The notes beneath the pieces are model-generated. The model saw only the letters and a program-made list of their open reading frames with translations. It made no database searches and was not told where the DNA came from. This document shows, piece by piece, positions 1 to 43,930 of a stretch of DNA of 43,930 nt. The stretch comes from an uncultured Eubacteriales bacterium (lineage in GTDB: Bacteria > Bacillota > Clostridia > Oscillospirales > Acutalibacteraceae): the NCBI GenBank assembly GCA_964416045.1, contig CAYQCM010000001.1, positions 1 to 43,930 on the forward strand, written 5' to 3'. Position 1 is the stretch's first letter. Each line of letters starts with the position of its first letter. Both the position numbers and the translations under genes were made by a program.

Positions 1-150
1 AGCATCTAAGCGTGAAGTCGGCTCCAAGATTAGATATCCCTTAGCAAAAGCTAGTAAGACCCCTTGTAGACTACAAGGTTGATAGGCTGTATGTGTAAGC
101 TTGGTAACAAGTTTAGCTTGGCAGTACTAATTGGTCGAGGGTTTGTCCTT
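1..150 (+). rRNA. rrl: 23S rRNA, 3'-terminal fragment (gene continues upstream of the window)
   Basis: Matches the conserved 23S 3' end (agcatctaag...gttgataggc...gtgtaagc...gtactaat...cctt). Last conserved block ends near 150. Confidence 0.85.
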
Positions 151-211
151 ATTGATTTTTTGGTTTTTCCTAACTGCTTTACTTTTATTCAGTTTTGAAG
201 GTGTAGGTTTT

Positions 212-287
212 GCACCATTAGCTCAGTTGGTAGAGCACCTGACTCTTAATCAGGGTGTCCCGGGTTCAAATCCCTGATGGTGCACCA
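212..287 (+). tRNA. tRNA-Lys (anticodon CTT)
   Basis: Hand-folded cloverleaf. Acceptor gcaccat/atggtgc, D arm gctc/gagc, anticodon stem cctga/tcagg with loop ctCTTaa, T loop ttcaaat, encoded CCA. One C-U mismatch in the T stem. Confidence 0.85.
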
Positions 288-291
288 TTTG

Positions 292-366
292 GGCTCGTTG
301 GTCAAGCGGTTAAGACACTGGCCTCTCACGCCGGTAACGCGAGTTCGATTCTCGCACGAGTCACCA
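292..366 (+). tRNA. tRNA-Glu (anticodon CTC)
   Basis: Acceptor ggctcgt/acgagtc, Firmicute Glu-type D region gtcaagcggttaagac, anticodon stem ctggc/gccgg with loop ctCTCac, T arm gcgag-ttcgatt-ctcgc, encoded CCA. Confidence 0.85.
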
Positions 367-385
367 TAAATTAAGATTAAAGTTT

Positions 386-416
386 TCTCTATGTTTTTAT
401 ATAGAGGATTTTTTAA
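386..416 (+). terminator. Rho-independent terminator ending the rRNA/tRNA operon
   Basis: 7-bp stem tctctat/atagagg, 8-nt loop, followed by a T run (attttttaattt). Confidence 0.6.
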
Positions 417-423
417 TTTATTT

Positions 424-451
424 GTAGATTATATAAAGTAGATTATATAAA
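424..451 (+). repeat. Perfect tandem duplication of a 14-nt unit (gtagattatataaa x2) upstream of tRNA-Ser
   Basis: Direct reading: 424-437 and 438-451 are identical. Duplicates a TATATAA (-10-like) box about 25-40 nt before the tRNA. Confidence 0.9.
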
Positions 452-474
452 AATGATATTCTATACATGATAAT

Positions 475-566
475 GGAGGAGTACCCAAGTGGTTGAAGGG
501 TCTGGCTTCGAATACCAGTAGGTCGATAATATCGGCGCAAGGGTTCAAATCCCTTCTCCTCCGCCA
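475..566 (+). tRNA. tRNA-Ser (anticodon CGA), class II with long variable arm
   Basis: Acceptor ggaggag/ctcctcc, anticodon loop ttCGAat, long variable arm (ggtcgataatatcggc hairpin), T arm aaggg-ttcaaat-ccctt, discriminator G, encoded CCA. 92 nt. Confidence 0.85.
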
Positions 567-571
567 ATAAA

Positions 572-608
572 AGATAAATTTGTTTTAGAACAGATTTGTC
601 TTTTTTTA
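572..608 (+). terminator. Rho-independent terminator after tRNA-Ser
   Basis: 13-bp stem agataaatttgtt/aacagatttgtct (two G-U pairs), loop ttag, then T7 run. Confidence 0.7.
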
Positions 609-869
609 TTGACAAATATAGTAGAAATAAGATTTTGATACTATTTATTGTTTTATTTTTTAAAATATTGGTCTATTTTTTATTATTGTAATAAATGAAT
701 TTTTAATGATACAATTAAATATTAAGTAATTTGTCATTTTATACATAATATATTATATTTATTGCTAATTAATTGCTATTTTATAGAATATACTAAATAT
801 GGAGTGCAATTTTTTGGCAAAGGAGCCATAATAGTTAATATAATATAATTGAATAGGAGTTTTTATAAT

Positions 870-1493
870 ATGAATAATCAAAAATATAAGTTTATTCTTC
901 CACCATTATCATTTGCATATGATTCTTTGAGTCCATATATAAGTGAAGAGACTTTAAAATTTCATCATGACAAACATTTTCAGACTTATGTTGATAACTT
1001 AAATAAAGCGCTTGAAAATTATCCTGAATTTCAACGTTGGAGTTTGGAAAAACTTGTTTGTGATTATAGCAAACTTCCAGAAGATATAGAAAATACTGTT
1101 AGAAACAATGCCGGTGGTGTTTATAATCATTATTTATACTTTGACCTTATGACGCCTAATTCTACTAAAAAACCAGTTGGCACAATAGCAGATGCTATTG
1201 ATAAAAGATTTGGATCATATGATATGTTTAAGAAAGAAATAAAAAATGTTGCTCTTAATACGTTTGGTTCCGGTTGGGCTTGGCTTGTGAAAGACGAAGC
1301 CGGAAACCTAGAAATTATTTCTACACAAAATCAGGATACTCCTTTTACGTTAAATTTATATCCTATTTTATTAGTAGATGTATGGGAGCATGCATATTAC
1401 TTACAGTATCAAAATAGACGTGCAGATTACTTAGATAATTGGTTTAATGTTGTCGATTGGGAAAAAATAGAAAAAAATTTTAATAAACTTTAA
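870..1493 (+). CDS. Fe/Mn-family superoxide dismutase
   Basis: Translation has the SOD hallmarks LPPLSFAYDSLSPYIS, FHHDKHFQTYV and DVWEHAYYLQYQNRRADY. I place the start at ATG 870 (AGGAG at 855-859) rather than the TTG at 849 in the ORF track. Metal specificity cannot be read from sequence alone. Confidence 0.93.
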   Translation: MNNQKYKFILPPLSFAYDSLSPYISEETLKFHHDKHFQTYVDNLNKALENYPEFQRWSLEKLVCDYSKLPEDIENTVRNNAGGVYNHYLYFDLMTPNSTKKPVGTIADAIDKRFGSYDMFKKEIKNVALNTFGSGWAWLVKDEAGNLEIISTQNQDTPFTLNLYPILLVDVWEHAYYLQYQNRRADYLDNWFNVVDWEKIEKNFNKL

Positions 1494-1501
1494 AAAATAA
1501 A

Positions 1502-1527
1502 AGACAAAATATTTTTATATTTTGTCT
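1502..1527. terminator. Bidirectional hairpin terminator between convergent sod and hsp20
   Basis: Perfect 10-bp stem agacaaaata/tattttgtct with 6-nt loop, A/T runs on both sides. Confidence 0.7.
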
Positions 1528-1538
1528 CTTAATATTAT

Positions 1539-1958
1539 TTATTCTATCTCTATAAATGTTTTTTGAGGTTCTTCATTCATTTTAGGAAATTTTAAAATCA
1601 AAGTACCGTTTTCAATTTTAGCTTTTATATCATCATGCTTTACTTTATCACCAACATAAAAACTTCTTGAAGAATGACCTCTATATCTTTCTTTTCTTAT
1701 ACATTTACCATCTTTATCTTTTTCTTCAGAAGAGGAATTTGAAAATGTGGATATTTTTAAATATCCATTGTCTAATTCTATCTTTATATCTTCTTTTTTT
1801 ATACCGGGAATATCAATTATCAATTTATAGTTATTTTCTTCTTCTATTATGTCTGTAGTCATAGTTGTTGAAAAAGTTTTTTTATTCATATATTCAAATA
1901 AATCGTCTATAGGGTTTTTAAGATCATCAAAATAGTTATTATAAGGCATCATATACAT
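1539..1958 (-). CDS. Hsp20/alpha-crystallin family small heat-shock protein
   Basis: 139 aa. Alpha-crystallin-domain pattern (DIIEEENNYKLIIDIPGIKKEDIKIELDNGYLKIS ... RSFYVGD ... IKAKIENGTLILKFPK). Confidence 0.9.
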   Translation of the reverse strand: MYMMPYNNYFDDLKNPIDDLFEYMNKKTFSTTMTTDIIEEENNYKLIIDIPGIKKEDIKIELDNGYLKISTFSNSSSEEKDKDGKCIRKERYRGHSSRSFYVGDKVKHDDIKAKIENGTLILKFPKMNEEPQKTFIEIE

Positions 1959-2034
1959 AATTATTGTCCTCCTAATTTCTGAAATTAAATATTTTATAAT
2001 AATTTTTGCAGATCTTTTTTATATCTGTATTAGT

Positions 2035-2063
2035 ATATTAGCACGATAAATTAGCAGTGTCAA
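2035..2063 (-). promoter_or_regulatory. Sigma-A-type promoter for hsp20 (TTGACA-17-TAATAT on minus strand)
   Basis: Minus strand reads TTGACA (2063->2058), a 17-nt spacer, then TAATAT (2040->2035). The -35 lies inside the CIRCE-like palindrome. Confidence 0.6.
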
Positions 2064-2077
2064 TACTTGAGTGCTAA
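2051..2077 (-). promoter_or_regulatory. CIRCE-like inverted repeat (putative HrcA operator) upstream of hsp20
   Basis: ttagcagtg-N9-gagtgctaa. On the hsp20 coding strand it reads TTAGCACTC-N9-CACTGCTAA, versus consensus TTAGCACTC-N9-GAGTGCTAA (7/9 match in the second arm). An extra ttagcac half-site lies at 2038-2044. Confidence 0.65.
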
Positions 2078-2138
2078 TTTTTTTTATTTAGTAATTTATT
2101 ATTTAATTTAAATATTTTATAATATTAAAATGTAAATA

Positions 2139-2166
2139 TTGACAAATTTTATCGTTGTGATAAAAT
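2139..2166 (+). promoter_or_regulatory. Promoter (TTGACA-16-TGaTAAAAT) in front of the decayed gene
   Basis: TTGACA at 2139-2144 and TAAAAT at 2161-2166 preceded by TG (extended -10). GGAGG at 2191-2195. Confidence 0.5.
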
Positions 2167-2202
2167 AATTCTTTAAATTATTAAAAGATTGGAGGCATTA
2201 AA

Positions 2203-2918
2203 ATTTCAAAAAGTAAAATTAATATTGATATATTAATGTTATTTCTATTATTAGCTTATTTATTACGTTGATTTTAAGCATAGTAATATATTTTCAAGAT
2301 AGAATTAAAAATATAGAAAGTAATTTTTTCCAAGGTGTTGGAGAGACTATTTCTGATACTAATCATAGTAATTCTGAATCACAAAATGATTTGACTATTA
2401 ATTCTATTGTGGGTTCATATGTAGAAGATAAATCTACAAATTTACTATTTTCCCCATATGATTGGGGCAGTAGGGTAGGAATATCTATTTCAGATAATAC
2501 GGAAAAAATATAGTTCTGAAAAGCTTAATAATGCCCTGGGCTGGGACAAAAATACAGTTGCAGACGTACGTGAAATTTATAATTATCATGAATGTATAGA
2601 TAATAACTTTTCAAAGAAAATTCAAGATAGATTTTTAAATGAGATTTATGTTGTTAATCATAACAATAAATTTTATATTTTAGATTCAGGTGGAAGAGGA
2701 GCAAATATTTTTATTTGTCTGCAAAATTTATTAAAGTTAATATTGACTAAAATAAAATTTAATATATTGCTAAGTCGAAGTACGTTGATGATACAAGTGA
2801 AAATTTTGATCCTGAAAAATCTGACGGCGAAAATCTTGTTAGATATGAAGAAAAGCCTTTTATACTCATAAGAGAAAATGGTAAATGACTTGTTGATGAA
2901 TTTACTTTACCTTATTAA
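2203..2918 (+). pseudogene. Decayed gene for a membrane-anchored/secreted protein of unknown function (several frame breaks and an internal TGA)
   Basis: Sense-looking translation runs through three frames. (I)SKSKINIDILMLFLLLAYLLR stops at 2269 and resumes as LILSIVIYFQDR...NTEKI (stop 2513). It resumes again as SEKLNNALGWDKNTVADVREIYNYHECIDNNFSKKIQDRFLNEIYVVNHNNKFYILDSGGRGANIF, then as AKSKYVDDTSENFDPEKSDGENLVRYEEKPFILIRENGK-TGA-LVDEFTLPY (stop 2916-2918). No canonical start codon follows the RBS. Confidence 0.55.
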
Positions 2919-3040
2919 ATATTTTCTTATAGAAAGCTAAATATAGGGTATTAATTATGTTTGTATTTTTTCTTTTAAAGGATGTAATAATAATATTTGG
3001 AATTAAATGTTATATTTAGTGAATGTGAGATGATCTTTTT

Positions 3041-5716
3041 ATGGATTTTTACAGTTTAGATAAAGAAGTAGTTATGGACAAAATGAATACAGATATATCT
3101 GTTGGTCTCACAGATTCACAGGTTAAAAGTAGAATAAAAGAGTACGGGTATAATGAGTTTGAAAAACAATCTTATGAAAGTATATTTAAAAAAATATTAA
3201 ATCAATTAAAAGATATTTCCGTTATTATATTATTGATAGCCGCAGTATTGTCATTTATATTGGCTATTCGAGAAGGTCATGGCTATATTGAGCCATTTGT
3301 AATCTTAAGTATAGTTATTATAAACGTTGTTTTGGCTATATCTCAGGAGAAAAGCGCTGAAAAAGCGATTGACGCTTTATCAGATCTTAATAGTCCTATG
3401 TGTGTAGTTGTTAGAGATGGCGTTCAGAAGAAAATTAATACCTCTGAAGTAGTTCCCGGGGATATAGTTTTGATTAAAACAGGAGATTTAGTCCCAGCCG
3501 ACGCGCGAATAGTTGAAAGTACGAACCTTTTGGTTGACGAGTCTTCGCTTACGGGTGAAAGTGAATCTTCAGAGAAGGGTTCGGGGACATTATCTGGTAA
3601 AAATATTCCTTTGGGAAATCAGGATAATATGGTTTTTTCGGGGTGTCTTGTTAAAGCAGGACATGCAAAATCCGTCGTTGTAGCTACGGGTATGAAAACC
3701 CAAATGGGTAAAATAGCAGGTTTTTTAAATGATACTCAACAAATTAAGACTCCACTTCAAGATAGATTAAATAAAATTGGTAAAATTATTAGTTTTGTTG
3801 CTATTGTGTCTAGCGTACTTTTATTTATATTTGGGTATATACATGGTCAGGATTTTTGGGGTATGATGCTTTTAGCTATATCTTTAGCTGTTGCAGCCGT
3901 ACCGGAAACTCTTTCTTTAATAGTTACTTTATCTCTTATACAAGGTATAAAAAATCTTGTGGATAAGAATGTTTTAACTAGGAAGTTACCTGCTGTGGAG
4001 AATCTTGGAAGCGTGTCCGTTATATGTTCTGACAAGACCGGTACTATTACTCAAAATAAAATGTCTGTAAAGAAACTGTGGGTTAATAATATGGCTCCTA
4101 TACGTGATAATGATGAATTTTCTTCTGAGTATTTAGATCTTATTAAAAAACTTGTTTTGGCAAGTAATGCTTCTATAAAAACTTTTGAAGATGGAAGTAT
4201 AGAAATTATTGGTGATCCTACGGAAAGCGCTATTTTGAGTTTAGGATTTAGAAAAGACATAGATAAAAATGATTTACTGGAAAAATATATTAAAGTAGGG
4301 GAAATACCTTTTTCTTCTGAAAGAAAAATGATGACTAATATTGTTAAACTTCCTACAAATGAGTATTTATTGGTTTGTAAAGGCGCGTTTGACAGACTTC
4401 CCCTTAATATTCAAACTTTTAATTTTGACGAGGCTAAAAATATACACGATTCTTTTGCAAAAGATTCTCTCAGGATAATAGCTTTGGCAAGTAAAATTAT
4501 AAAAGAACTCCCTGATGATAATAATTTCGAAATATTAGAAAAGGATTTGGATTTTATAGGCTTTGTAGGACTTATTGATCCTCCGAGGCCTGGAGTTATG
4601 TCAGCCATCGAATCTGCGAAACGCGCTGGTATACGTACTGTTATGATTACCGGTGATCATGCCGCTACGGCTAAGGCTATTGCTAAGGAACTTAAGATTA
4701 TGTCTGATGAGGATAAGATATTAACTGGTCAAGAATTATCTATGATTTCCGATGAAGAGCTATATGAAACCATACAGGATTATTCTGTTTTTGCAAGAGT
4801 TTCGCCTGAGGATAAGATACGTATTGTTGAGGCGTGGCAGGAAAATGATGAGGTTGTTGCTATGACTGGCGACGGTGTAAATGATGCTCCTGCACTTAAA
4901 GCCGCTGATGTTGGTATTGCTATGGGTAAAAATGGTACGGAAGTTGCCAAGAGCGCCGCTGACGTAGTATTGACAGACGATAATTTTTCTACAATCGTAC
5001 AAGCCGTTAAAGAAGGGCGTAACGTATACTCTAATATTAGAAAAACTGTTTATTTTTTACTTACGTGCAATTTATCAGAAATTATTATTATGCTTGGCGC
5101 TCAAATAATAGGCTGGAATTCTATTCTTACTCCGGCAATGCTTCTTTTAATTAACGTCCTTGGTGACGGTATTCCGGGAATCCAAATTGCTAAAGAAGTT
5201 TCAAGTTCTAACATTATGAACAGAAAACCTGTTCATCGCGATGAAAGTTTTTTTAGTGGCGGACTTATGGAACTTATAGCATGGCAAACTATAATTTTTT
5301 CGGTAATCGCATGGATAGGATATTATTTTGGCGCTTTTATACAGTTATCTTCAAGTATTATTCCTTCTCATGCGGTAGGACAAGCTATGGCTTTTCTTAT
5401 AATAGGATGGTCTTCAATTATACATGTGTTTAATGTTAGAAGCAGGAGATCTATATTTAAAGTAGGATTTACGAAAAATCCTTTACTTAATGTTAGCACG
5501 ATTTGTATGATAATATTTTTTGTTGTTTTAGTTGGAGTGCCGCAGATAGCAAATGTTTTTGAGTTTTATAAATTGGATATTTGGCACTGGATTATTTGTA
5601 TTTTATTCTCACTTGTCCCTACCGTATTTTCAGAGGTAGAAAAATTTTTCTATCAGTTTAAAGAAAGTCAAAGATATAAGTGTAGAATTATGACTCACTT
5701 TTATAAAGACATATAG
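3041..5716 (+). CDS. P-type (P2, Ca2+-ATPase-like) cation-transporting ATPase
   Basis: 891 aa. Motifs TGES, CSDKTGTITQNKM (phosphorylation site), MITGDH, MTGDGVNDAPALK. N-terminal LTDSQVKSRIKEYGYNEF is typical of YloB/PMCA-like pumps. The TM4 motif reads PETL rather than the usual PEGL, so ion specificity is uncertain. Confidence 0.88.
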   Translation: MDFYSLDKEVVMDKMNTDISVGLTDSQVKSRIKEYGYNEFEKQSYESIFKKILNQLKDISVIILLIAAVLSFILAIREGHGYIEPFVILSIVIINVVLAISQEKSAEKAIDALSDLNSPMCVVVRDGVQKKINTSEVVPGDIVLIKTGDLVPADARIVESTNLLVDESSLTGESESSEKGSGTLSGKNIPLGNQDNMVFSGCLVKAGHAKSVVVATGMKTQMGKIAGFLNDTQQIKTPLQDRLNKIGKIISFVAIVSSVLLFIFGYIHGQDFWGMMLLAISLAVAAVPETLSLIVTLSLIQGIKNLVDKNVLTRKLPAVENLGSVSVICSDKTGTITQNKMSVKKLWVNNMAPIRDNDEFSSEYLDLIKKLVLASNASIKTFEDGSIEIIGDPTESAILSLGFRKDIDKNDLLEKYIKVGEIPFSSERKMMTNIVKLPTNEYLLVCKGAFDRLPLNIQTFNFDEAKNIHDSFAKDSLRIIALASKIIKELPDDNNFEILEKDLDFIGFVGLIDPPRPGVMSAIESAKRAGIRTVMITGDHAATAKAIAKELKIMSDEDKILTGQELSMISDEELYETIQDYSVFARVSPEDKIRIVEAWQENDEVVAMTGDGVNDAPALKAADVGIAMGKNGTEVAKSAADVVLTDDNFSTIVQAVKEGRNVYSNIRKTVYFLLTCNLSEIIIMLGAQIIGWNSILTPAMLLLINVLGDGIPGIQIAKEVSSSNIMNRKPVHRDESFFSGGLMELIAWQTIIFSVIAWIGYYFGAFIQLSSSIIPSHAVGQAMAFLIIGWSSIIHVFNVRSRRSIFKVGFTKNPLLNVSTICMIIFFVVLVGVPQIANVFEFYKLDIWHWIICILFSLVPTVFSEVEKFFYQFKESQRYKCRIMTHFYKDI

Positions 5717-5852
5717 AAATTAATTACTTTATTTTTTGATTTTTTCTTTATTTAAAAATATAATTCAAATCATTATATGTTATTTTAATGTATTACTATT
5801 TTTTTAAGGCATATAATAATTATTAAATAAATTAAGAAAGGATCAATTTATA

Positions 5853-7613
5853 ATGACTAATAATATTTCCGTACTTGAATATATAGATAAAATTAAAAAA
5901 CTTGTTAATCCTGATGATATTGTTTGGATAGACGGATCGGAAAACCAACTAGAAATCCTTAGAAAGCAATCTTGCAATAAAGGAGAGCTGATAAAATTAA
6001 ACCAAGAAAAATTGCCGGGATGCTATTTACATCGTACAAAACTAAACGATGTAGCAAGAGTTGAAGACCGTACGTTTATATGCACTGAAACAAAAGATGA
6101 AGCAGGTCCTACAAACAACTGGTGGGACCCTAAAGAAGCTTATGAAAAACTTTTTAGTATTGCTAGAAATAGTTATATAGGTAAAACGATGTATATAATT
6201 CCATATTCTATGGGCCCTATAGGTTCGAAGTTTTCTAAGATAGGAATTGAAATTACTGATTCTATATACGTGGTACTTAATATGGCTATAATGACTAGAG
6301 TTGATAAAGAAGTACTTGAAGTGTTAGGGGATAATAATGACTGGGTTAGAGGACTTCATTGTTCGTGCGATATAGATGAAAAACAAAGATATATTTGTCA
6401 TTTTCCTCAAGACAATACTATTATTTCAGTAAATTCCGGATATGGTGGCAATGTACTTCTGGGTAAAAAATGTTTTGCTTTAAGGATAGCTTCATATCTA
6501 GGGAAAAAAGAAAAATGGATGGCTGAACATATGCTTATTCTTGGTATGCAGAATCCTAAAGGTGAGATAAAGTATATTTGTGCGGCATTTCCATCGGCTT
6601 GTGGAAAAACTAATCTTGCTATGCTTATTCCACCTGAAGTATACAGAAAAAAAGGATATAAGGTTTGGTGCGTTGGTGATGACATTGCATGGCTTAGAAA
6701 AGGAAAGGATGGCAGACTTTGGGCCGTAAATCCTGAAAATGGTTTTTTTGGCGTTGCCCCGGGTACGAATTCCAGGTCAAATCCTAATGCTTTAGCTACT
6801 ACTACGCATGATACTATTTTTACAAACGTAGTCCAAAATTTAGATGATAATACAGTATGGTGGGAAGGTCTTGATAAAAATCCTCCTTCTAATGCCGTTA
6901 ATTGGAAAGGGGAAAAATGGAATGGTAGAATTTCCGAGGAAAAAGGAGCTCATCCTAACAGCCGATTTACTTCTCCTGCTAAAAACTGTCCGTGTATAAG
7001 CAGTGAGTTTGAAAATCCCAATGGAGTTCCTATTTCAGCTATTATTTTTGGAGGAAGAAGAGCTCAAACTATACCTTTAGTTTATGAAGCTTTTGATTGG
7101 AATAGCGGAGTATTTGCTGGGTCTATAATGTCCTCAGAGACAACCGCGGCGGCGGCCGGTAAAGTTGGTGTGCTTAGGCATGATCCAATGGCTATGATAC
7201 CTTTTTGTGGATATGATATGGGAAAATATTTTGGTCATTGGATTGAAATGGGAAAAGAATTAGGGGATAAAGCTCCTAAAATATTTAACGTTAACTGGTT
7301 TAGGACAGATAAAAATGGCAACTTTATTTGGCCTGGATTTGGAGAAAATTTGAGAGTACTTGAATGGATTTTAAAAAGATGTGAAAATGAGATAGAAGCT
7401 CGAAAAACACCTATTGGCTATTTACCATTTTCTAAGGATATTAATCTTGAGGGACTAGATTTAATTTCCTCTGATTTGGATTCTCTTTTGGAAGTTGACA
7501 GTGGTTTATGGAAAAAAGAAATAGAGAACATAAGATCTTTTTATAAGAAGTTTGGGGATACTCTTCCGAAAGAATTGATAGAAAATTTGGATAAAATTGA
7601 TAAATTTTTATAA
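5853..7613 (+). CDS. pckG: Phosphoenolpyruvate carboxykinase (GTP-dependent)
   Basis: 586 aa. GTP-PEPCK signatures: FPSACGKTN (kinase-1a/P-loop), WMAEHMLILG, GDDIAWL, NPENGFFGVAPGT, FGGRR, NWF. Confidence 0.93.
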   Translation: MTNNISVLEYIDKIKKLVNPDDIVWIDGSENQLEILRKQSCNKGELIKLNQEKLPGCYLHRTKLNDVARVEDRTFICTETKDEAGPTNNWWDPKEAYEKLFSIARNSYIGKTMYIIPYSMGPIGSKFSKIGIEITDSIYVVLNMAIMTRVDKEVLEVLGDNNDWVRGLHCSCDIDEKQRYICHFPQDNTIISVNSGYGGNVLLGKKCFALRIASYLGKKEKWMAEHMLILGMQNPKGEIKYICAAFPSACGKTNLAMLIPPEVYRKKGYKVWCVGDDIAWLRKGKDGRLWAVNPENGFFGVAPGTNSRSNPNALATTTHDTIFTNVVQNLDDNTVWWEGLDKNPPSNAVNWKGEKWNGRISEEKGAHPNSRFTSPAKNCPCISSEFENPNGVPISAIIFGGRRAQTIPLVYEAFDWNSGVFAGSIMSSETTAAAAGKVGVLRHDPMAMIPFCGYDMGKYFGHWIEMGKELGDKAPKIFNVNWFRTDKNGNFIWPGFGENLRVLEWILKRCENEIEARKTPIGYLPFSKDINLEGLDLISSDLDSLLEVDSGLWKKEIENIRSFYKKFGDTLPKELIENLDKIDKFL

Positions 7614-7618
7614 AACTG

Positions 7619-7647
7619 TTGACAATTAGTATATATGTATATATAAT
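7619..7647 (+). promoter_or_regulatory. Perfect consensus sigma-A promoter TTGACA-17-TATAAT
   Basis: TTGACA at 7619-7624, 17-nt spacer, TATAAT at 7642-7647. GAGGTG RBS at 7671-7676, ATG at 7683. Confidence 0.75.
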
Positions 7648-7682
7648 AAGTATGAAATATATTATAAAAATGAGGTGTTATT

Positions 7683-8135
7683 ATGAGTATTAATGTTGAA
7701 AAAGTGAATTCTTTGCTTCAATCAGAGGGCTTTGTAGAAAAGTTGAAATCAGACCTTTCTGAGGAAGGTATAGTTAAGGCTTTTGGTGATGGAGGGATAC
7801 AAATAGGACCTAAAGATGCACGTGCCTTTAAAAAAGTTATATCCGGTCTTTACGAATTGGCGGATAGTGATTTGGATGTTTCAGGAGGGGTAAGCTTTGA
7901 AGGAGGTTTTAAAGATATCGGAAAAGGAGTAGGAAATCTTGTTGGAGGAACTGCTAAAGGTGTAGGTACAGTTGCTAGCGGTGTTGCTAAGGGTGTAGGT
8001 ACGGTTGTTGGCAGTGCTGCTAAGGGTGTTGGGAAAACTGTTTGGGGTGTTGCCCAAATTCCTTTAAGCTTAGTATATGATGTTGGTAAGGGAATTTATG
8101 AAGGCGGTAAAGAAGGTTTAGGAATAACAAAGTAA
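7683..8135 (+). CDS. Nif11-like double-glycine leader domain protein with Gly-rich repeat C-terminal region (paralog A)
   Basis: 150 aa. The N-terminal 69 aa (VNSLLQSEGFVEKLKSDLSEEGIVKAFGDGGIQIG...LYELADSDLDVSGG) fit the Nif11-like leader pattern and end in GG. The remaining 81 aa are Gly/Val/Lys-rich. Own promoter, RBS and terminator. Confidence 0.6.
   Translation: MSINVEKVNSLLQSEGFVEKLKSDLSEEGIVKAFGDGGIQIGPKDARAFKKVISGLYELADSDLDVSGGVSFEGGFKDIGKGVGNLVGGTAKGVGTVASGVAKGVGTVVGSAAKGVGKTVWGVAQIPLSLVYDVGKGIYEGGKEGLGITK
7920..8051 (+). repeat. Four tandem 33-nt (11-aa) coding repeats xKGVGxxVxxx inside paralog A
   Basis: GKGVGNLVGGT / AKGVGTVASGV / AKGVGTVVGSA / AKGVGKTVWGV, read directly from aa 80-123. 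Confidence 0.85.
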
Positions 8136-8163
8136 GTTTTTAAGCAATAGAATATTTTTTAAA

Positions 8164-8200
8164 AATAAGCTATAATTATATTTATAGCTTATTTTATTTT
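8164..8200 (+). terminator. Rho-independent terminator after paralog A
   Basis: Perfect 12-bp stem aataagctataa/ttatagcttatt, 6-nt loop, then T-rich run. Confidence 0.8.
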
Positions 8201-8210
8201 TGAGGGTAAA

Positions 8211-9578
8211 ATGGAAAAAAATAATTTAATAGAAGTTTTGATAGAAGACGTGTCTCTAGATGGCAAAGGTATCGCGCGTTATGATGGGATTGTTATATTT
8301 GTCCCTTTCGCAGCGGTTGGAGATAAACTTATAGTTAAAATTTTAAAAGTAAAGAAAGATTATGCATTTGGAAAGATTGAAAAAATTTTAAAGAGGTCCT
8401 TACATAGAATAGATGTGGATTGCGATAGTTACTATAAGTGTGGGGGATGTGTTTTTAGGCATATTTCTTATGATGAAGAATTGCGTATAAAATCAAAGTT
8501 TATAAGAGATTCATTAAATAAATTTTCCGGTATTGTTGATTTTAAAATCAGTGATATTATTGGAGCGAAAGATATTAATTATTATCGTAACAAAGCTCAA
8601 GTACCTGTAAGGTATAGTGGTAATAAAAAAATTGTATCTGGATTTTTTAGTCCTCATAGCCATAATGTGGTTGAATGTTTGGACTGTAAATTACACCCTA
8701 AAGAATTTGATAGAATAATATTAGAGATAAAAAAATGGATGCAAATTTATAATGTAAAACCTTATGATGAGGCGAAAAATATAGGTTTAATAAGGCATAT
8801 ATATTTAAGATACGCTAAATCTACAAATGAAATTATGGTATGTTTAGTTATAAACGGAACTTATCTGCCACATGAAGATATTTTTGTAAAGAACTTAACT
8901 GATAAATTTAAAAATATTAAAAGTATGTATCTAAACTCTAATTGTAAAGTTACAAATGTTATTTTAGGAGAAAAAAATAAAATTATTTTCGGAAAGGATT
9001 TTATTCGAGATACTTTATGTAATATAAAATTTAATATTTCCCCGCTTTCTTTCTATCAAATTAATCATGACCAAACTGAAATAATGTATAATATAGCAAA
9101 AAATATGCTGAATCTGAAAAGTACTGACAATGTTTTGGATTTATATTGCGGTATCGGTACTATTGGTCTTACTATGCATCATAATGTAAATAGCCTATTG
9201 GGTATTGAAATCGTAAAACAAGCTGTTGAAAATGCTATTAAAAATTCTAAAATTAATGATATTAAAAATGCTGATTTCATTTGTGGCGATGCTTTTGAGG
9301 TAGTAAATTCTATTTCAAGTGACATTAAAAATATAGACGTAGTAATCATTGATCCGCCAAGAAAAGGATGTGACAGTAAATTAATAAATACTATAGTGAA
9401 AATTCATCCTAAAAAGATATTATATATTTCTTGCAATCCATGTACTTGGGCAAGAGACATAAAGATATTATGTGAACAATTTTATAATTTAGATTCAGTT
9501 GTACCTATAGACCTATTTCCCAGAACCGGACATGTTGAGACTATTTCTCGGTTAATTAGAAAAAATCCTAATATATAG
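8211..9578 (+). CDS. rlmCD: 23S rRNA (uracil-C5)-methyltransferase, RlmD/RlmCD (RumA) family
   Basis: 455 aa. N-terminal TRAM-like domain, Fe-S Cys cluster CDSYYKCGGCVFRH, SAM motif LDLYCGIGTIG, DPPRKG, catalytic-region YISCNP. Confidence 0.88.
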   Translation: MEKNNLIEVLIEDVSLDGKGIARYDGIVIFVPFAAVGDKLIVKILKVKKDYAFGKIEKILKRSLHRIDVDCDSYYKCGGCVFRHISYDEELRIKSKFIRDSLNKFSGIVDFKISDIIGAKDINYYRNKAQVPVRYSGNKKIVSGFFSPHSHNVVECLDCKLHPKEFDRIILEIKKWMQIYNVKPYDEAKNIGLIRHIYLRYAKSTNEIMVCLVINGTYLPHEDIFVKNLTDKFKNIKSMYLNSNCKVTNVILGEKNKIIFGKDFIRDTLCNIKFNISPLSFYQINHDQTEIMYNIAKNMLNLKSTDNVLDLYCGIGTIGLTMHHNVNSLLGIEIVKQAVENAIKNSKINDIKNADFICGDAFEVVNSISSDIKNIDVVIIDPPRKGCDSKLINTIVKIHPKKILYISCNPCTWARDIKILCEQFYNLDSVVPIDLFPRTGHVETISRLIRKNPNI

Positions 9579-9823
9579 TCTTTGTAAGTTGAATTTGCAC
9601 GAACTGGAATTAACACTTTATGAGAAAAAATGTTTATTAGCAGACTTATATAATATTAAACTAACTAAAAAATTCATGATAAACTTACTTAATGGTAATT
9701 AGCTATAAGTGTTAAATATTTACAATTTAAAGTTAATTGAATAGGGCAATTTTTATGGTAATAATTTTTTTATTACATGTAAATACTTTCTATTGAGCTA
9801 TTAAACATGTTAGGAGAATTAAT

Positions 9824-10477
9824 ATGAGAGATTATCAAAATTGTCTTTTAGACCCCTCAGAAACCGCTATGTTAATTATTGACCATCAACCACAAATGTT
9901 TTTTGCTATGGAGGGAGTTAATGGAAGTACAATTATGAATAATATAGTTGGTTTAGCTAAAACTGCCGGGGTTTTTGGTGTACAGTGTATTTTGTCAACC
10001 GTAACATCTGAAACTTTTTCCGGGAAAATATATTCTAAGTTACAGGATGTATTTCCTGATATTATTCCTATAGATAGAAGTAGTCGTCTTAATGCATGGG
10101 AAGATTATCGAGTCACTAACGCTATTAAGCAAACTGGGAAAGATACTATAATTATAGCTGGATTATGGACTGAGGTTTGTGTAACATTTTCTGCTTTATC
10201 TGCTATTGAAGATGGATATGAAGTTTTCGTTGTAACGGATGCTTGTGGAGGCACTACTAAAGAATCTCATGATATGGCTTTGCAAAGAATGATACAAGTA
10301 GGAGTTAAACCTGTAACGTGGCAGCAGGTATTATTGGAGTTTCAGAGAGATTGGAGTAACAAAGACACTTATAATCAAGTTATGGAAATAATAAAACAAC
10401 ATTGTGATACTTATGGGTTGGGTGTTGAATATTTTGAAACTATGATTGATTCGGAAAAGTTTGCTTTTAACTTATAA
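9824..10477 (+). CDS. Isochorismatase-family (cysteine) hydrolase, YcaC-like
   Basis: 217 aa. Pattern TAMLIIDHQ ... IIIAGLWTEVCVTFSALSAIEDGYEVFVVTDACGG is typical of isochorismatase-like hydrolases with a catalytic Cys. Confidence 0.8.
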   Translation: MRDYQNCLLDPSETAMLIIDHQPQMFFAMEGVNGSTIMNNIVGLAKTAGVFGVQCILSTVTSETFSGKIYSKLQDVFPDIIPIDRSSRLNAWEDYRVTNAIKQTGKDTIIIAGLWTEVCVTFSALSAIEDGYEVFVVTDACGGTTKESHDMALQRMIQVGVKPVTWQQVLLEFQRDWSNKDTYNQVMEIIKQHCDTYGLGVEYFETMIDSEKFAFNL

Positions 10478-10481
10478 AATA

Positions 10482-10515
10482 AATTAGAATACATGGTTAA
10501 TCATGTATTCTAATT
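10482..10515. terminator. Bidirectional hairpin terminator
   Basis: Perfect 14-bp stem aattagaatacatg/catgtattctaatt, 6-nt loop, between convergent genes. Confidence 0.8.
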
Positions 10516-10518
10516 TTA

Positions 10519-11082
10519 TCATCGTAATTCTTTAATGGTAAATCTCCCTGTTTTAATATCTTGTACCCACTGTACTATTTTGCTTCTGGATATATTAGGA
10601 TGAATTTTGATATACTCTATAATTGCGTCTTTACTTTTAATATGAGATCGTTTTTTAGTACCGTTGGGTATACTGCTTAATAAATATTGTTCTAAATAGG
10701 TTGCATTTTTAGGCTGTATTTTTGGCGCTACCTTTGTAGAACGTATTTGAGATTGTTTTGTTAATGATTTTATTACAAGTACTAGTTTTGGACGTTTGGG
10801 CTTTAAATAACATTTTTTGATCATCTCGATTGTTTTTTGTGTAAATTGTTTTTTGTCTCTATCTGAGGTGAATTTGCATTTTTTTAATAATAATGATATT
10901 TTTTTAATTATTATTTTAGCTTCATCGGTAGTTCTAAATACGAGTGATCCTATAAAGTCCATGGTTAATTCCCAGAACTCATTACCTAGTTGAGGGAAAT
11001 CTTTATTTATTGATTCACATATGTCTTTAATTGTAGAAATATTTTCTTGATCTTGCCGGGCGATTTTAATGTATTGTTTCAT
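10519..11082 (-). CDS. Hypothetical Lys-rich protein (possibly the 3' part of a frameshifted ~241-codon gene)
   Basis: 187-aa ORF with no motif I recognise. The frame stays open upstream to a TGA at about 11175, and an abutting ORF lies in another frame (see 11156-11245). Confidence 0.5.
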   Translation of the reverse strand: MKQYIKIARQDQENISTIKDICESINKDFPQLGNEFWELTMDFIGSLVFRTTDEAKIIIKKISLLLKKCKFTSDRDKKQFTQKTIEMIKKCYLKPKRPKLVLVIKSLTKQSQIRSTKVAPKIQPKNATYLEQYLLSSIPNGTKKRSHIKSKDAIIEYIKIHPNISRSKIVQWVQDIKTGRFTIKELR

Positions 11083-11155
11083 TATATTAATATTTTCTTT
11101 TTTTACTTTTTGGAATTGTATTATAAATTCATTATGTGCGTCTAAATATGTTTTT

Positions 11156-11245
11156 CTACAGACAAGGATATGGGGTCAAATTAATTTCTATATCTGGTCT
11201 TTTACTAAACTTACAATCTTCATATGTGTGTAATTGATCTATCAT
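11156..11245 (-). CDS. 29-codon ORF (MIDQLHTYEDCKFSKRPDIEINLTPYPCL), possible 5' part of the downstream gene separated by a 1-nt frameshift
   Basis: The ATG lies 4 nt after the stop of the upstream ORF. Removing one G from the G4 run at 11172-11175 fuses it in frame to the 10519-11082 ORF. Confidence 0.3.
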   Translation of the reverse strand: MIDQLHTYEDCKFSKRPDIEINLTPYPCL

Positions 11246-11248
11246 ATC

Positions 11249-11509
11249 TTATTTTATATTTGATGGTAAATTTTCTTGAAGGACCATTTGCGTTAATTCA
11301 AATACCATGGAGGGTTTCATAGCTTTACGTTTCCTTATATTGTTTTTAGAACTTTTTATTGTTTCAGTAAATTCTTTGGCCGTCATGTTTTCTACATTGT
11401 GATAATTATTTAGGAACGCATATTCAGGTTCATAATTTGGAATGTCTTTTTGTAATTTATTTCTTAATGAATTAAACTCCGAAAATGTCAAATTGATCAC
11501 CTCTCTCAT
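11249..11509 (-). CDS. Hypothetical 86-aa protein
   Basis: First ORF of a three-ORF minus-strand unit. No recognisable motif and no SD sequence. A promoter -10 lies about 9 nt upstream of the ATG. Confidence 0.5.
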   Translation of the reverse strand: MREVINLTFSEFNSLRNKLQKDIPNYEPEYAFLNNYHNVENMTAKEFTETIKSSKNNIRKRKAMKPSMVFELTQMVLQENLPSNIK

Positions 11510-11518
11510 TATAATAAT

Positions 11519-11548
11519 ATTATAATTCTTTTTTCATATAAATGTCAA
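11519..11548 (-). promoter_or_regulatory. Promoter TTGACA-18-TATAAT on minus strand, -10 ending 9 nt before the ATG at 11509
   Basis: Minus strand reads TTGACA (11548->11543), an 18-nt spacer, TATAAT (11524->11519), then attattata and ATG. Confidence 0.55.
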
Positions 11549-11690
11549 TATGTATAGTTATATTGTGTAAATGTTGCATAAACAAAAAGTAAATATATAT
11601 ATACATGTCTTAAAATATTTTATTTTTTTCTTATATTTTATTTAAGGAATAATTTTAATATATTTGGTAATATAATAGTATAAATCAGTA

Positions 11691-11719
11691 TTGACTTTTA
11701 ATAATAGTTGTCAGATAAT
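11691..11719 (+). promoter_or_regulatory. Promoter of the PTS operon (TTGACT-17-GATAAT)
   Basis: TTGACT at 11691-11696, 17-nt spacer, GATAAT at 11714-11719. GGAAGGA RBS before ATG 11776. Confidence 0.6.
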
Positions 11720-11775
11720 ACGAAGGTGTAAACTAAATATTTATTTCTTATTGTATTAATGGAAGGAAAACGTTA

Positions 11776-12069
11776 ATGAAAGAATTTAATTATGTAATAG
11801 GCAGCGAAAATGGAATACATGCAAGACCCGCTGGAATGCTTGTTAAAAAAGCTTTGACTTATACATCTAAAATTACGGTTTTTAAAGGTGAAGACTCTGT
11901 TAGTTTAAAAAGTTTGTTTGATTTATTAAGTTTCGGAATTAAGCAAAATGATGAAATTCGTATAGTAATAGAAGGTGAAGATGAGTCTGAGGCAGAAGCT
12001 GGTATAAAAAATTTTTTAGATGAAAATTTTAATAGGAGTCATGTTGCTAATGACAGTATTGAAGGGTAA
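11776..12069 (+). CDS. ptsH: Phosphocarrier protein HPr
   Basis: GIHARPAG (His15 site) and VSLKSLFDLLSFG (Ser46 region). 97 aa. Confidence 0.92.
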   Translation: MKEFNYVIGSENGIHARPAGMLVKKALTYTSKITVFKGEDSVSLKSLFDLLSFGIKQNDEIRIVIEGEDESEAEAGIKNFLDENFNRSHVANDSIEG

Positions 12070-13717
12070 GGGCGTAGTTAAAGGAATATCGTTTGGAAAA
12101 TTTTCTATAAAAAATAGTATTAGTAGTATTGATTGTAATTTAAAGTGTAAGATAAATGATGCTCAGTTAGAAATTTTGAGATATGAAAATGGAAAAAAGG
12201 CTGCTATAGAACATTTAAAAGAATTGTACAATAAAGTTTGCAGTGAAGTTGATAAAGAAAGTGCTATGATATTTGAAGTTCATCAGATGATGATTGAGGA
12301 TGAATCTTATTGTAGTTCTATACTTGATTTGATTAAAAGTGAGAAAGTAAACAGTGAATATGGCGTATCGTGCGTTTCAAAAAAGATGATAGATAAACTT
12401 TCTGAAGTTGATGATGAATATATTAGAGAAAGAATTGCGGATATTAAGGATATTTCTTCCCTTTTAATAGACTGTATTTGCGGAAATGTCAGAAAAAATT
12501 GTGAAATAAGTAGAGAATGTATTCTTGGAGCAAATGATTTTACTCCTAGTCAGACTGCTGAGATGAATAGTGAAACAACAAAAGGTCTTTTAATGATGAA
12601 TGGGGCTGTAAATTCTCATGCTTGTATTCTGGCCAAAGCTATGAATATTCCTTGTGTTGTTGGTCTTGGTGATCAGCTTAAAGAAGAATATGATGGCAAA
12701 GATATAATTTTAGACGGTTTTTCAGGTACAATCTATGTTGAGCCGGATGTTACGACTATTAAAAGGCTTAAAAAGAAACTTAAAATGTGCCAAAAACATT
12801 ATGAGCTTTTAAATAATTTAAAGGGCAAAGAAAATATAACCGTAGATGGTAAAAAAATAAAATTATATGCAAATATTGGATCTATATCTGACCTTAATAT
12901 TGTCAAAGGAAATGATGCAGGGGGGATAGGTCTATTTAGAAGTGAATTTTTATATCTAAGAAGAAAAAATTATCCCTCTGAAGAAGAGCAGTTTAAGGTA
13001 TATAAAAAAGTTTTGGAGGAAATGAAGGATAAAGAAGTTATAATTAGAACTTTAGATATAGGGGCTGATAAGAAAGTAGATTATTTTGACTTACCCAAGG
13101 AAGATAATCCTGCGATGGGGTATAGGGCAATTAGAATATGCCTTGACAGACCTCAAATATTTAAGCAGCAATTAAGAGCTATATTCAGAGCTTCGGTATT
13201 TGGTAAAGTGTCCATTATGTTTCCTATGATTATATCTTTGCAGGAACTTAAAAATACTAAAAAAATTGTTAAAGAGGTAAAAAATGAACTAAAGGAAAGT
13301 GGCATCCCTTTTGATAAAAACGTTAAAGTTGGAGTAATGATTGAAACTCCTGCAGCTGTATTTATCAGCGATGAACTTGCAAAAGAAGCAGATTTCTTTA
13401 GTATTGGTACTAATGATCTGACGCAATATTCTTTGGCTATAGACAGACAAAATAATAAAGTAAGTGGTATGTATGATCCTTATCATAAGGCGATACTTCG
13501 TATGATAAAGATAGTTGCAGATAATGCTCATAAACACGGGATTTGGGTAGGAATTTGCGGTGAACTAGCTGCAGATGAAAATTTAACAGAACTATTTTTA
13601 TCTTTAGGGATAGACGAACTTTCTATGTCATCACCATTTATTTTGGGGATAAGAAAGAAGATTAGAGAAACCAATGTTGACGAAGTAAGAGAAGAAGTAA
13701 TTAAAAAATTTTTGTAA
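12050..13717 (+). CDS. ptsI: PTS enzyme I (phosphoenolpyruvate-protein phosphotransferase)
   Basis: NSHACILAKAMNIPCVVG (phospho-His region), GGIGLFRSEFLY, FFSIGTNDLTQY, CGELA. Start set at ATG 12050 (AGGAG at 12034-12038) giving MTVLKGKG..., overlapping ptsH by 20 nt. The ORF-track start 12020 is probably too early. Confidence 0.92.
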   Translation: MTVLKGKGVVKGISFGKFSIKNSISSIDCNLKCKINDAQLEILRYENGKKAAIEHLKELYNKVCSEVDKESAMIFEVHQMMIEDESYCSSILDLIKSEKVNSEYGVSCVSKKMIDKLSEVDDEYIRERIADIKDISSLLIDCICGNVRKNCEISRECILGANDFTPSQTAEMNSETTKGLLMMNGAVNSHACILAKAMNIPCVVGLGDQLKEEYDGKDIILDGFSGTIYVEPDVTTIKRLKKKLKMCQKHYELLNNLKGKENITVDGKKIKLYANIGSISDLNIVKGNDAGGIGLFRSEFLYLRRKNYPSEEEQFKVYKKVLEEMKDKEVIIRTLDIGADKKVDYFDLPKEDNPAMGYRAIRICLDRPQIFKQQLRAIFRASVFGKVSIMFPMIISLQELKNTKKIVKEVKNELKESGIPFDKNVKVGVMIETPAAVFISDELAKEADFFSIGTNDLTQYSLAIDRQNNKVSGMYDPYHKAILRMIKIVADNAHKHGIWVGICGELAADENLTELFLSLGIDELSMSSPFILGIRKKIRETNVDEVREEVIKKFL

Positions 13718-13765
13718 TTATAGATTGTAGCTTGATGTACTTTAATATTGTAGGAGGGTTAAGTA

Positions 13766-14245
13766 ATGTTTGATTTTCTTTTCAAGTCCAAAGACAAAGA
13801 AATATTAGCTACTCAAAATGGTAAAGCGGTCCCCCTCTCAGAAGTGCCGGATGAAGCCTTTTCCCAAAAGTTACTGGGGGATGGTATTGCTATTATTCCA
13901 AGCGACGGAGATATTTTTTCCCCCGTAACCGGAGTTATAGCAAACGTTTTTGACACTCTTCATGCGTATGCAATACGTTCGGAAGATGGTATTGGGATAT
14001 TAGTTCATATTGGAATAGATACTGTAGATCTTAAAGGGGAGGGATTTGAAACATTTGTTAAAAAAGATCAGAAGGTTAAAGCAGGAGAGCTTATTGGAAG
14101 GGCTAATTTGGAGTTTATTCAAGATAAAGGATTTCCGATTTATACTCCTATAGTCATTACTAATGCAGAGAAACTCAAGAATATTTCTTATAATTTAGGT
14201 GAGGTTAAAGCTGGTCAAAGTGTTGTTATGTCCTATAAAATTTAA
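13766..14245 (+). CDS. crr: PTS glucose-family EIIA component
   Basis: 159 aa. FSQKLLGDGIAIIP and HAYAIRSEDGIGILVHIGIDTVDLKGEGF (two His active-site motifs of EIIA-Glc). Confidence 0.92.
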   Translation: MFDFLFKSKDKEILATQNGKAVPLSEVPDEAFSQKLLGDGIAIIPSDGDIFSPVTGVIANVFDTLHAYAIRSEDGIGILVHIGIDTVDLKGEGFETFVKKDQKVKAGELIGRANLEFIQDKGFPIYTPIVITNAEKLKNISYNLGEVKAGQSVVMSYKI

Positions 14246-14271
14246 AATTATATATTAAATCATTGTGAAAG

Positions 14272-15861
14272 ATGGTGTGGTTTGTGAAAAGTTCAGGTGT
14301 TTTTAGTGTTCTTCAACGTATTGGCAGGTCTTTTATGCTCCCTATTGCGCTTCTTCCAATAGCAGGATTATTATTGGGAATTGGTGCTTCTTTTTCTAAT
14401 CCTCAAATGATAGCTTCGTATAATTTAGGATGGCTTTTGGGCGAAGGTACTTTCCTTCATTTTATACTTACTGTTATGAAAGATTCTGGAAATATTGTAT
14501 TTGCTAATCTGCCTATTATATTTGCTATGGGAGTAGCTCTTGGTATGGCGGAAAAAGAAAAAGCTACTGCTACTTTGTCTTCAGGTATTGCATTCTTAGT
14601 TATGCATCAGACGATTTCTTCCCTTTTAAATTTAACCGGTAAATTGGAATCCGGAGCAATGCTTGACGGTGCAGTAGGGTCTGCGTGTGGAATACAGACT
14701 TTGGAAATGGGAGTTTTCGGAGGTATTTTAGTAGGTCTTGGAGTTGCTTATTTACATAATAAGTTTTATAAGATTAAACTTCCAAATGTTATTTCCTTTT
14801 TCGGAGGTACTAGATTTATCCCGATAGTTTCTTCTCTTACTTATATTTTTGTGGGTGCATTAATGTTTTTTGTTTGGCCGTATATTCAGGAAGGAATGTT
14901 TTCTCTTGGAAATTTAGTTACAAGGTCAGGATATGCCGGAACTCTTATTTACGGTATTATTGAAAGAGCGTTAATACCTTTTGGACTTCATCATGTATTT
15001 TATATGCCGTTTTGGCAGACGGGTCTTGGTGGAACTGCTGTAATAGACGGTGTTTATGTAACAGGCGCACAAAATATTTTCTTTGCAGAATTAGGGTCGG
15101 CCAATGTAACTCATTTTAGCATTGATGCTGCAAGATTCATGGCTGGAAAATTTCCATTTATGATTTTTGGTTTACCTGGAGCAGCACTGGCTATGTATGC
15201 TACTGCAAAACAAAACAAAAAGAAGGTTGTTGGCGGACTTTTACTTTCTGCAGCCCTTACCTCTATGATTACAGGTATTACTGAGCCAATTGAATTTACA
15301 TTTTTATTTGTAGCTCCTATACTTTACGGTATACATTGTGTTTTTGCTGGTCTTTCTTTTATGCTTATGCACGTATTTAATATCGCTATAGGTCAAACAT
15401 TTTCCGGAGGAATAATAGATTTCTTATTATTTGGCGTATTGCAAGGAAATGACAAGACTAATTGGATATACGCAGTTCCTATCGGAATAGTATATTTTAT
15501 AGTTTATTATTTCTTATTTAAATTTGTAATTGAAAAATTCAATTTAATTACCCCTGGTAGAGAAGAGGACGAAATAGAGTCTAAGCTTTATACGAGAAAA
15601 GATATAGATGCTTCTAAGCAAGATGATATATCTGAAAAGATAGTAAATGGTCTTGGTGGAGTTGACAATATACAAGATCTTGATTGTTGTGCAACTAGAC
15701 TTAGAGTAAAAGTACAAGATGAAAACAAAGTTGACGAACCTATGCTAAAATCTACCGGTGCTTCAGGAATAATTAGAAAGGGTAAAGGAATACAAATTAT
15801 TTATGGCCCTAGAGTTACAGTTATTAAAAGTGAAGTTGAGGATTATATTTCTAGTTTATAG
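14272..15861 (+). CDS. PTS glucose/maltose/GlcNAc-family EIICB component
   Basis: 529 aa. Polytopic EIIC domain (GITEPIEFTF) and C-terminal EIIB with DCCATRLRV phospho-Cys motif. Sugar specificity is not determinable from sequence. Confidence 0.9.
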   Translation: MVWFVKSSGVFSVLQRIGRSFMLPIALLPIAGLLLGIGASFSNPQMIASYNLGWLLGEGTFLHFILTVMKDSGNIVFANLPIIFAMGVALGMAEKEKATATLSSGIAFLVMHQTISSLLNLTGKLESGAMLDGAVGSACGIQTLEMGVFGGILVGLGVAYLHNKFYKIKLPNVISFFGGTRFIPIVSSLTYIFVGALMFFVWPYIQEGMFSLGNLVTRSGYAGTLIYGIIERALIPFGLHHVFYMPFWQTGLGGTAVIDGVYVTGAQNIFFAELGSANVTHFSIDAARFMAGKFPFMIFGLPGAALAMYATAKQNKKKVVGGLLLSAALTSMITGITEPIEFTFLFVAPILYGIHCVFAGLSFMLMHVFNIAIGQTFSGGIIDFLLFGVLQGNDKTNWIYAVPIGIVYFIVYYFLFKFVIEKFNLITPGREEDEIESKLYTRKDIDASKQDDISEKIVNGLGGVDNIQDLDCCATRLRVKVQDENKVDEPMLKSTGASGIIRKGKGIQIIYGPRVTVIKSEVEDYISSL

Positions 15862-15871
15862 TTTGTCTTAT

Positions 15872-15900
15872 TAATGCACTTTTTATAGTGCATTAGTTTT
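15872..15900 (+). terminator. Rho-independent terminator of the PTS operon
   Basis: 9-bp stem taatgcact/agtgcatta, 6-nt loop, then gtttt. Confidence 0.65.
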
Positions 15901-15921
15901 GATAATATAGGAGATTTTTTT

Positions 15922-16995
15922 ATGTGTAAATTAAACATAGCAGTACTTTTTGGTGGTAATTCTTCTGAACATGAAGTTTCAAGAATGTCAGCATCGACTA
16001 TTATTGACGGTCTGTCAAAGGATAAGTATAATATTTTTATGTTGGGAATTACAAAATCAGGAGAATGGTTTTTATATAATGGAAATACCAAAGATATTAT
16101 AGACGGTTCTTGGGAAAATAATCCTGGTAATAGAAAAGCTTTTATATCCCCCGATACTAGGGTTAAAGGGATAGTCGTATTAAATGATGACAAATTTGAA
16201 ATTTTAAAATTGGATGTTATAATACCTATTATTCATGGGAAAAATGGTGAAGATGGTACTATACAAGGTGTTGCAACTTTAGCAAAAATCCCATTCGTTG
16301 GGTGTGGAGTAACGGCTTCTGCAGTTTGCATGGATAAAGTAATAACTAATACGGTGCTTTCTTGCAATGATATAAATAAACCAAACTTTTATTGGTTTTA
16401 TATACATGACTTTGAAAAGGATCCTGGAAAATGTATTGGTGAAATCGAATATAATATCAAGTCTTATCCTATGTTTGTTAAACCATCTAATTCTGGTTCG
16501 TCTGTGGGTATAAGTAAGGTTGAAAATAAAGATGAACTTTTAGAAGCTATAAAGACAGCAAGTAAGGAAGATATTAAGATCTTAGTTGAGCAAGGAATTA
16601 TTGGCCAGGAAATAGAATGTGCTGTATTTGGTAATTATGATCCTATCTGTTCAATTCCGGGTGAGATTATTTCTTCAAGCGAATTTTATGATTATGATGA
16701 TAAGTATAATAACGGTACGGCTAAAACTAATGTTCCGGCTCGTTTGAGCCCTGAAATTTCTTTGGAAGTCCAAGAAATATCTAAGAAAGCCTACAAACTT
16801 TTAGGATGTACTGGCCTTGCAAGGGTGGATTCCTTTGTTGAAAAGGGTACAAACAAAGTATACATAAATGAGATAAATACTCTTCCCGGATTTACTTCAA
16901 TTAGTATGTATCCAAAGATGATGCAGCATTCAGGATACGATTTAAGTCGATTAATAGACGGATTAATAGACTACGCTATAGAGGAACAACAATAA
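15922..16995 (+). CDS. ddl: D-alanine--D-alanine ligase
   Basis: 357 aa. IAVLFGGNSSEHEVS, ATP-grasp region (FVKPSNSGSSVGISKV, EINTLPGFT). Followed by murI. Confidence 0.9.
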   Translation: MCKLNIAVLFGGNSSEHEVSRMSASTIIDGLSKDKYNIFMLGITKSGEWFLYNGNTKDIIDGSWENNPGNRKAFISPDTRVKGIVVLNDDKFEILKLDVIIPIIHGKNGEDGTIQGVATLAKIPFVGCGVTASAVCMDKVITNTVLSCNDINKPNFYWFYIHDFEKDPGKCIGEIEYNIKSYPMFVKPSNSGSSVGISKVENKDELLEAIKTASKEDIKILVEQGIIGQEIECAVFGNYDPICSIPGEIISSSEFYDYDDKYNNGTAKTNVPARLSPEISLEVQEISKKAYKLLGCTGLARVDSFVEKGTNKVYINEINTLPGFTSISMYPKMMQHSGYDLSRLIDGLIDYAIEEQQ

Positions 16996-17026
16996 AAGAA
17001 TTTCAAAATATGAAAGGACGATTTAA

Positions 17027-17845
17027 ATGAGTAGTAATTTTGACCCCATAGGAGTTTTCGATTCTGGAGTGGGCGGAATTACTGCTATAAAAGAAATACA
17101 CGAGTTAATGCCTGGTGAAAATATCGTCTATTTCGGCGACACCGGGCGTGTTCCGTATGGTAGTAAAAGTTTTGATATTATTTTGAAATACGCTAATCAA
17201 GATATATCTTTTTTAAAGTCTTTAGGAGTTAAAATGATAATTGCCGCTTGCGGTACGGTAAGTTCAGTTATTGATATAAAAACTCAAAATGAGGAGTTAC
17301 CTTTTATAGGGGTAGTATATCCTACTTGTATTGCGGCAATCAAATCTACTAAAAATAAAAAAATAGGCGTTATTGGTACGCAAACCACTATAAAAAGTAA
17401 TTCCTATAGCAGATGTATAGGATCGATAGATAAGGAAATCCAGGTATATCAAAAATCTTGCCCGATATTTGCCCCTTTAATAGAAAATGGAATTTCTAGT
17501 TTACCGTATGAAATTGTTCATGGCATTGTTAAACAAAACCTCAGTTATTTTAATCAATATGACATAGACGTTTTGATACTTGGTTGCACTCATTATCCTA
17601 TTATTGAAGATATTATATCTGATGTTATGGGACCCAAAGTTAAACTTATAAATTCTGGAAAGGAAGTTGCTAAGTATGCTGAATTTGTTTTAAAAAACAA
17701 AAATTTGGTGTCTTCTATGGTTAGCGGAGGAAAGTATGATTTTTTTGTTAGTGACAGTGTTGAAACTTTTTCTGAAACTGCAAACAGATTTTTAGGGTAT
17801 AATATAGTAAAGAATATTAAAGAAATTAATATTGATTTATATTAA
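17027..17845 (+). CDS. murI: Glutamate racemase
   Basis: IGVFDSGVGG, AACGTVS and LGCTHYP catalytic-Cys motifs. 272 aa. Confidence 0.92.
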   Translation: MSSNFDPIGVFDSGVGGITAIKEIHELMPGENIVYFGDTGRVPYGSKSFDIILKYANQDISFLKSLGVKMIIAACGTVSSVIDIKTQNEELPFIGVVYPTCIAAIKSTKNKKIGVIGTQTTIKSNSYSRCIGSIDKEIQVYQKSCPIFAPLIENGISSLPYEIVHGIVKQNLSYFNQYDIDVLILGCTHYPIIEDIISDVMGPKVKLINSGKEVAKYAEFVLKNKNLVSSMVSGGKYDFFVSDSVETFSETANRFLGYNIVKNIKEINIDLY

Positions 17846-17875
17846 TAAAAAGTATATTTTAGTGGAGGATATTAA

Positions 17876-18304
17876 TTGAAAGATAATTATTTTATATCGA
17901 TAAACGGTAAACAAGATTTTGATGCAGATGATTCGGTAGTAAGCGTAGAAACAACAGGTAATTATGTTAAAAAGAAAAATTTTGATTATATTATATATAA
18001 AGAATATGATGATCAAGATCCAAAAAAGTATAGCACATCAGTACTTAAGATAGATGGCGAAAAATGCGTCACACTTATTAAGAATGGAGAAAATAGGACT
18101 AAGCTTATCTTAGAAAAAGGTAAAAGACATCATTGTTGTTATAATACAGAAGTAGGTTGTTTAATGATTGGAGTGTTTACAGATAAAATTACCTCAAATT
18201 TTTCGGATGAAGGTGGAGAGTTGAAGGTTAATTATTCTTTGGACGTAAACTCCAATCTTGCAAGTATTAATGAGATAAGCGTAAAAATTAGGAGGATGGA
18301 TTAA
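17876..18304 (+). CDS. DUF1934 (YwiB-like) beta-barrel protein
   Basis: 142 aa. TTG start after GGAGG. Sits directly upstream of argS, as ywiB does in other Firmicutes. Sequence pattern is consistent with DUF1934. Confidence 0.7.
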   Translation: MKDNYFISINGKQDFDADDSVVSVETTGNYVKKKNFDYIIYKEYDDQDPKKYSTSVLKIDGEKCVTLIKNGENRTKLILEKGKRHHCCYNTEVGCLMIGVFTDKITSNFSDEGGELKVNYSLDVNSNLASINEISVKIRRMD

Positions 18305-18306
18305 AA

Positions 18307-20001
18307 ATGGCAGGTTTAATTATTAAGGTTATTGAAGATTTGAAAATTAGTTTGATTCAAAGTATTAATGCAGCTATTAAAGGTGGTAAATTTTTAAGTG
18401 ATAAAATTCCTGAAATTAATATCGAAATTCCTGCTGACAGAATTCACGGGGAACTATCTACTAATATTGCTATGGTTTCAGCCAGAGTTTTTAAAAATTC
18501 TCCTTTAAATATTGCTAAAATAATACTTGATAATTTAATAGTTGATAAGTCGCTGATTGAAAAAATTGAAGTTGCAGGTTTCGGATTTATTAATTTTTTT
18601 CTTTCTCAAAAATTTTTTTCTGATTGTTTATTAGAAATTAGATCTATGGATCAAGAGTATGGAAAGTGTGATTACGGTAAAAATAAAAAATTAATGGTTG
18701 AATTTGTATCCGCTAATCCTACCGGCCCTATGCATATGGGAAATGCCAGATTAGGCGCTTTGGGAGACTGTTTATCATCAGTATTGAAGTTGGCTGGTTT
18801 TGACGTGTTTAGGGAATTCTATGTTAATGACGCAGGTAATCAGATAGAAAAATTTGCTTCCTCTTTAGACGTAAGGTACAGGCAAATTATTGAGGGAGAA
18901 GAAAAAATTTCTATGCCTGAAGATTGTTATCAGGGTGAAGATATAAAAGATTTAGCTAATGAATTTTATGAAATTTATGGTGAAAAATATCTTTTCTGCG
19001 ATATAAAAGAAAGAAAAAATAAGCTAGTTGAATTTGCACTTCCTAAAAATATAGAACGTATGAAAAAAGATATGAAAAAGTACAATATATTTTTTGACAA
19101 TTGGTTTCATGAGAGTTTACTTTATGAAAATGATGATGTAAATAAAGTGATAAAGATGCTATCTGATAAAGGTCTGACGTACGAACTTGACGGTGCTCTT
19201 TGGTATAAAGCCACTGATTTCGGATTCGAAAAGGATGAAGTACTTATTCGAAAAAACGGTATTCATACTTATTTTGCATCAGATATAGCTTATCATTATA
19301 ATAAATTTAAGGTACGCAATTTTGACATATGTATTGATATATGGGGAGCCGACCATCATGGACATGTAGCCAGACTTAAAAGTGCTATAGATAGTTTAGG
19401 GGTAGACAGCAGTTGCTTACATATCCTTCTTGTACAACTTGTTAAACTTGTAAGAAACGGTGAAGTTGTACGTATGAGTAAACGTACTGGAAAGGCTATT
19501 CAGCTTTCAGATCTTTTAGATGAAGTAAGTGTAGATTCAGCCAGATTTATATTTAATATGAAGGAAGCTAACACTAAAATGGATTTTGATCTCGATCTTG
19601 CAGTTAAAGAGGATTCCCAAAATCCTGTTTATTATGTTCAATATGCTCATGCTAGAATTTGCAGTATACTTAGGTCCGTTCCGGATAGTGTTAGAGAAAA
19701 GCTTGAAAAAGGTAATGTTTGTTTAGATGTTCTTACCTCTTCTGAAGAAAGACAGTTAATTTATAATATGGCATTATACACTATGCAGATTATAAACTGT
19801 GCAAGAGATTTCGATCCAACTAGAATTACCAAATACGTTATAGATCTTGCTACTGATTTTCATAAATTTTATAATGCTAATAAAGTTATTTGTGATGACA
19901 ATGAAATTATGTTGGCAAGAATATATTTATGCGTTTGCGTCAAAATAGTTATTAGTAATATTTTGAGATTATTTAAAATATCTATTCCGGAACGTATGTA
20001 A
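18307..20001 (+). CDS. argS: Arginine--tRNA ligase
   Basis: 564 aa. SANPTGPMHMGNAR (HIGH-type) and MSKRTG (KMSKS-type) motifs, C-terminal DALR anticodon-binding region. Confidence 0.95.
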   Translation: MAGLIIKVIEDLKISLIQSINAAIKGGKFLSDKIPEINIEIPADRIHGELSTNIAMVSARVFKNSPLNIAKIILDNLIVDKSLIEKIEVAGFGFINFFLSQKFFSDCLLEIRSMDQEYGKCDYGKNKKLMVEFVSANPTGPMHMGNARLGALGDCLSSVLKLAGFDVFREFYVNDAGNQIEKFASSLDVRYRQIIEGEEKISMPEDCYQGEDIKDLANEFYEIYGEKYLFCDIKERKNKLVEFALPKNIERMKKDMKKYNIFFDNWFHESLLYENDDVNKVIKMLSDKGLTYELDGALWYKATDFGFEKDEVLIRKNGIHTYFASDIAYHYNKFKVRNFDICIDIWGADHHGHVARLKSAIDSLGVDSSCLHILLVQLVKLVRNGEVVRMSKRTGKAIQLSDLLDEVSVDSARFIFNMKEANTKMDFDLDLAVKEDSQNPVYYVQYAHARICSILRSVPDSVREKLEKGNVCLDVLTSSEERQLIYNMALYTMQIINCARDFDPTRITKYVIDLATDFHKFYNANKVICDDNEIMLARIYLCVCVKIVISNILRLFKISIPERM

Positions 20002-20016
20002 AGTTTTATTTTTTTA

Positions 20017-20045
20017 TTGACCTATTTTCATTTTTATGTTAAAAT
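20017..20045 (+). promoter_or_regulatory. Promoter of the rplU operon (TTGACC-17-TAAAAT with TG extension)
   Basis: TTGACC at 20017-20022, TGtTAAAAT ending at 20045. Confidence 0.65.
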
Positions 20046-20135
20046 TTTCTAGCCGCTTATTGCAGGTTATAAATAAATCTTATGATTTTACCTGATAGTA
20101 GCGAGACTATAAATCAAGGTAGGTGAATAACTGTA
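20046..20135 (+). ncRNA. Putative ribosomal protein L21 leader (5' UTR structure)
   Basis: 90-nt UTR with imperfect long-range pairing cgct..caggt / acctg..agcg. Location matches the L21 leader known in Firmicutes. Not verifiable without a covariance model. Confidence 0.35.
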
Positions 20136-20462
20136 ATGTATGCAGTTATAGAGACTGGTGGAAAACAATATAAGGTTCAGAAAGATGACGTAATTTATAT
20201 AGAGAAAATTGGCGAGGAGCAAGATTCACAAGTTGAATTTAAAGTAGTTGCTTATGGAGACGATCAAAATATTAGTTTTGGAAATCCTTATGTTGAATCA
20301 GCTAAAGTTTTAGGAAAAGTAATTAAAAATGGTAAGAAGAAAAAAATCACAGTTTTTACTTATAAACCTAAGAAAAGCTGTAAAAGAAAAATGGGTCACA
20401 GACAACCATATACTAAAATTCAAATACAGGAAATTATACCTGATGTAAGTAAATATGTATGA
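20136..20462 (+). CDS. rplU: 50S ribosomal protein L21
   Basis: MYAVIETGGKQYKV... is the canonical L21 N-terminus. 108 aa. Confidence 0.96.
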   Translation: MYAVIETGGKQYKVQKDDVIYIEKIGEEQDSQVEFKVVAYGDDQNISFGNPYVESAKVLGKVIKNGKKKKITVFTYKPKKSCKRKMGHRQPYTKIQIQEIIPDVSKYV

Positions 20463-20800
20463 TCAGCATAAAAGTTTTTGTTACTCCTGAAGGAAGTATT
20501 TTAGGCTTTGAACTTTTTGGTCATTCCGGATATGATGAACTTGGAAAAGATATAGTATGTTCAGCGGTGTCTTCCGCGGTTTATATGGTTATTAATACTT
20601 TATCTGATGTTCTTAATGTTGATTTTGAAGTCTTGGATATTAAAGAGGAAATCGCTTATTTTAAGTTTAAAATTAGTAATAAAAATTTTTATATTTGTAA
20701 ATATATTATGGTAGGGCTTAAAAATCACTTAGTTAATTTAGAGGAACAATATTATAAAAATATAAAAGTAAGTTATGTGGAGGTGCAAAATAGTGATTAA
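20459..20800 (+). CDS. prp: Ribosomal-processing cysteine protease Prp (YsxB family)
   Basis: 113 aa between rplU and rpmA. GHSGY...DIVCSAVS catalytic His/Cys pattern. Confidence 0.88.
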
Positions 20801-21071
20801 AATTAATATACAGTTATTTGCTCATAAGAAGGGACAGGGCTCAACCCATAACGGAAGAGACTCTGAGTCTAAACGTTTGGGTGCGAAGCGTGCTGATGGA
20901 CAAATGGTATTAGCTGGTAATATATTGGTAAGACAGCGTGGCACTAAAATTCATCCTGGAAAAAATGTTGGCAAAGGATCTGATGATACTTTATATGCCT
21001 TAGTTCAGGGAAAAGTTAAATTTGAAAGACTTGGTAAGCATCGTAAATGCGTAAACATATATCCTAACTAA
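20793..21071 (+). CDS. rpmA: 50S ribosomal protein L27 (with Prp-cleaved N-terminal extension)
   Basis: GTG start at 20793 after GGAGG (20779-20783) gives [24 protein letters not shown], the Firmicute pro-L27 pattern. The ORF-track start 20775 is probably too early. Confidence 0.93.
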
Positions 21072-21100
21072 TTTTATTGAATAAAGGAAGTTGTGGGATT

Positions 21101-21517
21101 ATGCTTAACGAACATATTCTAGAAGTTCTTAAAGATAAAAAGTTTTTAAATGAAATTGCCAATTTAACAGACGTGAAAGATGTTAAAAAAGTTTTTAAAT
21201 CTAAAGGCATAGACCTTACTGATCAAGACATTGAAGAAATGCGTAAGGGTGCATCAAATTATGTAAATAATATTGAAGTTTCAGAAGAATTTTTAGATAA
21301 TATTGTTGGTGGTAAAGGTGGAAATAATCAGCAACCTATAATTATCAATAACTATGTAAATAATGTTAACTCTAGACCTAGAACCAATTCTAATAGTAGA
21401 CCGATGACTAACGCGGAAGGGGTTTTGTTTGGATCAATCATGACTATTGCAGGAGCAGTAATAATGGGTTGTTCAATTAAAAATGGTATTAAAAAAGGAT
21501 GGCTTTCTAATTTTTAA
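21101..21517 (+). CDS. Nif11-like double-glycine leader domain protein with N/Q-rich linker and hydrophobic helix (paralog B)
   Basis: 138 aa from ATG 21101. Leader-like ILEVLKDKKFLNEIANLTDVKDVKKVFKSKGIDLTDQDIEEM...EVSEEFLDNIVGG, then KGGNNQQ...NSRPRTNSNSRPMTN...GVLFGSIMTIAGAVIMGCSIKNGIKKGWLSNF. Starts 30 nt after rpmA with no intervening terminator. Confidence 0.6.
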   Translation: MLNEHILEVLKDKKFLNEIANLTDVKDVKKVFKSKGIDLTDQDIEEMRKGASNYVNNIEVSEEFLDNIVGGKGGNNQQPIIINNYVNNVNSRPRTNSNSRPMTNAEGVLFGSIMTIAGAVIMGCSIKNGIKKGWLSNF

Positions 21518-21535
21518 AATTACAGTTTAATATTT

Positions 21536-21567
21536 ATAGGTGGATAATTTCCATCTATATTTTTTGT
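21536..21567 (+). terminator. Rho-independent terminator ending the rplU-prp-rpmA-paralog B unit
   Basis: 9-bp stem ataggtgga/tccatctat (one G-U pair), 5-nt loop, then atattttttg. Confidence 0.65.
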
Positions 21568-21599
21568 TAATTATAATAATATTTGAGAGGATATAAAAA

Positions 21600-22868
21600 A
21601 TGTTTGTGGATGTTGTCAATATAGATATAAAGGCTGGAAATGGTGGCGATGGGTGCGTTTCTTTTCATCGGGACAAGTATACTGCTTACGGTGGTCCTGA
21701 TGGTGGTAATGGGGGAAGAGGCGGAAATATAATTTTTAAAGGTGATAACAATTTATCTACTTTAGTTGATTTTAGATATAAAAAGAAATTTACAGCTGCA
21801 AACGGGAAAAATGGTGAATCTGGTAAAAAATCCGGTAAAAAAGGTGATGATTTATTAATTAAAGTTCCTGTAGGTACTTTGGTTAGACATAAAAAAACTG
21901 GTAAGGTAATGTTTGACATTTCAGATACTAATGAATATGTTATAGCTGAAGGTGGACGTGGCGGTCTTGGAAATATGAATTTTTCTAATTCCGTAAGGCA
22001 ATCTCCCAGGTTTTCTAAATCAGGTACCCAAGGTGAAGAATTTGAGATCGTGTTGGAACTGAAACTATTGGCAGACGTGGGAATTGTAGGATTCCCTAAT
22101 GTTGGTAAATCTACTTTTATTTCTATGGTCAGTAATGCTAAACCCGAAATAGCGAATTATCATTTTACCACAATTACTCCTAAGTTGGGTGTTGTTAAGT
22201 ATAGCTATGATTATTCTTTTGTAATAGCTGATATACCCGGTCTTATAGAAGGCGCTTGGAAGGGTCTTGGACTAGGACATAATTTTTTAAGACATATAGA
22301 AAGATGCAGATTGCTTTTACATGTTGTTGATGTTTCGGGACTCGAAGGAAGAGATCCGGTTGATGATTTTGAAACTATTAATAGTGAGCTTGAAAAATTT
22401 AATTCTAAATTATGTGATCTACCTATGATAGTTGCTGCAAATAAATGTGATATAGCTACACATGATCAAATATCAAAATTTAAAGATTATATACAGGGTA
22501 AAGGGTATGATTTCTTTTCTATTTCTATATCTGATAAAAAAAGTATATCTAAATTGCTTGATAAGATAGCCCAAACTCTATCAAATTTACCTTCTAAGTT
22601 AAATCTTTTTTCCGAAGACGACTTTTATATTAAAGACAAATACGGTGATGACTCTCTAAAAATAACTAAAGTGGATGGTAAATATATAGTTAAATCCAAA
22701 AAGTTTGAAAGATTAATAAATTCTGTTAATCTTGAAGATTATGATTCACTAAAATATTTCCAAAGTATGATATCTAAGTGGGGGCTCAATGATGCTTTAA
22801 AAGAAAAAGGAATACAAGATGGAGATACAGTACAAATTGGAAATGCAGAATTGGATTTTTTTAGCTAG
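21600..22868 (+). CDS. obg: GTPase Obg/CgtA
   Basis: Gly-rich Obg fold (GGDGCVSFHR, GGPDGGNGGRGG), G domain (GFPNVGKST, DIPGLIEGA, NKCD) and a C-terminal OCT-type domain. Confidence 0.95.
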   Translation: MFVDVVNIDIKAGNGGDGCVSFHRDKYTAYGGPDGGNGGRGGNIIFKGDNNLSTLVDFRYKKKFTAANGKNGESGKKSGKKGDDLLIKVPVGTLVRHKKTGKVMFDISDTNEYVIAEGGRGGLGNMNFSNSVRQSPRFSKSGTQGEEFEIVLELKLLADVGIVGFPNVGKSTFISMVSNAKPEIANYHFTTITPKLGVVKYSYDYSFVIADIPGLIEGAWKGLGLGHNFLRHIERCRLLLHVVDVSGLEGRDPVDDFETINSELEKFNSKLCDLPMIVAANKCDIATHDQISKFKDYIQGKGYDFFSISISDKKSISKLLDKIAQTLSNLPSKLNLFSEDDFYIKDKYGDDSLKITKVDGKYIVKSKKFERLINSVNLEDYDSLKYFQSMISKWGLNDALKEKGIQDGDTVQIGNAELDFFS

Positions 22869-22877
22869 TCAGAGAGG

Positions 22878-23273
22878 TTGACATTTTTGGAAAAATTATT
22901 ATTGGGTAAAAATTTTAAAATAAATAATATTAATATATTAACCCTGGCTTTTTTGGGTGATGCGGTTTTTGATTTGATAGTTAGGGAACATATTATCTTA
23001 AATAATGATTATAATTTAAAAGATATTAATAGAGCTAAAGTTCAAATGGTTTGTTGTAAGTCACAGGCTAGTTTAGTAGATAAAATTATTTGTAATTTTT
23101 ATGATGATGAGCTTAATATATATAAGAGAGGTAGAAACTCTAAAGTTAAAAATATTCCTGACGGTGCTTCCAGAGAGGAATACCATAAAGCTACTGGACT
23201 TGAAGCCGTTGTGGGATACCTTTATTTAAGAGGAAAAATAGATAGAATAACAAAATTATTAAAAATTGATTAA
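22878..23273 (+). CDS. mrnC: Mini-ribonuclease 3
   Basis: 131 aa. LAFLGDAVFDL RNase III signature and YHKATGLEAVVGYLYL. Confidence 0.85.
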   Translation: MTFLEKLLLGKNFKINNINILTLAFLGDAVFDLIVREHIILNNDYNLKDINRAKVQMVCCKSQASLVDKIICNFYDDELNIYKRGRNSKVKNIPDGASREEYHKATGLEAVVGYLYLRGKIDRITKLLKID

Positions 23274-23343
23274 AAAATATGATTTCACGTTAATTTAGTA
23301 GTATAATTTATGTATATTAAAGAAATTTTTGGAGGCTATATAA

Positions 23344-23535
23344 ATGTGGCGAATATATTGGGGATTCATGGCTATAGATAGAGGTTGGAATGCTTGGGAA
23401 AACTTTATTTCTGGTGATAAGCATAAAAGATTTATTAAGTTTTTTTTAGATCTTGCTGGAATGTGTGTGGCTATTTGTATTATATGTGGTAAAGACGATT
23501 GGGCAAAACCATTCCAAGGTAAGCCACCACTCTAA
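23344..23535 (+). CDS. Hypothetical 63-aa Trp-rich small membrane protein
   Basis: Strong GGAGG RBS 8 nt upstream. One predicted TM segment (FFLDLAGMCVAICIICG). 3' end overlaps the convergent gene by 4 nt. Confidence 0.5.
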   Translation: MWRIYWGFMAIDRGWNAWENFISGDKHKRFIKFFLDLAGMCVAICIICGKDDWAKPFQGKPPL

Positions 23536-24041
23536 ACATTAGAAATTTTATTTTTAGATTTATTTAAGTACCTTATACCTAGTTTATTTAATCGTATTCT
23601 ATTATATCTTTGTATTAATATAAATGGTAGGTTGATAATAATACTTAAGAAAAAAAATAATAATTTATAAATAAATATTTGATTTATTAATAAGAAGAAT
23701 ATACAACCGGATAAACAAAAAGTATGGTACCATTCGGCTCTGCACGTTTCATATATAAATTCGTTTATGTACTCATAAGACAAGTTATTATATTTATTTA
23801 AACTCTTTTTTGAAAAACCGTCTTTTCCGATATGTTGGGGGAGGTGGTCCTTCCATGAATTAATGTGAAGAATAGAAGTATAAAATTTTCCATTATGTTC
23901 CCAGTTTTTCTGGGAATATATTTTTTTTGTGGGATCAAAAAAATCAATATTTATCTTTTTTGCAAATAAAAGTATTGTAAGGTGCCAAAAAATAAGAAGT
24001 ACTATGTTTATTATTAAATATTTAATGGTTGTTTCAGTCAT
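23532..24041 (-). CDS. Integral membrane protein resembling glycosyl-4,4'-diaponeurosporenoate acyltransferase (CrtO-like) family
   Basis: 169 aa. N- and C-terminal TM segments and the central motif SWKDHLPQ...FSKKSL...FIYETCRAEWYH, which I recall from that family. Assignment is from memory only. Confidence 0.45.
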   Translation of the reverse strand: MTETTIKYLIINIVLLIFWHLTILLFAKKINIDFFDPTKKIYSQKNWEHNGKFYTSILHINSWKDHLPQHIGKDGFSKKSLNKYNNLSYEYINEFIYETCRAEWYHTFCLSGCIFFLLINQIFIYKLLFFFLSIIINLPFILIQRYNRIRLNKLGIRYLNKSKNKISNV

Positions 24042-24068
24042 TATTTTTATTTCTCCAATTACATATTT

Positions 24069-24557
24069 TTATTCTAAATTCATCATATCATTATTAGCTT
24101 CATTTAATTTACCCTCAGCGGTTTTTATTTCTTTACTTCTTTCTTCTCCTAATTCTTTTGGAAGTGCTTTTTGATATAGTTTCATTGCTTCTAAATATTT
24201 TTTATATGCCTCCATCATCTTATTATAGTGATCTTTGGATTCAGCTGGTACTTTAGGTCCTAATTGCTCTTGCATATTTTTAATAAAAGTATCTGCCTGA
24301 TTTACAAATCTTTCTATACGTTCATTAGATTCTTCTGTACCATTATATGTGTCTGCTTGGTCTAAGAAGTTGTCTAATACGTTGTCAAAATTTGCTTTCT
24401 GAGCAATTACCTCTTTTATATATTCGGGTTTAGTGAAAACTTGCTGACGTTTTTCACATCCACATGAACTAAATAGTATTATTAATGCAAACATAATAAA
24501 GTAATTTATACCTGTATAAAATTTTTTTGATATATTTATTATCATCTTGAACACCAA
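24069..24557 (-). CDS. Putative lipoprotein, helical, unknown function
   Basis: Signal peptide with lipobox LFSS-C (FALIILFSSCGC). The mature part is rich in charged, helix-forming residues. Confidence 0.65.
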   Translation of the reverse strand: MVFKMIINISKKFYTGINYFIMFALIILFSSCGCEKRQQVFTKPEYIKEVIAQKANFDNVLDNFLDQADTYNGTEESNERIERFVNQADTFIKNMQEQLGPKVPAESKDHYNKMMEAYKKYLEAMKLYQKALPKELGEERSKEIKTAEGKLNEANNDMMNLE

Positions 24558-24681
24558 CCCTATAGTTAATTATATGATAAAATAAAACCATAACATATAT
24601 GTTCTTTTTAGTCAATATATTCAAATTATATACGATTATTATAGTATAAAAGATTGGTTTATGATAATGGCTTTAGTTAAA

Positions 24682-25032
24682 TTATTTTTGATTGAGTCCG
24701 AAACTTACTGATAAGGCTTGATTTACTCTGTTCATACAAAGATTATCTACACAGCCTGTTTTTTCTTTAAGTCTTTTTTTGTCGATGGTACGAATTTGTT
24801 CTAAAAGTACTACGGAGTCTTTTGCTAAACCACTTTTTTGTGTACCGATATGTATATGTGTTGGTAGTTTAGACTTCGTTTGTTGACTTGTTATTGCAGC
24901 TGCTATTACTGTTGGACTAAATTTATTTCCCACATCATTTTGTACTATAAGCACCGGTCTTACTCCTCCTTGTTCGGATCCTGTTACTGGACTTAGATCA
25001 GCGTAAAAAATATCTCCTCTTCTTATACTCAT
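24682..25032 (-). CDS. mazF: MazF/PemK-family endoribonuclease toxin (EndoA/NdoA-like)
   Basis: 116 aa, collinear with B. subtilis EndoA as I remember it: [45 protein letters not shown]...KLPTH...[17 protein letters not shown]. Confidence 0.9.
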
Positions 25033-25057
25033 AATTAACTTCCTTTAAATATAAATT

Positions 25058-25085
25058 TCAGATTCATACTTTAGAAATAATCTGA
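25058..25085. promoter_or_regulatory. 7-bp inverted repeat (tcagatt-N14-aatctga) just upstream of mazF
   Basis: Read directly, 26-53 nt upstream of the mazF ATG. Possible operator, function unknown. Confidence 0.3.
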
Positions 25086-25207
25086 TTTAAAAATATTTTT
25101 TCCCCATTTTATGTTTTTTAATCAAAAAATTTTAAAAAAGTCATTTTTATTAAAAACAAGATGTAGTATAATTTAAATGGTTGGTAGTTTATTTGGAGGA
25201 AATTTTA

Positions 25208-26614
25208 ATGCGTATTAGCAGCTTAACAAAAAATACTTTTTTAAATGTAAATTATTATCATTTAGTAAATGATATTTTAAGTAGATCATTCAGGAAAACT
25301 CCTTTGGCTTTTGTAAGGACCTATGGATGTCAGCAAAACGTTTCGGACAGTGAAAAAATAAAAGGAGTTTTAAAAAATCTTGGGTATGGTTTTACTGACG
25401 ATGAAAATTTGTCTGACTTAATAGTTTTTAATACATGTGCTATACGTCAAAATGCCCAGGACAGGGTTCTAGGTAATATCGGAATACTTAAAAAAATAAA
25501 ATCTAAAAACCCTAAGGTTAAAATCATCATTTGCGGATGTATGACGGAGCAAGACTATGCTGCAAATAAAATAAAGAATAGTTATCCTTTTGTAGACGTA
25601 GTTTTAGGAACTAAATATTTAAATGTTTTACCTGAGGTAATATATAATTTATTAATTGGGAGTAAAGTTCAAGTAAATAATTTAGAAAGTTCTGATGATG
25701 ATATTTTTGAAGACGTCCCCATAGACAGAGACAGCGAGATTAAAGCATGGATCCCCATTATGTATGGGTGCGATAATTTTTGCTCATATTGTGTTGTTCC
25801 TTACGTTCGGGGACGCGAAAAAAGTAGAAAGCCCGAAGATATTGTCTCGGAAGTTAAGGGTTTGATAAAGCAGGGATACAAGGACATTACTCTTTTAGGT
25901 CAAAACGTAAATTCGTACGGTAAGCATTTAGATGAAAAAGTCGATTTTTCAGATCTTCTTGAAATGCTTGATAATTTAAATGGTGATTTTAGGCTCAGGT
26001 TTATGACGTCTCATCCTAAGGACGCTAGTAAAAGATTAATAGACGTAATTGCCAAAAGCAATCATATATGCAGCCACATTCATCTTCCTTTTCAGTCTGG
26101 AAATAACAGGGTTCTAAAACTTATGAACCGCAGGTATACGAGGGAAAGTTATTTAGAAATAGTCAATTATGCAAAACAAAAAATACCTGATTTGTGCCTT
26201 ACAAGCGATATAATCGTTGGATTCCCGGGTGAAACTTATGAAGAGTTTTTAGATACTGTTTCTTTAATAAAAGAAGTTGGATTCGCATCTTTATTTACCT
26301 TTATATATTCTAAAAGGAACGGTACACCTGCTTCCCTTTTTAAAGACCCTATAACCTATGAAGAAAAATCAAAGTGGTTTTCTTATCTTTTAAAAGAGCA
26401 AGAAAATGTTTCTCTTAAGATATATGAAGAGATGGTTGGAAAAATTTTTGAAGTATTAATTGAATCTAGAATAGATGATAATTTAGCAATTGGCAAGACA
26501 TCCGGTAATATATCTGTGGAAGTTGAAACTGTAAGGCAAGATTTGGTTGGAAAATTTATAAATGTTAAGATTACTGATTATAATAAAACGAAGTTAAAAG
26601 CTAGAATAAATTAA
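25208..26614 (+). CDS. miaB: tRNA (i6A37) methylthiotransferase MiaB
   Basis: Start at ATG 25208 (GGAGGA at 25195-25200). N-terminal UPF0004 Cys (YGCQQN, NTCAIR, CGC), radical-SAM CDNFCSYCVVP, C-terminal TRAM domain. Confidence 0.92.
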   Translation: MRISSLTKNTFLNVNYYHLVNDILSRSFRKTPLAFVRTYGCQQNVSDSEKIKGVLKNLGYGFTDDENLSDLIVFNTCAIRQNAQDRVLGNIGILKKIKSKNPKVKIIICGCMTEQDYAANKIKNSYPFVDVVLGTKYLNVLPEVIYNLLIGSKVQVNNLESSDDDIFEDVPIDRDSEIKAWIPIMYGCDNFCSYCVVPYVRGREKSRKPEDIVSEVKGLIKQGYKDITLLGQNVNSYGKHLDEKVDFSDLLEMLDNLNGDFRLRFMTSHPKDASKRLIDVIAKSNHICSHIHLPFQSGNNRVLKLMNRRYTRESYLEIVNYAKQKIPDLCLTSDIIVGFPGETYEEFLDTVSLIKEVGFASLFTFIYSKRNGTPASLFKDPITYEEKSKWFSYLLKEQENVSLKIYEEMVGKIFEVLIESRIDDNLAIGKTSGNISVEVETVRQDLVGKFINVKITDYNKTKLKARIN

Positions 26615-26626
26615 GGAGTATAAAAA

Positions 26627-27034
26627 ATGGATATAATAGAATTTACAAAACAATTAGGAAAACACCTTCAAGAAGAACAGGTTTATATAGACTTTAGAAT
26701 GGCAGAGCAAAGTCTTGAGTCTGATAAAGATCTTCAAAGTAAAATTAATGCATTTAACGATAAAAAAGTTAGACTTAATCAAGAGATGTCCAAGGAAAAT
26801 TTCGACCAAGAATTAATTAATAATTTAAATAACGATTTAAGAAATCAGTATGAAGAGCTTATGCAAGATGAAAAAATGATTAAGTTTAATGAAGCTAAGC
26901 AAAATTTCGATAGTCTGATTATTAGAATTAACACTATTATTAATAAAGCGGCGAGAGGGGAAGATCCATTTTTGGAAAATTTTGAAGAAGAAAGTGGTTG
27001 TAGCGGCAGTTGTTTTAGCTGTTCAGGATGTTAG
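26627..27034 (+). CDS. YlbF/YmcA-family protein with C-terminal Cys-rich tail
   Basis: 135 aa, helical. YIDFRMAEQSLESDKDLQSKINAF is the YlbF-like pattern. Ends in GCSGSCFSCSGC. Confidence 0.7.
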   Translation: MDIIEFTKQLGKHLQEEQVYIDFRMAEQSLESDKDLQSKINAFNDKKVRLNQEMSKENFDQELINNLNNDLRNQYEELMQDEKMIKFNEAKQNFDSLIIRINTIINKAARGEDPFLENFEEESGCSGSCFSCSGC

Positions 27035-27053
27035 ATAAAGGTGGAGGAAAGTT

Positions 27054-29657
27054 ATGGCTGAGATGTCTCCTATGATGAGGCAATATTTGAATATTAAAGA
27101 AAAGTATAAAGATAGCATCTTATTCTTTAGACTTGGTGATTTTTATGAAATGTTCTTTGATGATGCTAAATTAGTATCTGAAGAACTTGATCTGACTTTA
27201 ACAGGCAAAGATTATGGTCAAAAGGAAAGAGCACCTATGTGCGGTATTCCTTATCATAGTTGTGAGGCATATATTGCAAGACTTATCGCTAAAGGATATA
27301 AAGTAGCGATGTGCGACCAGATTGAAAATCCTGCTCAGGCTAAAGGTATTGTTAAAAGGGATGTAGTTAGAGTTATTACTCCCGGTACTATTGTTGAAGA
27401 CAGTATGCTTGAGGAAGGAAGAAATAATTTTGTATGCTGCGTATATAGTTTAGAAAAGTCGGCTGGTATATGTTTTTGCGATATATCTACAGGAGAACTT
27501 AAAACTACCAGACTTAGCGGAAATGATGTACTTATAAAATTAAAAAATGAACTTGGAAGATTTTGTCCTAGAGAAATTATTTTTGGTGGGAGCAGTTCTT
27601 ATTTAAATCCTATTAGAAAATTTTCTATGGATAGGCTTAATGTCAAACTAGAAGAATTTGATCATAAAAAATTTGATTTTGACATGTGCAAAGAATATAT
27701 TTTAAAATATTTGGATAAAGATACTATTCAGAATATTGATATTAATGAATATAGTGAAGTTGTAAGGGCTGTTGGCGCACTTATTTCTTATGTTGAGTAT
27801 ACTCAAAAGAAAGGCGTTGAAAGACTTAATAATATTGAATTTTATAATCAAAACCAATATATGGGTTTAGATCTTAATACTATAAGAAATCTTGAAGTAG
27901 TAGAAACTATGAGAAATAAAGAAAAGAGAGGCTCTCTTCTTTGGGTTCTTGATAAAACCAAAACCGCCATGGGTAAACGTTTACTTAGAGATTGGCTTGA
28001 AAGACCACTTGTCAGGCGTGAAGAAATATTAAAAAGACAAGAGGGAATAGACGAGTTTTTTTCTGATCTTATTTTTAGAGAATCTTTATTGGAATCTATG
28101 TCTAAGATCAGAGACGTTGGAAGGTTAATGACAAGAGTTATGTATGGTTCTGCTACGTGCAGGGAATTTAAGGCTCTTTCTTATACTATATCCAATATAC
28201 CTGAAATTAGAAATATTTTATCTAAAGCAAAGTCTGCTATTCTTAGAGATATTTATGAGAACATGGATGAGCTTACGGATGTGTATGAGATTATAGAAGA
28301 GTCTATTATGGAAAATCCTCCTGCTGTTTTGAAAGAAGGCGGAATTATAAAGGATGGTTACAGCGAAGAAGTTGATAGTCTTAGAAAGAATATGAACGGC
28401 GGTAAAAACGTAATTTTAGATGTTGAGGACAATGAACGTAAAAAAACGGGTATTCCAAAGCTTAAAATAGGATATAATAAAATCTTTGGATATTACATAG
28501 AGGTGACTAATTCTTATAAGCATCTTGTGCCTAAATATTACATAAGAAAGCAGACTTTGGCAAATTGTGAAAGATATGTTACCAAAGAACTTAAAGATCT
28601 TGAAATACGTATTATTGGAGCTAAAGATAAACTTAAAGAAGTGGAATTTTCTATTTTTGAACAAATAAGACTTAAAATAGCAAGTCAAATTAAGCGTATT
28701 GAAAAGACTTCTAATATGTTAGCTGTCCTTGATGTACTTTTGTCTTTAGCAACCATTGCTTTTAAAAATAATTATGTTAAACCCATTGTAAGTAATAATA
28801 AGGATATCGTTATTAAAGAAAGTAGGCATCCTGTTGTTGAAGTATTATTAAACGGTGCTCCGTTCGTACCAAATAACGTCCTTCTTGATAATAATGATCA
28901 TACGGTTGCTGTTATTACAGGGCCTAATATGGCTGGTAAGTCTACGTATATGAGGCAGATTGCTTTGATTGTACTTATGGCACAAATAGGAAGTTTTGTT
29001 CCTGCTGCGCAAGCTGAAATTGGTATAGTAGACAATATTTTTACTCGTATTGGAGCTTCCGATGATTTAACTTCCGGACAATCTACATTTATGGTAGAAA
29101 TGAATGAAGTAGCCCATATTATAAATAGCGCTACGAAAGATAGTTTACTAATTTTCGATGAAATTGGTCGCGGAACGTCTACTTTTGATGGCATGAGTAT
29201 TGCAAGAGCTGTTCTTGAATATGTGGCTGATAAAAATACTTTGGGCGCTAAAACTCTTTTTGCTACCCATTATCATGAATTGACTGCCATGAGTAAATCC
29301 TATACCAATATAAAAAATTATAATATTGCAGTTAGAAAAAATGGTGATGATATTATATTTTTAAGAAGAATTGTTCCGGGAGGAGCAGATGATAGTTATG
29401 GCATTGAAGTTGCTAAACTTTCAGGTATTCCGGAGAGAATTATTAATAGGGCTAAAGAAGTTTTAAATGATATAGAACAAAATAAAATTATTAATATGCA
29501 GCCAAATCATAGTGAAAATGTTAAGGAGGTTACTCATGATTTTAGTAATGAGATAAACTCTATTGTTGATAAACTTAAAAACTTAGATGTTAGCGTCCTT
29601 ACGCCTATTGAGTCTATGAATATACTTTTTGATTTAGTTAAATTAGTTAATAATTAA
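27054..29657 (+). CDS. mutS: DNA mismatch repair protein MutS
   Basis: 867 aa. SPMMRQYLNIKEKY, FYEMFFDDA mismatch-binding motif, Walker A TGPNMAGKST, DEIGRGTST. Confidence 0.96.
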   Translation: MAEMSPMMRQYLNIKEKYKDSILFFRLGDFYEMFFDDAKLVSEELDLTLTGKDYGQKERAPMCGIPYHSCEAYIARLIAKGYKVAMCDQIENPAQAKGIVKRDVVRVITPGTIVEDSMLEEGRNNFVCCVYSLEKSAGICFCDISTGELKTTRLSGNDVLIKLKNELGRFCPREIIFGGSSSYLNPIRKFSMDRLNVKLEEFDHKKFDFDMCKEYILKYLDKDTIQNIDINEYSEVVRAVGALISYVEYTQKKGVERLNNIEFYNQNQYMGLDLNTIRNLEVVETMRNKEKRGSLLWVLDKTKTAMGKRLLRDWLERPLVRREEILKRQEGIDEFFSDLIFRESLLESMSKIRDVGRLMTRVMYGSATCREFKALSYTISNIPEIRNILSKAKSAILRDIYENMDELTDVYEIIEESIMENPPAVLKEGGIIKDGYSEEVDSLRKNMNGGKNVILDVEDNERKKTGIPKLKIGYNKIFGYYIEVTNSYKHLVPKYYIRKQTLANCERYVTKELKDLEIRIIGAKDKLKEVEFSIFEQIRLKIASQIKRIEKTSNMLAVLDVLLSLATIAFKNNYVKPIVSNNKDIVIKESRHPVVEVLLNGAPFVPNNVLLDNNDHTVAVITGPNMAGKSTYMRQIALIVLMAQIGSFVPAAQAEIGIVDNIFTRIGASDDLTSGQSTFMVEMNEVAHIINSATKDSLLIFDEIGRGTSTFDGMSIARAVLEYVADKNTLGAKTLFATHYHELTAMSKSYTNIKNYNIAVRKNGDDIIFLRRIVPGGADDSYGIEVAKLSGIPERIINRAKEVLNDIEQNKIINMQPNHSENVKEVTHDFSNEINSIVDKLKNLDVSVLTPIESMNILFDLVKLVNN

Positions 29658-29673
29658 GTTGGTGTTTTAATTT

Positions 29674-31551
29674 ATGGATAGAATTAATGTCCTTGATAAA
29701 CATGTTTCGGAACTTATTGCCGCAGGTGAAGTTGTAGACCGTCCGGCTTCTATAGTTAAAGAGCTTCTGGAAAATTCTATAGATGCTGGTGCAAGTAAAA
29801 TATTTGTAGAAATAAAAAGAGGCGGAATTAAATATATAAAAGTATCCGATAATGGCTCTGGAATATATAGTAAAGACGTAAAAAAAGCGTTTTTAAGACA
29901 TGCAACCAGTAAGGTAAGCGGTGAGCAGGATTTAGATTCCATTAAAACTTTAGGATTTAGAGGAGAAGCTTTATCGTCTATTTGTAGCGTGTCTAAATTA
30001 GAGCTTATTACAAAATCTTTAGATGAAGATATGGGTATTAAATATGTTATTGTTGGTGGAGAAGAAGAAAAATTTGAAGAATGTGGGTGTCCACAAGGAA
30101 CTACTTTTATTATAAGAGATGTTTTTTTTAATACTCCCGCAAGAATGAAATTTTTGAAAACAGATGTATCAGAGGGTAATGCGATATGTGCTTTAATGGA
30201 TAACATAGCCGTTTCTCACCCTGAAATATCTTTTAAACTAATTAGAGACGGTAAGGAAATTTTAAATACGCCCGGTGATGGTAAAATTTCATCTAGTATA
30301 TATTCAGTATTTGGTAAAAATTTTTTTGAAGAACTAATCCCTATTGAATATAAGATGGAAAATGTACGAATTTCAGGATATATTAGTAAACCGTCTTGTT
30401 CAAGACCTAGCAGAAATATGCAGAATTTTTTTGTTAATTCCAGGTATGTTAAAACTAAAATAGCTTGTACTGCCCTTGAGGAGGCCTTCAAAGGGTATAT
30501 TACAGTTGGAAAATATCCTTCGTGTGTCATTTATATTAATGTTCCTTATAATTTTGTGGACGTTAATGTCCATCCTTCTAAAACAGAAGTTAGATTCGTA
30601 AATGAAAGACCTGTTTTTGATGCCATATATTATGGTGTAAAATCATCTATTTCCAGAAATGATCGTGAAAGTTTAAGTCTTTCTATCGATAATCAAAAGG
30701 TCGAATATAAAAAAGATACTCCAAAGGCTGAGCGCAAAAGTTTAGAAGAAAATAAAATTAAACCTAACTTTATGGAAGTTAATTTTAGTAATTTAAAACT
30801 TAATTCTCCGGAAGAAAAATTAAATTATAGTGCCGAAAAATTTAAAGATTCAGCGTCTGAAAGCTATTTATCCGCTTTTAAAAAGAATCAGGAAAATTTA
30901 AAGCCTGTTTTTAAAGAAAAAAAAGAACCTACTGCTAAAGATATTTTTGAAGGAGAACCTGCATTATTTAGTAAAGTGCCGAATTTAAAGATACTCGGTG
31001 AAATATTTAAATGTTATATCGTGGTTCAAAATAATTTCGATAATATTATATTAATTGATAAACATGCTGCCCATGAAAGAATTATATTTGAAAAATTAAA
31101 GTTTTCAGGGAATAAAAAGGTTGAATCTCAAATACTTATTAATCCTATTGTTATAACTTTAAATAAAGTAGAATATTCTTGTGTTATTGAAAATTTACAA
31201 ACTTTTAAAAGTTCAGGATATGAGCTGGAGGATTTTGGACCGGGAAATATTTTGGTAAGAAGCATACCAATGTATGTTGATATTTCAAGTACTAAAGATT
31301 TTATTATTGAAATTGCTAATTATATTTTAAAAAATAAAAAAGATTTAAGTACTTCATATTTGGACTGGCTTTATCATAATATTGCCTGTAGATCCGCGAT
31401 TAAAGGAGGAAGTATTAGCAGCAATGAAGAAATTTTAGATTTAGTAAATAAACTTATTAGTAACCCCGATATAAAATATTGCCCTCATGGCAGACCGGTA
31501 TATTTTTCCGTAAGCAAAAAAGATATAGATAAAAAGTTTAGCAGGACGTGA
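29674..31551 (+). CDS. mutL: DNA mismatch repair endonuclease MutL
   Basis: 625 aa. GHKL ATPase motifs (IAAGEVVDRPASIVKELLENSIDAG, DNGSGI, LGFRGEAL) and C-terminal DKHAAHERI endonuclease motif. Confidence 0.96.
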   Translation: MDRINVLDKHVSELIAAGEVVDRPASIVKELLENSIDAGASKIFVEIKRGGIKYIKVSDNGSGIYSKDVKKAFLRHATSKVSGEQDLDSIKTLGFRGEALSSICSVSKLELITKSLDEDMGIKYVIVGGEEEKFEECGCPQGTTFIIRDVFFNTPARMKFLKTDVSEGNAICALMDNIAVSHPEISFKLIRDGKEILNTPGDGKISSSIYSVFGKNFFEELIPIEYKMENVRISGYISKPSCSRPSRNMQNFFVNSRYVKTKIACTALEEAFKGYITVGKYPSCVIYINVPYNFVDVNVHPSKTEVRFVNERPVFDAIYYGVKSSISRNDRESLSLSIDNQKVEYKKDTPKAERKSLEENKIKPNFMEVNFSNLKLNSPEEKLNYSAEKFKDSASESYLSAFKKNQENLKPVFKEKKEPTAKDIFEGEPALFSKVPNLKILGEIFKCYIVVQNNFDNIILIDKHAAHERIIFEKLKFSGNKKVESQILINPIVITLNKVEYSCVIENLQTFKSSGYELEDFGPGNILVRSIPMYVDISSTKDFIIEIANYILKNKKDLSTSYLDWLYHNIACRSAIKGGSISSNEEILDLVNKLISNPDIKYCPHGRPVYFSVSKKDIDKKFSRT

Positions 31552-31555
31552 TATT

Positions 31556-32500
31556 TTGAAGTCAGATAAAATACCTATTATTTGTATAGTTGGACCTACT
31601 GCTTCTGGAAAGACGGATTTAGCTGTTAATATTGCAAAAAAAATAGGTTCAGAAATAATATCAGCAGATTCCATGCAAATATATAAGGAATTTAATATAT
31701 CCACAGCTAAACCTACTTTAAAGCAAATGCATGAGGTGAAACATCACTGTATTAATATTGCTTCTGTTAGTGAAAGTTTCAGTGTGGTTAAATATGTTGG
31801 TCTTGCAAAAGAAATTATAAAGGATATTTTTTCAAGGGGTAAAATTCCTATAATATGCGGTGGGACAGGTCTATATATCGATTGTCTTATAAAAAATGTA
31901 CCTTTTGAAAAGGGAGAAACCAGCAGTTGGATAAGAAATAAAATGCTTAATTATATGGATATAAATGGCACGGAGTATTTTTTTAATAAACTAAAAAAAA
32001 TTGATCCGAAAAGTGCGGAAAAAATAAATATTAACGATTGTAAAAGGATTTGCAGAGCTATAGAATTTTATTATACAAACGGTTATCCAATATATAGGCA
32101 AACTCAAAACACTTTAAAATCAGATTCATGTTATAATGTGTGCAAAATAGGGCTTAATTTTAATAACCGCAGTATGCTATACGACAGAATAAATAAAAGA
32201 GTAAATTTAATGGTTCAAAATGGGATTTTGGACGAAATTTCTTCTATTAAGAATATAGGGGATACAGCTAAATTTTCTATAGGGTATAAAGAATTTTTAC
32301 CGTTTATTAATTCTCAAAGTTCTTTGGATGACTGTATAGAAAAACTTAAAATGGAAACCAGAAGATATGCTAAACGTCAAATTACGTGGTTTAAAAGAGA
32401 TAATAGTATTAAATGGTTTAATATTGATGAATATGAAAGTACTTTAAATTTGTTTTATGATGCTGAAAAATATATTTTTGATAGTGGAATTTTAGATTAA
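31556..32500 (+). CDS. miaA: tRNA dimethylallyltransferase MiaA
   Basis: TTG start. P-loop IVGPTASGKT, DSMQIYKEFNISTAKP, RRYAKRQITWFK. Confidence 0.93.
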   Translation: MKSDKIPIICIVGPTASGKTDLAVNIAKKIGSEIISADSMQIYKEFNISTAKPTLKQMHEVKHHCINIASVSESFSVVKYVGLAKEIIKDIFSRGKIPIICGGTGLYIDCLIKNVPFEKGETSSWIRNKMLNYMDINGTEYFFNKLKKIDPKSAEKININDCKRICRAIEFYYTNGYPIYRQTQNTLKSDSCYNVCKIGLNFNNRSMLYDRINKRVNLMVQNGILDEISSIKNIGDTAKFSIGYKEFLPFINSQSSLDDCIEKLKMETRRYAKRQITWFKRDNSIKWFNIDEYESTLNLFYDAEKYIFDSGILD

Positions 32501-32512
32501 GGAATTGGTTTT

Positions 32513-33745
32513 ATGAAACGTTCTTCAATTAAGAAAACTTTTTTTGGAATAATATTTGTTTTGATTTTTTTTTATTCTTTACATATTATTTATAGAAAAA
32601 TTTATATAAACGTATCTACAGAGACAATAATGGCTGTAACGCTAGATGATGTTATTAATTGTAAGTCTATAGTTATTAGGGACGAAGATATAATTTATGG
32701 TGAGAATCAAAAGTTTTTAAAGTACTGCGTAGATAACGGTGAAAGAATATCAAAAGATGATGTTATAGCCAAATGTTTTGACAGTCAAGAAAATGCTATG
32801 TATAGCATAGAGCTTGATAATATAAAAAATGAACTTGAAAGCTTTCAGAAGATTAGTTTAGATGATAATTCTAGTAGAAATTCAAGTTTTATAAGTAAAG
32901 AAATAAATAATGAGGTTAGAAATCTTTCTTTAAAATACGAATACCTTGATATTTGTAAGAATAGAAAAAAAATAACGGCTCTCTTAAATGAAAGACAAAA
33001 TACTTTAGGAAATGGCAATATATTTTCTAAAAGGCTGGAATATTTAAAGTCAAGAAAATCGGAACTTGAAAAAACCATAAATTTTCAAGCTCAAAATATA
33101 TTTTCTCCATATGCAGGTAGTTTCGTAAGTAAAGTAGATGGGTATGAAAAGGCTTTAAATTTTGATAATATCAAAAAGTTTGAATATAATGATATGGTTT
33201 ATGAAAATATTACTAAATCTAAATCCGATGAAAGTAATACTATAGGTAAGATAATAAAATCTACTAAGTGGTATTTGTTGTGTTATGTTTCTGATGATCA
33301 AATGTACGGTATACAAGAAAATATGGAAGTTAGTACGAAATTTGCATGTGAAAGCGATTATATACCTACAAAAATTGAAAGAGTTATTAAAGGTAAAAAC
33401 GGCCAAGATAGTTTAGTTATACTTTCGTGTGAATATATGGATAATAAATTGTGTTTTATGAGGTTTGAAAATATATTTATAAAAAAATCTTCTTATTTTG
33501 GGTTTAAAATTCCTAAAGATTCTCTTAAATTGTATGAGGACAATGGAAGCTTGTATAAAGGAATATATGTAAAAAATGGAGCGAATTTAGTGTTCAAAAA
33601 GATAGATATCCTATATTCTGGAGATGATTTCGTTATAGCTGAAAGTTTTAAAGATAATTATGAAAATGATGAAAAATGCTTAGTAAATGGCGATATGGCG
33701 GTAGTTCATGGTAAAAATTTATATGATGGTAAATGTGTACTATAA
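32513..33745 (+). CDS. Membrane-anchored protein with central coiled coil (HlyD/adaptor-like), function unknown
   Basis: 410 aa. N-terminal TM (FFGIIFVLIFFYSL), coiled-coil-like middle, beta-rich C-terminus. The HlyD-like label is weak and based on architecture only. Confidence 0.4.
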   Translation: MKRSSIKKTFFGIIFVLIFFYSLHIIYRKIYINVSTETIMAVTLDDVINCKSIVIRDEDIIYGENQKFLKYCVDNGERISKDDVIAKCFDSQENAMYSIELDNIKNELESFQKISLDDNSSRNSSFISKEINNEVRNLSLKYEYLDICKNRKKITALLNERQNTLGNGNIFSKRLEYLKSRKSELEKTINFQAQNIFSPYAGSFVSKVDGYEKALNFDNIKKFEYNDMVYENITKSKSDESNTIGKIIKSTKWYLLCYVSDDQMYGIQENMEVSTKFACESDYIPTKIERVIKGKNGQDSLVILSCEYMDNKLCFMRFENIFIKKSSYFGFKIPKDSLKLYEDNGSLYKGIYVKNGANLVFKKIDILYSGDDFVIAESFKDNYENDEKCLVNGDMAVVHGKNLYDGKCVL

Positions 33746-33775
33746 TAATAAAATAATTAAAAATTAATTATTTTG

Positions 33776-33804
33776 TTGACATATTTTATAAAAAATCAGA
33801 TAAT
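33776..33804 (+). promoter_or_regulatory. Promoter upstream of sepF (TTGACA-17-GATAAT)
   Basis: TTGACA at 33776-33781, 17-nt spacer, GATAAT at 33799-33804. Confidence 0.6.
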
Positions 33805-33924
33805 AATTAAAGTAAATATTTTCATTAAGTGTATAAATTATTGAAAGTATTTGTAAATATTTTAATACATAAACTAAAAAACATGTGTAATTTAATGTTT
33901 TATTTTAATTAGGAGGAATTGTAA

Positions 33925-34377
33925 ATGCAAGGATTTGTAAAAAAATTTAAAGAAATGTGGTCTCCGGTCGAAGACTATGAAGAGGAATATGAGGAAGATT
34001 ACGAACAAGAAAATAATACAGAATCTGGCAATAATTCTGGAAGAACTAGAGAAAATTACAATTCAAATAATAGAGTCGTAAACATACATGCTACTGCTAA
34101 ACTTCAAGTAGTACTGTTTAAACCTGAAAAATTTGGCGATGAAACAAGAAATATAGCCGATGAACTCTTAAAAATGCATACTATAGTTTTAAATCTTGAA
34201 CAAACCAGTAAGGAAGCGTCTAGAAGAATAATAGACTTTTTAAGCGGTATAGCTTATGCTAATGGTGGAAAAATAAAAAAAGTTGCTACTGAAACATTCG
34301 TTATCACACCTTATAATGTTGATATTACTGGTGATGATCTTATGGATGAATTAGAAAGCAGTGGAGTTTGTTTCTAA
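33925..34377 (+). CDS. sepF: Cell division protein SepF
   Basis: 150 aa. Acidic N-terminal part, then the conserved SepF core (VVLFKPEKFGDETRNIADELLKMHTIVLNLEQ...IIDFLSGIAYANGGKIKKV...FVITP). Confidence 0.9.
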   Translation: MQGFVKKFKEMWSPVEDYEEEYEEDYEQENNTESGNNSGRTRENYNSNNRVVNIHATAKLQVVLFKPEKFGDETRNIADELLKMHTIVLNLEQTSKEASRRIIDFLSGIAYANGGKIKKVATETFVITPYNVDITGDDLMDELESSGVCF

Positions 34378-34407
34378 TATAAATTTTTTAAGTGGGGAAT
34401 GTTTATT

Positions 34408-35055
34408 ATGATTAGCATTGACGAAATTAAAAACGTCAGTTTTAGAAGGGCTAATTTTGGTGGATACAGACCTGAAGACGTTGATAAATTTATCGATGAT
34501 GTACAGTTTTCTTATAATGGTCTTTTGGATGAAAAGGTAAAGCTTTTGACCGAAATAAAAGAACTTAGAAAAAAAATAGATGATTATCGTGATGAAGAAG
34601 AAAGTATTAGAAAAGCTATAATTAGCGCTCAGCGTTTTGCTGATGATTCTATATGTAGCGCTAGTATTGAATCCAAAAAAATAGTTCAAGATGCAAATAA
34701 TGAAGCTGCTTCCATACTTTCCAAAGCTAAAGATAAGGCTCAAAAAGAACTTGAACAGGCTCAAAATTTAAGAAATCAAGTCATTAAATTTAAAAATGAT
34801 ATTATATCAGCTTACAAAGAACATTTAACTCTTATTACTAATTTACCTGAACCTGTTTTTATGAACTTAGAGGAAGATAAATCTATAGACTCTCGGGAAG
34901 ATGAAAATAATACCGTTAATGATCTGAATTTAGACTTATCAAATGAATTTGGTAATACTCAGAAAATTAGCGAGGATCTTTTTTCTAGTGAAGACCTGGA
35001 ACAAAAATACAATTCATTACAATTTGGAAAAAATTATGATGTTAATGAACAATAA
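34408..35055 (+). CDS. divIVA: DivIVA domain protein
   Basis: IDEIKNVSFRRANFGGYRPEDVDKFIDDV is the DivIVA N-terminal lipid-binding motif plus coiled coil. Start chosen at ATG 34408 for RBS spacing. Confidence 0.88.
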   Translation: MISIDEIKNVSFRRANFGGYRPEDVDKFIDDVQFSYNGLLDEKVKLLTEIKELRKKIDDYRDEEESIRKAIISAQRFADDSICSASIESKKIVQDANNEAASILSKAKDKAQKELEQAQNLRNQVIKFKNDIISAYKEHLTLITNLPEPVFMNLEEDKSIDSREDENNTVNDLNLDLSNEFGNTQKISEDLFSSEDLEQKYNSLQFGKNYDVNEQ

Positions 35056-35098
35056 TATATTAACCCTTTATTTATAGTTTAGAGGAGAACAGAAGTTA

Positions 35099-37900
35099 AT
35101 GTCTACAAACAACTACAACGATACTCTTAATTTGCCGAAAACCGACTTTCCCATGAAAGCTAATTTACCGGAAAAGGAAGCCGAGTTCTTTAAACAGTTT
35201 GAAAATAATGATATTTATAATAAGCTTATGTCTCATAATAAGGATAAGCCTGTATATGTATTGCATGATGGTCCGCCTTACGCAAACGGAGATATTCATT
35301 TAGGTCATGCACTTAATAAAATACTTAAAGATTTTGTTGTAAGATTTAAAAATATTTCCGGGTATAGATCTCCGTATATTCCTGGATGGGATACTCATGG
35401 ATTACCTACAGAACTTAAAGCTAGAAAAAAAGCTAATATTAAAAATTCTCAGGATATTAGTGATTCTCAGCTGAGAAAAATTTGCAAGGAATTCGCAATG
35501 GACTACGTAAATACTCAAAGAGAGCAGTTTAAGAGACTTGGAATACTTGGCAATTGGGATCAGCCTTATATTACTCTCCAGCCTGAATTTGAGGCTAAAC
35601 AGATAGAAGTTTTTACAAAGATGGCGTCTGAGAAAGCTATATATAGAGGTCTTAAACCGGTTTATTGGTGCCCTAGTTGTGAAACGGCTTTGGCAGAGGC
35701 CGAGATAGAGTATAGTGATGATGACTGTCAATCAATATATGTAAAATTTAAGGTTAAAGAAGATAATGGAATATTTTCTAATTTAAATATTGATACTTCG
35801 AATGTTTATTTTGTAATTTGGACTACCACTACTTGGACTTTGCCGGGAAATGTTGCTATATGTTTAGGTCCTGATATTGATTACTCTATAGTAAAATATA
35901 ATAGTGAATATTACATTATTGCAAAAGACCTTTGTAATGAAAGTATGAAAGCTGCTGGAATAGAAGAATATGAAGTGATTTCAACCGTTAAAGGTTCCAA
36001 ATTTGAAGGTATTAAAACATCCCATCCATTTTTAGATAGAGATTCTATTGTAATTTTGGGAGATCACGTAACCACCGCAAGCGGTACAGGATGCGTTCAT
36101 ACTGCTCCCGGTCATGGTGTAGAAGATTTTGAAGTTTGTTTGAAATATGATAATATTCCTATTGTGGTTCCGGTAAATTCGAGGGGTGTCTTGACGGAAG
36201 AAGCCGGACGGTTTTGCGGTATGCATATTTCTAAAGCAAATGATGAGATTAGTTCTTATTTAAGCGAAAAAGGACTTTTATTTTCTACTAAAAAAATTAG
36301 TCACTCATATCCACACTGTTGGAGATGTAAAAAATCGATTATCTTCAGAGCAACTAAACAATGGTTTTGTTCGATAGAAAAGTTTAAAGATAAGGCTATG
36401 AAGGAAATTAATAGCATACAATGGATACCTAAATGGGGCAAAGATAGAATGCAAGCGATGATTACCGAAAGAAAAGATTGGTGTATTTCACGTCAGAGAA
36501 AATGGGGAGTACCTATACCAATATTTTTTTGTGATAATTGCTCAGAGCCTTTAATTGATGAAAGCGTTATGAAGAATGTATCTAAGATTTTCGGAAAAGA
36601 AGGTTCAGATTCTTGGTATATAAATGAAGCTGAGTATTTTATACCTGAAGATACTAAATGCAAAAATTGTGGACATAAACATTTTTTAAAAGAAACAGAT
36701 ATTATGGATGTATGGTTTGATTCGGGTGTTACAAACGAAGTGGTTTGTAAAAAAGAAGGTATGAAATGGCCGGCTGATCTTTATTTAGAGGGTGCTGATC
36801 AATATAGAGGGTGGTTTCAGTCATCTCTTTTGACCTCTATTGCATTTAATGGTAAGGCGCCTTATAAAACAGTTGTTACGCATGGTTGGGTTGTTGACGA
36901 AGAAGGTAAAAAACAATCTAAATCTGTTGGAAACGGAGTTAAACCGAGTGAAATAATAAACAGGTATGGAGCTGACGTATTTAGACTGTGGGTAGCTTCT
37001 TCCGACTATCATACTGATGTTAAAATTTCTCATGACATTCTAAAACAGTTATGTGAGTCTTACAGAAAAATAAGAAATACAGCTAGATTTATAATAAGTA
37101 ACCTTTATGATTTCGATCCAAATAAAATTTCTTATAAAGTAAATGATCTTTTTGATATAGATAAATATATGCTTTATAAAGTTTACAAGTTAAATCAAGA
37201 TATAATTGATGCGTATAATAATTTTGAATTCCATGAGGTTTTCCACAGTATACAAAAGTTTTGTATTGTAGATTTGTCTAACTTTTACTTGGATATTTTA
37301 AAAGATAGGTTATATGTTTATAAATCAGATAGTATTCAAAGAAGATCTGCTCAGTTTACTATTTATAATATACTATCCGTTCTTGTTAAACTTTTGGCTC
37401 CAATACTTGCGTATACTTCTGAGGAAATATGGAAATATATGCCGCATAAAAGTGATGAGAATGTTGAAAGTGTTCTTTTGAATTCTATTTGTGTTGATGA
37501 GGATATTGAAAAAAGTGTAAGTAAAGAGCTTATTGAAAGGTTTAATAAAATTCAGATACTCAAAAATGATATTAGAAAAATTTTAGAAAAAGCTAGAAAA
37601 GATAAAATTATAGGTTCCTCTTTAGAGGCTAAAGTTACAATTTATAGCAGTGATCTAAATGCTTATAAATTTTTATGTGATAATGCAGGTGAAATTAAAG
37701 ATATACTAATTGTATCTGAAGTAGAGATTTTAAGCACAGGAATGGGAGAACATGAATTAGATAAAAATTCAAATATATCTGTGACTGTTCTTAGAGTAGG
37801 CGGCAAAAAATGTGAAAGATGCTGGATGTACTCAAATACGGTTGGAGAAGATGTTCAAAATCCTGATCTATGTGATAGATGTGCAAACATTTTAAAATAG
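35099..37900 (+). CDS. ileS: Isoleucine--tRNA ligase
   Basis: 933 aa. PPYANGDIHLGH (HIGH), KQSKSVGN (KMSKS), CP1 editing domain, C-terminal Zn finger CERCW...CDRC. Confidence 0.96.
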   Translation: MSTNNYNDTLNLPKTDFPMKANLPEKEAEFFKQFENNDIYNKLMSHNKDKPVYVLHDGPPYANGDIHLGHALNKILKDFVVRFKNISGYRSPYIPGWDTHGLPTELKARKKANIKNSQDISDSQLRKICKEFAMDYVNTQREQFKRLGILGNWDQPYITLQPEFEAKQIEVFTKMASEKAIYRGLKPVYWCPSCETALAEAEIEYSDDDCQSIYVKFKVKEDNGIFSNLNIDTSNVYFVIWTTTTWTLPGNVAICLGPDIDYSIVKYNSEYYIIAKDLCNESMKAAGIEEYEVISTVKGSKFEGIKTSHPFLDRDSIVILGDHVTTASGTGCVHTAPGHGVEDFEVCLKYDNIPIVVPVNSRGVLTEEAGRFCGMHISKANDEISSYLSEKGLLFSTKKISHSYPHCWRCKKSIIFRATKQWFCSIEKFKDKAMKEINSIQWIPKWGKDRMQAMITERKDWCISRQRKWGVPIPIFFCDNCSEPLIDESVMKNVSKIFGKEGSDSWYINEAEYFIPEDTKCKNCGHKHFLKETDIMDVWFDSGVTNEVVCKKEGMKWPADLYLEGADQYRGWFQSSLLTSIAFNGKAPYKTVVTHGWVVDEEGKKQSKSVGNGVKPSEIINRYGADVFRLWVASSDYHTDVKISHDILKQLCESYRKIRNTARFIISNLYDFDPNKISYKVNDLFDIDKYMLYKVYKLNQDIIDAYNNFEFHEVFHSIQKFCIVDLSNFYLDILKDRLYVYKSDSIQRRSAQFTIYNILSVLVKLLAPILAYTSEEIWKYMPHKSDENVESVLLNSICVDEDIEKSVSKELIERFNKIQILKNDIRKILEKARKDKIIGSSLEAKVTIYSSDLNAYKFLCDNAGEIKDILIVSEVEILSTGMGEHELDKNSNISVTVLRVGGKKCERCWMYSNTVGEDVQNPDLCDRCANILK

Positions 37901-37972
37901 TTTTAAAATTTTATTGCGGCTTGTCTTTTAAAGGCGGCCGCTATATTTATATTTTGTCGGAGGGGATTATAT

Positions 37973-38410
37973 TTGAAAAAGTTATTTATAATATTGTCTA
38001 CTTTTTTTGTGTTAGTAGATCAGGTGTTAAAAATTATTTTTTTAAAAATTTTAGATAAAAATATTGTGGTCATTCCAAACCTGTTGGAACTAGGCATTGT
38101 ACGTAACAGAGGAGCCGCTTTTGGAATACTTCAAAATAGTAGATGGATCTTTATTTTATTTACTATACTTGCAATTTTTTGTTTTTTTTATATAATATTT
38201 ATTAAAGCAGTTGATAATAAACTGTTTATAATATCTTCTATATTTGTTGTAGGTGGTGGTATTTTTATAGGATTTGTTATTGATTATATAAAATTATCAT
38301 TTTTTCCCCCTGTCTTTAATTTTGCAGATATATGTATTTCAGTTGGGGGAGCGCTTTTAATAGTCTATGTGTATTTGGACCAGGGAAATAAGGTATCATC
38401 AAATGGATAA
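37973..38410 (+). CDS. lspA: Signal peptidase II (LspA)-like protein, short variant lacking the GNxxDR block
   Basis: TTG start after GGAGGGG. VRNRGAAFG, VID and FNFAD motifs are present. The stretch between GGG and VID is about 6-7 residues shorter than canonical LspA. Confidence 0.75.
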   Translation: MKKLFIILSTFFVLVDQVLKIIFLKILDKNIVVIPNLLELGIVRNRGAAFGILQNSRWIFILFTILAIFCFFYIIFIKAVDNKLFIISSIFVVGGGIFIGFVIDYIKLSFFPPVFNFADICISVGGALLIVYVYLDQGNKVSSNG

Positions 38411-39323
38411 AATTATTATTGATGTAAAAGATGATATTTCTGATAAGAGAGTAGATGTTGCTGTTTGCCAGAGTATTGAAAATTTATCCAGAAGTTTTAC
38501 GCATAAACTTATTAAAGATGGTTTTATAACAGTTAATGAGAAAAACATAGATAAAAATTATATATTGAAATGTGGAGATGTAATCGAGGTATTTTTAAAA
38601 GACCCTCAACCTTCGGAAATATTACCTGAAGATATTTCTTTAGATATAGTTTATGAAGATGATGATCTTTTAGTAGTTAATAAAGAAAAAGGAATGGTTG
38701 TACATCCTGCCCCGGGAAATTATACGTCTACATTGGTAAATGCTTTACTAAATCACTGCGGAGATTCTCTTTCAGGTATAAATGGTGTTATTAGGCCAGG
38801 CATTGTTCATAGAATAGATAAAGATACAAGTGGTCTTTTGATAGTAGCTAAAAATGATTTTTCTCATAGTCTTCTTGCCGAACAAATTAAAGAACATAGC
38901 TTTAGAAGAGAATATGAAGCGATAGTTCATGGAAATGTTTCGAGTGATTCCGGTACTATTGATGCTCCTATAGGAAGAAATTCTATAGACAGAAAAAAAA
39001 TGTGCGTAACGGATAAATGCTCAAAACGTGCTATTACTTATTATAAAGTTATAAAAAGGTATGAAAAGTATACTCATGTTAGACTGAAACTTGAAACAGG
39101 TAGAACCCACCAGATAAGGGTACATATGTCTTATATTGGACATCCATTAGTTGGTGACATTGTCTATGGACCGAGTAAAAACAAAAATTTCAATTTATTT
39201 CAGGGACAGTGTTTACATGCTAGAGTTATAGGATTTATTCATCCGAGAAACAATAGGTACTTAGAGTTTACAAGTGATTTACCAAAATATTTTAAGGATT
39301 ATATTAATTTTTTGAAAGGTTAA
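38403..39323 (+). CDS. rluD: RluA/RluD-family 23S rRNA pseudouridine synthase
   Basis: Start ATG 38403 (overlaps the lspA stop). N-terminal S4 domain, catalytic HRIDKDTSGLL, TGRTHQIRVH. Confidence 0.9.
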   Translation: MDKIIIDVKDDISDKRVDVAVCQSIENLSRSFTHKLIKDGFITVNEKNIDKNYILKCGDVIEVFLKDPQPSEILPEDISLDIVYEDDDLLVVNKEKGMVVHPAPGNYTSTLVNALLNHCGDSLSGINGVIRPGIVHRIDKDTSGLLIVAKNDFSHSLLAEQIKEHSFRREYEAIVHGNVSSDSGTIDAPIGRNSIDRKKMCVTDKCSKRAITYYKVIKRYEKYTHVRLKLETGRTHQIRVHMSYIGHPLVGDIVYGPSKNKNFNLFQGQCLHARVIGFIHPRNNRYLEFTSDLPKYFKDYINFLKG

Positions 39324-39388
39324 CCTTTTTGAGATTATATATATAAATTTTATTATAGTTAGTTTTTATTGATAGGTAGGTGAAAAAA

Positions 39389-41485
39389 ATGGGAAAAAAT
39401 CAAAAAGATGTTCCATATAATAATAGGGAAATTAGTTGGATGGATTTTAATTATCGGGTTCTTGAAGAGGCTATAGACAAAAATAATCCTATTATGGAAA
39501 GAGTTAAATTTTTGTCCATTTCATCTTCGAATCTTGATGAATTTTTTATGGTTAGAGTTGCTGGAATAATGGAAAAAATTGAAATTAGATCTACGGATAA
39601 AGACTCATCCGGATTAAAACCTAAGCAACTTTTATCTGCTCTTACCAAAAAAATACATGATTTTTATGAAAAACAGTATCTTTGTTTTCATAAAATGATT
39701 CTTCCGGATCTTAAAAAAGATGGTATAGAGATTTTAAAGTGGAAAGAATTGAATAAAGATCAGGTAAAATTTACTGATAATTTTTTTAATATGATAATTT
39801 TTCCTGTTTTAACTCCTCTGGCAATAGATCAATCAAGACCATTCCCTTTTTTAGCTAATAAGACTTTAAATATAGCGGTAGAGTTAGATGGCGGTAAGTA
39901 TGAATCTACTTTTGGAATAGTACAGGTTCCTGCAATTCTTCCAAGATTTATAAAACTTCCAAGTAAAAATTCTAAAAGCTATATTTTGCTTGAAGACATT
40001 ATAATACGTCAATTACCCAAGCTTTTTGAAATATATGAAATAAAATCAAGTTGTACTTTTCGAATTACTAGAGATTCTGATTTAGAAATAGATGAAGATG
40101 CGGAAGATCTTTTAATGGAGATTGAAAAGTCTATAAAAAAACGTAGGCATGGTGCATTAGTTAGACTTGAAATAGGTAATACAAAAAGTGAAACTATTAA
40201 AAATTTTATTATAGATATACTTGACGCAAGTAAAAAAGAAATATATATATCTAAAGGACCACTCGATTTTACTTTTCTTTCTAAATTCTATGATGAAATT
40301 AATGATAAAAAGTTAAAATATAAAGATGTTCAGCCGGTAAATCCGCCAGTTGGATTCTTAAATTATGATGATATTTTTAAATCTATATCTGAAAAAGACA
40401 AAATAGTTTATCATCCATTTGAAAGTTTTGATTGTGTAATACAATTTGTGCAAAAAGCGGCGGAAGATAAAAACGTTCTTGCGATAAAACAGACTCTATA
40501 CAGAGTAAGCGGAAACTCTCCTATAATTGCTGCACTTATTAAAGCTGCTGAAAACGGTAAACAGGTTACCGTACTTGTAGAATTAAAGGCGCGTTTTGAC
40601 GAAGAAAAAAATATAGTTTGGGCTAAAAAGTTGGAAAAAGCGGGATGCCATGTTATATATGGAGTCCCTGGATTAAAAACTCATTGCAAAGTTTTACTTG
40701 TAGTAAGACGAGAAAAAGATGTAATAAAAAGGTATATACATCTGAGTACTGGCAATTATAATGATACAACGGCTAAATACTATACTGATATTGGATATTT
40801 TACTTGTAAAGAAAGTTTTGGTACGGATGTATCTTCCTTATTTAATTTTATTACCGGATATTCTTTACATCCAAATTATAAGAAAATTGTCGTTGCCCCG
40901 AAGAATATGAGAGATTTCTTTATTGATATGGTGAAAAGAGAAATTGCTAATTCAAAGAAAAAATTAAAAAATGGAATAATAATAAAGGTAAATTCTTTGG
41001 TGGATTATAAAATTATTGAGATGCTTTATAAGGCTTCTTGTGAGGGTGTAAAAATTAAGCTGATAGTCAGGGGAGTGTGTTGTCTAGTTCCGGGAGTTAA
41101 AGGTATAAGTGAAAATATTGAAGTTAGAAGTATTGTTGGAAGATTTCTTGAACATAGCCGTATTTTTTATTTTGAAAACGGTGGAAATCCAAAATTATAC
41201 ATGAGCAGCGCGGATCTTATGCCTAGAAATCTGGATAAAAGAATAGAACTTGCTTTTCCAGTTGAAGATACTGATCTTAAAAATAAATATATTGAGGTTT
41301 TGAACATTATTCTTAAAGATAATTTTAATTCTAGAATTCAAAATTCAGATACTATTTATTTGAAAGAAAATATAAAAGGTAAGAAAATTTTTAATAGCCA
41401 AATGGAACTATTTAAGATTTTTAAAGAATATAAAGTTGATCAGGTAGAAAAATGTAAGTTAGAAAGTTCTCAAAAGTTTAAATAG
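39389..41485 (+). CDS. ppk: Polyphosphate kinase 1
   Basis: YNNREISWMDFNYRVLEEA N-terminus and two PLD-like HKD-type regions (LKTHCKVLLV, FLEHSRIFYF). Alternative GTG start at 39380. Confidence 0.93.
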   Translation: MGKNQKDVPYNNREISWMDFNYRVLEEAIDKNNPIMERVKFLSISSSNLDEFFMVRVAGIMEKIEIRSTDKDSSGLKPKQLLSALTKKIHDFYEKQYLCFHKMILPDLKKDGIEILKWKELNKDQVKFTDNFFNMIIFPVLTPLAIDQSRPFPFLANKTLNIAVELDGGKYESTFGIVQVPAILPRFIKLPSKNSKSYILLEDIIIRQLPKLFEIYEIKSSCTFRITRDSDLEIDEDAEDLLMEIEKSIKKRRHGALVRLEIGNTKSETIKNFIIDILDASKKEIYISKGPLDFTFLSKFYDEINDKKLKYKDVQPVNPPVGFLNYDDIFKSISEKDKIVYHPFESFDCVIQFVQKAAEDKNVLAIKQTLYRVSGNSPIIAALIKAAENGKQVTVLVELKARFDEEKNIVWAKKLEKAGCHVIYGVPGLKTHCKVLLVVRREKDVIKRYIHLSTGNYNDTTAKYYTDIGYFTCKESFGTDVSSLFNFITGYSLHPNYKKIVVAPKNMRDFFIDMVKREIANSKKKLKNGIIIKVNSLVDYKIIEMLYKASCEGVKIKLIVRGVCCLVPGVKGISENIEVRSIVGRFLEHSRIFYFENGGNPKLYMSSADLMPRNLDKRIELAFPVEDTDLKNKYIEVLNIILKDNFNSRIQNSDTIYLKENIKGKKIFNSQMELFKIFKEYKVDQVEKCKLESSQKFK

Positions 41486-41510
41486 ATTATTTAGGTTAGG
41501 AGATGATACT

Positions 41511-42596
41511 TTGTCTATAAAAAAAGTGGGGATATTAACCAGCGGAGGGGACTGTCAAGGACTTAATGCTGCTATTAGAGGGGTATGTAAATCTCTTTAT
41601 GGGATATATGGTGAAGAGAATATAGAGATATACGGTATCGTTGATGGGTATAGGGGACTTATAAATTGTGAGTACAGACTCCTTAAAAGAGAAGAATTTT
41701 CAGGTATCTTAAATCTTGGTGGAACTATACTTGGTACTTCAAGGGAACCGTTTAAAAAGATTAGAGATATTGAAAAAGATAATATAGATAAACTTGGTTT
41801 TATGAAAGAGACTTATAAGAAACTTAAATTAGATTGTCTTGTGATATTGGGAGGAAACGGTACGCATAAAACAGCAAATCTTTTAAGCAGTGAAGGTCTT
41901 AATGTAATTACGCTTCCCAAGACTATTGACAATGATTTATTCGGAACAGACGTAACTTTTGGTTTTCATAGTGCCGTAGGGATAGCTTCTCAGGTTATTG
42001 ACTGTATACACACTACCGCTACATCTCATGGAAGAATATTTATTATTGAAATTATGGGGAATAAGGTAGGTTGGCTGACTTTATACTCTGGTATTGCAAG
42101 TGGGGCAGATATTATTTTAATTCCGGAGATACCTTATAATTTGAATTCTATTATAAAGTCGCTTGAAAACAGGTCGAAACAAGGTAAGAAATTTTCTATT
42201 ATTGCAATGGCTGAAGGGTCTATTCCCAGTGAGTACAAAGATTTATCTAAGAGTGAAAGAAAAGAAAAGCTTAAGAAAAACAATTGTTCAACCATTTCAT
42301 ATAAGTTAGCAGGTGACCTCGAAAAAGCTGTTGGACAAGAAATAAGGGTTACAGTTCCGGGTCATTTCCAAAGAGGAGGAGATCCTTGTCCTTACGATAG
42401 AATATTAGCCACAAGGTTTGGGTCTTTTGCTGCTAAGTTATTTAGTGAAAGTAGATATGGAAATATGGTTTCACTTCAGAATGAAAGGATAGTAGCTGTA
42501 CCTTTAAAGGATGTAGCCGGGAAGTTAAAAACGGTTCCTGAAGATAGTCAAATTGTATTGTCTGCTAGAAGAATAGGTACAAATTTTGGCGACTGA
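41511..42596 (+). CDS. pfkA: 6-phosphofructokinase (PFK-A superfamily; phosphoryl donor not certain)
   Basis: TTG start after AGGAG. GILTSGGDCQGLNAAIRG, ILGGNGTH, LPKTIDNDL, MGNKVGW, GHFQRGG. Confidence 0.88.
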   Translation: MSIKKVGILTSGGDCQGLNAAIRGVCKSLYGIYGEENIEIYGIVDGYRGLINCEYRLLKREEFSGILNLGGTILGTSREPFKKIRDIEKDNIDKLGFMKETYKKLKLDCLVILGGNGTHKTANLLSSEGLNVITLPKTIDNDLFGTDVTFGFHSAVGIASQVIDCIHTTATSHGRIFIIEIMGNKVGWLTLYSGIASGADIILIPEIPYNLNSIIKSLENRSKQGKKFSIIAMAEGSIPSEYKDLSKSERKEKLKKNNCSTISYKLAGDLEKAVGQEIRVTVPGHFQRGGDPCPYDRILATRFGSFAAKLFSESRYGNMVSLQNERIVAVPLKDVAGKLKTVPEDSQIVLSARRIGTNFGD

Positions 42597-42645
42597 TTTT
42601 ATAATCTTTAAAAAGTTTTATTAAAGTTGAAAGGATGATATTATA

Positions 42646-42921
42646 ATGGAAAACGATAAAATTGTAGATTTATTTCATGATGAAGAATTCTTAAAGAAGT
42701 TTAGTAATTTGAAAGATGAAAATGAAGCTATTGAACTTTTTAAGAATAATGGCGCTGAAATTACTTATGAAGAATTTGATGAGTTGTATACTTTATGCGA
42801 TGAATACGTAAATAACGGAATGACAGTTTCTGATGAAAAGCTCGATATGATAGCTGCTGGTTTGAATGTTAGCAGAGATGTCATAATAGGATTTAAAGAG
42901 GCTATGGAATTTAGACTTTAA
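42646..42921 (+). CDS. Nif11-like leader domain peptide precursor with 19-aa C-terminal core (paralog C)
   Basis: 91 aa. IVDLFHDEEFLKKFSNLKDENEAIELFKNNGAEITYEEFDEL...VSDEKLDMIAAG followed by LNVSRDVIIGFKEAMEFRL. Aligns by eye with paralogs A and B. Confidence 0.6.
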   Translation: MENDKIVDLFHDEEFLKKFSNLKDENEAIELFKNNGAEITYEEFDELYTLCDEYVNNGMTVSDEKLDMIAAGLNVSRDVIIGFKEAMEFRL

Positions 42922-42937
42922 AAAAATTAAATGCTAC

Positions 42938-42966
42938 TTGATTTTTTATTAAGTTTTAGTTATAAT
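42938..42966 (+). promoter_or_regulatory. Promoter of the Myb-like gene (TTGATT-17-TATAAT)
   Basis: TTGATT at 42938-42943, 17-nt spacer, TATAAT at 42961-42966. AGGAG at 42995-42999. Confidence 0.6.
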
Positions 42967-43008
42967 CAGAAATAAATTTAATAAAAATTATCATAGGAGA
43001 AGCAAACA

Positions 43009-43659
43009 ATGAAAAAATTTTTTTCAACATTTTTAAGTTTAGTAATATTTAGTTTTTTAACTATACCCAATTTTTTTGCGGGTAATCATTCTAGAAGAAG
43101 GCAAAAATTTACGCCAGAAGAAGATAAAAGATTAATTGAACTTGTAAATGAACACGGGGAATCAAACTGGGTGTTAATAGCTTCACTCATGGAAAATCGA
43201 ACTGTAAGGCAGTGCAGAGAAAGATGGAAACATTATCTTAGTGTAAGTGGAACTGGAAATAAACCATTTAGTCCAGAGGAAGATGAAGTAATTTTAAAAA
43301 AAGTTGAAGAATTGGGACACAAATGGACAAAAATAGCTGCATTTTTGCCTGGCAGATCAGATCTTAATATTAAAAATAGGTGGTTTAATTTTATAAGAAG
43401 GCATTGTAATAGTATTGGATTACGTCACGCTCCAATTAGGAGATGTAATATTTTACCCGAGCAAAATCCAGAGCAAGTTCATGTTGCTTCCACATTACAA
43501 TTAGAGTTTAATCAAGAAGGCGTTGTTCCAGAACCATTGGAACCTAATCAGGAATCAGGCCTTAATAGTTTTGAAACGCCTCCGTTTTTTGAAGATGATA
43601 ATATATTTGGATTAGAGGATGATTTCGATAGAGATAAATGGGATTTTTATCCTTTTTAA
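43009..43659 (+). CDS. Signal-peptide-bearing protein with tandem eukaryote-type Myb (R2R3) DNA-binding repeats and acidic C-terminal tail
   Basis: 216 aa. MKKFFSTFLSLVIFSFLTIPNFFA/G signal. R2-like KFTPEEDKRLIELVNEHGESNWVLIASLMENRTVRQCRERWKHYL. R3-like PFSPEEDEVILKKVEELGHKWTKIAAFLPGRSDLNIKNRWFNFIRR. Acidic/aromatic tail FFEDDNIFGLEDDFDRDKWDFYPF. Confidence 0.8.
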   Translation: MKKFFSTFLSLVIFSFLTIPNFFAGNHSRRRQKFTPEEDKRLIELVNEHGESNWVLIASLMENRTVRQCRERWKHYLSVSGTGNKPFSPEEDEVILKKVEELGHKWTKIAAFLPGRSDLNIKNRWFNFIRRHCNSIGLRHAPIRRCNILPEQNPEQVHVASTLQLEFNQEGVVPEPLEPNQESGLNSFETPPFFEDDNIFGLEDDFDRDKWDFYPF

Positions 43660-43684
43660 TAATGATTGATATTTTGAAGTTATA

Positions 43685-43716
43685 AAATGAAAGGTAGATT
43701 ATTCTACCTTTCATTT
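43685..43716. terminator. Bidirectional hairpin terminator between the Myb-like gene and spoIIE
   Basis: Perfect 14-bp stem aaatgaaaggtaga/tctacctttcattt with loop ttat. The spoIIE stop codon lies in the 3' arm. Confidence 0.8.
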
Positions 43717-43930
43717 TGTATTTTTATATAATTTTATAGTAATTGCAGTAATATCATCATCATGAGTTCTTTTTCGTTTTGAAATAGTCTTATTTATTAT
43801 GCTTTTTGTGAATCTATCTATATCCTTTCCGTCATATTCTCTTAATTCTTCCTCTACCCATTTGTCGCCGGTGTCTGTTACACCGTCTGATAACATTAAA
43901 ATCATATCATTATTATCTAGGTCTATGCTA
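43711..43930 (-). CDS. spoIIE: Stage II sporulation protein E (PP2C phosphatase), C-terminal fragment; gene continues beyond the window
   Basis: The frame is open to the window edge (IDLDNNDMILMLSDGVTD...DDDITAITIKLY). This matches the C-terminal PP2C motifs of SpoIIE-type phosphatases. Confidence 0.75.
   Translation of the reverse strand, partial: SIDLDNNDMILMLSDGVTDTGDKWVEEELREYDGKDIDRFTKSIINKTISKRKRTHDDDITAITIKLYKNTK

Follow-up and report, generated by a model that had tools for sequence, protein, structure and literature searches.

The locus examined here raises the question of why a clostridial chromosome carries a gene whose product resembles a eukaryotic transcription factor preceded by a bacterial export signal, and what such a protein might do. 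The gene lies within a 43,930-nt stretch of DNA that was analyzed at its full length (hereafter, the window), as a 216-aa ORF at 43009..43659 on the forward strand (stop included), exactly as quoted by an earlier sequence-only reading of this DNA. It combines a signal-like segment, an R2R3 Myb domain, a linker and an acidic tail. No further Myb copies were found within the window, and no NCBIfam family was matched by the ORF. Based on the analyses below, we suggest, with a probability of roughly 55%, that its product is an R2R3 Myb transcription-factor mimic of eukaryotic derivation, which the bacterium exports.

The proposed Myb/SANT identity of the central domain was confirmed far past chance. 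Pfam family PF00249 (Myb_DNA-binding) matched in two stretches with E=1.5e-33 and a score of 115 bits, where the cutoff is 24.4; PF13921 matched with E=3.3e-22. The first PF00249 stretch, residues 31–77 (43099..43239, forward strand), covers repeat R2 with its basic N-arm (RQKF...RQCRERWKHYL), and the second, residues 85–131 (43261..43401, forward strand), covers repeat R3 (KPFSPEED...GRSDLNIKNRWFNFIRR). The AF2 model has pLDDT values of 90–98 across residues 36–135, with helices at residues 36–49, 54–60, and 66–77 in R2 (pLDDT 94–98) and at residues 89–102, 106–110, and 118–135 in R3 (pLDDT 90–97), around regularly spaced aromatic cores formed by F34-W54-W73 and F87-W106-W125, respectively. 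The predicted fold is therefore of the R2R3 Myb type, i.e., two repeats of three helices, each with a helix-turn-helix. The Myb core is basic, with a pI of 9.7.

Both by sequence and by structure, the best matches of the window protein are Myb1, Myb2, and Myb3 of Trichomonas vaginalis (PDB 2k9n, 3osf/3osg, and 3zqc). The closest structure in a Foldseek search was DNA-bound tvMyb2 (3osf_A; 45% identity, TM 0.86, rmsd 2.0 A), 1h8a_C gave a TM of 0.84, and c-Myb-DNA complexes superposed on the predicted model with TM 0.77–0.84. Sequence matches in the PDB were tvMyb2 (9e-29), c-Myb (2e-27), and tvMyb1 (4e-25), and R2 of the window protein aligns with R2 of both tvMyb2 and c-Myb. Features in common with the tvMybs are the small size, the Phe where the repeats would otherwise have their first Trp, and the RQCR(E/D)RW and IKNRW recognition helices; this likeness to the Trichomonas tvMyb proteins had been pointed out in the sequence-only reading and was borne out, with 3osf, 2k9n, and 3zqc among the top matches. 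The predicted recognition-helix residues R67/E71 (R2) and K122/N123 (R3) correspond in the alignment to those of c-Myb and tvMyb2, the c-Myb counterparts being K128/E132 in R2 and K182/N183 in R3. The tvMybs, however, are the eukaryote's own nuclear proteins without a signal peptide, whereas the window protein is encoded by a bacterial gene and carries an N-terminal export-type segment.

A eukaryotic domain on a bacterial contig might reflect an assembly chimera, or protist contamination fused to bacterial sequence, and the sequence-only reading had raised a chimera as an alternative; we found nothing in its favor, and the surroundings of the gene bear directly on this. At least five assemblies that were made independently, from separate samples and by separate pipelines (Logan, NCBI MAGs), share the gene order PPK-PFK-orf91-Myb-SpoIIE without change, the mouse-gut MAG MGBC139389 among them, so that both flanks of the Myb gene, for which synteny served as an approximation to junction checking, recur in at least five independently assembled contigs. 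The upstream 91-aa ORF (42646..42921, forward strand) is conserved and present at all syntenic loci, with no Pfam family and a dN/dS of 0.09–0.41; downstream, the 3′ end of a convergent spoIIE-like gene (43711..43930, reverse strand) is truncated by the window end, and a complete 781-aa gene with SpoIIE_N and SpoIIE domains occupies the matching position in three syntenic contigs (L001–L003). The window also holds bacterial rRNA, tRNAs, and a clostridial core gene set. The bacterial expression signals proposed for the Myb gene were all located: a sigma-70-like promoter, TTGATT-17-TATAAT (42938..42966, forward strand), which is a 10/12 consensus match only, in an AT-rich region where promoter-like sites are not enriched relative to shuffles; a Shine-Dalgarno AGGAG (42995..42999, forward strand), read directly 9 nt 5′ of the ATG; and a hairpin of the intrinsic-terminator type where the Myb and spoIIE genes converge (43681..43720, forward strand; 18 pairs, a loop of 4 and a T-run), which was the sole terminator that the scanner found in the region, where 0.3 were expected. 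Together with codon usage identical to that of the neighboring genes, these signals and the recurrent junctions mean that a chimeric or contaminated contig is already effectively refuted.

The composition of the gene is likewise that of its chromosome. The sequence-only reading had pointed to a G+C content above that of neighboring genes, but this difference is not real: GC (0.324 vs. 0.306±0.035), GC3 (0.189 vs. 0.207±0.027), and a CAI-like index (0.705, equal to the mean) are all like those of the 37 other ORFs. We therefore rejected a GC or codon anomaly as a sign of recent transfer; the fully ameliorated composition rather indicates that the gene has long been resident in the bacterium. 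In a search for phage or virus carriage, no relatives of the Myb protein were found in IMG/VR.

The closest relatives of the window protein are eukaryotic parabasalid Mybs rather than bacterial helix-turn-helix proteins. All named matches belong to Tritrichomonas, Histomonas or Trichomonas, with 45–60% identity over the Myb core, and the window protein has its basic N-arm and acidic tail in common with these eukaryotic parabasalid proteins. In the Myb tree, the bacterial clade emerges as monophyletic (86%) from within the parabasalid Mybs, apart from c-Myb; because backbone support in this tree is 4%, we claim neither a donor species nor a number of transfers. Beyond the Myb repeats, a variable linker (residues 132–190; 43402..43578, forward strand) is predicted to be disordered (pLDDT 45–59) and is weakly conserved, with indels between orthologues. 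It leads to a C-terminal acidic/aromatic motif, PPFFEDDNIFGLEDDFDRDKWDFYPF (residues 191–216; 43579..43656, forward strand), which is activation-domain-like by composition; the acidic and aromatic character noted earlier was confirmed, as the last 26 residues include nine Asp/Glu and eight Phe/Trp/Tyr. This tail is conserved in P0001–P0004 and replaced in P0005; other bacterial signal-Mybs, like Mybs of the parabasalid type, end in a similar C-terminus. Taken together, the window gene is a parabasalid-type Myb, comprising an N-arm, R2R3, a disordered linker, and an acidic/aromatic C-terminus, in a clostridial core chromosome.

What distinguishes the bacterial proteins is their N-terminus. Residues 1–24 (MKKFFSTFLSLVIFSFLTIPNFFA; 43009..43080, forward strand) resemble a Sec-type signal peptide, with an n-region MKK, a 16-aa h-region (FFSTFLSLVIFSFLTI; Kyte-Doolittle 12-mer maximum of 2.56 at residue 8), Pro20, and a c-region extending to Ala24. 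A hydrophobic segment is found in 8/8 members of the bacterial clade (P0001–P0007 and P0186; Kyte-Doolittle maxima of 2.5–2.95), and is nearly absent among 51 other matches, which are mostly eukaryote-type and mostly score below 1.3 (P0042 and P0014 are borderline). The Sec-type architecture that had been described thus stands, clade-wide, although the proposed cleavage site, FFA24/G25, has Ala at −1 but an atypical Phe at −3. Canonical sites are present in orthologues and paralogues, namely SFA/G (P0004, P0186), AFA/G (L007), VFA/Q (L016), and VQA/A (P0270). In model bacteria, Phe at −3 and RRR at +5 to +7 of the mature end are unfavorable for signal peptidase I and Sec, and an RRR cluster occupies just these positions of the putative mature N-terminus. 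The sequence-only reading took the RRRQK patch to which this cluster belongs for a newly gained NLS, which does not hold, since it is the basic N-arm of repeat R2 and common to parabasalid homologues (RRRMKF, RVRAKF, QRRNKF). RRRQK (residues 29–33) may nevertheless double as an NLS, as an inherited N-arm and not a bacterial addition; as judged from these comparisons, the signal segment is the sole bacterial addition to a parabasalid-type Myb. The proposal of a horizontally acquired eukaryotic Myb domain fitted with an export-type signal is therefore supported by the parabasalid relatives and by the restriction of the segment to the bacterial clade.

The identity of the bacterium is relevant to where such a protein could act. 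In a neighbor-joining tree of a single gene, IleRS (121 sequences), the window, P0059, P0060, and Ca. Paraimprobicoccus trichonymphae formed an exclusive clade in 50/50 bootstraps, with 66% identity; by this single-gene tree, the window bacterium appears to be the sister of Ca. Paraimprobicoccus trichonymphae. The latter belongs to the Clostridia and lives as a symbiont within the cells of Trichonympha, a parabasalid of the termite gut, and the endosymbiotic 'Acutalibacteraceae' clade is characterized by small genomes of about 1 Mb, by an ATP/ADP translocase, and by residence within protist cells (PMC10579323). Since the host of the Myb gene is sister to a parabasalid's intracellular symbiont, the effector idea has an ecological basis. 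The window lineage, which comes from mouse gut assemblies, differs from Ca. Paraimprobicoccus in that its genome seems to have undergone less reduction than the genomes of termite endosymbionts, because the window and its syntenic loci retain PFK, PEPCK, PTS, PPK, and MutS/L, as well as genes for sporulation (SpoIIE, YunB), a point that counts against the exported-mimic reading; no tlc (ATP/ADP translocase) gene was found within the 44-kb window.

Myb genes in this lineage have been listed before. Takahashi et al. (2023) reported three Myb_DNA-binding genes (RsTa-C01_0762/0774/0775) in Ca. Paraimprobicoccus trichonymphae RsTa-C01, among 42 eukaryote-like genes of endosymbiotic Clostridia, at least 20 of which have signal peptides; many of these genes carry Sec or lipoprotein signals, and secretion to manipulate the protist host was proposed (PMC10579323). 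According to the supplementary table alone, two of the RsTa-C01 Mybs lack a signal peptide and one has a lipoprotein signal, and their architecture, evolution, and function were not analyzed there (PMC10579323). The novelty of the effector idea is therefore smaller than the sequence-only reading assumed, as Myb_DNA-binding and Sec-signal eukaryote-like proteins already appear in that work. Compared by published description, these Mybs and the window protein are alike in belonging to sister bacterial lineages and in that parabasalid proteins are the closest relatives of their Myb_DNA-binding domains. However, the locus is different: the IleRS locus of Ca. Paraimprobicoccus has no synteny with the window, the region being rearranged, and contains no Myb. 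In the searchable literature, the sister-lineage Mybs are represented by one table entry and one sentence only, and we found no characterized Myb-type nucleomodulin or effector.

The same design recurs in other bacteria. A signal-Myb-acidic-tail architecture is also present in MAGs of Holosporales, Puniceicoccales, and Rickettsiales, with flanking genes verified as bacterial, and two further paralogous signal-Myb families occur in mouse-gut Eubacteriales MAGs. In the homologues from other phyla, a spacer of 25–110 aa separates the signal from the Myb domain, and analogous signal-Mybs were found in termite-gut-type MAGs of protist-symbiont orders. When a profile of the bacterial signal-Mybs was used as a query, the matches were for the most part eukaryotic (Phytophthora and others), because the generic Myb core dominates the profile, and only a few additional signal-Mybs emerged (P0186, P0270, and P0278). 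What is new here is the recurrence of the signal-Myb-acidic-tail design across orders, together with an evolution much faster than that of neighboring genes.

This fast evolution was evident from whole-gene dN/dS values of 0.50–1.23 for the Myb ORF, compared with 0.02–0.06 for PFK and 0.11–0.14 for IleRS (N:S ratio of Myb vs. PFK, p=1e-14). Between close strains, whole-gene values are about 0.8–1.2, and these values near 1 on recent branches are not significantly above 1 (p=0.07–0.3); relaxed constraint would give the same value. At deeper divergence, dN/dS of the Myb domain is 0.19–0.35. On the window branch the domain reaches 1.5–2.0, which is not significant (p=0.07–0.22), and we do not claim positive selection there. 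Among orthologues, the structural core residues of the Myb domain are invariant, while the predicted base-contacting Asn of R3 (N123) varies as N, H or C and W125 is replaced by F in some. All eight variants, which diverge by up to about 50% in amino-acid sequence, keep an unbroken ORF together with its start, RBS, and terminator. We regard the fast evolution and the varying Asn as effector-like, as far as sequence comparison can indicate.

Given the predicted bacterial export signal on a Myb protein, it is probable that the protein is secreted to disturb the gene expression of a protist host. SecYEG would export the protein and signal peptidase I would cleave near Ala24-Gly25, leaving a putative mature form of 192 aa and 22.7 kDa. 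If the bacterium, a monoderm, lives within or on a trichomonad, of which Tritrichomonas is the obvious candidate in mice, this protein would be released directly into the host cell. At 22.7 kDa it would be small enough for the nuclear pores, below the passive-diffusion limit, and its DNA-binding core is basic. In the nucleus it might bind Myb recognition elements via R67/E71 in R2 and K122/N123 in R3, and its acidic/aromatic tail might activate genes, or else the protein might compete with the host's very large Myb repertoire, with the outcome that host transcription is moved in the bacterium's favor. The effector interpretation of the sequence-only reading is supported insofar as the computational tests that could refute it, run or approximated here, gave no refutation. 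With respect to Tritrichomonas, runs containing the T. musculus Myb P0038 did not overlap the four runs containing the bacterial gene in an exact-match lookup in 10 of at least 24 places, a result that is uninformative on co-occurrence because of the exact matching and that coverage; in the searchable literature we found nothing specific on Tritrichomonas endosymbionts in mice.

Alternative to a cleaved signal peptide, the hydrophobic segment might remain as an uncleaved signal anchor that tethers the Myb domain to the membrane, where it would bind DNA at the surface (extracellular DNA or adhesion) if facing outward, or regulate bacterial genes if facing inward. The non-canonical Phe at −3, the RRRQK soon after the hydrophobic segment, and an AF2 model in which residues 2–18 form a single continuous helix would agree with this. 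We nevertheless consider an anchor unlikely, since the h-region spans only about 16 residues and is succeeded by Pro20 and, at −1, a small residue, which is the geometry of a signal peptide, orthologues and paralogues have canonical sites (S/A/V-F-A followed by G or Q), and the spacers in the other-phylum homologues are such as secreted proteins would have. The flanking charges of the segment (N-terminal +2, C-terminal net +1) favor N-in/C-out, placing the C-terminus outside, and a bacterial regulator would leave unexplained both the retained eukaryote-type acidic tail and the restriction to lineages for which a life in or with eukaryotic hosts is known or suspected. It is also conceivable that the gene does nothing for the bacterium, being a passenger from ingested or host protist DNA that decays under relaxed constraint. 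A whole-gene dN/dS of about 0.8–1.2 between close strains, the replaced tail of P0005, and the substitutions of the recognition-helix Asn and Trp fit such drift, but it is distinctly unlikely given the intact ORFs in 8/8 variants, the lower dN/dS and invariant core of the Myb domain at deeper divergence, the conserved signal segment, the independent retention and duplication in several lineages, and a composition that implies long residence.

A secreted Myb mimic could instead be aimed at the mouse gut epithelium, as a nucleomodulin of a commensal that targets c-Myb/MYBL-type sites of the host. Orthologues of the gene do occur in the mouse gut catalogue, the R2R3 recognition residues common with c-Myb are kept, and the model superposes on c-Myb-DNA complexes as described above. 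This target seems very unlikely to us, because there is no evident route into the epithelium for a Sec-secreted protein of a luminal bacterium, the affinity is with parabasalid and not metazoan Mybs, the sister lineage resides inside a parabasalid, and the analogous proteins are in termite-gut-type MAGs of protist-symbiont orders. Export of the Myb mimic toward a protist is thus the reading that we prefer. A broader version of it, which we put forward only tentatively, is that such proteins form a convergent class of trans-kingdom transcription factors that spans phyla. Symbionts among the Clostridia, Holosporales, Rickettsiales, and Puniceicoccales would each have captured Mybs of their parabasalid hosts, added an export signal, and secreted them into the protist to reprogram its very large network of Myb-driven transcription; in mice, the Paraimprobicoccus-related bacterium would do this inside Tritrichomonas.

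Known bacterial effectors provide partial parallels. TAL effectors of Xanthomonas and Ralstonia are alike in concept, in that both would be bacterial proteins that work in the host nucleus as a eukaryotic transcription factor does, with recognition of specific sequences and an acidic activation domain, but TAL effectors have a bacterial repeat fold, type III secretion, and defined NLSs (PMC7819608), whereas the window protein has an acquired eukaryotic Myb fold and a Sec-type signal, with no injection system implicated. The nucleomodulin review consulted here lists no Myb-type effector (PMC7819608). Eukaryotic-like effectors of Legionella and Chlamydiae similarly use protist-host domains in molecular mimicry (cited in PMC10579323), but are delivered through Dot/Icm T4SS or T3SS by diderm bacteria.

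The window protein is a tractable example of this design, with a short mature form and structural homologues, tvMyb1–3, whose DNA sites are known, and its source is a bacterium of the mammalian gut related to an endosymbiont of termite protists; the signal-Myb architecture across four bacterial orders also constitutes a ready comparative dataset. If the protein is secreted into trichomonads, symbionts can turn their host's own factors on host transcription, and the fast evolution of the recognition helix would reflect an arms race or retargeting of specificity. Uncultured mouse-gut Clostridia would then likely be protist-associated, which bears on the effects of Tritrichomonas in mouse colonies. 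Tritrichomonas itself shapes mucosal immunity, and if the cross-phylum reading is true, there would be a hidden bacterial layer within the protist-host interaction.

The ORF at 43009–43659 (+) was read and translated as a 216-aa protein, in agreement with the sequence-only reading, and the Myb domain proposed there was borne out by Pfam, in which PF00249 (Myb_DNA-binding) matched over two stretches (E = 1.5e-33, scoring 115 bits where the cutoff is 24.4) and PF13921 matched at 3.3e-22; NCBIfam, with models of bacterial and archaeal proteins, gave no family. In a sequence search of the PDB, the top match was Myb2 of Trichomonas vaginalis (tvMyb2; 3osf, 9e-29), followed by c-Myb (1h88, 2e-27) and then tvMyb1 (2k9n) and tvMyb3 (3zqc). 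An AlphaFold2 model from a 33-sequence alignment has a helix at residues 2–18, two three-helix repeats at residues 36–135 (pLDDT 90–98) and a disordered region at residues 136–216 (pLDDT about 50), and its best Foldseek match in the PDB was DNA-bound tvMyb2 (TM 0.86, rmsd 2.0 Å, 45% identity), with c-Myb complexes next. R67 and E71 in R2, and K122 and N123 in R3, are kept at positions aligned with the residues of c-Myb that contact bases in c-Myb–DNA structures. The named matches in a large protein database are parabasalid (Tritrichomonas foetus, T. musculus, Histomonas meleagridis, and T. vaginalis; 45–60% identity across the Myb core), with a few other protists, so that the best relatives of the Myb region are eukaryotic. 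In a tree built on the 103-residue Myb core, the window protein (P0001) and its closest bacterial relatives form a monophyletic clade (86% for P0001–P0006) inside the parabasalid-type radiation and far from c-Myb, and Mybs of the other bacterial orders fall at various places between eukaryotic ones. As its backbone lacks support, the tree gives neither the number of transfers nor the donors.

Residues 1–24 (MKKFFSTFLSLVIFSFLTIPNFFA) form a hydrophobic N-terminus (Kyte-Doolittle 12-mer maximum 2.56), a basic patch, RRRQK, lies at residues 29–33 ahead of the two Myb repeats, and the last 26 residues are acidic and aromatic (nine D/E and eight F/W/Y). Parabasalid Mybs are also small, share this basic arm at their start (RRRMKF, RVRAKF, QRRNKF) and often have a C-terminus of the same acidic/aromatic kind (e.g., "...FGKDDFDIFTLF" and "...YDDVDFFSF"); therefore, the Myb domain brought both the "NLS" and the "activation tail" with it. 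The basic stretch noted earlier is thus real, but it is the N-terminal arm of R2, found in parabasalid Mybs as well, and no bacterial addition; it may also serve as an NLS. Judged from these sequences, the N-terminal hydrophobic segment is all that was added in bacteria to a parabasalid-type Myb.

The bacterial expression signals that had been described are also present: a promoter-like TTGATT-17-TATAAT at 42938–42966 (+) and a terminator hairpin at 43681–43720 (+), both matched by scanner, and an AGGAG, read directly, 9 nt 5′ of the ATG. The GC excess suspected for the gene is not real, since its GC is 0.324 vs. 0.306 ± 0.035 in the 37 other ORFs of the window; its GC3 (0.189 vs. 0.207 ± 0.027) and CAI-like index (0.705 vs. 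0.705 ± 0.038) were compared with the same ORFs.

All seven full-length relatives (P0002–P0007, then P0186; 81–50% identity) carry the N-terminal segment. [quoted passage not shown] The window holds core clostridial genes (SOD, PEPCK, PTS, Ddl, ArgRS, L21-Prp-Obg, MiaB, MutS/L, MiaA, SepF, DivIVA, and others), and positions 1–566 contain the bacterial 23S rRNA end (final 150 nt) followed by tRNA-Lys(ctt), tRNA-Glu(ctc), and tRNA-Ser(cga), with no 5S rRNA detected 3′ of the 23S end. Signs of an island or a mobile element were absent, and IMG/VR gave no viral relatives. An assembly chimera, the alternative raised by the sequence-only reading, is excluded by the constant synteny across these independent assemblies.

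Each of the syntenic loci has orf91 (42646–42921, +) directly 5′ of its Myb gene; this conserved, acidic 91-aa ORF with no Pfam family is under purifying selection (dN/dS 0.09–0.41) and is therefore a real gene. Elsewhere, a MazF/PemK toxin gene is found at 24682–25032 (−), and two stretches of ~1 kb each (1958–3041 and 11082–12020) have low GC (0.23–0.25), no ORF of ≥100 aa and no Rfam match at gathering threshold; pseudogenes or regulatory RNA might account for them.

The IleRS of the window shares 95 and 84% identity with two proteins from metagenomes, one labelled Oscillospiraceae, and 66% with that of Candidatus Paraimprobicoccus trichonymphae (complete genome, 1,276,969 bp), with the remaining matches at 59–64%. 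In an NJ tree of the best 120 matches and the window (929 columns), these four proteins grouped together to the exclusion of all others in 50 of 50 bootstraps, which, by the sequence of this one gene, places the window lineage as sister to the parabasalid endosymbiont Ca. Paraimprobicoccus. The latter (RsTa-C01) is among three intracellular clostridial symbionts of termite-gut parabasalids, described as "putative energy parasites," whose genomes (1.0–1.3 Mb, 27–33% GC) encode an ATP/ADP translocase (Takahashi et al., 2023; PMC10579323). RsTa-C01_0762, 0774, and 0775 are listed as Myb_DNA-binding in Supplementary Table S10 of that study, in which the closest relative of 0774 and 0775 was Trichonympha agilis (0762 was left out of that test) and one of the three genes has a lipoprotein signal peptide. 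The Ca. Paraimprobicoccus IleRS neighborhood has no downstream synteny with the window and no Myb; therefore, common ancestry of the window and RsTa-C01 Mybs looks unlikely at that locus. A weak match to CIS_tube (contractile injection system; L021 19837–20472) and Spo0A lie near the same IleRS, and eCIS have been reported from related Acutalibacteraceae symbionts. The window lineage retains PFK, PEPCK, PTS, PPK, and the sporulation genes SpoIIE and YunB, and its genome may have shrunk less than those of the termite symbionts.

Fourteen bacterial loci with R2R3 Mybs were recovered by one scan of species-representative genomes; the count is a lower bound, because the scan was built on two peptide patterns. 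They comprise six loci in Holosporales MAGs, three Puniceicoccales MAGs, one MAG each from Rickettsiales and Lachnospiraceae, a further mouse-gut Eubacteriales MAG (MGBC110686), and two loci in MGBC139389 (the orthologue and a second, divergent paralogue). Reading of the ORFs revealed a signal-peptide-like start in all but two of the 14 (that of Lachnospiraceae and one from Puniceicoccales that seems truncated), and the N-termini elsewhere (e.g., MKINLRKSSKKLCVLLFLCLTAITFVPTAFA/GKDG, MKKIFSLVFIFLCGLSMCIFSVFA/QYN, and MRKIALFISIFLGIMTGAIGEG) are followed by a spacer of 0 to 110 residues before the Myb repeats and, in most, by an acidic/aromatic end; a profile search added P0186, P0270, and P0278 to the signal-Mybs. 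The flanking genes are bacterial (ribosomal protein S2, OmpR-type regulator, BioY, PBP, LepB, TrcR, sugar transferase), one flank being a second signal-Myb in tandem, and therefore mis-binned protist contigs are ruled out as the source of these other loci. Holosporales live in obligate association with hosts, mostly protists, and one of their clades is from termite guts. The verrucomicrobial "Nucleococcus cluster," to which the Puniceicoccales MAGs might belong, consists of symbionts that occupy the nucleus or the cytoplasm of termite-gut flagellates.

The second Myb of MGBC139389 (L016 10001–10597) represents a divergent signal-Myb family (P0188, with P0278 elsewhere) ending in ISCDPLP[TS][CI]F, and a nearby 129-aa ORF (L016 6793–7182) ends in ICEDPLPVLW; the two may have a C-terminal motif in common. 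On an 8-kb contig of MAG GCA_052847495.1 (L033 2235–7734; GC 0.37), three Myb genes, two with signal-like N-termini and one with four repeats and no signal, adjoin SLT and PAS-HisKA genes, and a 112-aa ORF of "SAQLAF(R/G)RMRDS"-like repeats is also encoded. Tandem signal-Myb paralogues in a Puniceicoccales MAG (L011 7861–8391 and 9259–10008) have near-identical signal segments (MKLQR[VI]IG[IF]...), which indicates local duplication. The Lachnospiraceae Myb (L010 3393–4295; MAG GC 0.48), with no signal-like N-terminus and another C-terminal extension, might represent a variant that stays in the cytoplasm, or else a contig assigned to the wrong bin.

Among four orthologues, dN/dS (Nei-Gojobori) was 0.50–1.23 for the whole Myb gene, 0.02–0.06 for PFK and 0.11–0.14 for IleRS; in the Myb domain it was 1.5–2.0 on the branch of the window and 0.19–0.35 at deeper divergence. 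Values above 1 are not significant (p = 0.07–0.3), but the nonsynonymous:synonymous ratio of the Myb gene differs from that of PFK (p = 1e-14). In the R3 recognition helix, the window has IKNRW where close relatives have IKHRF or IKCRF and MGBC139389 has VKNRF; the tail of orthologue P0005 is completely different, and all Myb copies are intact. Such a pattern would be expected of an effector whose constraint is changing, and it is compatible with partial relaxation of constraint on the gene too. Synonymous divergence between strains is mosaic across window 35099–42596 (vs. L001, L005, and L020); for example, dS in the P0004/P0005 pair is 0.07 in IleRS vs. 0.72 in PFK, 3.6 kb apart, which suggests that lineages have recombined here.

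Taken together, the gene encodes a Myb of parabasalid type to which a signal-like segment has been added at the N-terminus; it is a stable, fast-evolving resident of the chromosome in a sister lineage of a parabasalid endosymbiont, and its architecture recurs in other symbiont lineages. We propose that the protein would be exported by Sec and cleaved by SPase I near A24/G25, and that the 22.7-kDa protein (Myb core pI 9.7) would be released into a protist host cell, enter its nucleus and bind Myb elements there, where the acidic tail might activate genes or the protein might compete with host Mybs. Phe at −3 of the putative cleavage site and an RRR cluster at positions +5 to +7 of the putative mature protein speak against export, and the N-terminal segment might instead be an uncleaved anchor. 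A cleaved signal is favored over an anchor by four features: orthologues and paralogues have canonical cleavage motifs, the h-region is short, Pro20 is present, and the flanks are charged N +2 and C net +1. Counting against an exported effector, co-occurrence with Tritrichomonas was not seen in the few samples compared.

Eukaryote-like proteins, often with Sec signals and with Myb included, have been reported from protist-endosymbiotic Clostridia, but only in one table entry and one sentence (Takahashi et al., 2023). No Myb-type effector is listed in a nucleomodulin review (PMC7819608), and targeted literature searches found no functional study. The window locus is a further case of these known eukaryote-like proteins, from a mammalian-gut sister lineage; what appear to be new are the addition of only a signal segment to an otherwise complete parabasalid Myb, the recurrence of this architecture across phyla and the raised evolutionary rate of the gene. 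Though no longer categorically surprising, the signal-Myb locus is an attractive and directly testable case.
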